This document shows, one piece after another, positions 1-64,000 of a DNA stretch of 64,000 bases. The notes beneath the pieces are model-generated. The model was given only the letters and a program-made list of their open reading frames with translations, was not told the origin of the DNA and ran no database searches. How positions within the stretch are numbered: position 1 is the first letter of the stretch; each line of letters starts with the position of its first letter. Source of the DNA: Paracoccaceae bacterium (GTDB lineage Bacteria; Pseudomonadota; Alphaproteobacteria; Rhodobacterales; Rhodobacteraceae); contig CACOXV010000008.1 in NCBI GenBank assembly GCA_902631295.1, positions 9,189 through 73,188 of the forward strand, read 5' to 3'. The translations under genes and the position numbers were made by a program.

Positions 1-114
1 AAAAAAGCAGCAGAGTTAGGTATATTAATTGGTTTCTGGGATGAAAATGAATTCGAAGCCATAACTGGGAAAAAGTTTGAAAACTTAAAACCTGTTGGGA
101 AAAAAGAAAAATAA
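1..114 (+). CDS. 3' end of a CDS truncated by the window edge (KKAAELGILIGFWDENEFEAITGKKFENLKPVGKKEK*), product unknown
   Basis: Frame 1 open from base 1 to TAA at 112-114; converges on the SDR gene. Confidence 0.55.
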   Translation, partial: KKAAELGILIGFWDENEFEAITGKKFENLKPVGKKEK

Positions 115-142
115 TTTTTCATTATTTCCTGTGGCTTTTAAT

Positions 143-919
143 TTAGGCCAGCATCTTCGTATCACCATCAATTGCAATCGACTGTCCGGAAATTCTTGCC
201 CCCAGTGGTGATGCTAAAAACATGATCTGATTAGCTATGTCCTCGGCAGTGACGTATGATTTTATCGATGTAAATGAGAATGCTTCCTTTTCGATTTCAG
301 AAAAGCTTTTGCCTAAGCGCTGTGCTTTTGCCATTAGAACATTTTTTTGTCGTTCGCCGTTTACTAACCCAGGCAAAATAGCGTTCACTCGTACCTTGTC
401 GTCACCTAATTCAATAGCAAGTGACTTTGTCAGGCCGATAACGCCCCACTTGGAAGCGGCGTAAGGTGAACGTAGCCCAAAGCCCATTTTACCGGCAGCG
501 GAAGAGAGGTTTACTATTGAAGCATTTTCGCTTAACCGCAGGTTTGGTATGCAATTTTTAATGAACAAAAATTGGCTTGTTAAACATACATTTAGGCATT
601 CGGACCAGTCTGCAGTGTCAATTTCTTCAATTTTACTGGTCGGTCCAGCTATTCCTGCATTGTTTACTAGGCAGTCGAGGCCTCCCAATTTACGCAACGC
701 ATTTGAACAAAATGATTGAACTTTAGGCTCATCCGAAACGTCCAGCACTTCTGTGTAAATATCGGGGTATTCATACTCTAAAATCTTAATCAAGTCCGAA
801 TTAATATCACAAGTTGCAATTTTTGCTCCCTGTGAATGGAACCCTTCCAAGATTGCTTTTCCGATACCGGAGCCTCCTGCAGAAATCATTACTTTCAAGT
901 TTTTTAACGAAATATCCAT
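143..919 (-). CDS. Classical short-chain dehydrogenase/reductase (SDR)
   Basis: SAGGSGIG Rossmann motif, NNAGIAGP, YAASK catalytic motif; 258 aa. Confidence 0.92.
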   Translation of the reverse strand: MDISLKNLKVMISAGGSGIGKAILEGFHSQGAKIATCDINSDLIKILEYEYPDIYTEVLDVSDEPKVQSFCSNALRKLGGLDCLVNNAGIAGPTSKIEEIDTADWSECLNVCLTSQFLFIKNCIPNLRLSENASIVNLSSAAGKMGFGLRSPYAASKWGVIGLTKSLAIELGDDKVRVNAILPGLVNGERQKNVLMAKAQRLGKSFSEIEKEAFSFTSIKSYVTAEDIANQIMFLASPLGARISGQSIAIDGDTKMLA

Positions 920-1090
920 GATTACTATTTTCCAAAATGGTAAGTATTTTATTGCCTAAGTATATTAATCACAGTGTTTTCAAAAATTAACAAGCTCTCA
1001 CTTCTTTTCAGGTTTCTGCTTGCTTACTTTCTCTATTTGAGTCCAATCTACTTCTTGGCAATATCTCTAAACTACTAAGGGGAGGCATTA

Positions 1091-2458
1091 ATGGCTTGGG
1101 ATTCTTATCTTAAAAAAAATCAGGACCGTTTTGTGGATGAGCTGAGAGCATTCATATCAATTCCATCAGTATCGGCTGCGGATGAACATTTTCAGGATGT
1201 GGTTAAAGCAGGTGAATGGGTCGTATCTAAGTTGCAGTCAATTGGAATTTCAAATGCTCGGCTGATGAAAACACAAACACACCCAGTTGTTTATGGAGAC
1301 TGGCTTCACGCTGGAGATGAGAAGCCGACTATATTAATATATGGACATTTCGATGTTCAGCCGGCTGATCCTTATGAACTTTGGGATAGTCCACCTTTTA
1401 CACCACTTGTTAAGGATGGGAAAATTTATGGTCGTGGTGCGTCAGATGATAAAGGAAATATGTTAGCGCCGATTTTGGCAGTCGAAGCTCTTCTTTCAAG
1501 TGCTAAAAAGCTTCCTGTGAATGTTAAGTTTTTTTATGAAGGACAGGAAGAAATTGGCTCGCCCACGATTGGTCCATTTATAAAAGACAATATAGAACTA
1601 TTGAAAGCAGATATGATATTTTCATCTGATGGAGGACAGTGGTCCGAAGATCAACCGAGTTTGGTTTATGCCTTACGAGGGTTAGTTGGGTGTGAGATTA
1701 CGGTAACTGGAGCGAGTGGTGATCAACATTCCGGAACTCATGGCGGTGGTATAGCCAATCCAATACACGCCTTGTCACATTTAATAGCATCAATGAAAGA
1801 TCTCGATGGTCGAATAACAATAGATGGATTTTATGATGATGTTATCGAATTATCGGATGAAGAAAAGGAAATGTTTGCTGGGCTTCCATTTGATGAAAAA
1901 GACTATGTAGAAAAACTAGGTGTTCCGGAAACTTTTGGGGAGGCGGGTTATACTGTTCAAGAAAGACTTTGGGCACGGCCGACTTTAGAGCTGAATGGTA
2001 TATGGGGCGGATATCAAGGTGGCGGCTCTAAAACAGTACTGCCCTCTCAAGCTCACGCAAAAATCACGTGTAGGCTCGTCGCTAACCAGAAGCCTGAAAG
2101 AATATATGATTTAATAAAACAGCATGTTGAAAATAATCGACTACCGGGAGTTAAAGCTGAGGTTAAAAAACTTGCTGGTGATGCTGACCCATTTCTGGTC
2201 CCAAGAGGCCATAACTCCAGTCAAATAGCAGGCCGGGTTTTGCACAATTTATATGGAAAGGAGCCATTGGAGACCCGAGTTGGAGGATCTATTCCAGTGA
2301 TGTCTACCTTATTGTCAGAGTTGGGTATTCATGCAACCATGTTTGCTTTCGGCTTGGATGACGAAAAAATACATGCGCCAAATGAATTTTTTAGACTTTC
2401 TAGCTTCAAGAAAAGCCAAATTGGATATTGTAAACTTCTGGAAGAATTTGGTAAATAA
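1091..2458 (+). CDS. M20 family dipeptidase (CNDP/Dug1-like)
   Basis: YGHFDVQP, GRGASDDKG, EGQEEIGS, IHAPNE metal motifs; GGGGAGG RBS. Confidence 0.93.
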   Translation: MAWDSYLKKNQDRFVDELRAFISIPSVSAADEHFQDVVKAGEWVVSKLQSIGISNARLMKTQTHPVVYGDWLHAGDEKPTILIYGHFDVQPADPYELWDSPPFTPLVKDGKIYGRGASDDKGNMLAPILAVEALLSSAKKLPVNVKFFYEGQEEIGSPTIGPFIKDNIELLKADMIFSSDGGQWSEDQPSLVYALRGLVGCEITVTGASGDQHSGTHGGGIANPIHALSHLIASMKDLDGRITIDGFYDDVIELSDEEKEMFAGLPFDEKDYVEKLGVPETFGEAGYTVQERLWARPTLELNGIWGGYQGGGSKTVLPSQAHAKITCRLVANQKPERIYDLIKQHVENNRLPGVKAEVKKLAGDADPFLVPRGHNSSQIAGRVLHNLYGKEPLETRVGGSIPVMSTLLSELGIHATMFAFGLDDEKIHAPNEFFRLSSFKKSQIGYCKLLEEFGK

Positions 2459-2488
2459 TGAATAATTTAAATTAAATGAGATGAAGTT

Positions 2489-2782
2489 TTGTATTGCCGA
2501 GTAGTTCATGTAAAGGCGGTCAGTGAGATTCAGTTAAAGATGATTACGTCTTATATAGAGTCTACTATGATGCCCCGAAATCTATCTGCAGGACAAATTT
2601 CAGGTGAAGTTTTCGAAAAGTCTCCAACCGAAATTTTTACCGTTTCCAAATTTTATGATAAAGAAACAGCCAATAAGATAATGGGTCTGATGAAAGATGA
2701 AATTCGTGAAATAGCCAAAGGTTGTAAAATGAGCCTTCTGGAAGGTCCAAGAATTATAGAAGGAAAATCCTTGAACGACTGA
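2489..2782 (+). CDS. Small hypothetical protein (97 aa; possibly ABM/ferredoxin-like fold)
   Basis: ORF co-oriented after the dipeptidase, TTG start, protein-like composition. Confidence 0.6.
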   Translation: MYCRVVHVKAVSEIQLKMITSYIESTMMPRNLSAGQISGEVFEKSPTEIFTVSKFYDKETANKIMGLMKDEIREIAKGCKMSLLEGPRIIEGKSLND

Positions 2783-2835
2783 TTTCTATTTTTAATTCTG
2801 TGGAAACAACTCTATAAAATACTAGTACTTTTATA

Positions 2836-2952
2836 ATGAGAAATAATAGTAAGAAGAAAAAATCTGATGCCAGAGTAAGTGGTGAGATAGCTTTTTATGT
2901 GCTTATCGCATTGGCAGTATTTGTTTTTGTATTTATTTACGTAGGTTCATAG
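2836..2952 (+). CDS. Putative 38-aa single-pass membrane protein (MRNNSKKKKSDARVSGEIAFYVLIALAVFVFVFIYVGS)
   Basis: Hand-translated; basic N-terminus followed by one hydrophobic helix; below the ORF-track cutoff. Confidence 0.5.
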   Translation: MRNNSKKKKSDARVSGEIAFYVLIALAVFVFVFIYVGS

Positions 2953-3103
2953 TTTTGGGAAGCTTTAATTTTTACTGCATTGCAGCTGAGGTTTGGTTAT
3001 GCTTATTAGCGGCTCAGGTTATATCGGGAGATTACTGAGGAATAATTGGTTTATTGCATCACAGCTTTATCCAAAGATTTTATCTACGTAAATAAATGAC
3101 TAT

Positions 3104-4147
3104 ATGAGTGGTACTATAAAATTGGTTCTTGTCGGTCTTGGACTTGTTGGGAGGCGGCATGCCGACGTGATCTGTAAAACTAAAGATGCTAAATTGGTAG
3201 CAGTTGTAGATCCTTCTGAAGATGCTCATAACTACGCAAGAAAAAAGAGTCTGAAAATATATTCTTCTTTAGAGGATATGTTTATCGAGCAATCTCCAGA
3301 CGGAATTATACTTGCGACCCCAACGCTAATGCATATTGAACAGGGCTTCTACTGTATACAGAGGAATTGTCCCGTCATGATTGAAAAGCCAATCGCAGGT
3401 TCTTCGGCAGAAGCACTAGCGCTAGTTGAAAAATCAGAAAATTTGGGAGTATCTGTCTTGGTTGGCCATCATAGGCGTTACAACCCGATAATCCAGAGGG
3501 CTAGCGAAGTTATATTATCAGGAAAAATTGGAAAAGTTCGGGCAATTCATGCAAATTGTTGGTTTTATAAATCGGATGAATATTTTGATGCGGCGGAATG
3601 GAGAAAAAAGAGTGGAGCTGGACCAATATCAGTGAATCTTGCTCATGATATTGACCTTTTAAGATATTTTTGTGGTGAAATTGATTTTGTTCAGGCGCAA
3701 GCTGTAGAGTCAATTCGAGGATTTGAAAATGAAGACGTCGCAGGAGCACTGTTAAGATTTAGAAATGGAGTGATAGGTACAATATCGGTATCTGACTCTA
3801 TCGTTTCGCCGTGGAGCTGGGAAATGACCTCTAAAGAAAATCCAGTGTATCCTCCGACTTCGGAAAGTTGTTATTTCATAGGTGGATCACATGGATCTCT
3901 CTCTATTCCAGATTTAACTTTATGGGGTCAAAACAGTGAACGCGATTGGTGGAAACCCTTGGAAACTGCATCAATGGACTATGAAACAGCTGATCCATTA
4001 TATAATCAGATTGTCCATTTTATTAATGTAATTAAAAAAATAGAAAATCCTGTTGTGTCTGGTAGGGAAGGTCTTCTTACATTAAAGGTCATAGAGGCAA
4101 TTAAGAAATCCGCATTGACTCATCAATCAGTAAAGGTTGAAACTTAA
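3104..4147 (+). CDS. Gfo/Idh/MocA family oxidoreductase
   Basis: VGLGLVG, IEKP, GHHRRYN, HDID motifs. Confidence 0.92.
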   Translation: MSGTIKLVLVGLGLVGRRHADVICKTKDAKLVAVVDPSEDAHNYARKKSLKIYSSLEDMFIEQSPDGIILATPTLMHIEQGFYCIQRNCPVMIEKPIAGSSAEALALVEKSENLGVSVLVGHHRRYNPIIQRASEVILSGKIGKVRAIHANCWFYKSDEYFDAAEWRKKSGAGPISVNLAHDIDLLRYFCGEIDFVQAQAVESIRGFENEDVAGALLRFRNGVIGTISVSDSIVSPWSWEMTSKENPVYPPTSESCYFIGGSHGSLSIPDLTLWGQNSERDWWKPLETASMDYETADPLYNQIVHFINVIKKIENPVVSGREGLLTLKVIEAIKKSALTHQSVKVET

Positions 4148-4278
4148 TACAGATTCGAGTCAATTCCTTTAAAGTTATTGAAAAATACCATATTTTTTGT
4201 GTTAAAATTGCAAAAGTTAAAAAATATGATATCGAATTTTTGAGCACTTAAGGTGTTTTAGTATGGGAGGAATATTTT

Positions 4279-5289
4279 ATGTTAAATAAATTTACAAGAC
4301 GTTCAGTCTTAAATGCGATTGCAGCGGCAAGCATGTTGGTTGGGACTACGGCTACAACAGTTGCGGCAGATCAAATGACTTTTACGCTGGCTACAGCTGG
4401 CTCTGAAACAGATATGAGATCAGCAGCTATGGCTAAAGTTTTTGCGCCTATGGTAGCAGGCTTTGCTGATTACCAACCTGGATATAATGCAACATTGTTC
4501 GCTCAAGGGACGGAGCTTGATGCTATCAGCCGCGGAAACTTGACAATGTCAATTGCGTCTGCGCAGGAATTAGCCCAATTTTTTCCTGAGTTTTCAATTT
4601 TTGCAACTGGGTATGTCCATCAGGATGCAGCACACCAAGTGCGTGTCTTCAACGATCCTTTAATGGACCCTTTCAAGAAAACAGTTGAAGATGAGCTTGG
4701 TGTAAAATTGCTTTCCGTCATGTATTTAGGGCGTCGTCATGTGAACTTGCGTCAGCCTAGATCTGAAGTTGATGTCCAAACTCCAGCAGATTTAGCCGGT
4801 GTTAACCTGAGAATGCCTGGAACAGATGCCTGGCAATTTTTGGGTGCAGCTCTAGGAGCCTCACCCACCCCATTCGCTTTTACCGAAGTTTACACAGCGC
4901 TTTCTACCGGGGCTGTTGATGGTCAAGATAACCCATTACCTACTGTTGTAGATGCTAAATTTTATGAAGTCACAAAGCAAATCGCGCTTACATCGCATCT
5001 AGTTGATTTAAATTACATAGCTTTTTCAAAAGATACTTGGGATAGCTTAACACCTGATCAACAAATGACTGTTCAGCGCGCTGCAGATGCAGCATCTGCT
5101 TGGGGTCGCTTGAAGCAATTAGATAAAGAAAATAATTTGGCAGACTTTATTCGTAGCCAAGGTGTTGAAATCTATAGCCCTGATCTTGACGCTTTCCGAA
5201 CCCACGTTCAAGCGCAGTATGTTGGAAGCGAATTTGCAGCAAGTTGGCCAGATGGCGTGTTGGAAAAAATCAACGCGCTTGGTAATTAA
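4279..5289 (+). CDS. dctP: TRAP transporter substrate-binding protein (Tat-like signal)
   Basis: TRRSVL signal, LRMPG (carboxylate-binding Arg), EVYTAL..G.VDGQDNP; GGGAGG RBS. Confidence 0.93.
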   Translation: MLNKFTRRSVLNAIAAASMLVGTTATTVAADQMTFTLATAGSETDMRSAAMAKVFAPMVAGFADYQPGYNATLFAQGTELDAISRGNLTMSIASAQELAQFFPEFSIFATGYVHQDAAHQVRVFNDPLMDPFKKTVEDELGVKLLSVMYLGRRHVNLRQPRSEVDVQTPADLAGVNLRMPGTDAWQFLGAALGASPTPFAFTEVYTALSTGAVDGQDNPLPTVVDAKFYEVTKQIALTSHLVDLNYIAFSKDTWDSLTPDQQMTVQRAADAASAWGRLKQLDKENNLADFIRSQGVEIYSPDLDAFRTHVQAQYVGSEFAASWPDGVLEKINALGN

Positions 5290-5318
5290 TTCTTGCACTC
5301 ATTTTGAGGGAGTCAAAT

Positions 5319-5915
5319 ATGCAAAATTTTGCAAAGTGGCTCACTCGCGGATGTGAATTTATCGCCGCCATGATTTTGGCGGCGATTTTTATTATTTTTC
5401 TTCTTCAAATATTTGCTCGCTATACTTCAAAAATAGCCTGGCTTATGCCCATTGAGCAGCTTTCAAATTGGATGCTAACTGTTGAACCAATAGGATGGAC
5501 GATAAATCTAATTTCACTTCTTTGGGTCTGGTTGATTTTTTTTGGCTGTTCTTTCGTCGTCCGAGAGCGGGATCATGTTACATTTGACATCTTATATCTA
5601 GCCCTCCCAGATCATTTGAGGAGAATAGCTATAATCATTATTTCATTGATCATGATTTTTGCTTTGCTCTGGTCTTTTTTGCCAACTTGGGATTCAATCT
5701 TCGGAAGTCGTTTGATGGACTTAAAGAAGATCCAAACTTTAAGAATGCCAATAACTGGAGATAAGATACCGATTAAATGGCTTTTCGCATCGTACATCAC
5801 ATTGATGATTGTTGTGATATTACGTTATGCTTGGATTTGTTATGACGTATCAATAAAGGGTCCTCCAAAAAGGCCCATAGAAGAATTTTTGGATACTCAA
5901 AAGGATAACACCTAG
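5319..5915 (+). CDS. dctQ: TRAP small permease
   Basis: 4 TM segments, HVTFDILY motif; ATG 5319 after GAGGGAG. Confidence 0.88.
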   Translation: MQNFAKWLTRGCEFIAAMILAAIFIIFLLQIFARYTSKIAWLMPIEQLSNWMLTVEPIGWTINLISLLWVWLIFFGCSFVVRERDHVTFDILYLALPDHLRRIAIIIISLIMIFALLWSFLPTWDSIFGSRLMDLKKIQTLRMPITGDKIPIKWLFASYITLMIVVILRYAWICYDVSIKGPPKRPIEEFLDTQKDNT

Positions 5916-7210
5916 TGAGCATCGAAATATTAGCTGGTATTTTTATTCTATTCTCTATGGCCGCACTAGGAGCGCCAGTAGCCTATGCAATTCTTTCTGG
6001 AATAATAGTCTATTTAGGTGTGGCTGGTCAGGACCTCGCAATTGCTGGTCAAACTATGGTTCAAAGGCTTTTCGACGGGTTTCTTTTATTAGCAGTCCCA
6101 CTTTTTATTGTGACAGCAAATATAATGAACGCTGGTACAATCTCAGATCGTCTCCTTAATTTTTGCGTAGCTGTCGTTGGAAGATTTAGAGGTGGGTTGG
6201 GTCATGTAAACGTTATGGCTTCTCTAATTTTTTCTGGGATGTCAGGCTCTGCAGTTGCTGACGCAGCAGGAATTGGAAAACTAGTCATAGAAATGATGGT
6301 CAAAAGTGGGCGCTACTCTCGTGGATATGCTGCTGCAATTACAGCAGCAACTGCTACTATCGGGCCAATTATTCCTCCCTCAATTCCGATGGTCTTATAC
6401 GCTCTTGTTTCGAATACTTCGATTGGGTTTTTATTTTTAGCAGGTATATTGCCGGGTTTAACAATGGGTGCAGTCCTAATCGCTATGAATACATTGATTT
6501 CTTATCGTCGGGATTTTGGGAAAGAAGAAGCAGTTCCAATAGCACAATTGCCATTGATTACTTTAAAGTCATTTCCAGCACTTTTAATGCCAGCAATACT
6601 TTTGACTTGTATATATAGTGGAGTAACATCGCCAACAGAGGCAGCAGCGATAGCGGCTTTGTATGCTTTTATTTTGGCAGCTGGTTTTTATCGTGCTTTG
6701 ACTATTAAATCACTTTATCAATTATTAGTTGAGAGTGCCCGATCATCTGCCTCGGTCGCGTTAGTGATTGGTGCCTCCATGATTTTGACATATGTCGTTG
6801 TTAAAGAAAATATCCCACAGACTTTATCAGCCTTATTAGCAGGAGCTGAGATTAGCCCAATTATTTTTCTTCTGCTTATAAACTTATTAATCCTTTTAGT
6901 AGGATGCATCTTAGATGCTACTGTCATTATATTAGTTATTGTGCCCTTATTCATTCCGACGTGTGAAGCGCTTGGTATAGATTTAGTGCATTTCGGAGTC
7001 CTTGTTGTAGTGAATTCAATGATAGGGTTAATTACACCCCCGTATGGAATGCTACTCTTTGTTATAAATGCGGTGACTGATATACCCTTGCGTGAAATAA
7101 TAGGTGAAATTTGGGCATTTTTAGCAGTTTTGATATTTGCACTGCTGATAATGATTTTTTCACCAAATATGGTTTTGTGGTTACCTAGATTATTTGGCTA
7201 CCAGGGATAA
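5915..7210 (+). CDS. dctM: TRAP large permease
   Basis: FSGMSGSAVADA, GPIIPPSIP, GLITPPYG motifs. Confidence 0.95.
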   Translation: MSIEILAGIFILFSMAALGAPVAYAILSGIIVYLGVAGQDLAIAGQTMVQRLFDGFLLLAVPLFIVTANIMNAGTISDRLLNFCVAVVGRFRGGLGHVNVMASLIFSGMSGSAVADAAGIGKLVIEMMVKSGRYSRGYAAAITAATATIGPIIPPSIPMVLYALVSNTSIGFLFLAGILPGLTMGAVLIAMNTLISYRRDFGKEEAVPIAQLPLITLKSFPALLMPAILLTCIYSGVTSPTEAAAIAALYAFILAAGFYRALTIKSLYQLLVESARSSASVALVIGASMILTYVVVKENIPQTLSALLAGAEISPIIFLLLINLLILLVGCILDATVIILVIVPLFIPTCEALGIDLVHFGVLVVVNSMIGLITPPYGMLLFVINAVTDIPLREIIGEIWAFLAVLIFALLIMIFSPNMVLWLPRLFGYQG

Positions 7211-7316
7211 GAAATACTTTTGTGGCAAAAAAACTATCTAAATTACAGCTTACTTCAAAGATAAAATAAGATGACAAAGGCTGATGAAGCGAAGCTATTA
7301 AGCAATTTTTAGATAT

Positions 7317-8174
7317 TTACTGTCTACCACTTTTGGGTATTCCAATTGTTAGTGCTATACCGCCTAGAACAAGAACGCATGATAAAACAAATTTTAAAGT
7401 TATTAATTCTTGCATAAAAATCATACCACCACCAGCGGCTATTAATGGTACACTAAGCTGAGATACCGCGGCATTGGTGGATGGTATTTTGGGCAGAACG
7501 TAATACCATAGTGCATATCCTATCCCAGAAGTTACCGAGCCTGAGGCAATTGCCAATAGTGCCCCTGTATTTGACCATGAAAAATCAGGATTATAAGGCA
7601 GCAATAAAACAAAAATTAAACAAATTGGTGTAGAAATTAAAAAGCTGGCAGTTGTAGCGGCGATTGCAGAAGCCGCTTTTTTTCCTAGAACAGAATAGAT
7701 TCCCCATGCCATGCCTGCGATTGCCATTAAAACGCTTGACGTCAAATTTATTATAAAATCTCCACTTGGCCAAAGTAGATATATTAGCCCAGTAAAAGCA
7801 ATGATTGCGCCAATAGTTTTATTTTTTGGTACTTTCTGATCAGAAAGAAATGATGACGCGAACATTACCAACTGTACTACCCCGAATTGGATTAACACGC
7901 CTATCCCAGTTTCAAGACCTGTGAATGCATAAGAAAAGCTTACCAAATATAAACTCAGTGCGACCGCTGTCTTTAAGTGAAGATTGCTCAATATTTTTAA
8001 AGAGTATTTTTTTAGATAACATATTAAAAGTAACGTTATAGCACCAGCGGATACACGGAGAAGAAGAACCAACTCGGGATCCATATTGTAACTTGCTAGT
8101 GCAGCACGGGTCAAAAGTGCATTCCCAGAAAATGCCAGCATCGTCAGCAAAACAAGTGAATAGACGTATACCAA
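7317..8174 (-). CDS. DMT/EamA family transporter
   Basis: About 10 TM helices in two repeats, GYALWY, QLSVP. Confidence 0.88.
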   Translation of the reverse strand: MVYVYSLVLLTMLAFSGNALLTRAALASYNMDPELVLLLRVSAGAITLLLICYLKKYSLKILSNLHLKTAVALSLYLVSFSYAFTGLETGIGVLIQFGVVQLVMFASSFLSDQKVPKNKTIGAIIAFTGLIYLLWPSGDFIINLTSSVLMAIAGMAWGIYSVLGKKAASAIAATTASFLISTPICLIFVLLLPYNPDFSWSNTGALLAIASGSVTSGIGYALWYYVLPKIPSTNAAVSQLSVPLIAAGGGMIFMQELITLKFVLSCVLVLGGIALTIGIPKSGRQ

Positions 8175-8377
8175 ACTTATGTCTCTATTAAAATTTCATC
8201 TATAAATTGCACTTGTATCAGTTATTGAATGGATAGCTAGCATAATACTCCCAATACTAAAGACCTAAGCTATAGTATTCTGAATAAAGATCTTGGGAGA
8301 TCTGTGTAAAAATCATTAAGATTGACAAAATAGCTCATTTTCAGACAAAGTTGTTGAATGCGGAGGCACGTTAAAAA

Positions 8378-8647
8378 GTGTATCAACTCGTAATATGGCA
8401 AGAGTGCTCAAAAAGTGGTCAAAAAGGCCATATTAGTTTCGCGACAACACAAGATTTTATTCCTAAGATTGGTGAACTATTTTCCGCCCCGCCTTTGTCA
8501 GGGCATGTAATTGGTGTGACACACGACCTGCACGAGCAAGACTTTAACCTTTCAAAGTTTATTCATTTTGTTCAGTTAGAAAAAAAATCACTAGAACTGG
8601 CTGATGCGTTTGAGCTTCCAGAGCAACTCGAATTTGTTGAGTATTAA
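8378..8647 (+). CDS. Hypothetical protein (89 aa)
   Basis: GGAGG RBS upstream of GTG start; TTGACA at 8322. Confidence 0.55.
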   Translation: MYQLVIWQECSKSGQKGHISFATTQDFIPKIGELFSAPPLSGHVIGVTHDLHEQDFNLSKFIHFVQLEKKSLELADAFELPEQLEFVEY

Positions 8648-8781
8648 TTCTCGTTTGATTAGAAAAAAAAGGCTGCATAAATGCAGCCAGTAGGAGGTTA
8701 TATGAAGCAGTTCTGTTTAATCTTTGCAAATGGTATGCCAAGTGATTAGCTAGGTAAATTTGTTTAGGGTTATTTTTTGAT

Positions 8782-9663
8782 ATGCAAGATATTCTAATTA
8801 CAGGCCTAGCCACCTTAGACCTAGTTTTTAAAATGGATAGTTTGCCCGTTCAAAATGAAAAGTACAGGGCGGAAACTGCAATGTTTTCCGGGGGTGGTAA
8901 TGCTGGTAATGCATCAGTAGCAGTTGCACGTTTAGGTGCAAACTCGACTATATTTTCGGCTGTTGGGTGCGACGAAGTTGGATCCTTTATTCTCGGTGAG
9001 TTAAAGCGCGAGAACGTAAATACAGAGTTCGTTTTGAAGTTAGAAAATTGGCAATCATCTTTTTCTTCAGTGCTCGTGGATATTGATGGTGACCGGCAGA
9101 TTGTGAATTACAGAGAGTCTCTTCCAGAGGATGCTATAAATAGTATTTCAAATTTTCCGGTTTACGATGCCTATCTTTCAGACAGTAGGTGGAGCGAAGC
9201 TGCTATTGCTACTCTCTCTTTAGCGAGAAAATATAAAAAGCCTGGTGTTTTGGATGCAGAAGCGCCCGTTTCTCAACATGCTGTAGAAATCGCGTCTCAT
9301 GTCGCATTTTCAAAGCAAGGGCTCAAACACTTCACCAATAAGGATGACTTAATGGCAAGTTTGAAAGTTATTGAAAATGATTACAATTCGTGGGCTTGCG
9401 TTACCGACGGGCCAAATGGTGTCTATTTTCTAGAGGAAGGTGCTTTACATAATTTGCCCACTCCCAGGATAAAAGCTGAAGATACTTTAGGCGCTGGTGA
9501 TGTTTGGCATGGAGCATTTGCAGTCTGTTTAGCTGAGGGGAAAAGTGAGAGAGAGGCAATCAAATTTTCCAATTTGGCAGCAGCAATTAAATGTACAAGA
9601 TTTGGTGGGCAGTCCAGCATTCCAACACGTAGAGAAATTGATGAGTTTATTAATTCAAAATAG
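8782..9663 (+). CDS. PfkB-family kinase, YihV (sulfofructose kinase)-like
   Basis: GGGNAGNA, DTLGAGD motifs; EK27YRA, IVNY and DSRW correspond to the YihV K-N-R sulfonate-binding residues. Confidence 0.85.
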   Translation: MQDILITGLATLDLVFKMDSLPVQNEKYRAETAMFSGGGNAGNASVAVARLGANSTIFSAVGCDEVGSFILGELKRENVNTEFVLKLENWQSSFSSVLVDIDGDRQIVNYRESLPEDAINSISNFPVYDAYLSDSRWSEAAIATLSLARKYKKPGVLDAEAPVSQHAVEIASHVAFSKQGLKHFTNKDDLMASLKVIENDYNSWACVTDGPNGVYFLEEGALHNLPTPRIKAEDTLGAGDVWHGAFAVCLAEGKSEREAIKFSNLAAAIKCTRFGGQSSIPTRREIDEFINSK

Positions 9664-9850
9664 GGAAGAGATTATTTTTGCATTTATTTAATCTTGATAA
9701 GTTCACGATTAACCGTTTTCAGCATATAAATCAGCCAATGGATCCACGTTTTTCTGATAAGAATCCACTAGTCCATTCTGGTTTGGGTTATGGTTGTTTA
9801 ACAGCTTCGCTACCAATGAAAAAAAATAAAGCTCCTAGATAGGCGATGAC

Positions 9851-10738
9851 ATGAAAGGTATTTTGCCTAGTTTAAATACTCCATTTACAAATTCGGGTGA
9901 ATTAGATCTCGCTTCACTCACTCGCTTGGTAGAGCACACGATATTGTCTGGCTGTGGAGGAATGCTCGGACTAGCAGTAGCAGGTGAACACACTACATTA
10001 AACTTTGATGAAAAAATTTTATTTATTAAGACAGTTACCGAGGTGAACAAGGGCCGCATTCCTTTTATCTGTAGTGTAACCGCAGCTGACTTTAAAGAAA
10101 GTGTTGAGCTTACAAAAAGTGCTAATTCTTTTGGGGCGGAAGGTATATGTCTTCAATTACCATCAAGCCTTAAATTTTCTGAGAAATTATTTTTTTTAGA
10201 GCACTTGGAAATTCTATCCCCTAAAATTTTAATGATACAAGATTTAGATTGGTTGGGAGATGGAATGGCTCTAGATGAAATTGTAAAATTATTCAACTCT
10301 GTCGATAAATTTAACTGGTTAAAAATAGAAACAGTAGGAGCAGGTGAAAAGTATACTTCCGTATTGCAAAAACTAGATGGCAGATTGAAAGTTTGTGGTG
10401 GCTGGGCTGTAACACAACTTATCGATGCAATGGCTCGTTCAGTAAATGCTTTCGTTCCCACGGGATTAGAAAAAATATATGTAGAGATTTATCAACTATA
10501 CCAAAATGGTAATACAGAAAAAGCAAGGTTACTATTTGAAAAGGTTCTGCCTGTATTGAATTTCTCAAATCAAAATATTGGAACTAGTATTCGATTTTTT
10601 AAGAATTTACGTGTTCTGGAAGGGCTATTCGAAAGCAATTATTGCCGTGATGAGTCAGCTGTCTTTGACGAATTACAGGAAATTGAATCGGTAAAGGCCA
10701 CTTCGATAGCTAATGGGCTATTGGCAAGTTACCCTTAA
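9851..10738 (+). CDS. DapA/NAL-superfamily class I aldolase, non-canonical
   Basis: TPF..GELD, LAVAGE in place of GTTGE, Schiff-base Lys in WLKIE. Confidence 0.85.
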   Translation: MKGILPSLNTPFTNSGELDLASLTRLVEHTILSGCGGMLGLAVAGEHTTLNFDEKILFIKTVTEVNKGRIPFICSVTAADFKESVELTKSANSFGAEGICLQLPSSLKFSEKLFFLEHLEILSPKILMIQDLDWLGDGMALDEIVKLFNSVDKFNWLKIETVGAGEKYTSVLQKLDGRLKVCGGWAVTQLIDAMARSVNAFVPTGLEKIYVEIYQLYQNGNTEKARLLFEKVLPVLNFSNQNIGTSIRFFKNLRVLEGLFESNYCRDESAVFDELQEIESVKATSIANGLLASYP

Positions 10739-10765
10739 AAATGATTTATATAAAATCTACTAAAA

Positions 10766-11722
10766 TTATTTCAGGATCCGTTTAAGTTTCTGGAAGCGGC
10801 GTAAATTACTAGGCATCAATTCTTTTCCCATAACTTCTTCCCAATCTGTTTCTGCCACGTCCCCAATATATAGGTCGCCTAAACTATCTATTGCTATACT
10901 GTGGGGTGATATAAATTGGCCGGGCAGAACACCAGGCCCGACTCCTTTGTCTAGTTTTGAAAGCAGAGAACCCCTTTTATCAAAAAAACTTACAAATGGA
11001 CCCAAATTTGGGAAATCTTTATTTACTTCTAGGTAAGAAGCTAGTTCACCAACAATGCAATCGGGAGAAGAGCCTCCAGTTATAGCTAAACCGCTAGGCC
11101 GGTGCATATTATTTATTTGGCCTTCAAAATTGCCCGAAGTATTAAAAATCTGTATACGAGAATTCTCTCGATCTGCCACATATAGCCAACCATCATTATC
11201 GCAGCATATATTATGCGGTAGATTAAATTCACCAGGGCCAGCTCCAGATTGTCCCCAGCTTTTAATATGTTTCCCCTTGGGATTAAAATGATGAATACAG
11301 GCATTCTGGTATCCATCAGAAACGAAAATATCTCCCGATGGCGCTATTGCGCAATGTGTACATTTGCAAAAAGGCTTTCCACTCATAAATCCAGAACTTA
11401 TGTTTGGAGTTCCTATTTCCATTAGCAGTTCGCCAGTCTGGGAAAATTTCCTGACAGTATGGTCAAAATTATCGGTTAAATAGATGCATTGGTCTGGCCC
11501 TATTGATGCTCCATGTGGGTTTTTGAAGATGCCGTGGCCCCAAGTCCGTAATACATCGCCATGTTGAGACAGGACGACAACTGGGTGCTCTCCTCTGTTA
11601 AAAAGGTAAACGTTATCTTTTGCGTCTACGGCAATCCCTGCCACGTCCCCTAAAGTAATATCATCTGGGAAGTTCCCCCAATATTCTAAGGGGGTATACG
11701 CGTAGTTTCCATGTCCAAGCAT
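10766..11722 (-). CDS. NHL-repeat beta-propeller, peptidyl-alpha-hydroxyglycine alpha-amidating lyase (PAL)-like
   Basis: PHG, VSDGYQN, FNLPHNI..D..YVADRENSRIQIF repeats. Confidence 0.88.
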   Translation of the reverse strand: MLGHGNYAYTPLEYWGNFPDDITLGDVAGIAVDAKDNVYLFNRGEHPVVVLSQHGDVLRTWGHGIFKNPHGASIGPDQCIYLTDNFDHTVRKFSQTGELLMEIGTPNISSGFMSGKPFCKCTHCAIAPSGDIFVSDGYQNACIHHFNPKGKHIKSWGQSGAGPGEFNLPHNICCDNDGWLYVADRENSRIQIFNTSGNFEGQINNMHRPSGLAITGGSSPDCIVGELASYLEVNKDFPNLGPFVSFFDKRGSLLSKLDKGVGPGVLPGQFISPHSIAIDSLGDLYIGDVAETDWEEVMGKELMPSNLRRFQKLKRILK

Positions 11723-12120
11723 CTAAATATTCGGATTACCTTTTGAACTTCTCTTCTACAGTAGTTACAATAAACTTTCTGCTCAATCTACATTCCTATT
11801 CCGTAAACTCAAAGGCTTGACAGTGAGAACGATAACCTGCTTAGAGTAGTCTTAATGGTCTGCGGAAGGTATCAAACTGTCGAAGATATATGAGACATCA
11901 TTTATTTCTCTAAAAATCGCACTGGGCTTAATTGTTTATGCCCTTTTTTGGCGGTCAATTAGTAGTGCCTAATGTTGAAAGAGATGATGGCACTCTAGAA
12001 AAAGAATTTTATGTCGGGGAAACTATTTCTGCAGTAAATAATTAGATAAAAAAACTAATATTAATTCTTAAAATTTTATGTAGTTTGTATTTATAAAAAT
12101 TACCAGTATTGGGGTTGTTG

Positions 12121-13506
12121 ATGAAAATAAGAAATTCAAATTTTTTGAAGGCCAATGAGCCATCTACCGATGTTTTACATTCTTGGGATAGGCAACACCA
12201 GTTACATCCATGGGCAGCAATGGATGCGTGGCGAGAGTACGATCACATGCTGGTAGAAAATGCTGATGGAATTTATTTGTGGGACGCCTCTGGTAAGAAG
12301 TTTATAGACGGCCCGGGTGGAATGTGGTGTGTTCAGATTGGTTATGGAAGGCAAGAAATGGCCGACGCAATTGCTAAGCAAGCAATGAAACTTCCATATG
12401 CTTCTCCATGGACAACAGTCACTGAGCCATCATCTATTCTTGCAAAAAAAATTGCTGAGCTAGCCCCAGGAGATTTAAATAACGTATTTTTTACAACTGG
12501 TGGTTCTACTGCTATTGATACTGCTATTAGGACTATGCATTTTATGAACAATAGGTTGGGTAGGCCAGACAAAAAAATTGTTTTAGCCAGAGAAAAAGGT
12601 TATCATGGATCTACCTATTTAGCTTCTACAGTTACTGGTAAAGAACGGGATAAGTCCCGTTTCGATATTGAAGACCGTTTGGTTCATTTTTTGCCGGATG
12701 TTAATCCTTATCGACGACCTGAAAACATGTCTGTTGAGGCTTGGTGTGATGAAAAGGTTGCTGATTTAGAAAAGGCAATCAGAGACCTTGGGCCAGATAA
12801 AGTTGGGGCTTTTATTGCGGAACCGATTCTGTGTTCAGGTGGCGTAATAATTCCTCCAGATGGTTATCATAAGCGTACGCTAGAAATCTGTCGAAAGCAT
12901 GATGTTCTATATATATCTGACGAAGTCGTTACAGGTTTTGGTCGGCTCGGTCATTGGTTCGCATCTAGTGACGTGTTTGGAATTCAGCCGGACATCATAA
13001 CATGTGCTAAAGGCTTAACATCCGGCTACTTGCCATTAGGTGCATGTATAATATCAGATGATGTTATGGCGCGAATGGAAAGTCCCGACGAATCTGTATT
13101 ATTTTCCAATGGTTATACGTATTCAGCTCACCCCGTTTGTTGTGCAGCAGCATTGAAGAATATTGATATCTTTGAGGAAGAAGACATTTTAGGCAATGTA
13201 CAAAAAGTTACACCTCATTTTCAGAGGAGGCTTCAAGAGTTGGCACAGTATCCAATTGTCGGCGATGTACGTGGGATGGGTTTGCTTGGCTGCATAGAGG
13301 GTAAACCAGATCAACAAGGCTACACATTGGCAGAAGAAAGAAAACTTGGGGCACTGCTAGATAAAGCTTGTGAGGAGATGGGCCTATTAGTGAGGCCACT
13401 GATAAATATGGCGGTTTTTTCCCCACCTTTGGTCATAAATACTTCTCAAATAGATGATATGTTCGATATTCTTGACAAAGCATTAGAGAAAGTTTCTCAA
13501 ATTTAA
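12121..13506 (+). CDS. Class III PLP aminotransferase (omega-amine/putrescine:pyruvate type)
   Basis: GYHGST, FIAEP, SDEVVTGFGRLG, CAKGLTSGY; start 12121 or TTG 12109. Confidence 0.93.
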   Translation: MKIRNSNFLKANEPSTDVLHSWDRQHQLHPWAAMDAWREYDHMLVENADGIYLWDASGKKFIDGPGGMWCVQIGYGRQEMADAIAKQAMKLPYASPWTTVTEPSSILAKKIAELAPGDLNNVFFTTGGSTAIDTAIRTMHFMNNRLGRPDKKIVLAREKGYHGSTYLASTVTGKERDKSRFDIEDRLVHFLPDVNPYRRPENMSVEAWCDEKVADLEKAIRDLGPDKVGAFIAEPILCSGGVIIPPDGYHKRTLEICRKHDVLYISDEVVTGFGRLGHWFASSDVFGIQPDIITCAKGLTSGYLPLGACIISDDVMARMESPDESVLFSNGYTYSAHPVCCAAALKNIDIFEEEDILGNVQKVTPHFQRRLQELAQYPIVGDVRGMGLLGCIEGKPDQQGYTLAEERKLGALLDKACEEMGLLVRPLINMAVFSPPLVINTSQIDDMFDILDKALEKVSQI

Positions 13507-13513
13507 TTGCAAG

Positions 13514-14797
13514 TTAGGGAGATTTAATTTTTGGCTTTACTATATTGGTAATGCGTGTGGCTGCTAATTTGCCACTTTCATATGCGCCATTGACCAAACC
13601 CGCTATATTGCCAGCAGTTGCCTCACCCGCAAATATCAATTTTTCGGCTATAGGTTCGCTTAGCACTTCTCGCGCCCCAAAACAGCCTGGTTTGACTGCA
13701 GAGTAAGATCCCTTCGTGAATGGGTTACTCGCCCAATCAGTAGCAAAGCCCTTCAAAAAGTGTTTTCTGATTTTGTCACCTGACAAAATCTCGAGTTTCG
13801 ACAAGGCATATTCTACAATTTCCTCTTCACCTAGCTTTGATAAGTCCCAGGCGAACTGACCGCCGATAAATCCGACTACATAATCGTGGCCAGTTGGCCA
13901 AGCCAAGAAATAGCATTCACTCCCAATATTTTCCTTTGCAATGTCATACTGTACGAAGCTATTTTCAGCAAATCCTAATCTAATCCCATCAAAAAGCAGT
14001 GGGATTTTTACCAAGAGGCCCATTTGAATATCATCAATTGCCCTTTGGACTTTATTACAAAGTTTAGGAGTAAATTTTATCTTTTCGGATTTTAAAACAC
14101 CAACTGACACAGTACAAATGCATGCCTTAGCCACAATTGATCCCTTGGATGTTACAACCTTGACGCCTTTCCCAGACAGGTCTATTTCAAAGACGTTTGT
14201 GTTTAGGGCAATAGGAAAGTTATTATTTAATGTTGCCACCAAATTACCCAAACCTTCTTTCACAATAAAGCTTGGTTGAGTATCTTTTAAATGCCAATAT
14301 TCTGCTGTTGAAATTTGGTTGATATCAACAGCGTAGTTTAACGCTCCTTCCCAATTCTGAAAACATTCATTGTATGGAACGTTTGGAATTACTTTTGATG
14401 CTGGAATGTCTATTCCTTGTCGTCCGGTGTCCCGAAGAATTTCCTTTATTTTAGACTCAGACTTATTGTATTCGTTTATATTTGCTTGTGTCGATTTTGC
14501 CCCGTCTCTTTCGAACATCTCGATCTTTGGGTTCGAGTGGTCTACGAGTGTAAAGTTATTTTTTCTACCCAAATCTGAGAAGATATTATCGTCAGACCCT
14601 GATATCCAAGAGCAACCATGATCAACGGGTTGCCCAAAAATATCACTCTTTGTGTACGCCCGGCCTCCAATATGATCTGAAGCCTCTATAACTAAATACG
14701 AGGTTCCTAGTTCCTCAAGCTTTTTGGCTGCTGAAAGACCTGATGAACCAGCGCCAACTATAACAATATCGGGGTTAGTTGGAAGGGGTACACTCAA
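13514..14797 (-). CDS. Flavin monoamine/polyamine oxidase family
   Basis: GAGSSGL, IGGRAYT, W..NPFTKGSYS, FAGEAT, VNGAYESG. Confidence 0.9.
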   Translation of the reverse strand: MSVPLPTNPDIVIVGAGSSGLSAAKKLEELGTSYLVIEASDHIGGRAYTKSDIFGQPVDHGCSWISGSDDNIFSDLGRKNNFTLVDHSNPKIEMFERDGAKSTQANINEYNKSESKIKEILRDTGRQGIDIPASKVIPNVPYNECFQNWEGALNYAVDINQISTAEYWHLKDTQPSFIVKEGLGNLVATLNNNFPIALNTNVFEIDLSGKGVKVVTSKGSIVAKACICTVSVGVLKSEKIKFTPKLCNKVQRAIDDIQMGLLVKIPLLFDGIRLGFAENSFVQYDIAKENIGSECYFLAWPTGHDYVVGFIGGQFAWDLSKLGEEEIVEYALSKLEILSGDKIRKHFLKGFATDWASNPFTKGSYSAVKPGCFGAREVLSEPIAEKLIFAGEATAGNIAGLVNGAYESGKLAATRITNIVKPKIKSP

Positions 14798-15004
14798 ACG
14801 TTTGTCTACTTCTAGCTTTTTAATTTTAATAGATGCTACAGTGCTGCTTTATCCTATACAACCTATTGGAGCTACAGAAAAATTTTTAAATTAACCTCTA
14901 AAATGAAATTTCTGTATTTAACTCTTCTTATTTTTCTAGACTCAATACAAATTAAAGTATTTTATGAGTCGCATGCTATGAACTTTAAAAAGGAATTGGG
15001 AAAA

Positions 15005-16057
15005 ATGAGAAAATCTTTAAGTTACCTGGTGGCTGCAGCGACATTGTCGTTCAATGCTCCTGCATTTGCAGCAGATAGTGAACTGGTAGTTTTTGACTGG
15101 GGTGGATATGAAGACGAAATGTTCTTCCAGGATTATATGAAAAAATATGGCGATGCGCCAACTTACTCTTTCTTTTCAGATGAGGAAGAAGCTTTTCAAA
15201 AAGTGCGTGCGGGTTTCAGAGCTGACTTGGGTCATCCATGTTCGCAGTCAGTGGTAAAATGGAGAAATGCAGGCATTATAAAGCCAATAGATACTTCTAG
15301 GTTGTCTAATTTTGACAAGGTTGACCCTGGATTTGCTGGAATGGAGGGCTTTCAAGTTGATGGTGTACAATGGGCACTTCCGATAGATTGGGGTGCAACA
15401 GCATTAACATATAATTCTGACGAAGTATCCGCAGAAGAGGCCAGCTCTTTGCACGTTTTTGCTGATCCAAAATTTCAAGGGCGCGTGTCAATTATTGATA
15501 ACGTGGATGATGCCTATGCACTGGGTTATCTAGCTGTAGGAGTAATGGATTGGAACAAAGCTACGGACGAGGATTTTAAAAAGGCCTCAGATTTTCTCAG
15601 AAAAGTGCATAAAAATGTGCGACAATATCATGCTGATGGTGCCGAAGGTGCTGCGCTTATGAAGAGTGGTGAAATTCTTTTAGAATGGACGTGGAATGAG
15701 GTTGCATTTACTCTAAGTTATGAAGAGGACGCTCCAGCGGCTGTTTTCAACCGCGGTACCAAAGAAGGTTCTTCAACTTGGGTATGTGGCTATACAATGA
15801 TGAAAGACGCGCCTGGTTCTGAACAAAAAGCTTACGATTTTCTTGACGCTTGGCTTTCTGATGCATCTGCAGAATATATCGTTACTGAATGGGGTTATGG
15901 ACATACTAATAAAGAAGTAATGGCAACTGTTGGTAAAGAGAATGGATGGGAACCATTAGCAAGTTATACTGAAGGTTCTTTATTCCAAAAACCTTCGGAC
16001 CCGGCACATAGGGAGAAAATGATTAAAGAATGGGAGCTCATTAAAAGTGGCTTCTAA
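15005..16057 (+). CDS. potD: Polyamine ABC transporter substrate-binding protein (PotD/PotF family)
   Basis: Signal peptide, FDWGGY, PIDWG, WNE, STWVCG; ATG 15005 preferred over 14903. Confidence 0.85.
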   Translation: MRKSLSYLVAAATLSFNAPAFAADSELVVFDWGGYEDEMFFQDYMKKYGDAPTYSFFSDEEEAFQKVRAGFRADLGHPCSQSVVKWRNAGIIKPIDTSRLSNFDKVDPGFAGMEGFQVDGVQWALPIDWGATALTYNSDEVSAEEASSLHVFADPKFQGRVSIIDNVDDAYALGYLAVGVMDWNKATDEDFKKASDFLRKVHKNVRQYHADGAEGAALMKSGEILLEWTWNEVAFTLSYEEDAPAAVFNRGTKEGSSTWVCGYTMMKDAPGSEQKAYDFLDAWLSDASAEYIVTEWGYGHTNKEVMATVGKENGWEPLASYTEGSLFQKPSDPAHREKMIKEWELIKSGF

Positions 16058-16075
16058 TCAAAGTTAACTAAAAAA

Positions 16076-16103
16076 TCTCAGAGGTGAATTTCGCCTCTGA
16101 GAT
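16076..16103. terminator. Bidirectional hairpin terminator between convergent potD and potA
   Basis: TCTCAGAGGTG-AATTT-CGCCTCTGAGA inverted repeat (one G-U pair), preceded by an A tract. Confidence 0.7.
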
Positions 16104-17179
16104 CAAATTGAAAAGGCAATTATATTATTCATATCAGCCTTTAGCTGAATTTCTTCACCGACAGAATAACTGAGTTGTCCAACAGAATTTTGTGAAGAGA
16201 TTGTCAACGTTTCTGTAGTACCGCATGATACTTTATAATTAGTTGTTTCACCGAAGTATGATACATCAATTATTTTACCAGAAATTAAATCTTTTGATCG
16301 AGAAGTCTTTGGCACTATTGCGATTTTCTCAGGACGTATTCCAAGAACCATTTTTTTAGATGATTGGCCAAAAACGCGAGACTTCTCTATGTTTATTTTT
16401 CCAAAAATTTCAGACTGAACCTGTAAATTTTTGTTTTCACCGATGATTTCACCTTTAATAAACGTCATTTCTCCAATGAAAGATGCAACTTTTTGAGAAT
16501 TTGGAAGTTCGTAAAGGTCTCTTGGTGATGCTTCTTGTGCCACCTTTCCATCGAACATAACGGCTACTCGGTCACTCATTGTAAGCGCTTCATATTGGTC
16601 ATGTGTCACGAGTATAAAAGTAATTCCGACGGCTCGCTGCAGATGTCTAAGTTCTGATTGCATCTGTTCTCGTAGCTTTTTATCTAGTGCTGAGAGTGGT
16701 TCGTCCAATAAAAGAACTTTTGGTTTTAATATTAGTGCACGTGCTAGGGCAACACGCTGCTTTTGGCCGCCAGAAAGGGCATTCGCAGAACGTTTATTGA
16801 GACCGGATAATCCCACTAGTTCAAGAGCTTCATCAACCAGTTTGTTCTGATCAGACCTTTTTTCACGTTTGTTCCGCAATCCATAGGCTACATTTTCCTC
16901 GACATTTAAGTGCGGGAAAATAGCGTAATTTTGGAAAACCATATTTGTTGGTCGCAAATTAGGCTCAATACCATCCATCGAGATATTATCGATAAAAACC
17001 TGCCCAGATGTTGGTTTTTCAAAGCCAGCGATTAGTCTCAATAGTGTAGTTTTACCGCAACCAGAAGGACCTAAAAGTGAATAAAACTGGCCTTCTTGAA
17101 TGTCCAAAGAAACACCATTTACAGCATGAACGTCACCAAAGCTTTTAAAGACATTTTTCACCTGAACTAACTTACCCAT
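16103..17179 (-). CDS. potA: Polyamine ABC transporter ATP-binding protein
   Basis: GPSGCGKT, LSGGQKQR, LLLDEPLSALD, C-terminal TOBE region. Confidence 0.93.
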   Translation of the reverse strand: MGKLVQVKNVFKSFGDVHAVNGVSLDIQEGQFYSLLGPSGCGKTTLLRLIAGFEKPTSGQVFIDNISMDGIEPNLRPTNMVFQNYAIFPHLNVEENVAYGLRNKREKRSDQNKLVDEALELVGLSGLNKRSANALSGGQKQRVALARALILKPKVLLLDEPLSALDKKLREQMQSELRHLQRAVGITFILVTHDQYEALTMSDRVAVMFDGKVAQEASPRDLYELPNSQKVASFIGEMTFIKGEIIGENKNLQVQSEIFGKINIEKSRVFGQSSKKMVLGIRPEKIAIVPKTSRSKDLISGKIIDVSYFGETTNYKVSCGTTETLTISSQNSVGQLSYSVGEEIQLKADMNNIIAFSI

Positions 17180-17199
17180 CGTTTAAAATCCCTTTAATT

Positions 17200-17997
17200 T
17201 TACAATACGGACGTTTGTGTTTTTGCCGCTCTTCTTCGGAAATATTCACCAAGCGATAACAAAATTAACGAAACAAAGATTAGAATTGTGCCGAGTGCCA
17301 TTGTCGCGGGCAATTGTTTCGGGAATCGAAACAATGACCAAATGTAAACTGGTAATGTTGTCTCTGTACCAGTTAAGAAAAATGCGATTATGAACTCATC
17401 CAAAGACAAGGTAAAACCGAGTAATAGGCTTGCCATTATACCAGGATATACAAGCGGCAGGATGATGCGACGAAAGGTTCCAAGTGGCGTTTCGCCAAGA
17501 TCAAGGGATGCTTCCTCTAAGCTTATATCAAGGTTATTAAAGGCAGAATTCATAATGAGTATTGAGAACGGCATGATCAGGAGTGTATGGCCCAATACGA
17601 CGCTCCATAAATTAAGAGGCAGTCCAAGCTGAATTAATACGATCAAGAGTGATACACCTACTATTATTTCAGGCAGAACTAGAGGTGCCAAAATGAAGGT
17701 TAGCGAAAACTGTTTGCCGGGGAAATAGTACCTACTCGCCGCGCGTGAAGCTAATATACCTAATATAGTAGCAAAAATACTTGATGATGCAGCCACAATC
17801 AGTGAATTTTTCAATGCTTCATGTAAAGTCTCTTGATATAGTAAGGCCTTGAACCAACCAGTAGTGAAACCTGATAATGGAAAAGCAATAATTTGGCTTG
17901 AATTAAACGAAAATATTGGAAGTAGTAATGCTGGGGCATACAAAAATATTAAATATGTGATAGCAAAGGTTTTGAGGTATTTATTTGAGCGGTTCAT
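17200..17997 (-). CDS. potC: Polyamine ABC transporter permease
   Basis: EEASLDLG EAA loop, FTLSLDEF, TLPVYIW; ATG 17997 after GGAGG. Confidence 0.9.
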   Translation of the reverse strand: MNRSNKYLKTFAITYLIFLYAPALLLPIFSFNSSQIIAFPLSGFTTGWFKALLYQETLHEALKNSLIVAASSSIFATILGILASRAASRYYFPGKQFSLTFILAPLVLPEIIVGVSLLIVLIQLGLPLNLWSVVLGHTLLIMPFSILIMNSAFNNLDISLEEASLDLGETPLGTFRRIILPLVYPGIMASLLLGFTLSLDEFIIAFFLTGTETTLPVYIWSLFRFPKQLPATMALGTILIFVSLILLSLGEYFRRRAAKTQTSVL

Positions 17998-17998
17998 A

Positions 17999-18865
17999 TT
18001 AGTACCTCCGTAAGTGTTTTTTGTTAATGAGAACAAAAACAATTGAGATAAATGCTACGATCACTAATGAGGAAACAGATAAAGCGGCAGCGAGAGGAGC
18101 ATTATTTGCTTTAGAGAACTGAACCTGGATCATATTTGCGATCATTAGGCCATCTGTGCCTCCCACTAGTTTAGGTGTGATGTAATCACCTACAGTGGGA
18201 ATAAAAATTATTAGCGCCGCACCAACCACACCAGGCATCGATAATGGCAGGATGACCCTAAAAAATTGTTTAATTGGCCCATCTCCAAGATCTCTACTTG
18301 CTTCCAGTAAAGATCTATCAATCTTTTCCAGGGATACAAAAATTGGTAGAATAGCAAAAGGTGCCCAACCATGCGTGAGCGCAATAATTACGGCATTTGA
18401 GTTATACAAAATAAAAGTTAGAGGTTCAGTTATCATCTCTAGCCAAAGCAGAAATGAATTCAGAACACCATTGTATCCCAGAATGACCTTCCACAAAAAC
18501 ATTCTAAGCAGGTAACTTGTCCAAAACGGTATCGTAATTAGAAATAACCAAAGTGCTTTTCTATTGCCACCATAAAACGAAATATAATAGGCCATTGGAT
18601 ACGCTAGTAAAACAGTAAAAAAAGTTACTGTTAGGGAAATGTAGAGAGATCTTGAAAACAGTAATTGATATACAGGCTGTGTAAACGCTTCGATGTAATT
18701 ATTCAAAGTAAATGATTTGTCGAGAATTAAATAATCTTGTGTCCAAAAGCTTAAGAGGAACATCATTGTCAGTGGAGCTGCCAATAAAATGATGCTGAAA
18801 GCTAACGGAGTAGAAAGAAGTTTCCAGCCTTTTTTTGTTTCGTCTTTCAGTGTTAAGCTAAAAAT
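17999..18865 (-). CDS. potB: Polyamine ABC transporter permease (5' end uncertain: ATT start at 18865 or a homopolymer frameshift)
   Basis: PFWTSYLLR, LLEASRDLG; frame stays open upstream of TTG 18784 through the first TM helix. Confidence 0.85.
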   Translation of the reverse strand: MFSLTLKDETKKGWKLLSTPLAFSIILLAAPLTMMFLLSFWTQDYLILDKSFTLNNYIEAFTQPVYQLLFSRSLYISLTVTFFTVLLAYPMAYYISFYGGNRKALWLFLITIPFWTSYLLRMFLWKVILGYNGVLNSFLLWLEMITEPLTFILYNSNAVIIALTHGWAPFAILPIFVSLEKIDRSLLEASRDLGDGPIKQFFRVILPLSMPGVVGAALIIFIPTVGDYITPKLVGGTDGLMIANMIQVQFSKANNAPLAAALSVSSLVIVAFISIVFVLINKKHLRRY

Positions 18866-18928
18866 TTTTTATCCCCGTTTTCATTCTTAATCAGCCTACA
18901 AATAATTGCTCGTCTTATCTGTCATTAA

Positions 18929-18962
18929 AAAGCCATAATGCTTAATGGCTTTAGTTCGTCAA
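18929..18962 (-). promoter_or_regulatory. Putative sigma70 promoter of potBCA with an overlapping 8-bp inverted-repeat operator
   Basis: Minus strand TTGACG-N16-CATTAT; AAAGCCAT-N8-ATGGCTTT at 18929-18952. Confidence 0.45.
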
Positions 18963-19383
18963 GAAAAATAGATATAATTTGGTGAAGGAGTGTTTTCCAA
19001 AGCTTATAATGTTGGCATTATTAAACTGCTTTCTTGTTTTTCTAACTAAAGTAGTTCCCGCGAATATCTGATAGAAACGTCTACCCCTAATTTCATAACC
19101 TATTTCTCTACATTACAACTTTCGTTTAACTTTGTACTGCACAATAACTATAGGTAATGGGAATATTTTTTCGATCTTTATTTCTAGTGTATTTTGTACA
19201 TGCAAATAACCATCAAATTGCTATAAAAAAATCTGTGCCTCTCATAGTGAGATTTAAGAATGATAACTCATGTTTGCCTAAAATAAAAAAATCTAAATTT
19301 TCACAATAAGATCAGCAATCAATTTTTGACTCACTATTTTGTAATGTTAAGGTGTGGTAACAAATAAATCTTCAAGGTAGGTA

Positions 19384-21015
19384 GTGCAGTCTGTGGAAAA
19401 AAACTTTGATGTAATAGTTATCGGTTCTGGTCATAATGGTTTGGTTAATGCTTGTTACCTTCAAAAAGCGGGTTTGAACGTTCTTGTTTTAGAAAAAAAT
19501 GACTGGATAGGTGGTGCTGCGGTTAGTCGTGAGCTTCATCCTGGAATTTTATATTCAAACTGTTCTTATGTTTGCAGTCTTTTTAGACCTGAAATCATGA
19601 GAGATTTGGAGCTGCCAAAACATGGTCTGCAGATTGTTGCGATAGAGGGCGGTACGGTATTTACAAGGGATGGCGATTATCTTGCATCCTTTAGAAACTA
19701 CCATGCAAAAAAACGAGAGTTAGAACGGTTTAGTGTAAAAGACAGTGAAGCTTATTCAAGATACTCTCGCGATATTCTAAAGCAGTGCAGATTTATTCAA
19801 CCACTTTTAATGAGAACCGCACCAGATCCAGCGAGCTTTAAATTTAGAGATCTTTCAGAAATGCTTTATCTGTTGCGTAAAGTAAATGACTTAACTGCGA
19901 GTGAATTAGCTGATACCGTTCGTTTCTGGACTATGTCAATTTCAGACTTTTTAGATGAATATTTTGAAAATGACGTAATAAAGGCTTCTCTAGCAGTGTC
20001 CGGTATCATCGGCACAGCTTTGGGCCCGATGTCACCAGGTACCGCCTACGTGCTATTGCATCACTACATGGGCGAAGTTGATGGTTCGATCGGGGCTTGG
20101 GGCTACGCCCGAGGAGGAATGGGTGCTATTTCTAAAGCTCTGACCTCATCCTTTAGGGCAATGGGTGGAACGTTGCTAAATAATTCTGAGGTGGAAAAAG
20201 TTGATATTAGAGGTGCTCGAGTTAAAGGTGTGATATTAAAAAATGGGGACGAGTATTTAGCGCAAAATGTTGTTTCAAATGCTGATGTAAAGCGAACATT
20301 TTTGAAATTGACTGATCCCGAACATCTGCCACCAAACTTTGTAAAAAAAGTGAATAACTTTAAGATACGTGGCTCATCAGGAAAGGTAAATATCGCTCTT
20401 GATAGTATGCCGAATTTCCCTGTTATTTCAGATAATAATCCATGTTTAAAAGGTGATATTCATTTCACAGACAGTATTGAGAGGATGGAGAGAGCTTACG
20501 ATGATTGGAAAATGGGAACTTGGTCTAGGGATCCGTTTTTAGATATGATGATACCTACTTTAACCGATCCTACCATGGCTCCTCCTGGCAAGCATTTTAT
20601 GAGTTGCTTTGTTCAGTATTGTCCCCCTAAAGTAGGTGGCCAAAATTGGACTAAAGAAAATAAGGAAGCATTTGGAGAGACAGTAATTCAACAAATTGCA
20701 GATTATTCACCAGGGTTCAAAGATAAGATACTGCACATGGAAGTAAGAACTCCTAAAGAACTTGAAGAAGAGGTTGGTTTGACAGAGGGAAATATTTTTC
20801 AGGGCGAGTTAACTTTTGACCAGTTATTGTTTAATAGACCAATCCCAGGTTATGCCCAATATAGAAGCCCCATTAAAGGGCTCTACATGTGTGGTTCCTC
20901 TACTCATCCAGGGGGTGGTGTCATGGGTGCTCCTGGTCGGAATGCGGCCGTTGAAATACTCAAGGATCTTAATATGCCTGACTCCGACATTAGGGATGCT
21001 TATGAAGTCTTATGA
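19384..21015 (+). CDS. Phytoene-dehydrogenase-like FAD oxidoreductase (COG1233/PYROXD2-like), subunit 1
   Basis: GSGHNGL, SYVCSLFRP, LLHHYMGE, GGMGAIS, GNIFQGEL, CGSSTHPGGGVMGAPG. Confidence 0.88.
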   Translation: MQSVEKNFDVIVIGSGHNGLVNACYLQKAGLNVLVLEKNDWIGGAAVSRELHPGILYSNCSYVCSLFRPEIMRDLELPKHGLQIVAIEGGTVFTRDGDYLASFRNYHAKKRELERFSVKDSEAYSRYSRDILKQCRFIQPLLMRTAPDPASFKFRDLSEMLYLLRKVNDLTASELADTVRFWTMSISDFLDEYFENDVIKASLAVSGIIGTALGPMSPGTAYVLLHHYMGEVDGSIGAWGYARGGMGAISKALTSSFRAMGGTLLNNSEVEKVDIRGARVKGVILKNGDEYLAQNVVSNADVKRTFLKLTDPEHLPPNFVKKVNNFKIRGSSGKVNIALDSMPNFPVISDNNPCLKGDIHFTDSIERMERAYDDWKMGTWSRDPFLDMMIPTLTDPTMAPPGKHFMSCFVQYCPPKVGGQNWTKENKEAFGETVIQQIADYSPGFKDKILHMEVRTPKELEEEVGLTEGNIFQGELTFDQLLFNRPIPGYAQYRSPIKGLYMCGSSTHPGGGVMGAPGRNAAVEILKDLNMPDSDIRDAYEVL

Positions 21016-22564
21016 TGTTATTGTAATTGGAGCTGGACACAATGGTCTCATCGTAGCTTCAAAGTTGGCTTCTTCCGGAAGAAAAGTTCTTCTAATTGAA
21101 GCTGGCGAGACCTACGGTGGGATGGCCAGGAGTGAAGTTTTATTTGAAGGTTTCCAAGCGCCGGAATTGGCTAGTAATGCATTTGGTATTTCAAAAGATG
21201 TAGTGCAAGATTTGGGTCTCAGCAAATATGAGATTTTGTTTAATGAAGATGGTTTAAAGACCGTAGGCCTGAACACAGAAAATGAAAATGTTATATTTGG
21301 CAGTAGTTTTGGAAAAAGTATCGAGGGTATAGGAAAGGAAGAATTCAAACGATGGAAAGAATTAAGAGAGAAATTTTTTAATCAAAGCCATCTGTTTCAA
21401 AGATTGGCATCGCAAATTCCTGTAGGAGGTAATCACAAAACATTTGGCAGTAAAGTCAATTTATTTTTGACAGCTGCAAAATTAAGGCTGCAAGGTAGAG
21501 AACAATTTCAAGAACTTTTACGAATGATTACCATGTGCATCGCTGATTTAGTAGAAGAAGAACTTGAAACACCTTCTCTAAAAGGACTAATTTCATTTGA
21601 CTCTACATTAGGTATTAAACTAGGGCCTAGATCGCCAACGTCATATCTAGGTTTATTGTACAAACTTTCACAAATTAAAGCCTCCTATCAAGAGAAATCA
21701 TTGTCTATTCATGGCGGTGTAACCAGTTTCATTAATGCTCTGTTTAAGTCAGCTGAGGAAAATGGAGTGGATTTCGTCTTTAAGGGGAAAGTCAGTTCAA
21801 TTATTATATCGGATTCCGTAGCGACAGGTGTAAAGCTAGAAAACGGGGTGGAATACTCTGCAAAAACAATTGTCTCCTCCATCAGTCCAGTGAACACCTT
21901 TCTTGATTTAGTCGGTGCTCAAAACTTGGAGACTGATCTAACAAGACGGATTCGAGCTCTTAGGTACTCGGGAAATACCAGTAAACTCAATATTATTTTG
22001 GAGGAAATTCCAAAGTTAAATAATTCTCAAAACCTAGATGAAAACTACCGATATGTTTATGCCCCTTCTCTAGCCTCAGTGGAAAGTAACTTTAATTCCC
22101 TTAAATATAATGAGCTTCCTTCTGATCCCAATTTTGAAATATATTTCAATAAGATTTCTTCCGAATCTTCTCTCAATGGAGCAGTTATGGCCTCCATTTG
22201 TATTCAGAATACGCCATATTCTCTTAAAGGTGGCTGGAAAAATTCAAAGGAAGTTTTGATGAAAAAGGTAATCTCAACAATTCAAAAATTGGCTCCTGAT
22301 TTTAGCAAGGGTATTTTATTCAAAAGTCTTCTTCTTCCGCATGAAACTGAAAAAAAATATTGCGTTGCCGGTGGTCACTGGCACCATAGTGAATTACAAA
22401 TAGATAGTCTCTATTCATTGAGGCCGACATTTGATGTGTCAGATTATTCCACCCCTATTGATGGCCTTTTCATTTGTGGAGCGGGCACCCATCCAGGTGG
22501 TAATCTTTTTGGCTTGTCAGGCTTAAACGCAGCTAAAAAGATCTTGCGAGAGAGTATAAAATGA
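21002..22564 (+). CDS. Phytoene-dehydrogenase-like FAD oxidoreductase, divergent paralogue (subunit 2)
   Basis: MKSYDVIVIGAGHNGL start overlapping the upstream stop; GGHWHH.EL, CGAGTHPGG. Confidence 0.85.
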   Translation: MKSYDVIVIGAGHNGLIVASKLASSGRKVLLIEAGETYGGMARSEVLFEGFQAPELASNAFGISKDVVQDLGLSKYEILFNEDGLKTVGLNTENENVIFGSSFGKSIEGIGKEEFKRWKELREKFFNQSHLFQRLASQIPVGGNHKTFGSKVNLFLTAAKLRLQGREQFQELLRMITMCIADLVEEELETPSLKGLISFDSTLGIKLGPRSPTSYLGLLYKLSQIKASYQEKSLSIHGGVTSFINALFKSAEENGVDFVFKGKVSSIIISDSVATGVKLENGVEYSAKTIVSSISPVNTFLDLVGAQNLETDLTRRIRALRYSGNTSKLNIILEEIPKLNNSQNLDENYRYVYAPSLASVESNFNSLKYNELPSDPNFEIYFNKISSESSLNGAVMASICIQNTPYSLKGGWKNSKEVLMKKVISTIQKLAPDFSKGILFKSLLLPHETEKKYCVAGGHWHHSELQIDSLYSLRPTFDVSDYSTPIDGLFICGAGTHPGGNLFGLSGLNAAKKILRESIK

Positions 22565-23778
22565 TACAGTCAAATGGGAAAAATGATAGGGATATAATAT
22601 TTGGCAAACCACTTTTTAGGTCTCCCTTTTATGATTTTTTTGCTGCGCAGGAAACTGAAGGTAATTGGTATAATTGGAATGGATACAAATCACCAACAAT
22701 TGTATCAGATCAGGAGTTAGAATATTTTTCTATCCGTTCAACTTGTAGTGTCTTCGATATTACTCCTTTAAATAAATATAGAATTGTAGGGTCACAGGCT
22801 GTAGAATTTTTAAACAAGCTTACTGTAAGAGATGTTGCTAAACAGAATGTTGCTACAGTTAAGTACACATTGTGGTGTGATCAGGATGGATTTGTAATTG
22901 ATGATGGAACACTTTTTAGGATTTCCGATAATGATTTTCGCCTGTGTTCGCAGGAAAAGCATCTTCCTTGGCTGATTGATACATCGCATGGCTTTGATGT
23001 TGAAATTATTGATGAGAGTAAGCACGTTTGTGGAATATCTCTTCAGGGGCCCACTTCTGCCTCAATTCTCCGCTTACTTGGGGTAAACGGCATAGATAAT
23101 TTGAAACCGTTTCATCTTTTTCAAACAAAAATATCAAATATCCCAATAATGATATCAAGAACTGGTTTTACTGGAGACTTGGGTTACGAAATTTTTTTGA
23201 AAAATAATGTGGCAAATAAATTTATTGAGAGAGTTTGGAACGCAGGCACCAATCATGGAATTACAGCGATTGGATACAACGCCTTAAATATGGCTAGAAT
23301 AGAAGCAGGTTTTATAGTGGCTAATATTGATTTTATTTCGTCTGATCATGCAATAAGGCCAAATAGATGTAGACGCCCTGATGATCTTGGTCTCGGATGG
23401 ATAGTTGACCTGAACAAAGGGTTCTTCAATGGAAGAAGGGCTATTATAAATAGTAAGTTGGAAGACAGTGAAGTTTTTAAGATTTATGCTTTAGAAATAG
23501 ATGGAAAAGAGCCAGCCGAGGGATCAATAATATATTATAACAAAAAAGATGAGGTTGGTACTGTGACTTCAGCTATTTGGTCACCTATGACAAAAAAATC
23601 TATTGCTCTCGCTCAGTTGAAATTGGGTTCATCAAAATCAAAAAAAGACAATTTATGGGTCGAAATATATTCTCTGAAAGAGTTACAATATCATAAACTT
23701 ATGAAGAAAGTTTCTATAGTAAAGCCACCATTTGTCAATTTATCAAGGAGATCTGCTTGCCCACCGGCTAAATGTTGA
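22561..23778 (+). CDS. GcvT-family THF-dependent aminomethyl/methyltransferase (DmdA/LigM-like fold)
   Basis: EYFSIR..SVFDITP, DDGTLFR, SRTGFTGDLGYE, RIEAG; ATGA overlap. Confidence 0.88.
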   Translation: MIQSNGKNDRDIIFGKPLFRSPFYDFFAAQETEGNWYNWNGYKSPTIVSDQELEYFSIRSTCSVFDITPLNKYRIVGSQAVEFLNKLTVRDVAKQNVATVKYTLWCDQDGFVIDDGTLFRISDNDFRLCSQEKHLPWLIDTSHGFDVEIIDESKHVCGISLQGPTSASILRLLGVNGIDNLKPFHLFQTKISNIPIMISRTGFTGDLGYEIFLKNNVANKFIERVWNAGTNHGITAIGYNALNMARIEAGFIVANIDFISSDHAIRPNRCRRPDDLGLGWIVDLNKGFFNGRRAIINSKLEDSEVFKIYALEIDGKEPAEGSIIYYNKKDEVGTVTSAIWSPMTKKSIALAQLKLGSSKSKKDNLWVEIYSLKELQYHKLMKKVSIVKPPFVNLSRRSACPPAKC

Positions 23779-23885
23779 CTTTTAAGATATTGACGGGTTT
23801 GGAGATTAGCTTTTATCGTTTTTATAAGTCTTTAGTTTTACTTTTACGATGTTACGATTATGTCGTTCACGTTTATAAAGTGAAT

Positions 23886-25103
23886 TTAATGATTGTTTAA
23901 TTGATCTTTATTTTTTTTAGCAAGCAGACTTTCGTTTGCCTGAAGTAATCTACCTCGATCTGGTTCTGGGCCTAAAAGAACGGGAAAGTGTTCTCTTAAA
24001 GCATCATGGTAAGCCTTAACTCCGTATTCTAGATCAGACAATATCACACCCTGGTAAGCACTTGAAAAAGCGGCTTCCCATGACCATTCGATTAATTGTT
24101 CGTCTTCTTTGCTTGTTATTCTGTCGATTCTCATGCTCAGGTATCTAGAAATTCTCATCTTGCGGTCTTCGTCTCCAAACTTATAGTTCGCTCCGCGTTG
24201 TATAGTCTTACCATTTTCAACTGGGTATTCTTGATAGAAAATTACAGAGTCGGGGTAGAGACCAAAAACTAAGTTTGGAAATACACCAAGATACAACCAA
24301 CATTTTTTGTGTGCTTCGTCTAAAGTAGCTTTGGGTTGGAGCAATTTTTTGTAATTTTTTACACTCCACAGCCTACCATTGGTTGAACTAAATGAACCAA
24401 CCGATCTAGAAACACCGCCTTCAAGAGGTTCATCGTAATAGTTTTCCCCAAATAAATCGTGTAACCCTGGATGCGCCATTGGTACATGATATCCTTCATT
24501 ATCGACGTCACGTACACATTTCCAATTTGCATTAATTTGTTCTGTCCAAAATCCTTCTCCTGTGGGTTCAACATCTTCTAGATCATATTGGGAAATTTCA
24601 TTTTCAAATTTGCGTAGAAATTTTGAAAGCGGCGGTTGTGGCCCAGGCTGAAATCTTACAAAAACAAAACCATGCCAAATATCCATTTCAAGTGGAATTA
24701 GACCATATTCTAGCTTGTCTAAATTAGGGAAAGATTTAGGCTGTGCAGCACCTCGCAAAGACCCGTCTAAATTATAAGTCCAACCGTGAAATGGGCAAAG
24801 TATAACTGACCTGCAATTACCATATTCTTCAGCTACAACCCTTGATCCACGGTGACGGCACAAATTATGAAATGCTCTTACTTTCCCATCTTTTCCTCTT
24901 AAAACCAGTGCTCTCTCACCAATCAAATCCCACGTTATAAAATCTCCCACGTTTGGTATATCATTACTGTGGCATACCAATTGCCAGTGACGCCGAAATA
25001 GCAAATCTTTTTCGGCGTCAAACATTTCTTGATTAATGAAACTCCAGGCTGGTAAACCAGTGCGATCCCAATCATTGGATAATTCTGGACTTTTGTTTTC
25101 CAC
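23886..25103 (-). CDS. Rieske non-heme iron oxygenase alpha subunit (betaine/choline N-demethylase-like group)
   Basis: CRHRG and CPFHGW Rieske ligands; NWK..DNEGYHV..AH mononuclear Fe site. Confidence 0.9.
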   Translation of the reverse strand: MENKSPELSNDWDRTGLPAWSFINQEMFDAEKDLLFRRHWQLVCHSNDIPNVGDFITWDLIGERALVLRGKDGKVRAFHNLCRHRGSRVVAEEYGNCRSVILCPFHGWTYNLDGSLRGAAQPKSFPNLDKLEYGLIPLEMDIWHGFVFVRFQPGPQPPLSKFLRKFENEISQYDLEDVEPTGEGFWTEQINANWKCVRDVDNEGYHVPMAHPGLHDLFGENYYDEPLEGGVSRSVGSFSSTNGRLWSVKNYKKLLQPKATLDEAHKKCWLYLGVFPNLVFGLYPDSVIFYQEYPVENGKTIQRGANYKFGDEDRKMRISRYLSMRIDRITSKEDEQLIEWSWEAAFSSAYQGVILSDLEYGVKAYHDALREHFPVLLGPEPDRGRLLQANESLLAKKNKDQLNNH

Positions 25104-25274
25104 TTATTATGCCTTTTTATGCAATGATAAGCTCTTTGCAATTGTAAGCAATTAAAAAATTAGAAAAATCAGATCCGTTAATAATACTTGATTATATAGC
25201 GTGTTTCTTTACTCAACAATAAATTGACTGAATAGAAAAAAAGTGTTCACTTGTATTAATCAAGGAGAGAAAAA

Positions 25275-26258
25275 ATGATTTCAATAACACGTAGATTTTT
25301 AATAGCAGTCACATTTGTTTGCTCAGGTTTAATGATGGCTAGTGCTTCATATGCTGATAAGATCAAAGTTGCTGCAATATACACGCTCCCCGTGGAGCAA
25401 CAATGGATAAGTAGAATACATAAAGCTCTGAATACTGCTGCCTCACGAGGAGACATCGAGTATATTTTTTCAGAGAACATCGCAAATACTGACTATGAGA
25501 GAGTAATGCGGGAATATGCCGAACAAGGCATGCAATTAATCGTTGGAGAAGTTTTTGGTCTAGAGCGTGCTGCGCGAAAAGTTGCCAAAGACTATCCTGA
25601 GACCGCTTTTTTGATGGGCTCATCTTTCACACCTGTTGCTCCAAACTTTTCTGTTTTTGACAACTGGATTCATGAACCTTCATATCTGTCTGGCATGGTT
25701 GCGGGGGCTGCTACAAAATCCAATTTAATAGGTATGGTTGGTGGGTATGCTATACCGGAAGTAAATCGTCTAATGCATGCTTTTATGGATGGTGCCCGCG
25801 AAGTAAATCCTGATGTCAAATTCTTAGTGAACTTTATTGATAGTTGGTACGATCCTCCAAAAGCGAAGGAAAGTGCTTTTGCTATGATGGATGCTGGGGC
25901 AGACGTTATGTATGCAGAAAGATTCGGTGTTTCTGATGCAGCAGTAGAGCGTGGAGTTAAAGCTATCGGAAATGTTATTGATACTTCAGGGGATTATCCT
26001 GGGACAATAATGGCGTCTGCTATTTGGCATATGGAAGCCACAATAGATAAGGCGGTGTCCCGCGTGGCAGACGGATCATTCGAGGCCGCGGACTATGGAC
26101 AGTATAGTTTCATGGCTTACGGTGGTGGATCACTAATTATGGATGAAAATCTCATGTCTGCGGAAACAGCAGCTGCTGTAAAGGCGAGAGAAACAGAAAT
26201 TTTGGATGGTCTTTTCAGGGTCAACGTTAACGACGCCCGTCCCACTTCTGATAATTAG
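25275..26258 (+). CDS. BMP-family nucleoside/nucleobase ABC substrate-binding protein
   Basis: YLSGMVAG, IPEV, SWYDPPKAKE; AAGGAG RBS. Confidence 0.9.
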   Translation: MISITRRFLIAVTFVCSGLMMASASYADKIKVAAIYTLPVEQQWISRIHKALNTAASRGDIEYIFSENIANTDYERVMREYAEQGMQLIVGEVFGLERAARKVAKDYPETAFLMGSSFTPVAPNFSVFDNWIHEPSYLSGMVAGAATKSNLIGMVGGYAIPEVNRLMHAFMDGAREVNPDVKFLVNFIDSWYDPPKAKESAFAMMDAGADVMYAERFGVSDAAVERGVKAIGNVIDTSGDYPGTIMASAIWHMEATIDKAVSRVADGSFEAADYGQYSFMAYGGGSLIMDENLMSAETAAAVKARETEILDGLFRVNVNDARPTSDN

Positions 26259-26267
26259 AAAGTACGA

Positions 26268-26293
26268 GCGCTGGCTGCAACAGTGGGCAGCGC
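26268..26293 (+). other. Intercistronic hairpin after the BMP gene (mRNA-stabilising or attenuating)
   Basis: GCGCTG...CAGCGC inverted repeat without a U tract. Confidence 0.4.
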
Positions 26294-26302
26294 ACTTCAA
26301 AA

Positions 26303-27820
26303 ATGGAAGCATCGACTGTATTAAAGCTCAACGGGCTTGTAAAACGCTTTGGCTCAATTCTAGCGAATGATGATGTAACGCTTCACCTTCAAAAAGGAGA
26401 AGTTCTAGCGCTTCTTGGTGAAAATGGTGCAGGTAAAACAACGCTTATGAATATGTTGTTTGGTCATTATTTACCGGACTCTGGAAATATTGAGATTAGG
26501 GGTGTCAATGGTGATTTGGTCCCATTAGAGCTGGGTAATCCTAGTGCTGCTTTGGCTTCGGGAATTGGAATGGTCCATCAGCATTTTACTCTTGCTGAAA
26601 ATATTACAGCTTTTGATAATATTACTTTGGGCGCCGAGTCGCTGTTTTCGTTGAGGCGCAATCAGAGAAAAGCTGAAAAAAAAATTAACAATATAATGTC
26701 TAACAGTGGTTTAGAGGCACCGCTCGACATTCCCGTGGGAAGACTTTCAGTAGGAGAAAGGCAGCGTGTTGAAATCCTTAAAGCATTATACCGGGATGCT
26801 CATATTCTGGTACTTGACGAACCAACAGCAGTTCTCACACCACAAGAGGCAGATGCTTTATTTTCCAATTTAAGACGAATGACTAACCATGGTTTGTCGG
26901 TCATTTTCATAACTCATAAAATGCGTGAAGTTTTATCTTTTTCAGATAGGCTTGTTGTTTTGCGCCAAGGTAAAAATGTTGGAAGTATGGAAACCTCAAA
27001 TGCAAGCGAAAAGAAAATTGCACGCTTAATGGTTGGAAGTGAAACCCAAAAAGTATCTCCAAAAAGAATAACTCCTGGTAGTCCAATTTTATCGTTAAAT
27101 GACATTTCTGTAGCCGGCCGGTCAAAAAGAGACTCTCTTCAAAATATAAGTTTAATATTAAAATCGCATGAAATTTTAGGAATTGCCGGGATTTCAGGAA
27201 ATGGTCAAAATGTACTCGCTGATCTTATCTCTGGTTTGGCATCGCCTTATAAAGGCTCAATACTTTTAAAAGGTGTGGCCATTCAAAATATAAACCCTTT
27301 GAATATGATAAAATTGGGGTTTGGAAGGATCCCAGAGGATAGGCATCGGCAGGGAATAGTCGGTGGGTTAAGTGTTTCTGAAAATATGGTTATTGAGCGC
27401 TTGGATGATCCTCTAATTCAAAACTTTGGTTTTCTGCGTTCCTCCGTAATTAATGATAATGCGCAAACATTATCAGAAAAATATGATGTGCGAGGGCCAG
27501 GTATAGATCAAGCGTCTCGTTTATTATCTGGAGGGAACATTCAGAAGCTCATTTTGGCTAGAGTTTTTGAACAACAACCAGAGATAATTCTGGCTAATCA
27601 ACCAACTCGAGGACTTGATATGGGTGCGGCGTCTGATGTTCAGAGGCATCTAATTGAAGCCAGAGATCGGGGTGGGGGCGTTATTCTAATTTCTGAAGAT
27701 TTAGATGAGATCTTAGGGTTAGCCGATAGAATAGTGGTTATGAGAGATGGTAACTTAAATGATGTCAATTCAAGTAGCCGAGAGGCTATAGGCTTGATGA
27801 TGGCGGGAGAGTCTGTATGA
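26303..27820 (+). CDS. Nucleoside ABC transporter ATP-binding protein (double ABC domain)
   Basis: GENGAGKTT, LDEPTAVLTP, LSGGNIQK, QPTRGLD. Confidence 0.93.
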   Translation: MEASTVLKLNGLVKRFGSILANDDVTLHLQKGEVLALLGENGAGKTTLMNMLFGHYLPDSGNIEIRGVNGDLVPLELGNPSAALASGIGMVHQHFTLAENITAFDNITLGAESLFSLRRNQRKAEKKINNIMSNSGLEAPLDIPVGRLSVGERQRVEILKALYRDAHILVLDEPTAVLTPQEADALFSNLRRMTNHGLSVIFITHKMREVLSFSDRLVVLRQGKNVGSMETSNASEKKIARLMVGSETQKVSPKRITPGSPILSLNDISVAGRSKRDSLQNISLILKSHEILGIAGISGNGQNVLADLISGLASPYKGSILLKGVAIQNINPLNMIKLGFGRIPEDRHRQGIVGGLSVSENMVIERLDDPLIQNFGFLRSSVINDNAQTLSEKYDVRGPGIDQASRLLSGGNIQKLILARVFEQQPEIILANQPTRGLDMGAASDVQRHLIEARDRGGGVILISEDLDEILGLADRIVVMRDGNLNDVNSSSREAIGLMMAGESV

Positions 27821-28893
27821 TCCGCATCGAACCAAGGGAAAAGATATCAAACAGTAGCACGATATTCATACCGATAATCGCGGCTATAGTTTCTTTATTA
27901 TTTGCGGCGATACCAATAATTTCAGCCGGCGCTAATCCCCTAATTGCTTATGTTGAGATGGCGAAGGGTGTTTTTGGCTCTGTTTTTGCTGTTTCAGAGA
28001 TGTTGACCCGGGCTACACCGCTAATCTTTACTGGTCTTGCTGCGGCAATCGCTTTTCGGGCAAAACTTTGGAATATAGGTGCTGAAGGTCAACTTTACCT
28101 TGGCGCAATAGCTGCTGTGACTGTAGGGTCAGGTTTTTTTGATTTACCTGCTATTTTTTTATTACCTTTAATTATAGTCTTGGGAGCCTGTGCTGGCGCA
28201 GTAGGAATGGTTGCTCCAACATATCTGAAAGTACGTTTTGGCGCTGATGAGGTGGTAACAACACTTTTGCTCAACTTCATTATAATCATCTTTCTTCAAA
28301 TGTTGTTAGAAGGACCTTTGCAGGATCCAATGGGTTTGGGGTGGCCGCAGTCAGCTCCAATTTTGGATCAGGGTATGTTTCCACCACTAATTGATCGAAT
28401 GCGCGTTCATTCTGGTTTGATTTTAGCTGTTATTTTAGCTGTAATAGCCCATTTCATGATAAAGCACTCAGTTTGGGGATTTAAATTAAGAGCTGTTGGG
28501 GAAAACTCATCTGCTGCAAAGCATGCAGGGATAAACATAAATCGTTCACTCTTTGGAGTAGCCCTTCTTTCCGGGGGTCTTGCAGGGCTTGCCGGCGTGA
28601 GTGAAGTTGCCGGACTAAAAGGTTATCTCACTGCAGATCTTTCGCCTGGTTTTGGATATGCGGGAATAGTAGTTGCCATGTTGGCAGGATTATCTCCAAT
28701 CGGTGTTATAATTGCATCAGTTTTTATTGCTTCTGTGTTTGTTGGGGCTGACAGCATGAGTAGGGCAATGGGGATATCATCTTTCCTAGCAGACTTAGTG
28801 GTATCAGTATCTCTTTTATGTGTGTTAGTTGGAGGGTTCATCGCAAGATTTAAAATTGTGCGTGCTGGTACTGGGACAAGATTTTATGATTGA
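27817..28893 (+). CDS. Nucleoside ABC transporter permease 1
   Basis: WNIGAEGQ, EVVTTLLLN, LRAVGEN. Confidence 0.92.
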   Translation: MIRIEPREKISNSSTIFIPIIAAIVSLLFAAIPIISAGANPLIAYVEMAKGVFGSVFAVSEMLTRATPLIFTGLAAAIAFRAKLWNIGAEGQLYLGAIAAVTVGSGFFDLPAIFLLPLIIVLGACAGAVGMVAPTYLKVRFGADEVVTTLLLNFIIIIFLQMLLEGPLQDPMGLGWPQSAPILDQGMFPPLIDRMRVHSGLILAVILAVIAHFMIKHSVWGFKLRAVGENSSAAKHAGININRSLFGVALLSGGLAGLAGVSEVAGLKGYLTADLSPGFGYAGIVVAMLAGLSPIGVIIASVFIASVFVGADSMSRAMGISSFLADLVVSVSLLCVLVGGFIARFKIVRAGTGTRFYD

Positions 28894-29830
28894 TATCCTC
28901 AATATTTTGCTTACGGATAGTTTTTGGGCAGCATCTCTAAGGATCGCAACACCCTTAATTTTTGGTGTGTTAGGAGCTTTAATTTGTGAGAGATCTGGCA
29001 CCTTAAATCTAGGGATTGAAGGTATATTTGTTGTAGGTGCAATGTGTGGTTGGATGGCCACATGGTTAGGTGCTGGACTATGGGGTGGAATTTTAGTCGC
29101 ATTTTTATGTGGTGCATTCTTTGGATTAATACACGCGCTACTTACTGTGCCACTCGGGCTTTCGCAGCACGTCAGTGGGCTTGGAATAACTTTGTTTGCT
29201 ACTTCTATAAGCTACTTCACTTATCGAACAGCGTTGCCGGATGTTTCATCACCCCCAAGAATTGAGCCGTTTCAACCATTGGATATTCCTATACTTTCTG
29301 ATTTACCATTTATTGGATTAGTTTTGTTCCAGCAAACCGCTTTAACTTGGCTCGCTTTAATCATGGTATTATTAGTTTGGTATGTGCTGAATCGTACAAA
29401 CCTTGGATTGGCAATAAAAGCAGTTGGGGATAACCCGAATAGTGTGGATGCTCAGGGTTTATCAGTTTATGCAATTCGAATGTGGGCAATCGTTATTGGC
29501 TCAGCTCTGATGGCTCTTGGCGGGGCTTTTTTAACAATGAGCGCTTTTGATGCATTTTTCTTTGGGATGGTTAATGGTCGTGGATGGGTCTGTATTGCGC
29601 TCGTAATCTTTGCAAGTTGGAGACCGGGAAAAGCTTTAATAGGTGCACTTTTATTTGGTGCTTTTGATGCTTTGCAAGTAAGATTACAAACCGAGATGGG
29701 GGCCCTTGTTCCTGGGCAAGTTTTTTTGATGGCCCCATATGTTTTGTCAATTGTAGCGTTGGTGATAGCAGCAAGATCGGCAGACTATCCTAGAGCTTTA
29801 TTGACACCTTGGTACAAAGGGCAAAGGTAA
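28886..29830 (+). CDS. Nucleoside ABC transporter permease 2
   Basis: ERSGTLNLGIEG, GRGWVCIALVIF; ATG 28886 overlaps the previous stop. Confidence 0.92.
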   Translation: MIDILNILLTDSFWAASLRIATPLIFGVLGALICERSGTLNLGIEGIFVVGAMCGWMATWLGAGLWGGILVAFLCGAFFGLIHALLTVPLGLSQHVSGLGITLFATSISYFTYRTALPDVSSPPRIEPFQPLDIPILSDLPFIGLVLFQQTALTWLALIMVLLVWYVLNRTNLGLAIKAVGDNPNSVDAQGLSVYAIRMWAIVIGSALMALGGAFLTMSAFDAFFFGMVNGRGWVCIALVIFASWRPGKALIGALLFGAFDALQVRLQTEMGALVPGQVFLMAPYVLSIVALVIAARSADYPRALLTPWYKGQR

Positions 29831-29836
29831 GGTTAG

Positions 29837-31111
29837 ATGATGTTTGATTTAATGATAAAGGGCGTCAGCCTCACAGATGGCAGAGAGGAGTTTGATGTTG
29901 CCTGCAAGGATGGGAAAATAGTTGAAATTGCTAAATCTATTTTAGGGGACTCAAAGGAAACTATTCATGCCGAAGGGTGTCTTTTGTCACCACCATTTAT
30001 TGATCCACACTTCCATATGGATGCAACTTTGTCATTAGGTACTCCAAGGCTCAATGTCTCAGGTACTTTGTTGGAAGGTATAAGTTTATGGGGTGAACTC
30101 AAGCCGCTGCAATCGATTGACGACATTATCTCTCGGGCTGTGAAATACTGCGATCTTGCAGTTGCCAAGGGTATAGGAGCTATACGTAGTCACGTAGATA
30201 CTTGTGATGACGAATTGAAAGGCGTTCAGGCTCTTTTAGAAGTTAGGGAAAAAGTTAAAGGGTATTTAGATCTGCAGTTGGTAGCGTTTCCTCAAGACGG
30301 TGTCTTTCGGGACCCAACAGCACTAGAAAATACCAAACGGGCTTTGGATATGGGTGTAGATGTGGTTGGAGGCATTCCCCATTTTGAAAGGACAATGTCT
30401 GAGGGCGCCCGAAGTGTTAAATTGCTTTGCGAAATTGCTGCAGAACGTGGGCTAATGGTTGATATGCATTGTGATGAAAGCGACGACCCAATGAGTCGAC
30501 ATGTGGAGACATTGGCTTTTGAAACGAAAAGGTTAGGTCTAGAGGGCCGTGTTGCAGGGTCACATTTAACTTCAATGCATTCTATGGATAATTATTATGT
30601 TTCTAAGTTGATACCCTTGATGGCTGAGTCACAAATAAACGTAATACCTAACCCCCTGATTAATATAATGCTTCAGGGTCGGCATGATACTTACCCAAAA
30701 AGACGAGGCCAAACTAGAGTTAGGGAGCTACGCGACGCAGGCCTTACAGTTGGTTTTGGATCAGATTGTGTAATGGATCCTTGGTACTCTCTTGGAAAAG
30801 CAGACATGCTAGATGTTGCTTTCATGGCATTGCATGTAGGTCAACTCTCCAGTCGCGAGGATATGGGGTGGTGTTTTGATGCAGTAACTAAAAATTCTGC
30901 CAAAATAATTGGTTTAGAAGAATACGGAATTGAAAAGGGAAAGCCGGCAAACTTTGTTTTATTACAGGCAAAAGACAAGATTGAGGCTATTAGATTGCGT
31001 GCTCACCGATTGTTGGTTGTCAGAGATGGTCTTATAATTTCAAGATCTGATCCAGTTAAATATACATTACATAAGCCAGAAGGCGATATAGATTTTAATG
31101 AGATAAATTAG
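29837..31111 (+). CDS. codA: Cytosine deaminase (amidohydrolase superfamily)
   Basis: DPHFHMD, DMHCDE, SHLTSMH, GSDCVMDPWY. Confidence 0.88.
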   Translation: MMFDLMIKGVSLTDGREEFDVACKDGKIVEIAKSILGDSKETIHAEGCLLSPPFIDPHFHMDATLSLGTPRLNVSGTLLEGISLWGELKPLQSIDDIISRAVKYCDLAVAKGIGAIRSHVDTCDDELKGVQALLEVREKVKGYLDLQLVAFPQDGVFRDPTALENTKRALDMGVDVVGGIPHFERTMSEGARSVKLLCEIAAERGLMVDMHCDESDDPMSRHVETLAFETKRLGLEGRVAGSHLTSMHSMDNYYVSKLIPLMAESQINVIPNPLINIMLQGRHDTYPKRRGQTRVRELRDAGLTVGFGSDCVMDPWYSLGKADMLDVAFMALHVGQLSSREDMGWCFDAVTKNSAKIIGLEEYGIEKGKPANFVLLQAKDKIEAIRLRAHRLLVVRDGLIISRSDPVKYTLHKPEGDIDFNEIN

Positions 31112-31147
31112 TAGATCTTCAGGCATTAAACGAATGAAGAGGAATTA

Positions 31148-32389
31148 ATGGTAAAGCCAGTTATTGTTATCGGAGCTGGTATCTGCGGTATTTCTACGGC
31201 GATTTGGTTGCAACGCTCAAATTTTGAAGTTGTGTTATTGGATAAAGCCGAGCCTGGAATGGGGGCATCATACGGTAATGCTGGGCTCTTAGCCCAATGG
31301 GCAATTGTTCCGGTCAATGAACCATCGCTTTGGAAACAAATACCACGTTATCTAATTGATCCAATGAGCCCACTATTTCTAAAGTGGAGTTACTTACCTA
31401 AGCTAACTCCATGGTTGATAAAGTTTTTACAAAACGCAAACCGTTCAGATTCAAACAGAACCATTGAAGCTTTAATTCCACTTCTGACGGACTCCGTTGA
31501 ACAGCATAAAAGTCTTACTGAAGGCACGGCTGCAGCTAATTGGATAGCGGACAGTAAGTTTAGCTATGCTTATAGATCTTTAGAAGACTTTCACAAAGAC
31601 TCTTTTGGTTGGGAATGTAAGAAAAAAGTTGGAATGGTTCCTGAGATATTTACAGGAAATTTGGTCCAAGATGTTGAGCCAATATGTGGTTCATTTATTG
31701 ATTGCTTAGCAGTAATTAGTGGGCAGGGGCACATTGTTAACCCGCAGGGTTATATTCGCGAACTCATGAAAGTATTTTCTCAAAATGGAGGAAAATTTAT
31801 TAATGCCAAGGTAGAAGATTTTGGGTTTCAGAATAAAAAAATTTCTAGTGTGCACACTGACAATGGTAACTTTGAATGTGATAAAGCGATTATAACAGCC
31901 GGTATTTGGTCAAAGGAGCTAATGCTAAAGCTAGGCCTTAATATTCCGCTAGAGGCTGAAAGAGGATATCACGTAGTATATAAAAACGCGTCGATATTGC
32001 CTCGAAACCCGATGATGATGACAATAGGTAAATTTGGAGTGACGCCTATGGGAAGCGACCTTAGATGTGCCGGTACAGTTGAACTAGGTGGCATAAAACT
32101 TGGTCCAAGTAAGGCTCCAATTAAGTTACTTAGGCGACGAGTGGCTGAAGCTTTTCCAAAAATGTGTTATGATAAGACTGAGGAATGGTTTGGATTTAGA
32201 CCAACTGCCCCGGATAGCCTTCCACTAATTGGGCAGCTCAAGGAGAGTGGTGTTTATGCAGCATTTGGACACCAACACATTGGAATGACATCTGGACCAA
32301 AAACTGGAAGGTTAATAGCAGATATAATTAACCAAAGATCTCCAAACATTGACATCTCAGTTTATGATCCAAATCGATATAATTTATAG
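31148..32389 (+). CDS. DadA/DAO-family FAD-dependent D-amino/imino acid dehydrogenase
   Basis: IGAGICG, ASYGNAG, AERGYH, GFRP..PDSLPLIG, FGHQHIG. Confidence 0.9.
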   Translation: MVKPVIVIGAGICGISTAIWLQRSNFEVVLLDKAEPGMGASYGNAGLLAQWAIVPVNEPSLWKQIPRYLIDPMSPLFLKWSYLPKLTPWLIKFLQNANRSDSNRTIEALIPLLTDSVEQHKSLTEGTAAANWIADSKFSYAYRSLEDFHKDSFGWECKKKVGMVPEIFTGNLVQDVEPICGSFIDCLAVISGQGHIVNPQGYIRELMKVFSQNGGKFINAKVEDFGFQNKKISSVHTDNGNFECDKAIITAGIWSKELMLKLGLNIPLEAERGYHVVYKNASILPRNPMMMTIGKFGVTPMGSDLRCAGTVELGGIKLGPSKAPIKLLRRRVAEAFPKMCYDKTEEWFGFRPTAPDSLPLIGQLKESGVYAAFGHQHIGMTSGPKTGRLIADIINQRSPNIDISVYDPNRYNL

Positions 32390-32532
32390 GAGTATAGTAA
32401 GGGCGGCATGTCGCTGCATAGCTCAGATCAGTCCCATGCCATGCAAACGAATGGATAACCCTTACTGGCGTATGTACTTGGACAAATGAATTTGATGTTT
32501 TGCCTAAGTTATCCCATTATGACGCCAAGTGA
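32390..32532 (+). pseudogene. Eroded 3' remnant of a DddQ-like (DMSP lyase family) cupin
   Basis: SLHSSDQSHAMQTNG*PLLAYV then, after a 1-nt shift, WTNEFDVLPKL; resembles cupin motif 2 and the C-terminus of DddQ-type proteins as recalled. Confidence 0.45.
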
Positions 32533-32558
32533 CCCTTGATGTAGAAAGTAAAATTTTT

Positions 32559-33392
32559 ATGAAAAAACCTTGCATTTTATGTGTTGCAATCACTGGGTCA
32601 CTCCCAACAAAGGCTGATAATCCTGCAGTACCAATTAGTTTGCAAGAGCAAATAGAAAGTACGCAAAGTGCATTTGAGGCGGGTGCAACAATCGCGCATT
32701 GTCATGTTCGCAATCAGGATCAGACGCCATCATCTGACCCCGAAAAATTTTCTGCATTGTTGGAGGGCTTAAAAGAACACTGTCCTGGTATGGTGATTCA
32801 ATTTTCTACCGGCGGCCGCTCGGGCGCTGGAACTGAGAGGGGTCGAATGCTTCCTCTGGCTCCTGATATGGCGTCATTATCTGTTGGATCCAATAATTTC
32901 CCCACACGTGTTTACGAAAACCCACCTGACTTGGTAAAATGGTTAGCATCAGAAATGAAGAGATACAGGGTTACTCCAGAAGTAGAGGCGTTTGATTTAA
33001 GCCATATTTTGACCGCTATCAGAATGCATGGTCGAAATGAATTATACGGAAAGTTGTATGTTCAGTTTGTTATGGGAGTTAAAAATGCTATGCCTGCTGA
33101 TAAAGAAGTTTTCGATCTATATGTAAAAATTATGAACGAAAGAGCACCCAAAGCGGAGTGGTGTGCAGCAGGGATCGGTGCTAATCAAATTATCGTAAAT
33201 GAATGGGCAATTGCGGCTGGAGGCCATACAAGGTCGGGACTTGAGGATAATGTTAGACTTGATAAAAACACACTAGCACCTTCTAATGCGGCATTAATCC
33301 AAAGAGCATCAGAAATATGTGAAAAATATGAGCGCCCTGTTGCGACATGGCGTCAGACGCGCGAAATGCTAAATCTCCAAATAGAAATTTAG
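32559..33392 (+). CDS. Beta-keto acid cleavage enzyme (BKACE/DUF849, Kce family)
   Basis: AITGS, HCHVR Zn ligands, STGG, GGHTRSGLED. Confidence 0.92.
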   Translation: MKKPCILCVAITGSLPTKADNPAVPISLQEQIESTQSAFEAGATIAHCHVRNQDQTPSSDPEKFSALLEGLKEHCPGMVIQFSTGGRSGAGTERGRMLPLAPDMASLSVGSNNFPTRVYENPPDLVKWLASEMKRYRVTPEVEAFDLSHILTAIRMHGRNELYGKLYVQFVMGVKNAMPADKEVFDLYVKIMNERAPKAEWCAAGIGANQIIVNEWAIAAGGHTRSGLEDNVRLDKNTLAPSNAALIQRASEICEKYERPVATWRQTREMLNLQIEI

Positions 33393-33400
33393 GTTTTCAG

Positions 33401-34333
33401 TTGAAGCCACCTATCACAAAACTTCTTACGTCAAAAAGTTTTCTCAATTTACCTGTCCTTTTAGATTGGTCAAATCTGAAGCACCAAGCCGTAGTTTTTG
33501 GGGCACCCTTCGGTAAACCTTACAGTACTGGTGAGTTTCCAAATAATCAGTCAACCGCTCCGGATAGACTTCGTGACGCATCATCACGAATTCTTGTTGA
33601 TCCACATTCTGTAGATCTTGACCTTTCATCAGGCAGTACTCTTGCATCAATATCAGTTGCTGATGGAGGAAATATTCCCCTTAGAGATAACGATATTGAT
33701 CGGCATTACTCTGACATAGAAGGTGCAGTGCGCTACTTAGTAGGCAGAGGCGTTTTGCCTGTTTCAATAGGAGGCGACGATGGAATAACTAATCCGGTAT
33801 TACGAGGCTTGGACCCACTAAATGACGTAACGGTCATTCAAATTGATGCACATATGGATTGGAAAACTGAGCGATTTGGTGAAAGAGACGGATACTCGAG
33901 CCCCATGCGAAGAGCTTCAGAAATGGCTCATATTTCTGGAATACATCAAGTTGGTATACGTTCTTATGGAAGTGCTACAGCGCAGGATTTTAAAGATGCA
34001 AAAGATTGGGGAGCACAGATTTATCTTGCTAAGGATATCCATGAAAAAGGAATAGAATTTTTTTTGAATAAGTTACCTGAGGTAGGCAAGTTCTTTATAA
34101 CTCTTGATGTGGATGGGTTAGATCCATCAATAGTGCCTGGAACCATAGCACTATCGCCTGGTGGCCTTAATTGGATGCAAATTTCTGCATGTTTTGATGG
34201 AATATCAAAAAAAGGACAGATTATTGGTCTGAACGTTGTAGAGTTAGCGCCCAAGAACGATATTAATCAAATTTCGATGATTGTGGTCGGTAGGTTGATT
34301 CTAAAATGTCTCATGCTCGAACTAAATAAATAG
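33401..34333 (+). CDS. Ureohydrolase (agmatinase/guanidinobutyrase family), variant metal site
   Basis: GGDDG, DAHMD, TLDVDGLDP, VELAP; start uncertain (TTG 33401 or ATG 33347). Confidence 0.85.
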   Translation: MKPPITKLLTSKSFLNLPVLLDWSNLKHQAVVFGAPFGKPYSTGEFPNNQSTAPDRLRDASSRILVDPHSVDLDLSSGSTLASISVADGGNIPLRDNDIDRHYSDIEGAVRYLVGRGVLPVSIGGDDGITNPVLRGLDPLNDVTVIQIDAHMDWKTERFGERDGYSSPMRRASEMAHISGIHQVGIRSYGSATAQDFKDAKDWGAQIYLAKDIHEKGIEFFLNKLPEVGKFFITLDVDGLDPSIVPGTIALSPGGLNWMQISACFDGISKKGQIIGLNVVELAPKNDINQISMIVVGRLILKCLMLELNK

Positions 34334-34340
34334 CTATATA

Positions 34341-35216
34341 ATGACGGAAGTTTCAGTAATAATCCCAACATATAATAGAGCAGATTTTATCTCAGACTGT
34401 GTTCAATCAGTTTTGGCTCAAACGTTACCTGCGCGTGAGTTAATTATAGTCGATGATGGGTCCACAGATACAACTTATAAAATTTTAAGTGATTTAGGAT
34501 TTAATTCTATAAGTACGCCTAAGACTGTTTTACGATATGTTTTTCAAGAAAACCGAGGGGTCAGCTCTGCAAGAAATTTAGGGATTAAGGAGGCAAGAAG
34601 TGAGTATATTGCTCTGTTAGATTCTGATGATCTTTGGTTAAAAGGAAAGCTAGATCGGCAGGCAATTGCGTTTAAAGATGATATACGAAACAGTCGGCTG
34701 TGTCACACTGACGAAATATGGATACGCAATGGGGTTCGTGTAAACCAACACAAAAAACATAAGAAACATGGAGGCAATGTTTTCCAAAGCTGTCTCAAAT
34801 TATGTTGTATATCTCCAAGTTCATCAATGATGCATAGATCAGTTTTCGAGGACTTTGGTTTTTTTGATGAGGAACTACCAGCATGTGAGGATTATGACTT
34901 CTGGTTGCGGTATAGTTCAAAAGAGGAAGTAATTTTTATTGATGAGCCATTAATCATCAAAAAGGGAGGTCACAGTGATCAACTTTCAGGTGTGCATTGG
35001 GGAATGGACAGATTTCGCATATATGCTCTTGAAAAGATGTTAAATAAGCCTGATCTCAAATTGGATTACAGAATTGCGGCGATACGTGAAGTTATAATAA
35101 AAATGGATATTTTAATAAATGGATCTCAAAAGCGTAAAAAAATGGCTTACGCAAAGACTTTGCTTCAAAGGAAGCAATATTGGGAAGATTCATTAAGGCG
35201 CTGTTTTAATGATTGA
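34341..35216 (+). CDS. GT2 family glycosyltransferase
   Basis: VIIPTYNR, VDDGSTD, GVSSARNLG, LDSDD (DxD), EDYDFWLR; no TM segment. Confidence 0.92.
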   Translation: MTEVSVIIPTYNRADFISDCVQSVLAQTLPARELIIVDDGSTDTTYKILSDLGFNSISTPKTVLRYVFQENRGVSSARNLGIKEARSEYIALLDSDDLWLKGKLDRQAIAFKDDIRNSRLCHTDEIWIRNGVRVNQHKKHKKHGGNVFQSCLKLCCISPSSSMMHRSVFEDFGFFDEELPACEDYDFWLRYSSKEEVIFIDEPLIIKKGGHSDQLSGVHWGMDRFRIYALEKMLNKPDLKLDYRIAAIREVIIKMDILINGSQKRKKMAYAKTLLQRKQYWEDSLRRCFND

Positions 35217-36069
35217 ACTGCCCGATATTCGAGACGTTGATCTAAAAATCTGCTGGGTGATAGCGTTAGAACCTGAAGCAAAACCACTTATTGATTTATT
35301 TGATCTACATCCACTTTCGAATAATTTAAACTTTCCTGTGTACATAAATCCAAAGAGTGGGCATGCTCTTGTGATATCTGGAATTGGGTCAAGTAAAGCC
35401 GCCGCGGCCGCTACCTATTTAAAAATGTTGTTTAATGTTCAGAGGTATGTTGCGTGGATCAACATCGGAATTGCTGGGTTTTGTGAAGAACCAATTGGGC
35501 AATTATTTCAAGCGATAAAGGTTCATGATACAGCAAGAAAAACGTCATATTTTCCAGGTTTTCGATTATCAAAAATAGTCAAATGCCAAACACTGCATAC
35601 TGTTGCCCAGCCAGAAACAAAATATTCAGAAGCTGTACTTTTTGATATGGAAGCATCAGGTTTTTGTGAGATCGCCTCTATGTTTTCCTGTAATGAATTG
35701 GTATTCGTTTTAAAGATCGTATCTGATACACCAAAAAGTCCTGTGAGTTTGGTTTCAAGAGAAGCAATTACTCAATTGATATATCAAAATAAAAATAAAC
35801 TTCGTGGAATAATTAGTCGCATAGAAAAATTAGTGAATGATGAGAAAAAAAGACTGCACGTACCAGAGGAGGTTTATCAATATTTTGAAAGGTATCATTT
35901 TACTCAGAGTAATAGATATAGATTTTTGCAAGCATATAAAAAATGGAAGTCTGCATTTCCCGATGGAAAATTAGCACGTACTCTAGCCGCGGGAAACTCC
36001 GCTTCAGAATTAATCTCTAATCTCGAGAGTGAGCTTTTCTTAGCAGTAAAAGACTGGAAGCTAAAATGA
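35209..36069 (+). CDS. Nucleoside phosphorylase/nucleosidase-fold protein (MTAN/MqnB/HpnG-like)
   Basis: ALEPEA, SGIG..KAAAA, NIGIAG, DMEASG, KIVSD motifs. Confidence 0.78.
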   Translation: MIELPDIRDVDLKICWVIALEPEAKPLIDLFDLHPLSNNLNFPVYINPKSGHALVISGIGSSKAAAAATYLKMLFNVQRYVAWINIGIAGFCEEPIGQLFQAIKVHDTARKTSYFPGFRLSKIVKCQTLHTVAQPETKYSEAVLFDMEASGFCEIASMFSCNELVFVLKIVSDTPKSPVSLVSREAITQLIYQNKNKLRGIISRIEKLVNDEKKRLHVPEEVYQYFERYHFTQSNRYRFLQAYKKWKSAFPDGKLARTLAAGNSASELISNLESELFLAVKDWKLK

Positions 36070-37058
36070 TCGACAGTATTTTTGTGGAGCGTGAAGTCCT
36101 AGATCATCCAGTGGCACAAGAAATTTGTAAACGCCTGAAGCACGCCGATATTTTTGAGATTGAACGATATCAAGAAATGTTTAATCGGAGAAAACAGAAC
36201 TTCCGTATTCAAAAACAAAACCCTGCTTTAATTTTAGCAAAAAAACACGATAATTTTGTTTTACCGGCACCATCAGGTTTTGGTATTGATGCACAAAAAA
36301 ATTATTATTTTTCTCATATGTATAACTGTATCTATGATTGCCGATACTGTTTTCTACAAGGTATGTACTCTTCTGCAAACTACGTTTTATTTGTAAATTA
36401 CGAGGATTTTTTTAAAGCAATTTCGGATACAATTTTTGAAAATAATAATAAAAGTATGACTTTTTTTTCCGGTTATGATTGTGACTCCTTAGCATTTGAA
36501 AAAATAACAGGCTTTGCAGAAAAAGCGTTAGAATTTTTTACTAATTTCAGTTCGGTTGAACTTGAACTTAGAACTAAGAGTATAGTTTCTGACACTCTTT
36601 TAAACAGAAGTCCTATTTCTAATTGTGTCGTAGCTTATAGTTTGGCTCCCAGTAATGTCGCAGCCATTTTGGATAATAAGGCCCCCAGTATAGATAGACG
36701 AATTAATGTTTTGCAAAAACTAGCCAAAAATGGTTGGTCCGTTGGTCTCAGGTTTGACCCTCTGATTTACTGCTCTGGCTGGGAAAAACTTTATTCAGAA
36801 CTGATTCACAAAATATTCAATGATATAAACATTGAGCAAGTTCACTCTGTAAGTCACGGTCCCCTCAGATATCCTAAAGAAATGTATAAAAAAATTACAT
36901 CTCTATATCCAGATGATAAACTTTTTTCATTTCCAATGGAGGCTAAGGATGGAATTGTATCATATGGCAAAGAAATAGAGGAAGAAATGTCTTCATTTCT
37001 GCAATTTGAATTAGAAAAGTATACAACAAGAAATAAAATTTTTCGTTGTTTGGTTTGA
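36066..37058 (+). CDS. Spore-photoproduct-lyase-like radical SAM protein
   Basis: C88-x3-C92-x2-C95 (NCIYDCRYCFLQ), ELRTKS, GLRFDP; SPL-like length and layout. Confidence 0.88.
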   Translation: MIDSIFVEREVLDHPVAQEICKRLKHADIFEIERYQEMFNRRKQNFRIQKQNPALILAKKHDNFVLPAPSGFGIDAQKNYYFSHMYNCIYDCRYCFLQGMYSSANYVLFVNYEDFFKAISDTIFENNNKSMTFFSGYDCDSLAFEKITGFAEKALEFFTNFSSVELELRTKSIVSDTLLNRSPISNCVVAYSLAPSNVAAILDNKAPSIDRRINVLQKLAKNGWSVGLRFDPLIYCSGWEKLYSELIHKIFNDINIEQVHSVSHGPLRYPKEMYKKITSLYPDDKLFSFPMEAKDGIVSYGKEIEEEMSSFLQFELEKYTTRNKIFRCLV

Positions 37059-37076
37059 GGCTGGAGCTTGTAAAAT

Positions 37077-37781
37077 TTGGAAAAAAGAAAAGCGATCGTT
37101 ACCGGTAGTTCGAGCGGTATTGGAAAAGAAATTACTTCACTACTATTAAAAAGTGGGACTGATGTAATAGGTCTTGCACGCGATCACAAAAAATTTAAGC
37201 CAGATTTTGATGGTTATTTTCCTATTTCAGTTGATTTGTCGGATTTTGAAAAAACTGAGCGCATTATTCCGCAGGTTTTGCATCAACACTCTGAAGTTGA
37301 CGTGTTAATTTGTAATGCTGGTTGTGGTGATTTTCGAACCTTGGAGAATTTTTCTGCTAAGCAAATATCTGATTTTTTAAATTTAAATTTAATATCACAT
37401 ATAATGCTTTGCAGACACTTAGTGAGTTTTATGAAGGCTAAGGGTAGTGGTGACATTATTATCATGGGTTCAGAGGCTTCTATAGTTGGAAAGAAAAAGG
37501 CATCACTTTATTCAGCCGCAAAGTTTGGTTTGAGAGGTTTTGCTCAATCAATTCGTGATGAATGCGGCAACTCTGGCGTGAGGGTTTGTTTAATAAATCC
37601 GGGTTTTGTAAGAACCCCATTTTTTGACAGCTTGAATTTTGAGCCCGGCAAGGATGAAAATAATGCAATTGAACCAGGTGATATTGCTAAAATAGTATGT
37701 GATATTATCGAAACTAGAAAGGGTACACTCATTGATGAAATCAATGTATCACCAGCATCTAAGACGATAATATTCAAATAA
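37077..37781 (+). CDS. Classical SDR oxidoreductase (probably NADP-dependent)
   Basis: TGSSSGIG, LARD, CNAG, YSAAK, NPGFVRT; GGAG RBS, TTG start. Confidence 0.92.
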   Translation: MEKRKAIVTGSSSGIGKEITSLLLKSGTDVIGLARDHKKFKPDFDGYFPISVDLSDFEKTERIIPQVLHQHSEVDVLICNAGCGDFRTLENFSAKQISDFLNLNLISHIMLCRHLVSFMKAKGSGDIIIMGSEASIVGKKKASLYSAAKFGLRGFAQSIRDECGNSGVRVCLINPGFVRTPFFDSLNFEPGKDENNAIEPGDIAKIVCDIIETRKGTLIDEINVSPASKTIIFK

Positions 37782-37909
37782 AGTATCTTAAGAGTTATAA
37801 ATATATGCCAGCTATAAAATAATGCAAAACGGGTATGCAAAAATAGCATTGGTAAAACTTGCCGCAACGCAGCATATTATATTACAGAAAAACGTGATGC
37901 GTTTTTTAA

Positions 37910-38023
37910 AGTTTTTCACACGTTCCTCCCAATTTCGTTTGAAAGACTAAAGGATAGTGACCTACCTCCTCCCTAGGTCAATCTTTTCGATAAAGGCCCT
38001 TTTAAGAGGGCCTTTATCATTTT
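37910..38023 (+). ncRNA. Candidate anti-Shine-Dalgarno small RNA (AbcR/MmgR-SuhB/cuckoo-like): two CU-rich loop hairpins plus terminator
   Basis: Hairpin 1 AGTTTTTCA..TGAAAGACT with loop TTCCTCCCAATTT; hairpin 2 TGACCTA-CCTCCTCCC-TAGGTCA extended by AAAGGAT/ATCTTTT; terminator follows; 5' end approximate. Confidence 0.7.
37989..38023. terminator. Intrinsic terminator shared by the sRNA (+) and the aruI-like gene (-)
   Basis: GATAAAGGCCCT-TTTAAG-AGGGCCTTTATC perfect 12-bp stem, followed by ATTTT. Confidence 0.8.
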
Positions 38024-38038
38024 GGAGGCGTCGTTAGT

Positions 38039-39613
38039 CTATTGGATTTCTCCAGAGATATGGATAACAGTCGGAACTTTTGCGCTGAAAGCTGCAATTA
38101 TATTTTTTTGTAGTTCTTTTTGGTTAGCTGGCTTTCTAGATAGCGCCCCATAGGATTCAGCTAATTTGCAGAAATTAGGGTTTAAAGCTTGAACGGAATT
38201 TGGAGCAATTTGCGCAGCCACCATGCTGTCCTCGATTGCTTTAAGTTTTTGGTTGTCCCAAATGAGAATTGGTAAATTAAGTTGCAATTCAACAGCGGTA
38301 CCTAACTCCTGTATTGTGTACTGAAATCCATAGTCACCAGCTATAGCTATCGTGGGCATATTGGGTCTGGCAATACAACCGCCTATCGCAGCTGGCAATG
38401 CATACCCTAAAGTCCCAAATCCATAAGGATGATGCCAATGATTAGGTTTTTTCATATCCCAAATTTCTTTAGCCAAATATGCAAATTGCGTCATATCAGA
38501 ATATACCATAGTATCTTCTGGTAAGATTTCCTCGACTGCTCTGACCACCTCTGATACCCCAGGAAACTCTCTTATTGCTTGTAAAGTCCATTCTTCACGT
38601 TTTTGCGATATAAGTTTAGGATCCCACTTTTCTGCACTATCTTGTCCATTGAAGTTTTTTAGAGATGCTTTAACAAAGTCTTCCACCTTCATATTTAGCT
38701 TAATATCCGCATTATGATGGTCACTGAGAACTTCAGGATCGGTATCGACACGAACCAGTGTACATTTGTGACCCAGATCGTATCGCCAGATATCAACTTC
38801 CGCTAGTTCTGAGCCCAGAACAACTATTAAATCTGATTTTGATAGCATACTTACAGTGTCTGGCCTAGCCAACGATGAGCCCATAAATAAAGGGTAAGTT
38901 GCTGGTATTAGTCCCCTGCCCGTAAAGCTTGTAAAACTGGCAGCACCAGTCTTTTTTATTAGCTTAAAAACGTCTGCTTTCTTTGCGCCACCACCTACAA
39001 TAAACAGAGGCTTTTCAGAGTTTTTAATTAGCTTCGAAACCTCATTTATCTCGTTTTCGGCATATGAAAAAAAGTTTTTAGCTCTTTCACTGATTTCAAA
39101 ATCAGGTGCGTTTTCTTCAAGTACTTTAATTGGGATTTGTATATGTTTTGGTCTGGGTCTCTTATCATGGAATTCTGTAAATGCCCGTTCCAATAAGCCA
39201 TAAGCAGCCTTGTAATTTTGAGCTGTCTCAGACCAGTCACAAACACTACCGGCTGCACTCTCCTGATCCAGCATTTGGTGTAACTGTCCGCGTCGGTATG
39301 CTGTTTCGTCTAAGCACGAAGAAATAGCTAGGACCGGTATGCTATCGGAGTATGATTGCCCTAGTGCAGTTAAAACATTACAAATACCTGGTCCCGTAAT
39401 AACATAAACAATTCCTGGTTTGCCACTGGCTCTGGCGTAGCCATCTGCCATGAAGCCAGCGCCCTGTTCATGTCTTGCAAGAATATGGATGAGCTCCGCT
39501 TCGTCAATGCCGCGATAAAGCTCTTGGTTGTGAACGCCGGGAATGCCAAATATGTATTGGACACCTTGGTTTTTTAAAAACCTTGATATTTGGACTCCGG
39601 TTGGTCTCTCCAT
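38039..39613 (-). CDS. aruI: ThDP-dependent decarboxylase, 5-guanidino-2-oxopentanoate (2-ketoarginine) decarboxylase-like
   Basis: FGIPGVHN, RHEQGAGFMADGYAR, GQLH, DMTQFAY, GFGTLGYALP, GDYG..N. Confidence 0.75.
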   Translation of the reverse strand: MERPTGVQISRFLKNQGVQYIFGIPGVHNQELYRGIDEAELIHILARHEQGAGFMADGYARASGKPGIVYVITGPGICNVLTALGQSYSDSIPVLAISSCLDETAYRRGQLHQMLDQESAAGSVCDWSETAQNYKAAYGLLERAFTEFHDKRPRPKHIQIPIKVLEENAPDFEISERAKNFFSYAENEINEVSKLIKNSEKPLFIVGGGAKKADVFKLIKKTGAASFTSFTGRGLIPATYPLFMGSSLARPDTVSMLSKSDLIVVLGSELAEVDIWRYDLGHKCTLVRVDTDPEVLSDHHNADIKLNMKVEDFVKASLKNFNGQDSAEKWDPKLISQKREEWTLQAIREFPGVSEVVRAVEEILPEDTMVYSDMTQFAYLAKEIWDMKKPNHWHHPYGFGTLGYALPAAIGGCIARPNMPTIAIAGDYGFQYTIQELGTAVELQLNLPILIWDNQKLKAIEDSMVAAQIAPNSVQALNPNFCKLAESYGALSRKPANQKELQKNIIAAFSAKVPTVIHISGEIQ

Positions 39614-39671
39614 ATTAATATTTTCCTAAAAAGCAGTTTACACATCTTAAAGCTATACCTAAGCTTCTTTA

Positions 39672-40697
39672 ATGCGAACCACTAAGTCAATCCATGTTAT
39701 TTCAGCTCATGCGGAAGGTGAGGTAGGAGACGTGATTATTGGTGGAGTTCCGCCGCCACCCGGAGATACAGTTTGGGAGCAGAGTAAGTGGATTTTGAGT
39801 AATGGTTTATTGCGTAATTTCCTATTAAATGAGCCCCGAGGTGGCGTTTTTAGACATTTAAATTTACTTGTCCCTCCAAAGAACCCAAAAGCAGATGCAG
39901 CTTTTATTATAATGGAGCCAGAGTTTAATCCTCCGATGTCAGGATCAAATTCGATTTGCGTCGCAACCGTTTTGCTAGATGCCGGAATAATAGAGATGGT
40001 TGAACCCATCACTAGTTTCACGCTTGAGGCGCCGGGAGGTTTAATAAAAGTAAAGGCAGAGTGTTCTAACGGAAAGGCAGATAGAATCTATGTTAAAAAT
40101 TTGCCTAGTTTCTCAAATGCTCTTGATTCAGTACTTGAGATCGACGGATATGGAGCTTTGAGGGTTGATACTGCTTTTGGTGGTGACTCGTTTGTGGTAG
40201 TGGACGCAGACAGTCTAGGCTTAAGGCTTTCTCCGGATGAAGCTAAAGATCTAGCGAAATTAGGAGAAAAGATTACTCAAGCCGCCAACGAGCAATTAAA
40301 CTTTTATCATCCCACCTATTCTGATTGGGATCATTTTTCGTTTTGCCACTTTTGTGGCCCATTATTGCAAGATAAAAACGGTAAAAAATTTAAATCTGCG
40401 GTAGCAATAAAACCTGGAAAAATTGATAGGTCGCCCACAGGGACAGCCTTGTCAGCTAAAATGGCAATCTTACACAAGCGTGGGAAAATAAAAATTGGGG
40501 AGCAGTTAACTGCAAGTTCTATTATTAATTCAGAATTCACTGGTCAAATTTTAGGATTAACTAAGGTCGGAAGTGTGGAGGCTATTTTGCCGGAAATTAG
40601 TGGTCGTGCATGGATTACGGGTACCCATCAGCACATGCTTGATCCGGCAGATCCATGGCCAAGCGGTTATCGTATTTCAGATACCTGGGGTATTTAA
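39672..40697 (+). CDS. Proline-racemase superfamily, Ser/Thr type (trans-3-hydroxy-L-proline dehydratase-like)
   Basis: HAEGEVG, LNEPRG, MSGSN (Ser) and DRSPTGT (Thr) instead of the Cys/Cys pair. Confidence 0.85.
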   Translation: MRTTKSIHVISAHAEGEVGDVIIGGVPPPPGDTVWEQSKWILSNGLLRNFLLNEPRGGVFRHLNLLVPPKNPKADAAFIIMEPEFNPPMSGSNSICVATVLLDAGIIEMVEPITSFTLEAPGGLIKVKAECSNGKADRIYVKNLPSFSNALDSVLEIDGYGALRVDTAFGGDSFVVVDADSLGLRLSPDEAKDLAKLGEKITQAANEQLNFYHPTYSDWDHFSFCHFCGPLLQDKNGKKFKSAVAIKPGKIDRSPTGTALSAKMAILHKRGKIKIGEQLTASSIINSEFTGQILGLTKVGSVEAILPEISGRAWITGTHQHMLDPADPWPSGYRISDTWGI

Positions 40698-40714
40698 ATT
40701 ATTTAGAAATATTT

Positions 40715-41917
40715 CTAATAATTGGCATTTGTGTGTCTTCTTATCCATGAGATAGTCACATAAAAAACACCTATAGAAAGTGTGAAAATAGGCAGGCCTA
40801 AACGCATATTTATATCTAGCAAAAATCCAGCAACCCAAGGCCCCATCAAATTTGAAAGTTCAAAAAGTATTACAAATCCAGCGTTTGCTGCAACAATTTC
40901 CGCTCCTGAAAATCTCCTAGATAACATTGCAAGGCCAATCGAATAGAGAGCATAAACTAATCCTGCAGCAAGAAATCCAAAGATAAGGGTTGCGAATATG
41001 GATCCTAAAAAGAATGGGATCAAGCTGGCAAATATGAGGCCTGCACAAACAGTTATTACGCCAACTTTCCGAAGACCGTATTTATCGGCTAAAATTGCAA
41101 CAGGGTACTGAAGACTTGTTGCACCCAGTGCCATGGCCGGCACGATAATCAACGCTAGAACTGGTGCAGCATCGGGTGTGCGAGTTATCATTGCGGGAAG
41201 AAGACTAATTAAGGCTAAATCTACACTGCCGACTACGACACAGGCAGAAGCTACAGTTGGGGCTCTTTTGATCAATATGAGTGGCGACGCGGAGTGTGTT
41301 TGAGTGTCTTTAGGTTCAACGCCTTTGAGTTTTAATATTGGGATTGCAGCTAAAATCAGAAGACCACCCATAATTATAAATGGAATTATCGAAAGAGCAC
41401 CAAATAACCAAATGACGACGGGTCCAATAGCAAATCCTATTGAAATAGCGGTAGCATAAATTGCCATCACACGGGTGCGATATTTTTCAGCTACAATGTT
41501 GGCCAGCCAAGCTTCAGTCAGAACCCAATGTAGACCTAGGCCAAGGCCACTTACAAACCGAAAGACAAGCCACAAACCGTAGTTGTCCGTAAAGCGGAAT
41601 GCAATTGTCATTATAGCTGCAACGATTAAGCCGGCATTAATTGTCACTATATATCCATATTTCGCAGCCAATTTTGGTGCAAAGTAGGCGCTGGACACAA
41701 CGCCAAGAGCAGCAGCTCCACACACTATGCCAATCCTTTGAAAAGATATATTGAAAGTTTCCATCCATAGGGAAATTAGTGGGAGATAGCCACCAAACGC
41801 TGCGCCAAGTGCTACGGCTGATAAAGATATCATTACCATGCCAGGAGCGGTCGTTGCCTCACTTATTTGTCGGCGTATCTTTACAGCTATGTTTTGAATT
41901 TGACTTATCCAGCCCAC
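40715..41917 (-). CDS. MFS transporter
   Basis: About 12 TM helices, LADKYG motif A, FRFVSG, EAWL. Confidence 0.88.
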   Translation of the reverse strand: MGWISQIQNIAVKIRRQISEATTAPGMVMISLSAVALGAAFGGYLPLISLWMETFNISFQRIGIVCGAAALGVVSSAYFAPKLAAKYGYIVTINAGLIVAAIMTIAFRFTDNYGLWLVFRFVSGLGLGLHWVLTEAWLANIVAEKYRTRVMAIYATAISIGFAIGPVVIWLFGALSIIPFIIMGGLLILAAIPILKLKGVEPKDTQTHSASPLILIKRAPTVASACVVVGSVDLALISLLPAMITRTPDAAPVLALIIVPAMALGATSLQYPVAILADKYGLRKVGVITVCAGLIFASLIPFFLGSIFATLIFGFLAAGLVYALYSIGLAMLSRRFSGAEIVAANAGFVILFELSNLMGPWVAGFLLDINMRLGLPIFTLSIGVFYVTISWIRRHTNANY

Positions 41918-43149
41918 TCACCGTTTCGGAAAACTGGCACTGCAGTTCCATCGGTTTTTACACCATCTACATTTATTTCGCCAGATCCAATCATCCAGTC
42001 AATATGTATCATACTGCTATTACCGCCTCTTGAGATGATCTGATCCTCACTCAGTTTTTCGCCATCTCTAAAACATTTAGAGTAACACTGACCCAACGCG
42101 ATATGACTAGCGGCATTTTCATCGAACAAAGTGTTACAAAATAAAAGACCACTTTGCGAAATTGGTGAACTGTGAGGAACTAAGGCCACCTCTCCCAAAC
42201 GCCTTGCACCTGCATCGGAGTCTAATACTTTCAATAACACTTCTTCACCTTTGGATGCATGAGCTTCAGTGATACTTCCAGATTCAAATTTTACACAGAT
42301 GTTATCAATTAATGTTCCTTGATGAGATAGAGGTTTTGTGGAGCTAACCGTACCTTCAACTTTCAGGCAATGCGGTGTGGTAAAAACCTCTTCCGACGGT
42401 ATATTTGGATTACAAATAACACCATTTTTCGCGAGAGATGCACCGCCCATCCACTCGTGATCATCTGCGAGCCCAACAGTAAGGTCAGTGCCTGGCCCTG
42501 AAAAATGTAGGGAAGCAAAGTTTTGCTGGTTTAACCAGTCTGATCGTTTTCGTAAATTTTTGTTATGCTTAGTCCACGCGCCAATAGGATCATTGGTGTT
42601 AACGCGCGAAGCTGAAAATATAGCCTCTGAAAGTTTCTTTTGAGCTTCTTTCTCTGGCAAATCTGGAAACATGCGTTTAGCCCAAGCTAACCCAGGCCAT
42701 GCTATGATATTCCAGTTTATGTCAAAGCGCGTAATTCTCTCTCTGGCCGGCGTCAATGCCTGAGAGTTTGCCTTATTAACTCTTCCAACTTTCTGAGGGT
42801 CTTCATCTGCAAGCAACATTGGGTCATCCCCAACAATTGAAAGTCTTGCAGTATCATTGTCGAAAGCTGCTCCCATTCCGTCATAAAGCCAATTAGCAGC
42901 CTTATCAAACGATGCATCAAGTGCATTTCTGTAACGTGATAATACCATCTCTGGGTCTGAAAATATTGGAGTAATAACCCCCGCACCAGATTTGTATGCA
43001 TAATCAGTTATTTTTCTAACCAGGGGTAAGGCTTCTAAAGGTGCAGTGATCATTAAATCCTGACCTGGTCTTAAGGCCAAACCCGTTTTAACAGCAAGTT
43101 CTGCCAAACGATCAATGTGAGTTGGATCTATAATCGAAGTCTCTGACAT
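41905..43149 (-). CDS. ampS: M29 aminopeptidase (AmpS/PepS family)
   Basis: PNIPSEEVFT, LGEVAL, FDENAASHIALG, HIDWMIG. Confidence 0.92.
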   Translation of the reverse strand: MSETSIIDPTHIDRLAELAVKTGLALRPGQDLMITAPLEALPLVRKITDYAYKSGAGVITPIFSDPEMVLSRYRNALDASFDKAANWLYDGMGAAFDNDTARLSIVGDDPMLLADEDPQKVGRVNKANSQALTPARERITRFDINWNIIAWPGLAWAKRMFPDLPEKEAQKKLSEAIFSASRVNTNDPIGAWTKHNKNLRKRSDWLNQQNFASLHFSGPGTDLTVGLADDHEWMGGASLAKNGVICNPNIPSEEVFTTPHCLKVEGTVSSTKPLSHQGTLIDNICVKFESGSITEAHASKGEEVLLKVLDSDAGARRLGEVALVPHSSPISQSGLLFCNTLFDENAASHIALGQCYSKCFRDGEKLSEDQIISRGGNSSMIHIDWMIGSGEINVDGVKTDGTAVPVFRNGEWAG

Positions 43150-43258
43150 ATCTTTACCTTTAGTTTTGTGTCTATGGTGCATGAATAACCGTTACGTTGA
43201 TAACTATTACTTATCAATGCACTTTCAAAAAATTATGATCTTTAAGCTGAAATTAGAG

Positions 43259-44164
43259 CTAAATATTTACAAACGAATATTCAGTGGCAGACTGCGCCAC
43301 GCGGCCTATTCCACCTTTCGGTAAATGAAAACCAATAATCAACATATCTTCATTTGATATTCGATTTAGTAGCTTCTGTCTTGTTTGAGCTGCCTCTTCC
43401 GGATTTTGGTCAAGTCCACTTAGCCAGTTTGGTCTTTTGAATGCAACATGATGGTTATTTAAAGCATCTCCGACTATTAGAGCAGATTGCGAACCATTGG
43501 CTATTTCAAAACTCATGTGGCCAGGCGTGTGGCCGGGTGTCATCAATGCCAGTACACCTGGTATCGGCTCATCTCCATCATCAAAAAATTCTATTTGATC
43601 TTGTAATGCTTCAAACCGAGTTTTAGCACCAACGGCTGTCTCTACCCTGCTCTCATCAACTTTATTAACTGTTTCTGGATTCCACCAATAATCCCATTCT
43701 GTCCTGCCAATATGATACGTGGCATTTGGAAATAACAAATCATCAAAATCGTCTAGGACACCCCAGATATGGTCTGGATGTGCATGAGTAAAAATGACGT
43801 CCGTAATATCTTCAGGCGCAAGTCCCCTCTCGTCCAAGCTATCTACAATGGCCCCCATACCATCCAAAAAGTAAACACCGGCACCAACATCAAATAGAAT
43901 TTTACGGTTCTCTGTTTCCAACAATGTTACGTTACATTCCCTAACTAATTGTTCTCGTGAAAGAGATAATTCATTGATTATCAGTTCAAGTTCAGACTTA
44001 GGCATTGTGTCGAAGGTCAACCCGGCTGGAAGTGTAATATGTCCGTCACTGACCGTTGTGATCTTTGTCGTCCCGAAGTCAATCTTAGTGTACGCTATGC
44101 TCGGTAAAGCTAGTGATAATGGCAGGCATGACGCGGCTTTAAGAAATGAACGTCTTCTAATCAT
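43259..44164 (-). CDS. Tat-exported metallo-beta-lactamase-fold hydrolase (MPH/lactonase-like)
   Basis: RRRSFLK twin-arginine signal, THAHPDH, PGHTPGH, GD. Confidence 0.88.
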   Translation of the reverse strand: MIRRRSFLKAASCLPLSLALPSIAYTKIDFGTTKITTVSDGHITLPAGLTFDTMPKSELELIINELSLSREQLVRECNVTLLETENRKILFDVGAGVYFLDGMGAIVDSLDERGLAPEDITDVIFTHAHPDHIWGVLDDFDDLLFPNATYHIGRTEWDYWWNPETVNKVDESRVETAVGAKTRFEALQDQIEFFDDGDEPIPGVLALMTPGHTPGHMSFEIANGSQSALIVGDALNNHHVAFKRPNWLSGLDQNPEEAAQTRQKLLNRISNEDMLIIGFHLPKGGIGRVAQSATEYSFVNI

Positions 44165-44228
44165 AGTTTTTCCTGAGCCAATAATATTCTCTATTTGGAA
44201 TATGTTTGATAATTTAATCTTCAGCAAG

Positions 44229-45395
44229 TTATTTATTCCTATTTACTAAAATAACCTCCTTGGGTCCCCTGAAGGCCCAACCTTTAAATTCGACTGATTT
44301 TTTTAAATATACATTGGAGAAATGTGAAAAAAATAAAGGCAGTGCTACTTCTGTGATCAGAGTTTTAGATATCCAAGCACCTGCACAGAAGTGAGGTCCA
44401 GCACCAAATGAAATAGACGGGCCATTATCTCTTGAGATGTCAAAGTAATCTGGGCTCTGAAATATAGCCTCGTCCCGATTTGCCGACCCGAACATGAAAA
44501 AGATCATGTCATTTTCATAAAACTCAACGTTTTTATAGATAAAATTTTTGGCTATGCGTCTGGGAGACATACCAATTGGAGACATCCATCGTGAATATTC
44601 CTCGAATGCTTGCAGCCATGTTTTGGAGCCTGATATTATTGAATCCAGCTGGGAATGATTTTCTAGTAAGGTTCCAATTGTTCCCGCAATAGCATCACGT
44701 GGTTCATTTTGACCTCCAGAGATAGCAAGTTTTATATTCGCTCGTATTGCATCCATAGATAATCCCGCCTCTAGTTGACTGGACAGCAAAGATGGTGTGT
44801 CATGTAGTTTAGGGTCTTTCATCTGTGCATCGATGTGCATATCAATCGATCGAGTACAATCTTCACAATTTTTTGTTACCACAGGGTCGCTAATGTAGTT
44901 AGAGCAACCGTCAATCATACCTTGGCTCACCCGATCCATTTCAATCCATTTCATTTTGCTCAAACCGGTTATAAGTTTCAAAGCTTCTGCTGATACTTGT
45001 GTGGAGAATTCAGAAACAATCTCTAATTCTTTTTTGTCGCCAATTTTTTTTATAATTTTAGTAGTTTTTTCAACAAACTTGTCCTTCCAAAAATTTTTAA
45101 CTGTTTTTGGAGAGACCGTTGGGAAAATTGCTTTTCTCTCACTAATGTGGGCGTCTCCGTCTTTTCGCATCATATTTTGCCCCATGAGCTTAGTCATTAA
45201 TCCATTCGGCTGCACAGATGAAAATACTTCCACATTCTTTTCACAGATGAAAATATCCTGATGCTTTAAAAACAGCGTTGCATTAAGCTGTGGTACATAC
45301 GTAATTGGTGAGTTTGTTCGAAAAAAACCTAGGATTGGATATGGATTACTCTCAAAGGTCTTAAGATCAATATCTTGAACAGGTGCAGAACTCAT
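44229..45395 (-). CDS. Cytochrome P450
   Basis: FGAGPHFCAG heme motif, EYSR (ExxR), SANRD; I-helix GGQNEP. Confidence 0.93.
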   Translation of the reverse strand: MSSAPVQDIDLKTFESNPYPILGFFRTNSPITYVPQLNATLFLKHQDIFICEKNVEVFSSVQPNGLMTKLMGQNMMRKDGDAHISERKAIFPTVSPKTVKNFWKDKFVEKTTKIIKKIGDKKELEIVSEFSTQVSAEALKLITGLSKMKWIEMDRVSQGMIDGCSNYISDPVVTKNCEDCTRSIDMHIDAQMKDPKLHDTPSLLSSQLEAGLSMDAIRANIKLAISGGQNEPRDAIAGTIGTLLENHSQLDSIISGSKTWLQAFEEYSRWMSPIGMSPRRIAKNFIYKNVEFYENDMIFFMFGSANRDEAIFQSPDYFDISRDNGPSISFGAGPHFCAGAWISKTLITEVALPLFFSHFSNVYLKKSVEFKGWAFRGPKEVILVNRNK

Positions 45396-45416
45396 AGAAG
45401 TTCCTTAAAATATCTT

Positions 45417-45608
45417 TTAATAACCAAATTCATTAGAACATTCTTCGTAAGATAAGTTTGGTTTGTATTCTTTACACCAAGCAAGTCCTTCAGCATCCTC
45501 TGTTGCAGGGTTTTCAATTTTTAAAATACTTATTGCAACCCATATAAAGGTTAAAAGAAAGATTAACCTAACTGGACGAAAGATTAACTTTATCATCCAC
45601 CAAATCAT
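45417..45608 (-). CDS. Small membrane-anchored hypothetical protein with a Cys pair
   Basis: N-terminal TM helix, C-x11-C in an acidic tail; first gene of the P450 run. Confidence 0.55.
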   Translation of the reverse strand: MIWWMIKLIFRPVRLIFLLTFIWVAISILKIENPATEDAEGLAWCKEYKPNLSYEECSNEFGY

Positions 45609-45728
45609 TTTTTTACCTTGGATTATTTTGTGAAAAAAGCCAGACTTATGTTTCAATTGAGTGTGAATAGATTTGGAACTTAGTCAAACGATTGGTGAAT
45701 ACTAATTCGTTTATTAGGGGGTAATTCA

Positions 45729-46967
45729 GTGAAAACAGCAATAGTAGCTGGAGCAGGGATAGTTGGTGTGTCAGCCGCCATATGGTTGCAAAGATTCGGT
45801 TACCAGGTAAAATTGATCGATCGCACTGGCCCAGCGTCTGGCACCTCTTATGGGAACGCTGGTGTTTTGGCCTCAGGTTCTATTATTCCCGTAACAATTC
45901 CAGGCTTAATTTCTAAGTCACCGAGCATGCTACTGGATCCGAATAAGCCACTTTTCCTAAAATATTCATATTTACCCCGCTTAGTGCCGTTTCTTTTTAA
46001 ATATCTAAGGCATACAAATATTGAGCATGTTGAGACTTATGCTGCTGCAATGTCTCAATTGTTGTATGATACCGTAGACCAGCATAAATCTTTAGCAAAG
46101 GGAACTGGAGCGGAAAAATATATCCAAACTACTGATTATTTGTTTGGCTATGATACAGAAGAAGCTTTCGAGAAAGATCGTTTCGCATGGGACATTCGTA
46201 GTAGACTAAAACATGATTTTGATATTTTAAAAGGGGAAGCACTACAAAGCGTTGATCCAATCTATAAAGATGCATTCAAAGTGATAGTGGTTAACCGTAA
46301 CCATGGTAAAATTAGTGATCCTGGCAAATATATAAAAGAGCTTTCAAAATATTTTGAGAATAATAACGGAGAAATAGTTCGAGCGAATATTAAAAGTTTT
46401 CAGCAAAAAGATTCAATGATCGTTGGTTTGGAGACTGACAATGGAGTGCATAAGGCAGACCATGTAATTTTTACACTGGGACCATGGTCTGGGGATTTAT
46501 CTAAAAGGCTTGGTCTCAATATACCTTTTGAAAGTGAACGCGGGTACCATATTGAGCTTATAAATCCTTCAAAAATGCCTCAAAATTCAATGATGGTTTC
46601 CTCTGGAAAATTTGTGGTAACCCCTATGGATGGGAGAATAAGATTAGCTGGACTTGTAGAATTCGGTGGATTGAAGGCCGGAGCATCTAAAGCACCGATA
46701 GAGTTACTAAAGAAAAATGCTTTAAAACTCTTTGCTGATATACAATATGATCATATTACAGAGTGGTTGGGTCATCGTCCAACAACAGCGAATAGTCTTC
46801 CGTTAATAGGTCGTGTCAAAAACTTTAAAAATGTATTTGTTGGATTTGGGCATCAGCATGTGGGCTTGACAGGGGGTGCTAAAACAGGTCGTATTATAGC
46901 TCAGTTGCTAGATGAACGAGAGCCAAATATTCAATTATCGTGGTTTGACCCAAATGAATATGCTTAA
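45729..46967 (+). CDS. DadA/DAO-family FAD-dependent dehydrogenase (paralogue of 31148)
   Basis: GAGIVG, TSYGNAG, SERGYH, GHRP...SLPLIG, FGHQHVG. Confidence 0.9.
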   Translation: MKTAIVAGAGIVGVSAAIWLQRFGYQVKLIDRTGPASGTSYGNAGVLASGSIIPVTIPGLISKSPSMLLDPNKPLFLKYSYLPRLVPFLFKYLRHTNIEHVETYAAAMSQLLYDTVDQHKSLAKGTGAEKYIQTTDYLFGYDTEEAFEKDRFAWDIRSRLKHDFDILKGEALQSVDPIYKDAFKVIVVNRNHGKISDPGKYIKELSKYFENNNGEIVRANIKSFQQKDSMIVGLETDNGVHKADHVIFTLGPWSGDLSKRLGLNIPFESERGYHIELINPSKMPQNSMMVSSGKFVVTPMDGRIRLAGLVEFGGLKAGASKAPIELLKKNALKLFADIQYDHITEWLGHRPTTANSLPLIGRVKNFKNVFVGFGHQHVGLTGGAKTGRIIAQLLDEREPNIQLSWFDPNEYA

Positions 46968-47002
46968 GCGATCTGCAACATAACAAAAATTGGGAGGAAT
47001 TA

Positions 47003-47974
47003 ATGGAGTTTAAGAATTTAGCCGCTGCTTTTGCTTGCGGTACATTTATAGCAGGTGCTTCAATAGCAGAAGACTGGGATATGCCAATGGCCTATTCCGC
47101 CACCAACTTTCATTCAGAAATGGGCGTAGTTTTTGCTGACAAAGTCCGCGATTATACCAGCGGAGAGATAAATATTACGGTTCATCCTGGTGGATCCTTG
47201 TTTAAGGGAGGTGAGATAAAAAGAGCTATACAAACGGGGCAAGCCCCTATTGGCGAAAGGTTTATGTCAGCTCATGCTAATGAAGCTCCGCTTTTGGGAT
47301 GGGACAACTTGCCGTTTCTTGCCACGACTTATGAAGCTAACAATAAGCTATGGGCAGCCGCCAAGGATAAAGTAAATTCACAATTATCCGACTTGAACCT
47401 CGTTGCTCTTTATACGTGCCCATGGCCAGGCCAAGGTTTTTATTTCAACAAAGCGGTTAATTCTTCAAAAGATACTCAGGGTGTCAAGTTTCGCTCTTAC
47501 AACTCTGCAACCGCGACTTTTGCTGAAGAGTTAGGAATGGTTCCAGTGCAAGTTGAGGCTGCTGAACTTTCGCAGGCACTGGCGACTGGAGTGGCAGAGT
47601 CATTTATTTCATCTGGATCTACCGGATACGATAGAAAGGTATGGGAACATTTATCACACTACTATAAAGTAAATGCTTGGTTACCTCGTAACTACGTAAT
47701 GGTTAATAAGGGTGTTTGGGAAGGTTTGAACTCTGATATGAGGGGTGCTATCCAAAAAGCTGCAGATGAAACTGGAGCAGCATGCTCTGCCAAATCTGCT
47801 GAATTAGCGAATTGGTATTTTGAGCAGCTTGAAGCAAATGGAATGGCTGTAGAAGATGCAAGTCCAGAATTTTTGGCTGAGCTACAGGCGATTGGAGCAA
47901 AGATGACTTCAGATTGGTTGGCATCAGCGGGAGCAGATGGTCAAGCAATATTGGATGCTTACAAATCAAATTAA
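47003..47974 (+). CDS. dctP: TRAP substrate-binding protein, Bordetella DctP6/7 (pyroglutamate-binding)-like clade
   Basis: WDMPMAYSATNFH, PWPGQG, KFRSYN; GGGAGG RBS. Confidence 0.9.
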   Translation: MEFKNLAAAFACGTFIAGASIAEDWDMPMAYSATNFHSEMGVVFADKVRDYTSGEINITVHPGGSLFKGGEIKRAIQTGQAPIGERFMSAHANEAPLLGWDNLPFLATTYEANNKLWAAAKDKVNSQLSDLNLVALYTCPWPGQGFYFNKAVNSSKDTQGVKFRSYNSATATFAEELGMVPVQVEAAELSQALATGVAESFISSGSTGYDRKVWEHLSHYYKVNAWLPRNYVMVNKGVWEGLNSDMRGAIQKAADETGAACSAKSAELANWYFEQLEANGMAVEDASPEFLAELQAIGAKMTSDWLASAGADGQAILDAYKSN

Positions 47975-47981
47975 GCTAATA

Positions 47982-48012
47982 TAAAATGCCCCGCTAAAAG
48001 CGGGGCATTTTA
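47982..48012 (+). terminator. Hairpin after dctP (partial terminator or mRNA stabiliser)
   Basis: TAAAATGCCCCGCT-AAA-AGCGGGGCATTTTA perfect 14-bp stem. Confidence 0.75.
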
Positions 48013-48026
48013 AAAGGAGGCAGAAA

Positions 48027-48740
48027 ATGAGAGATTGGCAGCCTATACTAGGGCTCCCTTTGTGGTTCTGGCTCTTTATTTTGCCAACGCTATTTGCGCT
48101 ATTTTGTCTGTTTAATCCCACTAAAGCAAAAAGACTAATGTCTCCAATTTGGCCTTTATTGGATAAAGTCTATTTGGGGTTTGGTATTTTGTCTGCAATT
48201 TTTATGATTGTAATTCTACTTTTGATTATTGGTCAGATGGTTGCGCGTTGGACTAATACGGTCTTTCCCGGAGGAACAGAGTTTGCTGGATATGCGATGG
48301 CATGTACATCCTTTTTTGCTTTGGCTTTCGCTTTAACCCAGGGATCCCATATTCGTGTCTCTATTTTTCTCAATATAAACAATTTTTTAAAGTTTTGGTT
48401 AGATGCCTTTGCTATGCTGGTGTCGGCTTGGACTGCAACATACTTTGCGCGATATGCAGTCAAAACAAATTTTCTATCTGAAATTTTGAACGATAGGACA
48501 CAAGGCTTAGATCAAGTTCCTGAATGGTTGCTTTCTATTTTTTCTATGATTGGCCAATGGCCTTGGGAGTGGAGCAAAACTTGGTCAAGCACGACCTCTG
48601 AACTGGTTTATACACCTGTATGGTTTCCACAAATAGCAATGTCCGTGGGAACAATTTTGCTAGCGGTTGCAATTTGGGATCACCTTTTTCGTTTACTGGC
48701 TTACAGAGAAACGCGTATTTTTCGGGAAGCAATCGAATGA
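48027..48740 (+). CDS. dctQ: TRAP small permease with N-terminal TM extension
   Basis: EFAGY, GSHIRV, PVWFPQ; AAGGAGG RBS. Confidence 0.88.
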   Translation: MRDWQPILGLPLWFWLFILPTLFALFCLFNPTKAKRLMSPIWPLLDKVYLGFGILSAIFMIVILLLIIGQMVARWTNTVFPGGTEFAGYAMACTSFFALAFALTQGSHIRVSIFLNINNFLKFWLDAFAMLVSAWTATYFARYAVKTNFLSEILNDRTQGLDQVPEWLLSIFSMIGQWPWEWSKTWSSTTSELVYTPVWFPQIAMSVGTILLAVAIWDHLFRLLAYRETRIFREAIE

Positions 48741-50044
48741 CAGAACTTTATGCCATAATCATTTTTTTATTCGTTTTATTTCTGCTTCTAGGCAGCTCTG
48801 TTTGGGTTGGGTTGGCGCTTATGGGAGTCGCTTGGGTGGGTATGGAACTTTTCACAACCCGCCCAGCTGGCGATGCAATGATTACTACCATTTGGACGGG
48901 AGCAAGTAGTTGGACCCTTACGGCTTTACCACTTTTTATTTGGATGGGGGAAATACTATTTCGAACAAGATTGTCAGAAGATATGTTTCGAGGACTATCG
49001 CCCTGGATGCGGTTTTTACCTGGTGGCTTACTGCATACAAATATAGCAGGATGTACCATATTTGCTGCGGTTTCTGGATCTTCTGCTGCAACTTTGAATA
49101 TGGTAGGAAAAATGTCTATACCTGAACTTCGTAGTAGGGGATATCCGGAATACATGATTATTGGTACGTTGGCAGGCGCGGCGACACTCGGCCTAATGAT
49201 ACCACCCTCCTTAACTTTGATTGTTTACGGTGTAACCATTAATGAGAGTATAACTAAATTGTTTATGGCTGGTGTGTTCCCGGGACTAGTTCTGGCCGGT
49301 TTATTTATGACTTACATAGTTTTTTGGCATTTTTTTGGAACCGGCGATCGGCCACAAAAAGAGCCCTCTATGTCTTTTTCTAAGATGATAAAGGAAAGTC
49401 TATTTCTGGTGCCAGTAATGGGTTTGGTCGGTGTTGTCATAGGGTCAATGTATTTAGGATTTGCTACCGCTACAGAAGCTGCAGCAGTTGGAGTAGTTGG
49501 AGCATTGATATTGTCGGCAGCCCAGGGGTCTCTTAATTGGTCAACATTTTCAGTTAGCCTTATGGGGGCCACTAAGACATCTGCCATGATTGCCTTAATT
49601 CTTATGGGTGCCGCGTTTTTATCACTATCTATGGGCTTTACAGGTCTGCCAAGAGCCATGGCAGAGTTGATTGAGAGTTATAATTTATCGCCGGTAGCTC
49701 TAATTGCAGTTCTTACAGTTTTTTATTTAATTCTTGGTATGTTTATGGATGGGCTATCTTCTGTTGTTCTCACAATGGCAATAGTGGAGCCAATGATCAG
49801 GACAGCCGGAATTGATCTGATCTGGTTTGGTATTTTCTTAGTTGTCGTTATCGAAACAGCGCAGGTTACTCCCCCAATCGGTTTTAACCTTTTTGTTTTG
49901 CAGGGTATGACGAAACACGAAATTGGTTACATTGCTAAGACCGCTATTCCAATGGTTGCGTTAATGTTGTTAATGGTTGTGATCTTAGTCATTTTTCCAG
50001 AGTTAGCTACATGGCTACCAGAAAATATACGTCAGCGGAATTAA
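48737..50044 (+). CDS. dctM: TRAP large permease
   Basis: LPLFIWMGE, SGSSAAT, LGLMIPPS, TPPIGFNL; ATGA overlap. Confidence 0.94.
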   Translation: MTELYAIIIFLFVLFLLLGSSVWVGLALMGVAWVGMELFTTRPAGDAMITTIWTGASSWTLTALPLFIWMGEILFRTRLSEDMFRGLSPWMRFLPGGLLHTNIAGCTIFAAVSGSSAATLNMVGKMSIPELRSRGYPEYMIIGTLAGAATLGLMIPPSLTLIVYGVTINESITKLFMAGVFPGLVLAGLFMTYIVFWHFFGTGDRPQKEPSMSFSKMIKESLFLVPVMGLVGVVIGSMYLGFATATEAAAVGVVGALILSAAQGSLNWSTFSVSLMGATKTSAMIALILMGAAFLSLSMGFTGLPRAMAELIESYNLSPVALIAVLTVFYLILGMFMDGLSSVVLTMAIVEPMIRTAGIDLIWFGIFLVVVIETAQVTPPIGFNLFVLQGMTKHEIGYIAKTAIPMVALMLLMVVILVIFPELATWLPENIRQRN

Positions 50045-50048
50045 AGTC

Positions 50049-50717
50049 TTGGGTCGTGTCAGTATACTCCAGCTTGATACAAAATTTTTGCGAATTCCTG
50101 GCGATATTGGAAGTGAGAAAACATTTATTGAACCACCTCAGCATCTAATAGTCGAGGGCGCTACAGCAAATAAGGTAGTTACATCTCGACCGGAAAATAT
50201 TGATATCACTCCCTTTTTGGACGCCGCGCAATCTGCGACAGGTGATATTCTGACAACTTCGTGTGGTTTCCTAGCTCCATTTCAGAAAGAACTTCAAGAA
50301 AACTTAGATATTCCCGTTGTTGTATCATCAATTAATCAACTGGCTGATATGAGTAAAATTTATTCACCTGAGCAAGTTATAATTTTAACTATTGCTGCAG
50401 ATAAACTCTGTACTAAGCATTTGCCGAAAGCACTTTGGAAGTACTCTAAGTGCATATGTGGCCTGGAAAATTCCAGTTATTTTCAAAAAGTTATCTTTGA
50501 AGATATGGTGATGTTTGATGAGGCAAAAGTAGCAGATGAATTGCTTAAAGTTTTTAAGCATGCTTGTAATGAAAATACGCGAGCTTTGTTGCTAGAATGC
50601 ACAAATATGCCGCCATACAAGGCACATTTGCAGCAATTCAAAGATATTAAGATCTTTGATATTTTGTCCGCAATTGAAACGCTATTACCGAACACGGTAA
50701 ACCCGGCATATTTGTAA
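50049..50717 (+). CDS. Asp/Glu/hydantoin racemase-superfamily protein
   Basis: TTSCGFL and LECTNMPPY two-Cys motifs. Confidence 0.8.
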   Translation: MGRVSILQLDTKFLRIPGDIGSEKTFIEPPQHLIVEGATANKVVTSRPENIDITPFLDAAQSATGDILTTSCGFLAPFQKELQENLDIPVVVSSINQLADMSKIYSPEQVIILTIAADKLCTKHLPKALWKYSKCICGLENSSYFQKVIFEDMVMFDEAKVADELLKVFKHACNENTRALLLECTNMPPYKAHLQQFKDIKIFDILSAIETLLPNTVNPAYL

Positions 50718-50791
50718 AACTGATATATTTTATTGTGCCATACTTAAAATAATATACGCTCCATTAAAGTAATAGTTGAGCTTGAGATCAT

Positions 50792-51907
50792 ATGATTAAA
50801 AACACTGAAGCAGCTGTTCTTTATGAAACAAATTCAGATCTAGTTGTGGAGAATTTAAAATTAGCGGCTCTAGGACCAAAAGAAGTTTTTGTTCAAATGG
50901 GAGCTGCGGGTGTTTGTCATTCTGATGTTCATGTGATTAGTGGCCAGGCTAACCAGATACTGCCATGCGTTCTGGGCCATGAAGGTGCAGGTCTTGTCAC
51001 TTCTATTGGGAAGGAAGTAAACAACGTGAGTGTGGGCGATCACGTTGTTCTTAGCTGGCTGCCATACTGCGGAAAATGTTATCAATGTGTTCGTGGGAAA
51101 ACACATTTATGCAAAGCCTATCAAAAGCCAGTTGGCAATGGAACACTATTGGATGGCTCTTGTCGATTTTCTAATTCAGAGGGGCCAGTTCGGCAGCTTG
51201 GTTCACTTGGATGTTGGTCTGAAAATGTTGTGGTACCTGAAGTATGTTGCGTGCCAGTAGCTAAATCTATTCCCTTTGAAATTGCCGCGCTTCTTGGTTG
51301 TGCTGTAACGACTGGTGTTGGTGCTGTCTTAAATCGAGCCAAGGTACAAAACGGGGAAACAGTAGTTGTAATAGGGGCGGGAGGTGTTGGTTTATCAGTA
51401 GTGATGGCGGCTAAATTGAAAGGAGCCTCACAAGTTATCTGTATTGATCAAAATATTAGTGCGCGAAACCTTGCAATAGAATTGGGTGCCACGGATTTTC
51501 TTGTTTCGAAGCAGAGTGAAGATATTTCTAAAAAACTAATGGAGCTAACGGGTGTGGGTGCTGATCATGTATTTGAGGCAGTAGGTAAAAGAAAATTGCA
51601 ATCTGATGCGATTGATTATTGCTGTTCAGGTGGTACTGTGACTTTTGTCGGTTTGGACAGCGAGGATGCGACAATTAATCTAAAAACTACTGCCATAACT
51701 AGATCAGAAAAAACAATATCCGGTTCGATATATGGTTCTGCTTGCACCCACAGGGATTTTGCTCTTTATGGTGAAAAATTCCTAGAGGGAAAACTACCGA
51801 TCGATTTAATGGTTAATCGGCGGTACCAGCTCAGGGAGATAAATATTGCACTCAGTGACATGTTGGAGGGAAAACCAGGAAGAGGCGTAATTGTTTTTGA
51901 TCATTAA
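50792..51907 (+). CDS. Zn-dependent alcohol dehydrogenase (MDR, class III-like)
   Basis: GVCHSD, LGHEGAG, structural Zn C..C..C...C, GAGGVG. Confidence 0.92.
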   Translation: MIKNTEAAVLYETNSDLVVENLKLAALGPKEVFVQMGAAGVCHSDVHVISGQANQILPCVLGHEGAGLVTSIGKEVNNVSVGDHVVLSWLPYCGKCYQCVRGKTHLCKAYQKPVGNGTLLDGSCRFSNSEGPVRQLGSLGCWSENVVVPEVCCVPVAKSIPFEIAALLGCAVTTGVGAVLNRAKVQNGETVVVIGAGGVGLSVVMAAKLKGASQVICIDQNISARNLAIELGATDFLVSKQSEDISKKLMELTGVGADHVFEAVGKRKLQSDAIDYCCSGGTVTFVGLDSEDATINLKTTAITRSEKTISGSIYGSACTHRDFALYGEKFLEGKLPIDLMVNRRYQLREINIALSDMLEGKPGRGVIVFDH

Positions 51908-51935
51908 ATTTGAGCATAAAGTTAGACCATAAAAA

Positions 51936-53162
51936 TTGAGCTTTTATGATCATATAATTGTTGGTGGTGGCATTTTGGGTGCCTCAATTGCCTATCATAT
52001 TTCTAAAAAATCAAATGATACTATTCTGGTATTAGAGAGAAATGATTTTGCGAGTGGTGCCTCTAGTCGCTCCGCTGGATTAGTGCTGCAGGGATCTACT
52101 AAAAAGTCAAATATCCCTTTAGCTAAAAAAACTGTCGAAGTGATTTCGCAATTAGAGTATGAGCTCGGAGAGAGTGTAGAGTATCATGAAACGGGAAGTT
52201 TGCGTTTAGCGTCATCTGCTGAAAGAGTTGATGAATTGAATTCTATGATCGAAACGGCGTCTCTTTTCGATGTAGATGTGTCAGTACCGAGTGACCAAGA
52301 TATAAATAAAATGGCCCCTTGGTTGAACCAAGAAGAGATCCTAAAGGCTGCATTTTTTCCTTCGGATGGCTATCTCGATAGCTATCGTTTAACCTGGCAT
52401 TATCTCAAAGCGGCAAAGAATAATGGTGTTAAGTTCAATTCCAACTTAGCCGCCACAGAGGTCATAATTGATGGATCTAAAATTTGTGGAATTGATACTG
52501 CGAATGGAAAAATTTTTTCCCCTAATTTGATACTTGCTGGGGGTGTTTGGACCTCTTTATTTGCATCTAAGATCAAGGTGCCGATTGCAACAGCTCCAGT
52601 TCGTAGCCATTACTGGCTAACTGAACCCGATCTTGATTATGGTAGAGAGGGTTCAATTACAATTATGCCTGATGTTTCTGCGTACACACGCCCAGAATTG
52701 GGAGGCTTATTGCTTGGTGTTCAGGAGAATGAATGTGCTGTTTTTGATGCAAGAAAACTGCCAGAGGATTTACAATATTTCTCTCCCACGCTTGGCGAAG
52801 ATCACTGGGACATATTACTGAACTCTTATTCTGATCTTTCTCGGTTCTTCCCTAAAATAGAAAGTGCAAATTTTTCCAGCTATATCAGTGGTCTCTCTTC
52901 ATATACTCCAGATGGAGAAATTATTTTAGGTCCTATTCCAGAAATTGATGGGTTATATGTAGCAGCTGGGGACTGCGGTTCAGGTGTTAGTTTGTCTGGC
53001 GGAATAGGGTTTATTATTTCGGAAATTATTTTAGACGGTAAATCTGATCTTTATAGTTCGTCATTTAAGCCTAATAGGTTCGGTAAGGTTGATCCATTTG
53101 ATGAAGAATTCTTAAATAAATGTGCGATGGCTAGATCAAAAAAATCAAGAAAAATGAAATAA
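51936..53162 (+). CDS. FAD-dependent amine oxidoreductase (sarcosine oxidase beta/DMG dehydrogenase N-domain-like)
   Basis: GGGILG, GASSRSAG, GSLRLA, DGYLD, YTPDG..ILG. Confidence 0.87.
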   Translation: MSFYDHIIVGGGILGASIAYHISKKSNDTILVLERNDFASGASSRSAGLVLQGSTKKSNIPLAKKTVEVISQLEYELGESVEYHETGSLRLASSAERVDELNSMIETASLFDVDVSVPSDQDINKMAPWLNQEEILKAAFFPSDGYLDSYRLTWHYLKAAKNNGVKFNSNLAATEVIIDGSKICGIDTANGKIFSPNLILAGGVWTSLFASKIKVPIATAPVRSHYWLTEPDLDYGREGSITIMPDVSAYTRPELGGLLLGVQENECAVFDARKLPEDLQYFSPTLGEDHWDILLNSYSDLSRFFPKIESANFSSYISGLSSYTPDGEIILGPIPEIDGLYVAAGDCGSGVSLSGGIGFIISEIILDGKSDLYSSSFKPNRFGKVDPFDEEFLNKCAMARSKKSRKMK

Positions 53163-53259
53163 TTTTTTTTTTTGTTACAGAATCATGCGATCATATTCTA
53201 ATCTTTGGAATATTACGCATTTTGAAGAATAAACAACTAAACCACATTGGGGGTACAAA

Positions 53260-54279
53260 ATGAAATTTAACTTTGGATTTTTTAAATCGTTAGCGGTTGG
53301 ATCATTGTTAGCTACATCCGTATTTGCGGATACAGAGCTCACTGTTTACACGGCTGTAGAGGCCGAAGATCTTTCTAGATATGCTGCTAAATTTAACGAA
53401 AGTCATCCAGATATTAAAATTAACTGGGTTAGAGATTCTACAGGGATCATTACAGCAAAACTATTGGCCGAAAAAAACAATCCACAAGCGGATGTTGTAT
53501 GGGGTCTAGCTGGTACTTCGCTGCTTCTGCTCAAATCAGAGGGAATGTTAGAGCCTTACGCTCCAGCTGGTGTAGAAAAGTTGGATAGTAAATTTGTTGA
53601 TGGTGATAATCCACCTGCTTGGGTTGGAATGGATGCATGGGTTGCTGCAGTTTGCTATAATACTGTCGAGGCGGGAAAAGCTGGACTAACACCACCAACC
53701 TCTTGGAAAGATTTGACGGATGCTCAGTACGCAGGCCATTTGATTATGCCAAATCCAAACTCATCTGGCACAGGATTTTTAGATGTATCTAGTTGGCTTC
53801 AGTTGTTTGGCGAAGAAGGTGGTTGGGAGTATATGGATGCCCTTCATGAAAATATCGCAAGGTATACTCACTCAGGCTCAAAACCCTGTAAATTAGCCGC
53901 TGCTGGGGAAATTCCAATCGGGATTTCATTTGCTTTCCGCGGTGCGAAATCGAAAGCAGCTGGTGCTCCATTAGATATTATTGTTCCGTCTGAAGGTGTT
54001 GGTTGGGACATGGAAGCCACCGCTATTGTTGCCGGAACATCGAAACTGGAAGCGGCACAGAAGCTTGTAGATTTTTCAGTAACAAAGGAAGCTAATGAAA
54101 TGTACAACGAAGGTTATGCAGTTGTTGCTTATCCTGGCGTAGCAAAACCTGTTGAGCATTTTCCTGAGGGATTAATTGAGGCGATGATTCCAAATGACTT
54201 CGAATTTGCAGCAAACAATAGAGCGCGTATTCTGAAAGAATGGCAGTCACGCTACGACGGCAAGTCTGATCCTAAATAA
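53260..54279 (+). CDS. aepX: 2-Aminoethylphosphonate ABC transporter substrate-binding protein (PhnS2/AepX)
   Basis: LTVYTAVE, WVRDSTGIITAKLLAEK.NPQAD, YTHSGSKPC, W..RY..K. Confidence 0.88.
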   Translation: MKFNFGFFKSLAVGSLLATSVFADTELTVYTAVEAEDLSRYAAKFNESHPDIKINWVRDSTGIITAKLLAEKNNPQADVVWGLAGTSLLLLKSEGMLEPYAPAGVEKLDSKFVDGDNPPAWVGMDAWVAAVCYNTVEAGKAGLTPPTSWKDLTDAQYAGHLIMPNPNSSGTGFLDVSSWLQLFGEEGGWEYMDALHENIARYTHSGSKPCKLAAAGEIPIGISFAFRGAKSKAAGAPLDIIVPSEGVGWDMEATAIVAGTSKLEAAQKLVDFSVTKEANEMYNEGYAVVAYPGVAKPVEHFPEGLIEAMIPNDFEFAANNRARILKEWQSRYDGKSDPK

Positions 54280-54287
54280 GAAATTTT

Positions 54288-54322
54288 AGTCAGGCAGTAA
54301 ATTTCTACTGCCTGACTTTTTT
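54288..54322 (+). terminator. Intrinsic terminator after aepX
   Basis: AGTCAGGCAGTA-AATTTC-TACTGCCTGACT followed by a T run. Confidence 0.8.
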
Positions 54323-54371
54323 GTTGTCTAAATTTATGGATTAATAATAATATAAATTTAAGGAATACATC

Positions 54372-55478
54372 TTGGAAGGCATTAAAGACCCGCAATCCTC
54401 GTATCTCTCAATAAAAAATCTTTGGAAATCATTTGGAAGCTTTACGGCTCTTAAGGATGTATCCTTAGATATAAAAGAGGGAGAATTTGTTTGTTTCTTG
54501 GGTCCCTCGGGATGTGGAAAAACAACTCTTTTACGAGCAATAGCTGGATTAGATCTGCAAACAAGTGGCGCAGTAGTGCAAGGTGGAAAAGATATTTCTA
54601 ATTTTCCCGCCTCGGAGCGTGATTATGGAATTGTTTTTCAATCATATGCTTTATTTCCCAATCTTACTATTGAGAAAAATATAGCATTCGGGCTTGAAAA
54701 TACTGGGCGTTCCAAAAATGAAATTAGTGAACGGGTTTCTGAGTTATTAGATCTAATCGGACTTCCAGATCAAGGTCCTAAGTATCCCGCTCAGCTTTCC
54801 GGTGGTCAACAGCAAAGAATTGCTTTGGCCAGGGCAATAGCATCAGGCCCTGGTTTGTTGCTGCTTGATGAGCCACTGTCCGCTCTGGATGCCAAAGTAC
54901 GTGTGTATTTGAGGCATGAAATAAAAACTCTACAACAGAAACTTGGTGTTACAACCATAATGGTCACCCATGATCAAGAAGAAGCTCTGTCAATGGCTGA
55001 CCGCATTGTTGTTATGAATGAAGGAAAGGTAGAGCAAATAGGTACGCCCAATGAAGTTTATTGTAAGCCAGAGACCTTATTTGTTGCAGATTTCATTGGG
55101 GAAATGACGCAATTCAGGGGCACAATAAGTGGCAAAAATTTGGTAAAAATTGGCAACACTGAATTAAATACGGTGGAGCACCGGTTTGCTAACGGCCGTG
55201 AAGTCTCAATAACCATCAGGCCGGAGGATATAATACCATTGGGCGCTAAGCTTCCAACAAAGTCAGGCAAGAACGTGTTTTCTGCTCAGCTTGTAGAAAT
55301 GGAGTTTTTGGGTTCATTTTGGCGTTGCAAATTGAAGAGTGATGAATTTCCGGAGGCTTTGGTTACGGCAGATTTCTCAGTAAACGCAGTCAGAAGATTG
55401 TCTATAGAGCCAAAGCAAATTTTATGGATTGAATTACCCTCTCAAAGCATTTTAGCTTTTGATGCTCAAGCGGCCTGA
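54372..55478 (+). CDS. aepV: 2-AEP ABC transporter ATP-binding protein (PhnT2)
   Basis: GPSGCGKTT, RDYGIVFQSYALFPNL, LSGGQQQR. Confidence 0.85.
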   Translation: MEGIKDPQSSYLSIKNLWKSFGSFTALKDVSLDIKEGEFVCFLGPSGCGKTTLLRAIAGLDLQTSGAVVQGGKDISNFPASERDYGIVFQSYALFPNLTIEKNIAFGLENTGRSKNEISERVSELLDLIGLPDQGPKYPAQLSGGQQQRIALARAIASGPGLLLLDEPLSALDAKVRVYLRHEIKTLQQKLGVTTIMVTHDQEEALSMADRIVVMNEGKVEQIGTPNEVYCKPETLFVADFIGEMTQFRGTISGKNLVKIGNTELNTVEHRFANGREVSITIRPEDIIPLGAKLPTKSGKNVFSAQLVEMEFLGSFWRCKLKSDEFPEALVTADFSVNAVRRLSIEPKQILWIELPSQSILAFDAQAA

Positions 55479-55480
55479 AT

Positions 55481-57505
55481 ATGAATACGGCTAGTATAGA
55501 CAATACAGTAGTCAGACCAAAAGGGCTAGTAAAAGCTAAACTCAGCCGAGACGATATCATCATGCGTGGAGGTATGATTGTTATTGCTCTATACCTTGTA
55601 ATTAGCTTGGTATTTCCTCTTTATTCAATGTTTTCGAAATCATTTTCGACTTTTCAATATGATTTATCAAAATTTGAAGTCCAAGTTAGTGATGACGCGG
55701 GTCAATTTTCTCCTAAAATTACAAACCTTCAAAATTTAAATGAAGATTTAAAGGCTATCCCGGATGAGGAATTAAGTACAGGTTCTGGCGGCCGACTAGG
55801 CGTTACAATATTTTTTCCCGACTTCAGTTTCCGCAGCCCAGTTATGTATCGTATTCGGAATGTTGATGGGCAGGGGCGATTCCTAGTGGGTTCTAAATTA
55901 ATGACTGGGACTGATTGGCAAGAATTGGATAGTAATACTTTTCGCCGCGTACAGTTACGGCCTGTTAGATCAACGGGTTTATCGAATTTTATAAATTATT
56001 TTTCTACTCCAGCTTTGTTTAAATCAATTCAGAATTCGATATTTATTGCGATAATTAGTACAATAATCACAGTAATCTTAGCGTTCTGGTTTGCGTATGC
56101 ACTGAATAGAAGCTGTATGCGGTTCAAGGGCCTCTTTAGGCTTATTGCAATGGCTCCGATACTTGTCCCCTCACTACTCCCCGGGATTGCTCTTGTCTAT
56201 CTTTTCGGGGCACAGGGTGTAATGAAAGGCTTATTATTTGGAGCAAGTATTTACGGTCCTATAGGTATAATCATAGGTTCAGTATTTTTCACCTTTCCAC
56301 ACGCATTTTTAATCATATCTACCGCATTAGCTATTTCTGATGGTCGTCTTTATGAAGCTGCTATTTCTTTAAAAGCGTCGCCTTGGAAGACCTTCTGGAC
56401 CGTTACTATACCTGGGGCAAGGTACGGTATAATTTCAGCAGCTTTTGTTGTATTTAACCTAGTAATTACGGACTTCGGGTTGCCTAAGGTAATCGGTGGT
56501 CAATTTAACGTTTTAGCTGTGGACATTTATAAACAAGTTATAGGTCAACAGAACTTTGAGATGGGGGCAGTTGTATCAGTAGTTCTAATAATTCCGGCAA
56601 TTTTAGCCTTTGCAATAGACCGGGTTGTCCAAAGTAAACAAGTGGCTCTGCTCACTGCTAGGTCCGTTCCATTTAATCCCAAACCAAGTTCGAGGGCTGA
56701 CTTAATCTTTACTATTTATTGTGGACTTGTTGGATTATTTATAATTGGCATGTTGGGTATTTGCCAGTTTGCTGCCCTAATCAAGTTCTGGCCATATGAT
56801 CTAAGTTTAAGTTTAAATAATTATCAGTTCGATAAAATGGATGGTGGCGGTTGGGGTGCCTATTATAATTCAATCAAAATGGCTTTATTGACAGCTTTAA
56901 TAGGTACGTGCGTAATATTTTTCGGAGCGTACTTGGTTGAAAAATCAAGCGGATTCAAAACTGGTAGAGCGATATTTCAGATGTTTGCCATGTTACCAAT
57001 GGCGATACCGGGTATGGTGCTAGGGCTTGCTTATATATTCTTTTTTAATAATCCCGAAAATCCTTTGCATATAGTATATGGAACAATGACCATTCTTGTC
57101 ATTTGTACTGTAACACATTTTTACACAGTTTCACATCTTACGGCCGTTACCGCTCTTAAGCAAATGGACAGTGAGTTTGAATCTGTCTCAGCATCTTTGA
57201 AACAACCCACATTTAAACTGTTTTCTAGAGTGACGGTACCCGTATGTCTGCCAGCAATCTTGGATATTGCAATCTACTTATTCGTTAATGCAATGACTAC
57301 AGTTTCTGCAGTTGTTTTTCTCTACTCGCCGAAAACTTCATTAGCTTCAATTGCCGTACTCAATATGGATGATGCTGGTGATATTGCTCCCGCCGCAGCG
57401 ATGGGCATGATGATTTTTTATACAAATATATTTGCCCGGGTCATACATCTTACTTTATCCAAAGGTGTTTTGAGGCGTACCCAGGCATGGAGGTCTAGTA
57501 ACTAA
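55481..57505 (+). CDS. aepW: 2-AEP ABC transporter fused double permease (PhnU2) with a periplasmic insertion
   Basis: PSLLPGIAL, TDFGLPKVIGG, NAMTTVSAVVFL, MDDAGD, RRTQAWR. Confidence 0.85.
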   Translation: MNTASIDNTVVRPKGLVKAKLSRDDIIMRGGMIVIALYLVISLVFPLYSMFSKSFSTFQYDLSKFEVQVSDDAGQFSPKITNLQNLNEDLKAIPDEELSTGSGGRLGVTIFFPDFSFRSPVMYRIRNVDGQGRFLVGSKLMTGTDWQELDSNTFRRVQLRPVRSTGLSNFINYFSTPALFKSIQNSIFIAIISTIITVILAFWFAYALNRSCMRFKGLFRLIAMAPILVPSLLPGIALVYLFGAQGVMKGLLFGASIYGPIGIIIGSVFFTFPHAFLIISTALAISDGRLYEAAISLKASPWKTFWTVTIPGARYGIISAAFVVFNLVITDFGLPKVIGGQFNVLAVDIYKQVIGQQNFEMGAVVSVVLIIPAILAFAIDRVVQSKQVALLTARSVPFNPKPSSRADLIFTIYCGLVGLFIIGMLGICQFAALIKFWPYDLSLSLNNYQFDKMDGGGWGAYYNSIKMALLTALIGTCVIFFGAYLVEKSSGFKTGRAIFQMFAMLPMAIPGMVLGLAYIFFFNNPENPLHIVYGTMTILVICTVTHFYTVSHLTAVTALKQMDSEFESVSASLKQPTFKLFSRVTVPVCLPAILDIAIYLFVNAMTTVSAVVFLYSPKTSLASIAVLNMDDAGDIAPAAAMGMMIFYTNIFARVIHLTLSKGVLRRTQAWRSSN

Positions 57506-57588
57506 GTTGAGAGACGCAGCTTCCCTCTACTTTTTCAGAAATTTTTTTATTAATTCTTGACAAATTTTGTATTTAGAACTGATAGTTA

Positions 57589-58101
57589 GTGATGATCCAC
57601 TTCATTAAATATGTAGATGCTTTCAATTACCGTATAGGCCGATTTGCCATGTATGGCATTTTTCTAATGATGGGTATTTTGCTATGGTCATCGATCTCCA
57701 AAACATTTTTTAACCCATCACTTTGGACCCTAGAAATGGCTCAATTTTGTATGGTTGCGTATTATATGTTGGGTGGGCCTTACTCTATTCAGATGGGGTC
57801 TAATGTACGGATGGATTTGCTATATGGGGAGTGGGATAATCATCGGAAGGCTCAAGTTGATGCAATAACCATAATATTTTTGATCATTTACCTGATATTT
57901 ATGATTTGGGGAGGGTGGGAAAGCTTTATGTATTCCTTGAGCTATGGGGGAGAGCGCAGCTCCTCGATTTGGCGTCCGTATATTTGGCCAATAAAACTGA
58001 TCATGCTCTTTGGACTCTCATTAATGCTACTTCAGTCAATATCAGAATTTTTCAAAGATATTTTACGCATCAAAGGCCATGATTTTGGAGAAAAGAATTA
58101 A
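57589..58101 (+). CDS. dctQ: TRAP small permease (ethanolamine system)
   Basis: WTLEMAQF, SNVRMDL, W.PYIWPIK. Confidence 0.9.
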   Translation: MMIHFIKYVDAFNYRIGRFAMYGIFLMMGILLWSSISKTFFNPSLWTLEMAQFCMVAYYMLGGPYSIQMGSNVRMDLLYGEWDNHRKAQVDAITIIFLIIYLIFMIWGGWESFMYSLSYGGERSSSIWRPYIWPIKLIMLFGLSLMLLQSISEFFKDILRIKGHDFGEKN

Positions 58102-59426
58102 TGTCATATGAGATAATTGCTATTTTAATGTTCTCAACAATGATGTTGATGCTCCTCACCGGTCAGCGGGTATTTGGAGCTATTGGTTTTGTTGCAGTTG
58201 TAGCTGCTTTTTTTCTGTGGGGAGATAGAGGTGGTTATGATATTGGATTTGCTGCAGCTATTAAACTAATGAAATGGTATCCTCTGTTAACATTACCGAT
58301 GTTTATTTTCATGGGGTATATTCTCTCTGAATCAAAAATAGCAGATGATCTCTATAAGATGTTTCATGTTTGGATGGGCGGTCTTTCGGGGGGCCTTGCA
58401 GTTGGCACTATTGGTTTGATGGTGCTCATTTCAGCAATGAACGGTCTTTCTGTGGCGGGTATGGCAATTGGAGCTACAATTGCACTCCCTGAATTGCTTA
58501 AGCGCGGTTATGATAAAAGGATGGTTACTGGAGTAATTCAGGCTGGGTCCTCTCTAGGAATACTGGTTCCTCCTTCAGTCGTTCTGGTGCTTTATGCTAT
58601 GATTGCTCGTCAACCTGTGGGTCAACTTTGGTTGGCAGGAGTGATACCTGGGCTCATGATGGCGGCTATGTTTATAATTTATATTGCAGTACGTTGTCGT
58701 ATTAACCCGGCACTTGGCCCAATTCTTCCAGTTGAGGATCGGAATATTCCACTTCCTGTAAAATTAAAACTTCTTCGCGCCGGTCTGTTACCTTTATTTA
58801 TATTTTTTGCAATGATGATCCCATTCATCAATGGGTGGACATCTTTAGTTGAAAGCTCTGCAATTGGAGCAATTGCGGCTTTTCTTGCCGCAGTAGTAAA
58901 AGGGCGCATGACGCGCGACGTTTTTGAAAAAAGTGTACGCAAAACCCTTGGCATTTCATGCATGTTTATGTGGATTATTCTGGCAGCTCTTGCATTCGGA
59001 GCAGTCTTTGATGGTTTAGGGGCAGTAAAAGCTATTGAGAGTCTTTTTACAGAACAGCTTGGTTTGTCCCCATGGGTTATTCTAATTTTGATGCAGCTAA
59101 GTTTCATTATTATGGGTACCTTTTTAGATGACACGGCGATGTTAGTAATCGTTGCACCATTGTATGTGCCCCTCGTTGGGGAATTGGGTTTTAATTTAAT
59201 TTGGTATGGAGTTCTTTACACAATTACTACACAGATTGCTTACATGACCCCACCATTTGGGTATAATCTATTTCTGATGAGAGCTATGGCTCCTCCAGAG
59301 ATCAGTCTTAAAGATATATACACTTCTATTCTGCCTTTCGTGATAGTAATGGTTTTTGCGCTGACAGTAATAATGTTATTTCCAGAATTAGCGCTTTGGT
59401 TGCCAGGAGAGGTGTACGGAAATTAA
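58101..59426 (+). CDS. dctM: TRAP large permease (ethanolamine system)
   Basis: SAMNGLSVAG, LGILVPPS, YMTPPFG. Confidence 0.93.
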   Translation: MSYEIIAILMFSTMMLMLLTGQRVFGAIGFVAVVAAFFLWGDRGGYDIGFAAAIKLMKWYPLLTLPMFIFMGYILSESKIADDLYKMFHVWMGGLSGGLAVGTIGLMVLISAMNGLSVAGMAIGATIALPELLKRGYDKRMVTGVIQAGSSLGILVPPSVVLVLYAMIARQPVGQLWLAGVIPGLMMAAMFIIYIAVRCRINPALGPILPVEDRNIPLPVKLKLLRAGLLPLFIFFAMMIPFINGWTSLVESSAIGAIAAFLAAVVKGRMTRDVFEKSVRKTLGISCMFMWIILAALAFGAVFDGLGAVKAIESLFTEQLGLSPWVILILMQLSFIIMGTFLDDTAMLVIVAPLYVPLVGELGFNLIWYGVLYTITTQIAYMTPPFGYNLFLMRAMAPPEISLKDIYTSILPFVIVMVFALTVIMLFPELALWLPGEVYGN

Positions 59427-59489
59427 TTTTAAGAGATCCCTGTGAAAGGGACGAAAGTAGAGGAGAGTATCAATAAAAAGGAGTATATC

Positions 59490-60527
59490 ATGACAACAAG
59501 ACGTAAGTTTTTAACCACAGCAAGTATAGGCGGTGCAGCGGCACTAGCTACGCCTGCAATAGTCCAAGCTCAAAGCACAATAAAATGGCGTTTTCAAACG
59601 TATGCCGGCGGTGCACTTGGAGAACATGTAACTAAGCCAGTAATTGATTACATAAACGCTAATTCTAATGGAGAGCTGCAGGTAGAGTTATTCTATGCAG
59701 ATCAAATAGTCCCAACTGGTGAGCTCTTTCAAGCGTTGCAACGAGGCACAATTGATGGCGTTCATTCAGACGACGACTCAATGGCGTCACCAACTCCATT
59801 GCGTATGTTTGGAGGGTATTTTCCATTTGCAACCAAGCATATTTTAGATGTTCCAGTTCTATTTAATCAATATGGATTAAAGGAAATTTGGGAAGAAGAG
59901 TATGCAAAGGTAGGTGTAAAATGGATATCAGCCGCAGGGCAGGATCCTTGTAACTTCAATACAAAAAAGGAAATCACAAGTGTAGGCGATCTAGACGGGT
60001 TAAGATTATACTCATTTCCAACCGCAGGTAGGTTTCTAGCGAAATTTGGTGTGGTGCCGATGAACATTCCTTATGAAGATGCGGAGGTAGCAGTGCAAAC
60101 TGGTGAGCTTGATGGAATGGCCTGGTCAGGAATTACCGAAGATTATACTGTGGGTTGGGCTGATGTTACGGATTATTTTCTAACGAATAATATTTCCGGT
60201 GCTTGGATTGGCTCATGGTTCGTAAACGAGAAGAGATGGGCTGACTTACCAGATCACCTTAAATCGGTAGTTATGGCGGCAACCGAAGCCGGACATACAT
60301 ATCGTAACCAATGGTATTGGGGTGGTGAAGCGGCCCTACGTGCAAACGGTGATAAGCTTGCATTACGCTCAGTTCCTCCGGCAGAATGGGCAGAAGTTGA
60401 AAACGCTGCCAAGGATTTTTGGGAAGAAGTCGCTCAAGAAGGTGAGGTGCATCAAAAGATTGTAAACATCTTTAAAGAGTACAACTCCGTCATTAATCAG
60501 GCTGGAGCTCCATATAATTTTGAGTAA
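59490..60527 (+). CDS. dctP: Tat-exported TRAP substrate-binding protein, ethanolamine-binding type
   Basis: TRRKFL signal; LYSFPT (Phe replaces the canonical Arg), WSGITED; neighbours are GS-like, ALDH and Fe-ADH genes. Confidence 0.85.
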   Translation: MTTRRKFLTTASIGGAAALATPAIVQAQSTIKWRFQTYAGGALGEHVTKPVIDYINANSNGELQVELFYADQIVPTGELFQALQRGTIDGVHSDDDSMASPTPLRMFGGYFPFATKHILDVPVLFNQYGLKEIWEEEYAKVGVKWISAAGQDPCNFNTKKEITSVGDLDGLRLYSFPTAGRFLAKFGVVPMNIPYEDAEVAVQTGELDGMAWSGITEDYTVGWADVTDYFLTNNISGAWIGSWFVNEKRWADLPDHLKSVVMAATEAGHTYRNQWYWGGEAALRANGDKLALRSVPPAEWAEVENAAKDFWEEVAQEGEVHQKIVNIFKEYNSVINQAGAPYNFE

Positions 60528-60539
60528 AAACTAATAAAT

Positions 60540-60564
60540 GAGCGCCCTGAAGCTTGGGGCGCTC
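60540..60564 (+). other. Intercistronic hairpin after dctP
   Basis: GAGCGCCC...GGGCGCTC inverted repeat. Confidence 0.55.
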
Positions 60565-60584
60565 TCCAATAGGGAAGAATGATA

Positions 60585-61946
60585 ATGACCGGAAATTTAA
60601 AATTTAAAGATCTGGAGTCGGCCGTTGGCGACGGCAGTATTGATACTGTGCTTGTATGTTTTGTGGATATGCAAGGAAGGCTGATGGGTAAAAGATTCCA
60701 CGCAAAACACTTTATTTCTGAGGGATATAAAGAAACCCATTGTTGTGATTATTTGTTAGCTACTGATATAGAGATGGGTACACCAGATGGATATGCATCT
60801 ACGAGTTGGGAAGATGGTTATGGCGACTATACGATGAAGCCAGACCTTAGTACCCTACGTAGTATCCCATGGTTGGATGGTACGGCTATGGTCATCTGTG
60901 ATGTCCTTGATCATCACACACATGAGGAAGTAAGTCATTCACCCCGAGCTATTCTAAAGAAGCAGATTAAGCGTCTTGAAAAAATTGGCCTTGATCCCAT
61001 GATGGCTACAGAATTAGAATTTTTTCTTTTTGAGAAAAGCTTCAAAGAGATACAGGAAGATGGTTTTCGGGAGCTAACGCCCATTAGCGCCTATAATGAA
61101 GATTATCATATCCTTCAAACTACAAAAGAAGAACATATCATGCGCCCTGTTCGTAACTGTTTATGGGATGCTGGTATACCGGTCGAAAACTCGAAAGGTG
61201 AGGCGGAGACGGGTCAAGAAGAGCTGAATATAAAATATGCGAATGCACTTAATACCGCCGAGTATCATACAATTGCCAAACACGCTGTGAAGGAAATTGC
61301 CTGGAGTAAGGGGCATGCAGTTACTTTCCTACCAAAGTGGCATCACGACAAGGTGGGTTCTTCGTCACACGTTCACCAGTCACTATGGAAAGACGGTAAA
61401 AATGCATTCTATGATCCTAATGATAAATTGGGAATGAGCCTGTTGATGAAACATTATATGGCAGGACTTCTGCAGTACACATCAGATATTACATTTTTTC
61501 TTGCTCCTTATGTTAATAGTTACAAGCGCTTTGCTAAAGGAACATTTGCTCCTACTCGTATTATCTGGTCGGTAGATAATCGTACGGCTGGTTTTCGTTT
61601 GTGTGGAGCAGGAACTAAGAGTGTCAGAATAGAATGTAGAATCGGTGGTTCGGATATGAATCCCTACTTAGCGATTGCCGCCCAAATTGCTGCTGGATTG
61701 GCAGGAATAGAAAATAAGCTAGAGCTAGATGAGCCTGCTAAAGGCGATGTTTACCAGGGTGACACAAAAATGATTCCTGAAAGTTTGCGTGAGGCAAAGT
61801 TCGCTCTGGCTCAATCCGAAATGCTAAAATCTGCTTTTGGAGAGGGCGTCGTAAAACATTATTGTAGAGCTGCTGAAGTTGAGTTGGAAGAATTTGATAG
61901 GGTTGTGACGGATTGGGAAATAGCAAGAGGCTTTGAAAGAGCGTGA
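60585..61946 (+). CDS. Glutamine-synthetase-like gamma-glutamyl-amine ligase (glutamate-ethanolamine ligase)
   Basis: DMQGRLMGKR, ATELEFF, GQEELN, GSSSHVHQSL, NRTAGFR, IECR. Confidence 0.88.
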   Translation: MTGNLKFKDLESAVGDGSIDTVLVCFVDMQGRLMGKRFHAKHFISEGYKETHCCDYLLATDIEMGTPDGYASTSWEDGYGDYTMKPDLSTLRSIPWLDGTAMVICDVLDHHTHEEVSHSPRAILKKQIKRLEKIGLDPMMATELEFFLFEKSFKEIQEDGFRELTPISAYNEDYHILQTTKEEHIMRPVRNCLWDAGIPVENSKGEAETGQEELNIKYANALNTAEYHTIAKHAVKEIAWSKGHAVTFLPKWHHDKVGSSSHVHQSLWKDGKNAFYDPNDKLGMSLLMKHYMAGLLQYTSDITFFLAPYVNSYKRFAKGTFAPTRIIWSVDNRTAGFRLCGAGTKSVRIECRIGGSDMNPYLAIAAQIAAGLAGIENKLELDEPAKGDVYQGDTKMIPESLREAKFALAQSEMLKSAFGEGVVKHYCRAAEVELEEFDRVVTDWEIARGFERA

Positions 61947-61950
61947 TATT

Positions 61951-63330
61951 ATGAATGAAATAACATGTATATCACCGATTAATGGTGAAATATTTGCTAA
62001 AAGAAATACCCTTTCATTAAAGGTTGCACAGGAAAAAGTTCAACTCCTGCGTGCAGCACAAAAAGCTTGGTCGGCTCGCCCATTAGCTGAACGTATATCG
62101 TTGGTTATGGAAGGTGTAGACGCTGTAGGCAAAATGAACGATCAGATCGTACCAGAGCTAGCCCAAATGATGGGGAGGCCAATTAGGTATGGTGGTGAAT
62201 TTGGGGGGTTTAAAGAGCGCGCTCAATATATGAGTGAGATAGCTGAAGAAGCGTTGCAAGATATTGAGATTAGCAATGACTCCAGTTTTAAGCGTTATAT
62301 AAGACGAATACCTCATGGATTAGTTTTCGTCGTCGCACCGTGGAATTATCCTTATATGACGGCAATCAATACAATTGCTCCTGCGCTAATTGCAGGAAAT
62401 GTCGTAGCATTAAAACACGCAACCCAAACCCTTCTGGTGGGTGAGCGCCTCGTTGACGCTTTCATTTCTGTCGGTATCCCGAAAGATGTATTTATTAACA
62501 TGTATTTAGACCACGACACCACGTCTCGTCTTATTGAAGATAATTCATTTGATTTCGTTAATTTTACCGGTTCTTTGCGAGGGGGCATCGAGATCGAGCG
62601 AGCAGCAGCTGGAACTTTTACGCCTGTTGGAACAGAACTTGGGGGTAAAGATCCCGGGTATGTCATGGAAGATGCGGATTTAGATGCAGCAGTGGAAACA
62701 CTAATAGACGGTGCAATGTTTAATTCTGGACAATGTTGCTGTGGAATAGAGCGAATTTATGTAGTCGAGAGTCTTTACGAAAAATTCTTACAGAAAGCGA
62801 TAAATATTGTCGAAAATTATAAGCTTGGCAATCCGTTGGAGCCTGAAACTACTATTGGGCCTATGGCAAATAAACGATTTTCTGATGAAGTAAGATTACA
62901 AATTAACGAGGCTGTAGAGTTAGGTGCAACGGCTCATATCGAAGTTTTTAAAAATGATGATGCTGGCACCTATGTAACTCCACAAATTTTAACAGGTGTT
63001 AATCATAATATGCGAATTATGAAAGATGAAACGTTTGGTCCTGTTGTCTGTATTATGCCTGTGTCCAGTGATGAAGAAGCTATTTGCTTGATGAACGATA
63101 GTGAATTTGGTTTAACTGCGAGCCTGTGGACAAAGGATGTTGGCCGAGCAGAAAAAATTGCAGATCAAATTGAAACAGGGACAGTATTTCTAAATCGTGC
63201 TGATTACCTTGATCCAGCGATTTGTTGGACTGGTTGTAAAAATACGGGTAGTGGTGGTGGTCTATCGATCATTGGTTATCATAATCTTACACGGCCTAAA
63301 TCTTACCATCTGAAGAAAGTAACGAAATGA
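61951..63330 (+). CDS. Aldehyde dehydrogenase
   Basis: PWNYP, FTGS, ELGGKDP, FNSGQCCC, ETFGP. Confidence 0.93.
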   Translation: MNEITCISPINGEIFAKRNTLSLKVAQEKVQLLRAAQKAWSARPLAERISLVMEGVDAVGKMNDQIVPELAQMMGRPIRYGGEFGGFKERAQYMSEIAEEALQDIEISNDSSFKRYIRRIPHGLVFVVAPWNYPYMTAINTIAPALIAGNVVALKHATQTLLVGERLVDAFISVGIPKDVFINMYLDHDTTSRLIEDNSFDFVNFTGSLRGGIEIERAAAGTFTPVGTELGGKDPGYVMEDADLDAAVETLIDGAMFNSGQCCCGIERIYVVESLYEKFLQKAINIVENYKLGNPLEPETTIGPMANKRFSDEVRLQINEAVELGATAHIEVFKNDDAGTYVTPQILTGVNHNMRIMKDETFGPVVCIMPVSSDEEAICLMNDSEFGLTASLWTKDVGRAEKIADQIETGTVFLNRADYLDPAICWTGCKNTGSGGGLSIIGYHNLTRPKSYHLKKVTK

Positions 63331-64000
63331 CACTAATTGGAAATTGGTCATATCCTACACAAATAAAATTTGGCGCTGGTCGAATAAGGGAAATTTCTGA
63401 TGCTTGTAATCAAGCAAATATTAAAAAACCACTTCTGATTACTGATAAAGGTTTGAGTAATCTTCCAATAACATCCAGAACTTTGCAGTTAATGAAAGAA
63501 GCTGGTCTGGGCGAAGCTATTTTTTCGAATGTTGACCCAAACCCTAATGAGAAAAATTTAGATGCAGGTATAGCTGCATTTACAGAAGGAAATCATGATG
63601 GCGTAATCGCCTTTGGAGGAGGTTCAGGCTTAGATCTAGGGAAATTAGTTGCTTTTATGGTTGGTCAAGATCGCTCAGTTTGGGATTTCGAAGATGTATC
63701 TGATTGGTGGACGCGTGCAAAGTCAGACGCAATTTTTCCTATTGTTGCGGTTCCAACAACTGCTGGAACTGGATCCGAAGTTGGAAGAGCTAGCGTTCTG
63801 ACTAATTCTGTTACTGCTGAGAAGAAAATTATTTTCCATCCACAAATTTTGCCAAAAGTTGTCATTTGCGATCCAGAGCTAACCGTTGAAATGCCAAAAT
63901 CAATAACTGCTGGTACCGGTTTGGATGCATTTGCACACTGTGTAGAGGCATTTTCGAGCCCACATTACCACCCGATGAGCCAAGGTATCGCAGTGGAGGG
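63327..64000 (+). CDS. Iron-containing alcohol dehydrogenase (3' end truncated by the window edge)
   Basis: Hand-translated MTLIGNWSYPTQIKFGAGRI; GGGSGLDLGK, PTTAGTGSE, DAFAHCVE; ATGA overlap; absent from the ORF track. Confidence 0.9.
   Translation, partial: MTLIGNWSYPTQIKFGAGRIREISDACNQANIKKPLLITDKGLSNLPITSRTLQLMKEAGLGEAIFSNVDPNPNEKNLDAGIAAFTEGNHDGVIAFGGGSGLDLGKLVAFMVGQDRSVWDFEDVSDWWTRAKSDAIFPIVAVPTTAGTGSEVGRASVLTNSVTAEKKIIFHPQILPKVVICDPELTVEMPKSITAGTGLDAFAHCVEAFSSPHYHPMSQGIAVE

What the first reader, a model, noticed from the sequence alone, without database searches (positions are those of the whole stretch)
19384..23778. PYROXD2-like flavoprotein pair plus GcvT-family protein: candidate split THF-dependent N-demethylase
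Seen: two paralogous phytoene-dehydrogenase-like FAD proteins (14-nt overlap) coupled by ATGA to a GcvT-fold protein, divergent from potBCA, with no carotenoid genes nearby. Known: sarcosine and dimethylglycine dehydrogenases fuse a flavin amine-oxidising domain to a GcvT domain that passes the C1 unit to THF. Human PYROXD2 variants are associated with methylamine and N-methyl-lysine levels. Inference: a heterodimeric flavoenzyme plus C1 acceptor that demethylates an N-methylated amine imported by the Pot system, such as methylated polyamines or methyl-lysines. I know of no characterised reaction for this trio.
Basis: partly seen in the sequence, partly recalled or inferred. Interest (0 to 1): 0.72.

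Follow-up and report, generated by a model that had tools for sequence, protein, structure and literature searches.

The report
Folate-linked flavoprotein amine demethylase module
Three overlapping genes in a marine roseobacter-type bacterium (two related flavoproteins and a folate-binding protein) form a module kept together across at least eight bacterial phyla; it most likely removes methyl groups from imported amines and passes the carbon to folate, but no one has tested it.

Summary
FadA (19384-21015), FadB (true ATG at 21002, ends 22564; 14-nt overlap) and a stand-alone GcvT-family protein (22561-23778; ATGA overlap) form one coupled unit, divergent from potBCA.

The linkage is not chance. 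In 65 of 65 related loci with a tandem flavoprotein pair and at least 2 kb of flank, a GcvT gene lies within 1.5 kb. These loci span at least eight phyla and several gene orders. Single-ORF fusions occur (FadA-partner, GcvT-FadA).

Recurrent neighbours are Pot-type ABC importers, class III aminotransferases, CntA/GbcA-like Rieske oxygenases, BetI-type TetR regulators, aldehyde dehydrogenases and PurU. A Rhizobium plasmid carries the window's nine-gene set rearranged, with a TetR regulator in addition.

Both flavoproteins score far below the CrtI and CrtO cut-offs. The genome's probable crtB-crtI pair lies on another contig. The GcvT is not the glycine-cleavage T-protein; its closest solved relative is the formaldehyde-trapping THF domain of TMAO demethylase.

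Best reading (0.6): a split, folate-coupled flavoprotein N-demethylase of an imported methylated amine. Chemistry, complex formation and substrate are inferred.

This scan found the same module before on other DNA, with the same reading. I found no paper characterising it.

The parts
19384..21015 (+). FadA: the conserved CrtI/amine-oxidase-fold FAD subunit (543 aa, PYROXD2-like by automatic naming), probably the catalytic subunit
   Evidence: It matches Pfam Amino_oxidase, DAO and NAD_binding_8. It scores 309 bits on NCBIfam CrtO (cut-off 1000) and 127 on crtI_fam (cut-off 238). It is 72% identical to the Rhizobiales orthologues. The orthologue clade has 61 members, support 100, across six named phyla. 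The motif L(T/S)EGNIFQGEL is invariant in this clade. The AF2 model has pLDDT 85; its nearest folds are CrtD 4rep, 3ka7 and CrtI 4dgk, followed by MAO, putrescine oxidase and NicA2.
21002..22564 (+). FadB: the fast-evolving paralogous FAD subunit (520 aa) and probable partner of FadA
   Evidence: It is 27% identical to FadA. The GxGxxG...E and C-terminal THPGG motifs are invariant among its homologues. Its signature GGHWHH(G/S)E replaces the FadA motif EGNIFQGE, and the partner clades of other phyla mostly share a GG(H/Q)xxHGE-like motif. It overlaps FadA by 14 nt.
22561..23778 (+). Stand-alone GcvT-family folate-binding protein (405 aa), the proposed C1 acceptor subunit
   Evidence: It has PF01571 and PF08669. 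It falls below the cut-off of every named NCBIfam model: GcvT 143/236, Tdm 227/1100, DmdA 96/410. Its best solved relative is the THF domain of TMAO demethylase, 9q59. D114, D115, E210, R246 and E248 are conserved. Its ATG overlaps the FadB stop as ATGA.
18785..19383 (.). Divergent intergenic region between potB and FadA, the presumed promoter and regulatory region
   Evidence: The spacer is 599 nt and holds no ORF of 100 aa or more. Only generic promoter-like matches occur there. No TetR gene is present, although 15 related loci have a BetI-type TetR at this position.
16103..18784 (-). potA, potC and potB: ATPase and two permeases of a polyamine-type ABC importer
   Evidence: NCBIfam matches are PotA 370 bits, PotC 177 and PotB 199. 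Homologues lie beside the trio in 21-26 of 65 loci. They are 50-63% identical in the Rhizobium sp. SL42 locus.
14903..16057 (+). PotD/PotF-like periplasmic substrate-binding protein
   Evidence: It matches SBP_bac_8. Its best solved relatives are the putrescine- and spermidine-binding proteins PotD and PotF. A 50% identical orthologue sits next to the trio in Rhizobium sp. SL42.
13514..14797 (-). Flavin amine oxidase of the polyamine-oxidase / LSD type
   Evidence: Pfam Amino_oxidase E 1e-52. Its best solved relatives are LSD2, maize polyamine oxidase and spermine oxidase. A 52% identical match covering the C-terminal part of the protein lies about 2 kb from FadA at the cut edge of the stretch fetched from a same-family genome, L085.
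12109..13506 (+). Class III (omega) aminotransferase
   Evidence: Aminotran_3 E 7e-84. It scores 654 on NCBIfam PRK07036, above the cut-off of 618. 66% identical copies directly follow GcvT in two same-family genomes. Class III aminotransferases lie near the trio in 27 of 65 loci.
23886..25103 (-). Rieske non-haem-iron oxygenase alpha subunit of the CntA/GbcA/Stc2 group, convergent with GcvT
   Evidence: It has Rieske and Ring_hydroxyl_A domains. GbcA is the best NCBIfam match, below the cut-off. The best solved relative is carnitine monooxygenase CntA over the full length, then stachydrine demethylase Stc2. Homologues lie in 19 of 65 loci: 50% identical in Rhizobium SL42 and 48% in Fuscovulum.

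Best explanation
FadA, FadB and the GcvT-like protein most likely form one enzyme: a split, folate-coupled flavoprotein N-demethylase.

Proposed mechanism:
1. A methylated amine enters through the PotABCD-like importer.
2. Where the nitrogen is quaternary, the CntA/GbcA-like Rieske oxygenase removes the first methyl group.
3. The FadA-FadB flavoprotein pair oxidises an N-methyl C-N bond of the tertiary or secondary amine to an iminium ion. FadA is the conserved, probably catalytic subunit. FadB is a diverged FAD-binding partner.
4. The GcvT-like subunit traps the one-carbon unit on tetrahydrofolate as 5,10-methylene-THF, so free formaldehyde is not released.
5. The exposed primary amine is removed by the class III aminotransferase. 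In roseobacters a polyamine-oxidase-like enzyme may also cleave secondary amines.

Shown here: the gene anatomy, the paralogy, the conserved FAD and THF motifs, the strict co-occurrence of the trio, the fusions and the recurrent neighbours.

Inferred: that the proteins form a complex, that the chemistry is N-demethylation, the electron acceptor and the substrate. The likely substrate is a cationic N-methylated (poly)amine or an omega-amino quaternary ammonium compound.
For: (1) Translational coupling: 14-nt and 4-nt overlaps.

(2) 65 of 65 related loci with a tandem pair and enough flank have GcvT within 1.5 kb. This holds despite different gene orders (FadA-FadB-GcvT, FadB-FadA-GcvT, GcvT-FadA-partner, divergent GcvT). 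The loci come from Pseudomonadota, Bacteroidota, Acidobacteriota, Gemmatimonadota, Dormiibacterota and Zixiibacteriota, among others.

(3) Fusions. Five proteins of 1037-1064 aa join a FadA-like module to a partner module. One of these was confirmed as a continuous ORF, with a divergent GcvT and a Rieske gene beside it. One protein of 957 aa joins GcvT to a FadA-like module.

(4) Both flavoproteins keep the N-terminal dinucleotide-binding motif and the C-terminal THPGG FAD motif. The FadA model lies in the CrtI/flavin-amine-oxidase fold group, with MAO, putrescine oxidase and NicA2 among its neighbours.

(5) The GcvT keeps the T-protein IDD aspartates and the GDLGYE and R-x-E blocks. Its closest solved relative is the THF domain of TMAO demethylase, which was shown to convert channelled formaldehyde to methylene-THF (PMC13619132).

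(6) Neighbours typical of methylamine and betaine catabolism recur: PurU in 9 loci, BetI-type TetR in 15, aldehyde dehydrogenase in 13, Rieske in 19, Pot-type ABC in 21-26 and class III aminotransferase in 27.

(7) A Rhizobium sp. SL42 plasmid holds the same gene set: PotD, FadA, FadB, GcvT, PotA, PotC, PotB, aminotransferase and Rieske. In Fuscovulum ytuae the set forms one co-oriented operon.

(8) They are not carotenoid enzymes: they score below the CrtI and CrtO cut-offs, and the genome's phytoene-synthase-family gene with a weak CrtI-like match beside it lies on another contig.

(9) Contigs from RNA libraries of three studies match parts of all three genes at 95% identity or more. One bridges the FadA/FadB junction. 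This is weak evidence, because DNA carry-over cannot be excluded.
Against: There is no biochemical or genetic evidence for any member of the module, and I found no paper on it.

The flavoprotein fold is that of carotenoid desaturases as much as of amine oxidases; the top three structural hits are CrtD, 3ka7 and CrtI.

GcvT-family proteins can also act alone as methyltransferases (DmdA, LigM). Co-occurrence therefore does not prove that GcvT serves the flavoprotein.

No electron acceptor (ETF or a reductase) is conserved nearby, and the Rieske oxygenase has no reductase partner in the annotated part of the window.

The 80 loci were chosen by likeness to FadB and are not independent samples.

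The neighbours differ between lineages: Pot ABC in proteobacteria, APC permeases in Acidobacteriota, and CoA-ligase, acyl-CoA dehydrogenase and hydratase genes in Woeseiaceae. Several substrates are therefore likely, and the one used here is unknown.
Confidence: 0.6

Rival explanations
1. The GcvT-like protein works alone as a DmdA/LigM-type methyltransferase. It moves a methyl group directly from an onium (N+ or S+) or O-methyl substrate to THF, giving 5-methyl-THF. FadA/FadB catalyse a separate redox step of the same pathway, for example oxidising the demethylated amine. The three genes would then share a pathway but not form one enzyme.
For: DmdA, LigM and DesA models match the GcvT-like protein, though weakly. 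The Woeseiaceae-type loci carry CoA ligase, acyl-CoA dehydrogenase and enoyl-CoA hydratase genes, which recalls the DmdB, DmdC and DmdD steps. A DMSP-lyase-family cupin sits in the Fuscovulum operon.
Against: The DmdA (96/410), DesA and LigM scores are much lower than those for Tdm, GcvT and SoxA. The T-protein aspartates used for methylene transfer are conserved. A GcvT-FadA fusion exists. PurU, not MetF, is the folate enzyme that recurs nearby. Strict 65 of 65 adjacency across changing gene orders fits subunits better than pathway neighbours.
Confidence: 0.15
2. FadA/FadB is an amine dehydrogenase or oxidase for a non-methylated amine, such as a polyamine secondary amine or an aminomethyl or glycine-like compound. 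GcvT handles an aminomethyl fragment, as it does in glycine cleavage, or merely detoxifies formaldehyde from elsewhere.
For: The locus has a polyamine-type importer, a PotD/PotF-like binding protein, a polyamine-oxidase-like enzyme and an omega-aminotransferase. A gamma-glutamylation-type pair (GS-like protein and aldehyde dehydrogenase) lies further along the window.
Against: Common polyamines give no one-carbon unit on oxidation, so a strictly linked folate protein would have no role. No H-protein or P-protein partner lies nearby in the annotated genes. The Rieske oxygenases of the CntA/GbcA/Stc2 group that recur nearby act on quaternary N-methyl compounds.
Confidence: 0.12
3. FadA/FadB are carotenoid or isoprenoid desaturases or ketolases, as their database names (phytoene desaturase family, CrtO-like) suggest, and the GcvT neighbour is incidental.
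For: The best NCBIfam match is CrtO. The best solved sequence and fold matches are CrtI and CrtD.
Against: The scores are far below the family cut-offs: 309 and 155 against 1000, and 127 and 64 against 238. No crt genes appear in the window or in any of the 80 related loci among the recurrent neighbour families. The genome has a separate phytoene-synthase-family gene with a weak CrtI-like match beside it on another contig. The linkage to GcvT is 65 of 65.
Confidence: 0.02

Closest known systems
Dimethylglycine oxidase/dehydrogenase and sarcosine dehydrogenase (DMGO 1pj5, DMGDH 4paa/5l46)
   Same: A flavin oxidises an N-methyl group, and a GcvT-fold THF domain captures the C1 unit as methylene-THF. 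The window's GcvT aligns to their C-terminal domains with E 1e-20 to 1e-25.
   Different: Their flavin domain is the DAO/GR2 type (PF01266 core), present once and fused to the GcvT domain. Here there are two CrtI/amine-oxidase-fold flavoproteins, and the GcvT is a separate polypeptide.
Heterotetrameric sarcosine oxidase SoxABDG and N-methylglutamate dehydrogenase
   Same: These are multi-subunit, folate-coupled N-demethylases encoded by coupled genes, often with purU nearby. The SoxA model matches the GcvT-like protein at 144 bits.
   Different: SoxB is a DAO-type flavoprotein. SoxA carries its own NAD/FAD-like domain as well as the GcvT domain. The small SoxD and SoxG subunits have no counterpart in the window. 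The subfamily cut-off is not met (144 against 1164).
TMAO demethylase Tdm (9q59; PMC13619132)
   Same: It is the closest solved relative of the GcvT-like protein (E 1.5e-38). Its THF domain receives channelled formaldehyde and makes methylene-THF.
   Different: The Tdm catalytic domain is a Zn-containing DUF1989-type domain, not a flavoprotein, and it is fused to the THF domain. The NCBIfam Tdm score is 227 against a cut-off of 1100.
CrtI/CrtD/CrtO carotenoid desaturases and ketolases (4dgk, 4rep)
   Same: They share the FAD fold and the N- and C-terminal FAD motifs, and they are the best fold and sequence matches for FadA.
   Different: FadA and FadB score far below the family cut-offs. They have no carotenoid gene context, occur as an obligate paralogue pair with a folate protein, and carry distinct active-site-region motifs (EGNIFQGE and GGHWHHxE).
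Human PYROXD2 (orphan mitochondrial flavoprotein)
   Same: The Atlas clusters nearest to FadA carry the automatic name 'Pyridine nucleotide-disulfide oxidoreductase domain-containing protein 2'. PYROXD2 variants associate with N-methylpipecolate, trimethylamine and dimethylamine (PMC5780481), which fits a role on N-methyl amines.
   Different: I made no alignment to the human protein here. As far as I know, PYROXD2 is a single gene with no known GcvT partner, and its reaction is unknown.

Membership tests
Phytoene desaturase family (NCBIfam TIGR02734 crtI_fam) / beta-carotene ketolase CrtO (NF045689) | Whole-protein score at or above the curated cut-off | tested here: not met
   FadA scores 127 against 238 (crtI_fam) and 309 against 1000 (CrtO). 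FadB scores 64 against 238 and 155 against 1000.
Phytoene desaturase family / CrtO | Carotenoid biosynthesis gene context (crtB, crtE, crtY and so on) | tested here: not met
   No crt gene is among the annotated neighbours or among the annotated recurrent neighbour families of 80 related loci. The genome's phytoene-synthase-family gene and the weak CrtI-like match beside it lie on contig C3.
Flavin amine oxidoreductase superfamily (Pfam PF01593) | Score above the gathering threshold over the full domain, with a dinucleotide-binding motif | tested here: met
   FadA scores 50.8 bits and FadB 37.4 bits against a threshold of 19.8, spanning model positions 3-443. GxGxxG...E is invariant. MAO, putrescine oxidase and NicA2 are among the fold neighbours.
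Glycine cleavage T-protein GcvT (TIGR00528 / PRK00389) | Score at or above the equivalog cut-off | tested here: not met
   It scores 142.6 against 235.85 and 189 against 300. The genome has 13 GCV_T-domain matches, and the best (262 bits, in a 393-aa frame) lies on another contig.
Glycine cleavage T-protein GcvT | THF-binding fold with the conserved aspartate (IDD) and the GxxGYE and R-x-E blocks | tested here: met
   PF01571 E 1e-51 and PF08669. D114 and D115 are conserved in 90% or more of orthologues; E210, R246 and E248 are invariant in 35 orthologues. They align to the same blocks of the B. subtilis and T. maritima T-proteins.
DMGDH/SARDH/DMGO-type folate-coupled demethylases | A DAO-type FAD domain fused N-terminally to the GcvT domain in one polypeptide of about 800-860 aa | tested here: not met
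   The GcvT here is a 405-aa stand-alone protein. The flavoproteins have the CrtI fold; the DAO match covers only the N-terminal Rossmann part, residues 9-111.
DMSP demethylase DmdA (NF009133) | Score at or above the equivalog cut-off | tested here: not met
   It scores 95.7 against 410.
TMAO demethylase Tdm (NF053776) | Full-length two-domain architecture (DUF1989-type catalytic domain plus THF domain) and score at or above the cut-off | tested here: not met
   It scores 227 against 1100, and only model positions 400-737 (the THF domain) are matched.
PYROXD2 family | Orthology-level similarity to human PYROXD2 | tested here: inconclusive
   The only evidence is the automatic names of the nearest Atlas clusters. 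No human sequence was available to align. Earlier scan notes state about 40% identity, which I did not check.

The most novel reading that the evidence does not exclude
FadA-FadB-GcvT is a previously unrecognised class of folate-coupled N-demethylase, built on a heterodimer of CrtI/PYROXD2-fold flavoproteins instead of the DAO-fold flavoproteins of all known enzymes of this kind. If so, it would give the first biochemical model for the human orphan enzyme PYROXD2. In this pelagic roseobacter it would work with a Pot-type importer, a quaternary-amine Rieske oxygenase, a polyamine-oxidase-like enzyme and an omega-aminotransferase. Together these would mineralise N-methylated polyamine-like compounds; the N-methylated long-chain polyamines of diatoms are one speculative candidate.
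Probability: 0.45. Interest if true: 0.8.

Novelty: new variant of a known kind. Interest (0 to 1): 0.62.

Why it matters
Folate-coupled oxidative N-demethylation (dimethylglycine, sarcosine, N-methylglutamate, 4-methylaminobutyrate) is known only with DAO-fold flavoproteins. A second, unrelated flavoprotein scaffold doing the same job would add a new enzyme class. Here that scaffold is an obligate paralogue pair, and at least 590 matching stretches were found in a collection of 185,579 species genomes.

It would correct hundreds of 'phytoene desaturase' annotations. It would also give a concrete, testable hypothesis for human PYROXD2, whose variants are among the strongest metabolite QTLs for N-methylpipecolate, trimethylamine and dimethylamine.

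For the ocean, it would mark a route by which a streamlined roseobacter (and some Pelagibacterales, Porticoccaceae and Woeseiaceae) obtains nitrogen, carbon and C1 units from methylated amines. Contigs from marine RNA-sequencing libraries match the genes.

Tried and rejected
1. Complex prediction for FadA with GcvT, using alignments A2 and A3, gave no verdict: score 0.16 against the mark of 0.32, and the controls were not run. This is neither for nor against binding. FadA with FadB (1063 residues) exceeded the 1000-residue limit and could not be run.

2. Literature searches did not find a paper characterising the trio. I searched PYROXD2 with demethylase, PYROXD2 with N-methylpipecolate, phytoene dehydrogenase with aminomethyltransferase, polyamine and Rieske, PYROXD2 with THF, GcvT and sarcosine, and COG1233 with aminomethyltransferase. 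The library holds open-access papers only, so this does not prove absence.

3. Two same-family genomes showed long open frames over FadB (1052 and 1180 aa), which I suspected were fusions. On fetching them, FadA and FadB lie in different frames, so they are not fusions.

4. I searched the window for the TetR regulator, the SAM methyltransferase and PurU seen in related loci. None was found.

5. The promoter and terminator scan of 18700-24000 gave only generic matches and no terminator after GcvT.

6. RNA-library contigs leave parts of the operon uncovered, including most of FadB between about 21400 and 22000 and the FadB/GcvT junction. Nothing can be concluded from those gaps.

7. A midpoint-rooted FastTree did not resolve whether all partner (FadB-type) clades are monophyletic; support was 73-84. 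The shared GG(H/Q)xxHGE-like motif suggests one ancient duplication but does not prove it.

8. The carotenoid reading is rejected (see rival explanations).

Full report
**Observation**

- FadA runs 19384-21015 on the + strand (GTG start behind an AAGGTAGG-type ribosome site, 543 aa).
- FadB begins at ATG 21002, not at the upstream TTG of the longest ORF, and ends at 22564 (520 aa). Its first 14 nt overlap the end of FadA.
- The GcvT-family gene runs 22561-23778 (405 aa). Its ATG overlaps the FadB stop as ATGA.
- FadA and FadB are full-length paralogues: 27% identity, E 5e-53.
- potB, potC and potA lie on the other strand and diverge from FadA across a 599-nt spacer.

**What the proteins are**

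Both flavoproteins match Pfam Amino_oxidase over its whole length and have the N-terminal dinucleotide-binding motif. Their best NCBIfam matches are the carotenoid enzymes CrtO and the CrtI family, but far below the curated cut-offs: FadA 309 against 1000 and 127 against 238; FadB 155 against 1000 and 64 against 238.

The best solved sequence relative of FadA is CrtI, 4dgk. An AlphaFold2 model of FadA (pLDDT 85) is closest to CrtD 4rep, 3ka7 and CrtI 4dgk. Close behind come monoamine oxidases, putrescine oxidase and nicotine oxidoreductase. The fold therefore sits between carotenoid desaturases and flavin amine oxidases.

The GcvT-like protein has PF01571 and PF08669 but is below the cut-off of every named model: GcvT 143/236, DmdA 96/410, Tdm 227/1100, SoxA 144/1164. 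Its closest solved relative is the C-terminal THF domain of TMAO demethylase, 9q59. A 2026 cryo-EM study showed that this domain receives channelled formaldehyde and forms methylene-THF (PMC13619132). The T-protein IDD aspartates and the GDLGYE and R-x-E blocks are conserved in 35 orthologues.

**The organism**

The genome is a 1.96-Mb assembly, 70% complete. A protein 87% identical to FadB is recorded from a Paracoccaceae MAG. Fourteen marine metagenome runs from five studies hold about three quarters of the stretch's sampled words. This points to a low-GC pelagic roseobacter type.

The genome has 13 GCV_T-domain matches. Its phytoene-synthase-family gene, with a weak CrtI-like match beside it, lies on another contig. 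FadA and FadB are therefore not its carotenoid enzymes, and this GcvT-like protein is not the top-scoring GCV_T gene in the genome.

**Is the trio a unit?**

A profile of FadB homologues found at least 590 matching stretches in a collection of 185,579 species genomes, and 80 loci were fetched with 10-kb flanks. I searched them with the window's proteins by tblastn.
- 73 loci have a tandem flavoprotein pair, and 65 of those have at least 2 kb on both sides. All 65 have a GcvT gene within 1.5 kb.
- The loci come from Alpha- and Gammaproteobacteria, Bacteroidota, Acidobacteriota, Gemmatimonadota, Dormiibacterota, Zixiibacteriota and others.
- Gene order differs between them: FadA-FadB-GcvT; FadB-FadA-GcvT; GcvT-FadA-partner; GcvT divergent from the pair. 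Linkage that survives rearrangement argues for function, not shared ancestry of one operon.
- The only full-flank loci without GcvT (L060, L069) hold a single flavoprotein of a different small clade.

**Fusions**

A search for longer relatives of FadA found five proteins of 1037-1064 aa, each made of a FadA-like module followed by a partner-like module. It also found one 957-aa protein made of a GcvT module followed by a FadA-like module. The 1064-aa form is a continuous ORF on a 575-kb contig, with a divergent GcvT and a Rieske gene beside it. The GcvT-FadA fusion is a continuous ORF on a 22-kb contig. Each fusion is a singleton, so sequencing error cannot be fully excluded. Even so, six such fusions that follow the operon orders are what is expected of subunits of one enzyme.

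**Two kinds of subunit**

In a tree of 130 flavoproteins from these loci, the FadA orthologues form one clade of 61 (support 100) that spans six named phyla. The partners fall into several long-branched clades: proteobacterial FadB (n=41, support 99), acidobacterial (n=16, support 100), and smaller ones.

FadA is 72% identical between this roseobacter and Rhizobiales. FadB is only 37% identical.

At one site the FadA clade has an invariant L(T/S)EGNIFQGEL. The partners have GGHWHH(G/S)E in proteobacteria or GG(H/Q)IFHGE in acidobacteria. This loop is the only internal low-confidence stretch of the FadA model, residues 467-475. Both subunits keep the FAD motifs. My inference is a conserved catalytic alpha subunit with a diverging, still FAD-binding beta subunit.

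**Neighbours**

I clustered all ORFs of the 80 loci and annotated the recurrent clusters.

| Neighbour family | Loci |
|---|---|
| Class III aminotransferases | 27 of 65 |
| Pot-type ABC components | 14-26 of 65 |
| Rieske oxygenases | 19 of 65 |
| BetI-type TetR regulators | 15 |
| Aldehyde dehydrogenases | 13 |
| Formyl-THF deformylase PurU | 9 |
| Glutamine-synthetase-like proteins | 8 |
| DAO-type oxidoreductases | 7 |

APC permeases occur in Acidobacteriota. In Woeseiaceae-type loci there is an ADP-forming CoA ligase with an acyl-CoA dehydrogenase and an enoyl-CoA hydratase. PurU is a hallmark of folate-linked demethylation operons (established knowledge of the sox and dmg operons).

The window's Rieske protein is closest to carnitine monooxygenase CntA and stachydrine demethylase Stc2, enzymes that attack quaternary N-methyl compounds. 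The binding protein is PotD/PotF-like. The neighbouring amine oxidase is of the polyamine-oxidase/LSD type.

A Rhizobium sp. SL42 plasmid carries the same set: PotD, TetR, FadA, FadB, GcvT, PotA, PotC, PotB, aminotransferase and Rieske, at 45-72% identity except FadB at 37%. In Fuscovulum ytuae the set is one co-oriented operon: aminotransferase, FadA, FadB, GcvT, Rieske, Rieske, then a binding-protein gene, an ATPase gene and two permease genes of a Pot-type transporter, followed by a DMSP-lyase-family cupin and an amidohydrolase. In two other genomes of the window's family, a 66% identical aminotransferase directly follows GcvT.

The module is accessory. It was found in 17 of 150 sampled genera of the family, and not in the other species of the same genus.

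**Expression**

Contigs assembled from RNA libraries of three marine studies match parts of all three genes at 95% identity or more. One of them (20911-21061, no differences) crosses the FadA/FadB junction. DNA carry-over cannot be excluded, so this is only a weak sign of transcription in the sea.

**Mechanism**

The best-supported reading is a split analogue of dimethylglycine/sarcosine dehydrogenase.
1. The FadA-FadB pair oxidises an N-methyl C-N bond.
2. The GcvT subunit traps the C1 unit on THF.
3. The Rieske enzyme may take the first methyl group off a quaternary nitrogen.
4. The aminotransferase removes the freed primary amine.

The anatomy, conservation, fusions and motifs are shown. 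Complex formation, the chemistry, the electron acceptor and the substrate are inferred. I put this at 0.6.

The rivals are:
- GcvT as an independent DmdA-like methyltransferase, with FadA/FadB acting at another step (0.15).
- A non-methyl amine substrate, with GcvT handling an aminomethyl fragment or formaldehyde from elsewhere (0.12).
- A carotenoid role (0.02).

**What is known**

My searches found no paper that characterises this trio. RefSeq names the genes only as 'NAD(P)/FAD-dependent oxidoreductase' and 'aminomethyltransferase family protein'.

The link to human PYROXD2 rests here on the automatic names of the nearest Atlas clusters. It also rests on published associations of PYROXD2 variants with N-methylpipecolate, trimethylamine and dimethylamine (PMC5780481).

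This scan has met the same module before in other genomes, and follow-up agents reached the same reading (e1-2972846, e1-3576542, e1-934262, e1-3567334). Those are AI notes, not independent evidence.

- The 65 of 65 linkage count.
- The fusion proteins.
- The distinction between the alpha and beta subunits, with their motifs.
- The conserved nine-gene set shared with rhizobial and roseobacter replicons.
- The Tdm precedent for the folate domain.

**Verdict**

This is a real, strongly conserved and uncharacterised enzyme module. It is best described as a new variant of the folate-coupled flavoprotein N-demethylases, built on a different flavoprotein fold. Interest is 0.62. The finding is not unique to this window, and its chemistry is still inference, but it is directly testable in cultured carriers and bears on a human orphan enzyme.

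Noticed in passing
own genome, contig C3:32281-33979 (outside the window): A phytoene-synthase-family gene (PF00494, 227 bits) lies directly next to a 523-aa frame that is only weakly similar to FadA. This is probably the genome's real crtB-crtI pair, which may mean the organism makes carotenoids or is an aerobic anoxygenic phototroph.
   Followed up: partly
own genome, 13 places: There are thirteen GCV_T-domain matches in a 1.96-Mb, 70% complete genome. Four lie in frames of 810-836 aa (DMGDH/SARDH-like) and two in frames of 982-1005 aa (SoxA-like). That is an unusually heavy investment in folate-linked demethylation for a small genome.
   Followed up: no
window 60579-63330: A glutamine-synthetase-like gene and an aldehyde dehydrogenase overlap by 14 nt. 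They resemble the GS-like and aldehyde dehydrogenase neighbours of the trio in other genomes at 27-29% identity. This may be a gamma-glutamylation route for amines.
   Followed up: no
L081 (Fuscovulum ytuae plasmid) 22665-25116; compare window 29837-32532: In Fuscovulum the operon continues into a DMSP-lyase-family cupin and an amidohydrolase. The window has an amidohydrolase (cytosine-deaminase-like) at 29837-31111, and another first-reader note (e1-5478862) reports a DddQ-like cupin remnant at 32390-32532. I did not test whether these belong to the same pathway.
   Followed up: no
L042:6772-7920 (-), L051:8402-10009 (+), L065:851-2041 (+): Three tblastn matches to GcvT or FadA in acidobacterial and Zixiibacteriota MAGs contain one in-frame stop each. 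These could be pseudogenes, assembly errors or matches that run past the gene end; I did not resolve which.
   Followed up: no
window 23886-25103 and surroundings: The Rieske oxygenase alpha subunit has no reductase or ferredoxin partner among the annotated neighbours, and the trio has no TetR regulator here, unlike 15 related loci. The partners may lie elsewhere in the genome or in its unassembled 30%.
   Followed up: partly
L034 (Pseudomonadales MAG) 2263-14377: Two complete copies of the module lie side by side, with different gene orders: GcvT, FadA, FadB, GcvT, then FadB, FadA, GcvT. This suggests paralogous modules with different substrates in one genome.
   Followed up: no

What the first reader, a model, noticed from the sequence alone, without database searches (positions are those of the whole stretch)
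34341..37781. Coupled GT2 / nucleosidase-fold / SPL-like radical SAM / SDR operon: candidate undescribed nucleoside- or sugar-tailoring system
Seen: four co-oriented genes, coupled by an 8-nt overlap (35209-35216), a 4-nt ATGA overlap (36066-36069) and an 18-nt gap. They are unrelated to the surrounding amine catabolism and look more AT-rich by eye. The radical SAM protein has C88-x3-C92-x2-C95, with Phe96 where B. subtilis SplB has the redox-active Tyr99, and Cys139 near the SplB Cys141 position. Known: SPL repairs spore photoproduct in endospores, which this organism should not make. A radical SAM + phosphorylase + GT2 trio also builds the hopanoid side chain (HpnH/HpnG/HpnI), and MTAN-type enzymes clear 5'-deoxyadenosine. 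Inference: a four-step pathway (radical C-H activation or adenosylation, base removal, glycosylation, keto reduction) making a modified nucleoside, osmolyte or lipid head group. A light-independent DNA repair or base-modification module is the alternative.
Basis: partly seen in the sequence, partly recalled or inferred. Interest (0 to 1): 0.8.

Follow-up and report, generated by a model that had tools for sequence, protein, structure and literature searches.

The report
Radical-SAM, nucleosidase, reductase, glycosyltransferase operon
Four tightly packed genes in a marine roseobacter are one copy of a widespread, unstudied enzyme set; it probably moves the ribose of S-adenosylmethionine onto an unknown molecule, strips off the adenine, reduces the product and adds a sugar, and it is not a DNA-repair system.

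Summary
Four co-oriented genes (GT2, MTAN-type nucleosidase with a private C-terminal domain, SPL-fold radical SAM, NADP-type SDR) are joined by 8-nt and 4-nt overlaps and an 18-nt gap. They occupy the most AT-rich 3.4 kb of the window.

The set is conserved. Full synteny occurs in Rhodobacteraceae, SAR116, Rhodospirillaceae and gammaproteobacteria. Sub-sets occur in Chlamydiota, Myxococcota, Omnitrophota, Acidobacteriota and a family of metagenomic contigs of unidentified taxon.

The radical SAM enzyme and the nucleosidase hit exactly the same 4 of 401 alphaproteobacterial genomes and the same 29 of 61 Methylococcales genomes, even where they lie hundreds of kb apart. Natural fusions link nucleosidase-rSAM, GT2-nucleosidase and GT2-rSAM.

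The radical SAM enzyme has the whole SPL fold (Z 33) and SPL's SAM-binding residues. It lacks SPL's photoproduct-binding and radical-relay residues. The nucleosidase keeps the MTAN catalytic residues.

Best reading (about 0.45): 5'-deoxyadenosyl addition to an unknown acceptor, then adenine removal, reduction and glycosylation, the logic of HpnH/HpnG/HpnI and MqnE/MqnB. The substrate is unknown, and I found no paper on the module.

This scan has flagged the same module at least ten times on other DNA, always as uncharacterised.

The parts
34341..35216 (+). Soluble family-2 glycosyltransferase (291 aa), probably the step that glycosylates the pathway product
   Evidence: - Family: PF00535 at 110 bits. 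No NCBIfam equivalog reaches its cut-off.
- Conservation: orthologues at 45-58% identity lie in the same position in 38 of 80 loci.
- Fusions: orthologues are fused in other lineages to the nucleosidase, to the SPL-fold rSAM, to a sugar-1-P nucleotidyltransferase, to PPK2 or to a HAD domain.
35209..36069 (+). MTAN-type adenine nucleosidase (residues ~11-212) with a family-private helical C-terminal domain (~184-286)
   Evidence: - Model: AF2 pLDDT 92.
- Fold: the best matches are MTANs and futalosine hydrolase (Foldseek E 1e-12; VIA Z 22.1, rmsd 2.7 over 197 residues).
- Catalytic residues: E23, M147-E148 and S172-D173 are invariant. They align with the MTAN AMxxE, ME and SD motifs.
- C-domain: its profile finds 1004 cluster representatives. 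Among the best 150 listed, it sits at the end of ~270-290 aa proteins or in short proteins, probably fragments.
36066..37058 (+). SPL-fold radical SAM enzyme (330 aa) with CxxxCxxC at C88/C92/C95; candidate catalytic residue Tyr137
   Evidence: - Family: PF20903 at 85 bits. TIGR04070 scores 101 bits against a cut-off of 400.
- Model: AF2 pLDDT 89.
- Fold: VIA Z 33.0, rmsd 2.5 over 320 residues to SPL 4fhf; the next match is PFL-AE at Z 15.9.
- SAM residues kept: D140, K171, S192, R268.
- SP-binding and relay residues replaced: A190, G265, Y137, F96.
37077..37781 (+). Classical SDR (234 aa, TTG start), probably an NADPH-dependent reductase
   Evidence: - Family: PF00106 at 141 bits.
- Conservation: an SDR directly follows the rSAM gene in 76 of 78 loci. 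It also follows the distant fused form.
- Residues: TGxxxGIG, Arg35 after strand 2, NAG and Ser132-Tyr145-Lys149 are invariant.

Best explanation
Proposal: the four genes encode one pathway that uses S-adenosylmethionine as a donor of its ribose.

- Step 1 (inferred): the SPL-fold radical SAM enzyme cleaves SAM. The 5'-deoxyadenosyl radical adds to an unidentified acceptor instead of only abstracting a hydrogen. The adduct radical is quenched by an active-site donor, and the invariant Tyr137 at the SPL Cys140 position is the candidate.
- Step 2 (enzyme class shown, substrate inferred): the dedicated MTAN-type nucleosidase hydrolyses adenine off the adduct. It probably docks on the radical SAM enzyme through its private C-terminal domain.
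- Step 3 (inferred): the NADP-type SDR reduces the freed ribose aldehyde or a keto group formed in step 1.
- Step 4 (inferred): the GT2 adds a sugar from an NDP-sugar.

The product would be a glycosylated, ribose-derived polyol side chain on an acceptor that is common to many phyla. The module was acquired horizontally by this roseobacter genus.
For: - Conserved order: GT2-nucleosidase-rSAM-SDR is syntenic across Rhodobacteraceae, SAR116, Rhodospirillaceae, Thalassobaculaceae, Magnetovibrio and Chromatiaceae. No fifth gene is conserved.
- Co-occurrence in Alphaproteobacteria: rSAM and nucleosidase hit the same 4 of 401 evenly sampled genomes.
- Co-occurrence in Methylococcales: they hit the same 29 of 61 genomes, although they are unlinked in several (for example 430 kb apart in G459).
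- Fusions: nucleosidase-rSAM (P0121, P0122, the P0125 family), GT2-nucleosidase and GT2-rSAM.
- Nucleosidase: it keeps the MTAN catalytic residues. Its fold is closest to MTAN and futalosine hydrolase.
- Redundancy: M. tundripaludum and an acidobacterium keep this nucleosidase although they have bona fide MTAP genes.
- rSAM: SAM and cluster residues are kept, while the SPL radical relay (Cys140, Tyr98) that regenerates SAM is gone. SAM is therefore likely consumed.
- SDR: Arg35 is invariant, which is typical of NADP(H) users.
- GT2 partners: fusions to nucleotidyltransferase, HAD and PPK2 fit an NDP-sugar-dependent final step.
- Precedent: rSAM adenosylation followed by adenine removal is established for HpnH/HpnG and MqnE (PMC13459092).
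- Expression: metatranscriptome contigs from three studies touch all four genes and bridge two junctions.
Against: - No acceptor is identified, and no substrate-forming gene travels with the module.
- Nothing in the sequence distinguishes radical addition from ordinary hydrogen abstraction.
- One Methylococcales genome (G062) has rSAM-SDR but neither nucleosidase nor GT2 was found with my queries.
- Near-complete genomes of the window's own genus show no MTAN or MTAP above cut-off. Here the nucleosidase could simply dispose of 5'-deoxyadenosine.
- The direction of the SDR reaction rests on one motif.
- The order of the GT2 step is unknown.
Confidence: 0.45

Rival explanations
1. The radical SAM enzyme does ordinary hydrogen-abstraction chemistry on a small molecule such as a sugar or nucleotide (rearrangement, dehydration or C-C bond chemistry). 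The SDR and GT2 process that molecule. The nucleosidase only removes the inhibitory by-product 5'-deoxyadenosine.
For: - MTAN-type enzymes do clear 5'-deoxyadenosine (established knowledge).
- No MTAN or MTAP above cut-off was found in two 94-98% complete genomes of this genus. Only DeoD and PNP-I were found in the window's own assembly.
- G062 carries rSAM-SDR without the nucleosidase.
- rSAM-SDR is the tightest pair (76 of 78 loci). It separates from GT2-nucleosidase in many Methylococcales.
Against: - rSAM and nucleosidase co-occur perfectly in 462 genomes, even when unlinked.
- The nucleosidase carries a domain that, among the best 150 of 1004 profile hits, was seen only at the end of nucleosidase-sized proteins or in short proteins.
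- The nucleosidase is fused to this rSAM in three lineages.
- Genomes with MTAP still keep it.
- A general scavenger would not need to be private to one radical SAM family (inference).
Confidence: 0.27
2. The module acts on DNA or RNA. The SPL-fold enzyme repairs or modifies a pyrimidine in a nucleic acid, and the other three enzymes elaborate or remove the adduct.
For: - The whole SPL fold is kept, including the N-terminal domain and a beta-hairpin at 292-299.
- An SRAP gene lies 2 kb away in one Parachlamydiaceae locus.
Against: - The SP-base contacts Arg193 and Glu268 are invariant Ala190 and Gly265.
- The hairpin tip is variable and carries no aromatic or Arg-Tyr pair.
- The window protein is slightly acidic (pI 6.4), and the family pI ranges from 6.1 to 9.5.
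- No repair, restriction or phage genes recur beside the module.
- An SDR and an NDP-sugar GT2 with nucleotidyltransferase or HAD partners point to small-molecule metabolism.
Confidence: 0.1
3. The module is a non-orthologous arsenosugar-type route. The 5'-deoxyadenosyl radical is captured by a heteroatom (As, Se, S or P species) and the resulting riboside is re-glycosylated.
For: - The logic matches ArsS plus the TIGR04283 glycosyltransferase (established knowledge).
- The GT2 hits TIGR04283 at 62 bits.
- Many carriers are surface-ocean bacteria.
Against: - 62 bits is far below the cut-off of 182, and many GT2 models score alike.
- No arsM or ars genes are in the conserved neighbourhood.
- The module also occurs in freshwater methanotrophs, chlamydiae and a family of metagenomic contigs of unidentified taxon.
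Confidence: 0.05

Closest known systems
Spore photoproduct lyase SplB (EC 4.1.99.14; TIGR04070; PDB 4FHC/4FHF, G. thermodenitrificans)
   Same: - Full-length fold: VIA Z 33.0, rmsd 2.5 A over 320 residues.
- CxxxCxxC followed by LQ.
- SAM-binding Asp143, Lys174, Ser195 and Arg273 are conserved as D140, K171, S192 and R268.
   Different: - About 19% identity, and 101 bits against a cut-off of 400.
- Cys140 becomes Tyr137 and Tyr98 becomes Phe96.
- Arg193 becomes Ala190 and Glu268 becomes Gly265.
- The hairpin tip lacks Arg304-Tyr305.
- It is found in non-sporulating bacteria and is bound genetically to a nucleosidase, an SDR and a GT2.
HpnH / HpnG / HpnI of bacteriohopanepolyol side-chain synthesis
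   Same: - The same proposed logic and the same enzyme classes: radical SAM adenosylation, PNP-superfamily adenine removal and GT2 glycosylation (PMC13459092).
- The module adds a reductase for the step that has no assigned enzyme in the hopanoid route.
   Different: - The radical SAM enzyme belongs to another family (the SPL fold; no HpnH model was hit).
- No squalene-hopene cyclase was found in this genus or in the Parachlamydiaceae carrier.
- Methylobacter has its own HpnG-like gene next to its cyclase.
MqnE (aminofutalosine synthase) with MqnB or MTAN (futalosine pathway)
   Same: - Radical addition of the 5'-deoxyadenosyl radical to a C=C bond, followed by hydrolysis of the base by an MTAN-fold enzyme.
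- The module's nucleosidase model matches H. pylori futalosine hydrolase and C. trachomatis CT263.
   Different: - MqnE resembles the rSAM only at the generic radical SAM level (Z 13.4).
- TIGR03664 scores 16.6 bits against a cut-off of 124.7.
- No other mqn genes are in the neighbourhood.
5'-methylthioadenosine/S-adenosylhomocysteine nucleosidase (MTAN, EC 3.2.2.9)
   Same: - The fold, and the catalytic Glu, Met-Glu and Ser-Asp motifs.
   Different: - 15-21% identity, and 16.5 bits against a cut-off of 169.
- An extra ~100-residue helical domain, seen among the best 150 profile hits only at the end of nucleosidase-sized proteins or in short proteins.
- Fused or coupled to one radical SAM family.

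Membership tests
Spore photoproduct lyase (TIGR04070, EC 4.1.99.14) | Radical SAM CxxxCxxC cluster motif and SPL SAM-binding residues (Asp143, Lys174, Ser195, Arg273) | tested here: met
   C88/C92/C95, D140, K171, S192 and R268 are all invariant in 32 sequences.
Spore photoproduct lyase (TIGR04070, EC 4.1.99.14) | Full-length SPL fold | tested here: met
   VIA Z 33.0, rmsd 2.5 A, 320 aligned residues, model 1-329 to chain 5-341. The next family scores Z 15.9. Foldseek TM is 0.85.
Spore photoproduct lyase (TIGR04070, EC 4.1.99.14) | Score above the curated equivalog cut-off | tested here: not met
   101.2 bits against 400. TIGR03886 scores 60.3 against 437.6.
Spore photoproduct lyase (TIGR04070, EC 4.1.99.14) | Hydrogen-donor Cys140 (B. 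subtilis Cys141) and relay Tyr98 (Tyr99) | tested here: not met
   The aligned positions hold the invariant Tyr137 and Phe96. Cys139 pairs with Ser142 and is Thr in distant fused members.
Spore photoproduct lyase (TIGR04070, EC 4.1.99.14) | Photoproduct base contacts Arg193 and Glu268; hairpin tip Arg304-Tyr305 | tested here: not met
   Ala190 and Gly265 are invariant. The hairpin at 292-299 is present, but its tip is variable, acidic or neutral, and has no aromatic residue.
MTAN-type nucleosidase (EC 3.2.2.9; NF004079) | PNP/UDP-1 fold closest to MTAN | tested here: met
   VIA Z 22.1-19.6 for MTANs against 18.3 or less for uridine and purine phosphorylases. Foldseek E is 1e-12.
MTAN-type nucleosidase (EC 3.2.2.9; NF004079) | Catalytic Glu12, Met173-Glu174 and Ser196-Asp197 (E. 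coli numbering, from my own knowledge; the mutant structures 1z5n and 1z5o are listed) | tested here: met
   E23, M147-E148 and S172-D173 are invariant in 27 sequences. They align with AMPEE, EME and SD of S. pneumoniae MTAN.
MTAN-type nucleosidase (EC 3.2.2.9; NF004079) | Score above the curated cut-off; substrate MTA/SAH | tested here: not met
   16.5 bits against 169. The substrate cannot be tested with these tools.
HpnH/HpnG/HpnI hopanoid side-chain system | HpnH-family radical SAM and co-occurrence with squalene-hopene cyclase | tested here: not met
   Only the SPL models hit the rSAM. TIGR01507 was not found in G000, G004 (94% complete), G006 (98% complete) or G065. It is present in G061 with its own MTAN-like neighbour.
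Futalosine pathway (MqnE/MqnB) | MqnE-family rSAM; futalosine hydrolase above cut-off | tested here: not met
   MqnE scores Z 13.4, the generic radical SAM level. TIGR03664 scores 16.6 bits against 124.7.
Radical SAM C-adenosylation plus deadenylation (functional class) | 5'-deoxyadenosyl adduct formed and then hydrolysed | not testable with these tools
   This rests on inference from fusions, co-occurrence and loss of the SAM-regenerating relay.
Glycosyltransferase family 2 (PF00535) | GT-A domain above the gathering score | tested here: met
   110.5 bits against 23.3.
Classical short-chain dehydrogenase/reductase (PF00106) | TGxxxGIG, NAG and the Ser-Tyr-Lys triad | tested here: met
   G10/G14/I15/G16, A81-G82, S132, Y145 and K149 are invariant. 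Arg35 is also invariant.
Arsenosugar system (ArsS, TIGR04283 GT) | Models above cut-off | tested here: not met
   TIGR04283 scores 62 bits against 182. No ArsS model was hit by the rSAM.

The most novel reading that the evidence does not exclude
- The SPL fold, known only as a DNA-repair enzyme, is used here for a new reaction: an independent (third or fourth) invention of radical C-adenosylation.
- With its private nucleosidase, a reductase and a glycosyltransferase, it would make an undescribed glycosylated, SAM-ribose-derived metabolite, lipid side chain or cofactor.
- That product would occur in abundant ocean bacteria (SAR116, pelagic roseobacters), about half of the sampled type I methanotrophs, environmental chlamydiae and other, still unidentified bacteria.
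Probability: 0.4. Interest if true: 0.85.

Novelty: new variant of a known kind. Interest (0 to 1): 0.7.

Why it matters
- Annotation: thousands of proteins in public databases are labelled "spore photoproduct lyase" or "DNA photolyase" in bacteria that make no spores. The evidence here says the label is wrong for this family.
- Enzymology: if the mechanism holds, it gives the SPL fold its first non-repair function. It adds a new radical SAM lineage to the few that donate the ribose of SAM.
- Hopanoid parallel: it supplies a candidate enzyme type for the reductive step that is still unassigned in the analogous hopanoid pathway.
- Ecology: it points to an unknown product made by ecologically dominant marine bacteria and by methane oxidisers.
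- Testability: the perfect co-occurrence and the fusions make the pathway directly testable in tractable methanotrophs.

Tried and rejected
- The protein-atlas search could not read the sequences.
- Literature: six full-text searches found no paper on this module. The SplB-like enzymes discussed in PMC3765255 belong to a different system linked to SRAP, ImuB-C or DUF4130.
- Riboswitches: no Rfam family lies at the module in 8 loci; the only hit is an unrelated TPP riboswitch in L016.
- Promoter and terminator scans of 32300-38100 were at shuffle level.
- Defence and phage: there were no PADLOC hits. PHROGs gave only generic GT2 and FabG-like hits and one weak family of unknown function for the rSAM.
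- Extra conserved genes: clustering of all flank ORFs of 80 loci gave only lineage-specific neighbours, such as a GFA-like gene in SAR116 and proC/YGGT in Methylobacter.
- An FNR-like [2Fe-2S] reductase overlaps the nucleosidase gene in M. tundripaludum. It looked like an electron donor, but it is absent from 28 other Methylococcales loci.
- P0311 looked like a GT2-SDR fusion, but its SDR is only 20% identical to the module SDR, so I did not count it.
- The fused nucleosidase-rSAM family sits with its SDR among ppk1, cstA and proS, which gave no pathway clue.
- pI gave no consistent sign of nucleic-acid binding.
The whole-model search was filled by the MTAN domain.


Full report
**Observation**

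They are joined by an 8-nt overlap, an ATGA overlap and an 18-nt gap.

Pfam and NCBIfam identify the following:
- a family-2 glycosyltransferase (110 bits);
- a very divergent PNP/UDP-1 protein (E 3e-3, with weak hits to MTAN and futalosine hydrolase);
- a PF20903 spore-photoproduct-lyase (SPL) family radical SAM protein (85 bits; TIGR04070 at 101 bits against a cut-off of 400);
- a classical SDR (141 bits).

C88-x3-C92-x2-C95, Phe96 and Cys139 are present as stated. Module GC is 0.354 against 0.400 for the rest of the window, which makes it the lowest 3.4-kb stretch in the window. The flanking genes are amine and amino-acid catabolism.

Metatranscriptome contigs from three studies, at 93-99% identity, touch all four genes. 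They bridge the GT2/nucleosidase overlap (35055-35227) and the rSAM/SDR gap (36719-37180). This is weak evidence of expression, because RNA libraries can contain DNA.

**Conservation**

A scan of one genome per species found at least 573 species that encode a relative of the radical SAM protein. In the 80 best loci:
- the order GT2-nucleosidase-rSAM-SDR is kept in Rhodobacteraceae, SAR116, Rhodospirillaceae, Thalassobaculaceae, Magnetovibrio and Chromatiaceae;
- nucleosidase-rSAM-SDR occurs in Parachlamydiaceae, Myxococcales and Chromatiales;
- rSAM-SDR alone occurs in Methylobacter.

Clustering every flank ORF found no fifth conserved gene.

Where the set is split, the missing genes are elsewhere in the genome.
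- In M. tundripaludum, the GT2 (46% identity) and the nucleosidase lie 230 kb from rSAM-SDR.
- In an acidobacterium, GT2 and nucleosidase lie 4 kb apart on another contig.
- In an Omnitrophota genome, the GT2 orthologue lies 12 kb downstream and is fused to a HAD domain.

**Co-occurrence**

In an even sample of 401 alphaproteobacterial genomes, the rSAM profile and the nucleosidase profile hit exactly the same four genomes. In 61 Methylococcales genomes they hit exactly the same 29, although the two genes are far apart in several of them. Examples are 430 kb in G459 and more than 1 Mb in G486 and G498. One of the 29, G484, is an unpublished genome; without it the count is 28 of 60. Related genomes are not independent, but I saw no discordant genome in these two samples.

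Within Rhodobacteraceae, the gene is found in 17 of 21 other genomes of the window's genus. The four without it are 58-67% complete. It is found in none of 15 other genera. Together with the low GC, this indicates horizontal acquisition.

**Fusions**

- Nucleosidase-rSAM fusions exist in a gammaproteobacterial MAG (P0121, 50% identity), in P0122, and in a family of ~706-aa proteins at 32% identity. In that family the fusion is again followed by an SDR and otherwise surrounded by unrelated housekeeping genes.
- GT2 orthologues (45-52% identity) are fused to the nucleosidase (P0306-P0308 and others) or to the SPL-fold rSAM (P0312, P0314, P0317 and others).
- GT2 orthologues are also fused to a sugar-1-phosphate nucleotidyltransferase, to PPK2 or to HAD, which fit supply of an NDP-sugar donor.

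**The radical SAM enzyme**

The AF2 model (pLDDT 89) superposes on G. thermodenitrificans SPL over its whole length: VIA Z 33.0, rmsd 2.5 A, 320 residues. The next family, PFL-AE, scores Z 15.9 (Foldseek TM 0.85).

I combined the profile alignment to the SPL chain with the residue roles given in the structure paper PMC3467042.
- SAM-binding residues are conserved: Asp143, Lys174, Ser195 and Arg273 correspond to D140, K171, S192 and R268.
- The photoproduct contacts Arg193 and Glu268 are invariant Ala190 and Gly265.
- The hydrogen donor Cys140 is the invariant Tyr137.
- The relay Tyr98 is Phe96.

Both Cys139 and the invariant C-terminal Cys328 are replaced (by Thr and Trp) in the distant fused forms, whereas Tyr137 is invariant throughout.

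A hairpin is kept at 292-299, but its tip is variable and lacks the Arg-Tyr wedge. The window protein has pI 6.4.

It is therefore an SPL-fold enzyme but not an SP lyase. With the relay that regenerates SAM gone, SAM is probably consumed.

**The nucleosidase**

The model (pLDDT 92) is closest to MTANs and futalosine hydrolases: Z 22.1-19.6, against 18.3 or less for uridine and purine phosphorylases. E23, M147-E148 and S172-D173 are invariant and align with the MTAN catalytic motifs.

A profile of its ~100-residue helical C-domain finds 1004 cluster representatives among 1.84 billion. Among the best 150 listed, it lies at the C-terminal end of ~270-290 aa proteins or in short proteins that are probably fragments. 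In the fusions this domain sits between the two catalytic domains, so a docking role is likely (inference).

M. tundripaludum and the acidobacterium keep this nucleosidase although they also have MTAP above cut-off. In two 94-98% complete genomes of the window's genus, no MTAN or MTAP above cut-off was found; only DeoD and PNP-I were found in the window's own 70% complete assembly.

**SDR and GT2**

The GT2 has no close characterised relative.

**Interpretation**

The best-supported mechanism is a pathway that donates the ribose of SAM:
1. radical addition of the 5'-deoxyadenosyl group to an acceptor;
2. adenine removal;
3. reduction;
4. glycosylation.

This is the logic of HpnH/HpnG/HpnI and MqnE/MqnB (PMC13459092), but it is built on a different radical SAM fold. 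It is not tied to hopanoids: squalene-hopene cyclase was not found in this genus or in the chlamydial carrier, and Methylobacter has a separate HpnG-like gene beside its cyclase.

The enzyme classes, their coupling and the loss of SP-lyase residues are shown. The addition chemistry, the order of steps and the acceptor are inferred.

The main rival is ordinary hydrogen-abstraction chemistry with a dedicated 5'-deoxyadenosine scavenger. It is kept alive by the lack of MTAN and MTAP in this genus, and by one Methylococcales genome (G062) with rSAM-SDR in which no nucleosidase was found. A nucleic-acid target is unlikely but not excluded.

**Novelty**

I found no publication on the module. This scan has flagged it at least ten times in other genomes, and each follow-up called it uncharacterised. 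I tested several of their claims independently: the fusions, the loss of repair residues, the presence in methanotrophs, and the distant fused nucleosidase-rSAM family that is again followed by an SDR.

Noticed in passing
window 37939-38100: The spacer after the SDR gene has by far the highest metatranscriptome contig depth of the stretch I laid (43 in X16, 13 in X18). This fits the small RNA that another finding of this scan places at 37910-38023.
   Followed up: partly
genomes G004 and G006 (same genus, 94% and 98% complete): No MTA/SAH nucleosidase and no MTA phosphorylase above cut-off was found; only weak sub-cut-off hits were seen. DeoD-type and PNP-I phosphorylases were identified in G000. 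The module's nucleosidase may be the only MTAN-type enzyme of this streamlined genus, which raises the question of how it disposes of 5'-deoxyadenosine.
   Followed up: partly
L103:15762-17399 (Omnitrophota G064): The GT2 orthologue (48% identity) carries a C-terminal HAD_2 domain. Other lineages fuse the GT2 to a PF00483 nucleotidyltransferase (P0319, P0327) or to PPK2 (P0346).
   Followed up: partly
L086:6619-7605 (M. tundripaludum): A [2Fe-2S]-FAD-NAD(P) reductase gene overlaps the start of the nucleosidase ORF, with a MarR/V4R-type regulator gene next to it. It is not conserved in 28 other Methylococcales loci.
   Followed up: yes
rSAM residues 139 and 328 (window 36480-36482 and 37047-37049): Two cysteines are invariant in all members at 50% identity or more. 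They are replaced together (by Thr and Trp) in the distant fused family, which could mean a functional pair. Cys328 lies within a residue or two of the SPL Tyr339 position in the superposition.
   Followed up: partly
genome G062 (Methylococcales MAG, locus L033): It carries rSAM-SDR, but neither the nucleosidase profile nor the GT2 query found a match. It is the only such case I saw.
   Followed up: no
window 33347-33392: The BKACE gene (32529-33392) scores 464 bits on the NCBIfam 3-oxoadipate:acetyl-CoA acetyltransferase model. As called, it overlaps the following arginase-family gene (33347-34333) by 46 nt. That gene ends 7 nt before the GT2 start, so the module may be read through from the catabolic genes.
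   Followed up: no
L046:11240-11950 (Parachlamydiaceae): An SRAP (SOS-response-associated peptidase) gene lies about 2 kb downstream of the three-gene module. It was seen in this locus only.
   Followed up: no

Follow-up and report, generated by a model that had tools for sequence, protein, structure and literature searches.

A putative stand-alone cuckoo-type sRNA with two anti-SD loops in a low-GC pelagic roseobacter

The 257-bp spacer between an SDR gene (37077-37781, + strand) and a TPP-enzyme gene (38039-39613, - strand) of a pelagic roseobacter very probably holds a genuine cuckoo-type sRNA gene. We regard it as a diverged, low-GC, single-copy, stand-alone member of the cuckoo family (ar14/NfeR1/CcsR) and not as a new kind of element. 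The explanation that we favor, with a probability of about 0.68, is a trans-acting RNA with its own promoter that damps the translation of periplasmic proteins, with dctPQM as the strongest candidate target. What was observed directly is the sequence of this element, how it folds, its conservation, its likeness to the family and its occurrence in RNA libraries; its strand, ends, targets, repressive effect and regulator are inferred. An unannotated anti-SD sRNA gene had been proposed here in the initial annotation, and our results bear this out for a gene of the cuckoo/ar14 kind: ar14 was the sole meaningful Rfam match, and the element has its own conserved promoter and terminator.

According to the proposed mechanism, a + strand sRNA would start from its own conserved promoter at about 37886 and end at an intrinsic terminator. 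Its two hairpin loops would present anti-SD sequences, and either loop could pair with the extended SD, (U)GGGAGGA(A), of a few mRNAs. By analogy with NfeR1 and AbcR1, this pairing would block ribosome binding and lower translation. The affected mRNAs would mostly be those of periplasmic proteins (solute-binding proteins, or SBPs, of TRAP and ABC systems, SoxA, and the flavoprotein of flavocytochrome-c sulfide dehydrogenase), so that the synthesis of periplasmic capture proteins would be trimmed while the promoter is active.

The window (the whole 64,000-nt stretch of DNA that was analyzed) is contig 8 of a 1.96-Mb, 40% GC, 70%-complete metagenome-assembled genome from seawater (G000). The SDR gene is the last of a four-gene operon that ends at 37781 and has the same orientation as the sRNA, and the TPP-enzyme gene is convergent to it, with its stop codon 17 nt from the terminator. 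The nearest relatives of the TPP enzyme (46-56% identity) belong almost only to roseobacter-group Rhodobacterales (Ruegeria, Planktotalea, Sulfitobacter, Roseovarius). Genome-wide blastn and an ar14 covariance search found a single copy of the element, which rules out a tandem array. No DUF1127 gene lies next to it, and a motif scan of small ORFs in this 70%-complete genome found none. Hfq is encoded in the genome. The earlier statement that the region has no transcription-factor genes held for the 20 of 55 ORFs that were scanned, none of which was a regulator, and for LysR genes on the contig, of which there were none. A small protein from the 17-codon ORF at 37897-37950 was dismissed, as the ORF has no SD and its ATG is missing in the orthologues. 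The coordinates are collected in Table 1.

Table 1. Coordinates in the window of the predicted sRNA, its parts, its promoter block and two candidate target sites
Feature	Position	Strand	Basis
Predicted sRNA, ~125-137 nt	37886-38022	+	Fold z -8.09; ar14 alignment over 37910-38017; metatranscriptome contigs
5' leader hairpin (AAAAACG/CGUUUUU), then U run	37887-37907	+	Fold of the 137-nt RNA
Hairpin 1 with 13-nt loop UUCCUCCCAAUUU at 37923-37935 (anti-SD seed 1)	37910-37948	+	MFE fold, compensatory changes
Hairpin 2 with 9-nt loop CCUCCUCCC at 37965-37973 (anti-SD seed 2, exact cuckoo motif)	37949-37987	+	Fold
Rho-independent terminator: 13-bp G+C-rich stem 37989-38018, UUAA loop, U-rich tail	37989-38022	+	Fold
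Conserved promoter block	37822-37878	+	Near-invariant in nine orthologues
Best predicted target site, RBS of dctP (47003-47974)	46987-46999	+	Exact 13-nt complement of loop 1
Second candidate site, UGGGAGGAA before the other dctP (4279-5289)	4264-4272	+	Rank 18 of 1796 for loop 1

The 137-nt RNA with its 5' leader folded with an MFE of -50 kcal/mol (z -8.09). The two hairpins and the terminator without the leader gave -43.4 kcal/mol (z -5.97), and none of 200 dinucleotide shuffles was equally stable. The hairpins abut, and both loops were unpaired in the MFE and the centroid folds; the loop sequences TTCCTCCCAATTT (37923-37935) and CCTCCTCCC (37965-37973) are where they had been placed. A terminator does follow the hairpins, as claimed, although its stem has 13 bp and not 12; its tail is interrupted (UUUAUCAUUUU). 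A scanner for consensus promoters and terminators flagged neither the promoter nor the terminator of the sRNA. The predicted 5' end is uncertain, at 37886-37894 or, if processed, near 37901, and the 3' end would lie within the U tail. The leader hairpin is weak and A/U-rich, lies directly past the predicted start and is followed by six U. Its stem changes from CG to CAC/GUG between clades in an alignment read by eye, and the hairpin is deleted in two orthologues (G006 and G017). Possible roles are those of an Hfq site, of an attenuator or of a leaky terminator of the SDR operon.

Orthologues were found by BLAST in eight other species of the genus, with the SDR/TPP context kept and 74-93% identity. 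Loop 1 was identical in seven of the nine sequences and had one or two substitutions in G006 and G017; in the nine-way alignment the loop 1 region, GU(U/A)CCUCCC(A/U)AUUUCGUU, was near-invariant. In hairpin 2 the inner stem was invariant, and the loop was C/U-rich around UCCUCC but variable (UCCUCCCCC, CCUCCUCCU). Most pairs of the terminator stem were invariant, and most orthologues had the tail CUUUUUCAUUU. Helix 1 showed compensatory changes at three pairs (G-C to A-U, U-A to G-C, and U-G to A-U) and was 97-100% paired. Overall, 88% of the alignment cells paired, versus 32-57% when the 3' partners were slid. The covariation itself was modest, which counts against the explanation that we favor: only the covariation score clearly beat column shuffles (12/500), and compensatory-pair counts did not. 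The support for the structure therefore rests mainly on stability, conservation and the slide control. An alignment of orthologous spacers had been suggested as a check, and it upheld the conservation of hairpins and loops, with three compensatory pairs, but not an excess of such pairs over shuffles.

A covariance model built from these orthologues (R1) was narrow, with an effective sequence number of 1.19. It recovered all of them and three strongly diverged copies (G009, G018 and G002; loci L127, L128 and L129), which brings the sRNA matches to 12 of the 22 genomes of the genus and to four of the five that are at least 90% complete. The diverged copies have the hairpin-hairpin-terminator layout, with the loops AUCCUCCCUU and UCCUCCCCCC. 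They also keep an ATGCA-N5/6-(T)GCAT promoter palindrome, and their core promoter is different (TATAGT). At E <= 0.01, R1 had no match in any of 149 further genera of the family.

Counts of short motifs in the window were not above those in shuffles, so the motifs alone mean little; unlike these counts, the fold, the conservation and the 13-nt extension described below do exceed chance. This bears on the view that the spacer is non-regulatory, a set of stacked terminators or structured DNA between convergent genes, in which C/U-rich loops arose by chance. Such a view would agree with the motif counts and with the position of the last hairpin, which at 17 nt from the stop codon of the TPP-enzyme gene could terminate transcription on both strands. 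It does not agree with loops that are more conserved than the stems, with an ar14 alignment over the full length, with the lack of a U tail after the stem on the - strand or with the conserved promoter block, and we consider it highly improbable.

The whole window gave no Rfam match at gathering thresholds. The only meaningful match was to ar14 (RF02344), whose model positions 1-123 aligned over 37910-38017 with 28.1 bits and an E value of 0.0012 for the spacer or 0.002 for the genome. This is far under the gathering threshold of 58.8 bits, a point against our explanation. In a survey of the family (Rhodobacteraceae/roseobacter group) at E <= 0.01, 84 of the 100 genera sampled had an ar14 match, as against none of the 14 control genomes, and on this ground we take the match of the element as homology-grade rather than noise. 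Only 13 of the 101 genomes searched exceeded the gathering threshold; Rfam thresholds miss low-GC members of the cuckoo family. The initial annotation had named suhB, cuckoo/ar14 and AbcR as the families to be checked. The ar14 model gave the sub-threshold match, and the AbcR (ar15) and suhB/MmgR models had no match on the spacer at E <= 10. A covariance search of the whole genome with RF02791 (CcsR1) likewise had no match at E <= 10.

The published cuckoo grammar consists of two to four adjacent hairpins with loops of 9-27 nt, helices of at least 6 bp and linkers of at most 10 nt (PMC4615179). The element conforms to this grammar, with loops of 13 and 9 nt, helices of 12 and 14 bp with small interruptions, and a linker of 0 nt. 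The family description also asks for CCUCCUCCC or an accepted variant in every hairpin loop; loop 2 is an exact CCUCCUCCC and loop 1 is a variant, UUCCUCCCA, in seven of the nine orthologues. The ar14 layout of three hairpins, with CCUCCUCCC in each loop and the last hairpin as terminator, was not found; there are two motif hairpins and a plain terminator with a UUAA loop. The same arrangement occurs in some stand-alone roseobacter copies (L105, L113).

In the 2015 cuckoo paper, the only neighborhood reported for Rhodobacteraceae is that of DUF1127 (CIN1, OG1/ccaF1; Reinkensmeier and Giegerich, PMC4615179). The sRNA described here is not downstream of a DUF1127 gene, as in CIN1, but lies between the SDR gene upstream and the TPP-enzyme gene downstream. 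On inspection, the ar14-model matches in the family fell into two classes: tandem arrays immediately downstream of a DUF1127 gene, which correspond to the known ccaF1-CcsR organization, and stand-alone copies with their own upstream region, to which the present RNA belongs. The sister-genus loci inspected were L095-L114 and L135-L154, and some genomes (G084, G042 and G129) had both classes together. The stand-alone copies in sister genera have different neighbors and a similar promoter motif.

Three named systems can be compared with the element. NfeR1 of S. meliloti (Smr14C/SmelC397, RF02344) is also a stand-alone gene of ~120 nt with a sigma-70-type promoter and a terminator, and its adjacent hairpins carry redundant anti-SD loops (CCUCCUCCC); its model, ar14, aligns over the full length here. 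A TGCA-N6-GCAT box and a TGC-N11-GCA motif lie upstream of both, at the LsrB and NtrC sites in the case of nfeR1 (PMC10746234). The element differs from NfeR1 in its score (28 bits versus 58.8), in having the motif in two of the three hairpins with a UUAA terminator loop, in a variant loop 1 with an A/U-rich 3' flank, and in its host, a 40% GC pelagic roseobacter.

The CcsR1-4 RNAs (RSs0680a-d, RF02791) of Rhodobacter/Cereibacter sphaeroides come from the same bacterial family, and each has two anti-SD hairpins with the CCUCCUCCC loop. Most ar14-model matches in sister genera look like CcsR-type arrays. The CcsR RNAs are encoded in tandem and are processed out of the 3' UTR of ccaF1, a DUF1127 gene, under an RpoHI/HII promoter (PMC4615179, PMC8034643). 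The element described here differs in its single copy and own promoter, with no DUF1127 gene nearby and no RF02791 match at E <= 10.

Two anti-SD modules, both single-stranded, are also present in AbcR1 and AbcR2 (ar15) of Agrobacterium, Sinorhizobium and Brucella, and AbcR1 silences mRNAs of periplasmic solute-binding proteins (PMC4152367), the same class as the targets predicted here. The ar15 model, however, had no match here at E <= 10. AbcR acts on ABC rather than TRAP systems, is activated by LsrB/VtlR and depends on Hfq. Both NfeR1 and AbcR1 silence mRNAs, largely of nutrient-uptake genes, through redundant anti-SD loops. NfeR1 uses three such loops and RBS occlusion, independently of Hfq, on a large regulon rich in nutrient-uptake genes, and AbcR1 uses two modules and is Hfq-dependent (PMC10746234; 10.1101/2025.11.14.688489; PMC4152367).

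The conserved block upstream of the element carries ATGCA half-sites at 37822-26 and 37835-39, a TGC-N11-GCA motif at 37823-37839, and an exact TGCA-N6-GCAT box at 37836-37849 that is invariant in the nine orthologues and would be expected ~3.4 times per 64 kb. A -35-like TTGGTA (37849-54) and a -10-like CATATT (37873-78) follow, with an 18-nt spacer, and an imperfect palindrome, TTGCCGCAACGCAGCAT, lies at 37859-77. From these hexamers we infer a core promoter with a start near A37886 or, by analogy with other genera, a few bases later. The block is more conserved than the 5' leader of the transcript, and its flanks vary too; this is the signature of a promoter with protein-binding sites. In the three diverged copies of the genus (G009, G018 and G002), the half-sites of the box are kept and the spacer is variable. 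A sigma-54 promoter was rejected by eye, since the GG-to-GC spacing is 8 and not 10, and RpoH- and EcfG-type promoters did not fit by eye either.

Experiments on the nfeR1 promoter of S. meliloti have defined the TGCA-N6-GCAT and TGC-N11-GCA motifs as its LsrB and NtrC sites (PMC10746234). The box found here is of the LsrB/VtlR type (TGCA-N6-GCAT, T-N11-A), but it adjoins the -35 element (about -50 to -37), compared with -72 to -57 at nfeR1. LsrB is reported to be confined to Rhizobiales (PMC11975290). The 70%-complete genome yielded five LysR genes, none of them named LsrB by NCBIfam. Two OxyR/CynR-like LysR proteins matched OxyR structures, and the LsrB entry 9HH1 was not among the matches listed. 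A factor binding to the conserved ATGCA/TGCAT palindromes probably controls transcription of the sRNA.

Upstream of the stand-alone copies in other genera are TGCYGCA-N2-3-GCAGCA palindromes, and a TTGTGCA-N3-GCAGCAT element immediately precedes a CTATNT -10. A strict pattern search of 400 sampled genera found such stand-alone loci in at least a dozen genera; 31 genomes matched, versus ~5 in the reversed control, and about half of the matches listed look like chance. We also compared the window with a sequence-only model of the stand-alone promoters from 13 other genera (R2). Its best match fell inside the sRNA promoter (37859-37876), with 6.8 bits and an E value of 0.29, which is not significant. 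A short promoter motif is thus common to copies across genera, and homology of the promoters is not statistically established.

A broader interpretation, which we consider doubtful, is that the element is the only riboregulator of the cuckoo type in a genus of streamlined pelagic roseobacters. It would belong to an undescribed stand-alone subclass spread across Rhodobacteraceae, marked by LsrB-box-like promoter palindromes (TGCYGCA...GCAGCA / TGCA-N6-GCAT; compare rhizobial nfeR1 and abcR1). If this were true, an old circuit from a transcription factor to an anti-SD sRNA would exist outside Rhizobiales and would tune TRAP/ABC solute capture and Sox proteins in the ocean.

Six RNA runs, selected for containing it, contained part of the stretch, and four of them were aligned to it. 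Being assembled contigs, these data reveal nothing on strand or true ends and give no reliable levels. In one run, short contigs were confined to 37917-38010, with word depths of 12.8 and 58.3, and contigs on the flanking genes had word depths of 5.1 (SDR gene) and 3.4-3.6 (TPP gene). A second run of the same study had a single contig (37886-38070) that starts at the predicted start of the sRNA. In a third run a contig starts at 37902, immediately after Illumina adapter sequence. This points to a position where fragments often end, and perhaps to a processed 5' end near 37902. Runs X17 and X19 had only long contigs over the whole 1.2 kb, and in runs X15 and X16 several bins were without cover; these observations are neutral as to expression. 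Together, the metatranscriptome contigs are a weak hint that the sRNA is expressed.

The long contigs of X17 and X19 run without a break from the SDR gene through the element, which is what would be expected if the RNA were not an independent gene but the processed 3' end or read-through tail of the SDR operon (a 3'-UTR-derived sRNA or a structured UTR). The shared orientation of the four-gene operon and the weak terminator-like hairpin at 37887-37907 point the same way. Between the SDR stop codon and the RNA, however, a stretch of 60 bp is near-invariant and contains promoter-like hexamers and palindromes; in other genera, stand-alone copies have a similar motif next to different neighbors; and the element-restricted contigs are deeper in word depth than those of the SDR gene. 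On balance a derivation from the operon seems improbable to us, and we keep to a gene with its own promoter.

The perfect 13-nt match to a dctP ribosome-binding site reported in the initial annotation is real. The reverse complement of loop 1, AAATTGGGAGGAA, has one further exact occurrence in the window (46987-46999), separated by 3 nt from the ATG of dctP at 47003, and a blastn search of the 1.96-Mb genome found no further 13-nt match. The gene is a Pfam DctP gene and the first of dctPQM (47003-50044; Pfam DctP/DctQ/DctM). Its start is only 35 nt past a DAO oxidoreductase gene, and the RBS affected by pairing would be internal to a longer transcript. Two further sites were also as described: TGGGAGGAA at 4264-4272 precedes a second, Pfam-confirmed DctP gene (4279), and GGGGAGG at 1079-1085 precedes an M20 peptidase gene at 1091.

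Every translation-initiation region of a crude gene call (1809 genes) was scored, 1796 by loop duplex and 1783 by cofold. By loop 1 duplex energy, dctP at 47003 ranked 2/1796, with -21.2 kcal/mol (mean -8.5, sd 3.3). By full-length cofold, in which the opening of both RNAs is charged, it ranked 1/1783, with a ddG of -11.7 kcal/mol (mean -1.65, sd 2.07). The top loop 1 duplex was that of the initiation region of rpoD (sigma-70; G000:C19:23105-25084; AUUGGGAG, -21.4 kcal/mol), which is no longer among the top 30 when the cost of unfolding is included.

Few genes of this genome have a strong SD: GGGAGG is present in only 23 and GGGAGGAA in only 7 of about 1800. These seven genes encode four Pfam-confirmed SBPs (two DctP, one OpuAC and one SBP_bac_8), two periplasmic Sox proteins (SoxA and the flavocytochrome-c sulfide dehydrogenase flavoprotein, with a Tat signal) and one phosphoribosyltransferase. 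Six of the seven products are periplasmic, and extended G-rich SDs mark a periplasmic gene class in the genome. Examples are C42:7680-8942, C19:32707-33546, C1:71094-72068 and C36:6389-7438, and, in the window, the genes at 4279 and 47003. The chance that a random 5-nt loop flank would extend one of the seven GGGAGGAA sites to a perfect 13-mer is about 0.012-0.019. Given the 8-nt core, a chance of about 1-2% means that the match exceeds what the SD consensus alone explains.

These numbers have to be weighed against the reading in which a real, cuckoo-like sRNA matches dctP only by accident, dctPQM is not regulated to any meaningful extent, and other mRNAs or sRNAs are targeted within a broad anti-SD regulon of low specificity such as that of NfeR1. 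In G006 and G017 the loop flank and the flank of the dctP RBS have both changed and are not complementary, with pairing of 6 nt left in G006 and 8 nt in G017; the extension is thus neither conserved nor compensated there, and co-variation of the sRNA with dctP was dismissed. Three other species (G004, G014 and G015) have retained the sRNA, its loop 1 unaltered, but have no close orthologue of the dctP at 47003. A fortuitous match would also accord with the reported breadth of NfeR1, which targets about 7% of genes via 8-nt seeds (10.1101/2025.11.14.688489). Against it stand the first rank among 1783 regions and the 1-2% conditional chance of the 13-mer, and the predicted ddG of dctP in G006 and G017 (-9.3 and -9.4) would still lie within the top 1% of the distribution in the window's genome.

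Enrichment of SBP genes was the other check that had been suggested. In a set of 32 Pfam-defined SBP genes, which missed at least one SBP_bac_1 gene, pairing was better than in other genes with loop 1 (p 3e-7) and with loop 2 (6e-10), but the 16S anti-SD gave an equal preference (3e-10). As this control matches it, the enrichment is not usable as evidence of specificity, and a generic SD effect would account for it under a fortuitous dctP match too. Overall we judge the fortuitous match unlikely, and damping of periplasmic-protein translation by the sRNA is the reading that we retain. A direct action on dctP itself has, in our estimate, slightly less than an even chance, and steric constraints make a duplex of 13 bp within a 13-nt hairpin loop unlikely unless the stem opens. 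The proposed role as a regulator of nutrient uptake is accordingly plausible by analogy, with dctP as the top predicted target, but the SBP preference is generic and the dctP extension is not kept.

Anti-SD cuckoo RNAs have been well studied in rhizobia and Rhodobacter and hardly at all in the abundant, uncultured, genome-reduced marine roseobacters. In this genus there is a single such RNA, which would have a small and coherent predicted regulon of periplasmic binding and Sox proteins with GGGAGGA-type SDs. Being single and present in metatranscriptome libraries, with a regulon of this kind, it would offer a tractable handle on the post-transcriptional control of nutrient uptake at sea. The finding does not overturn current understanding.

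A third DctP gene and an SBP_bac_6/8 gene in the window (59442-60527 and 53260-54279) have ordinary SDs and weak predicted pairing. The dctPQM genes are preceded by a gene of the proline racemase family (39672-40697) and by the DAO oxidoreductase gene (45729-46967), and these surroundings suggest a cluster for the uptake and catabolism of hydroxyproline or D-amino acids.
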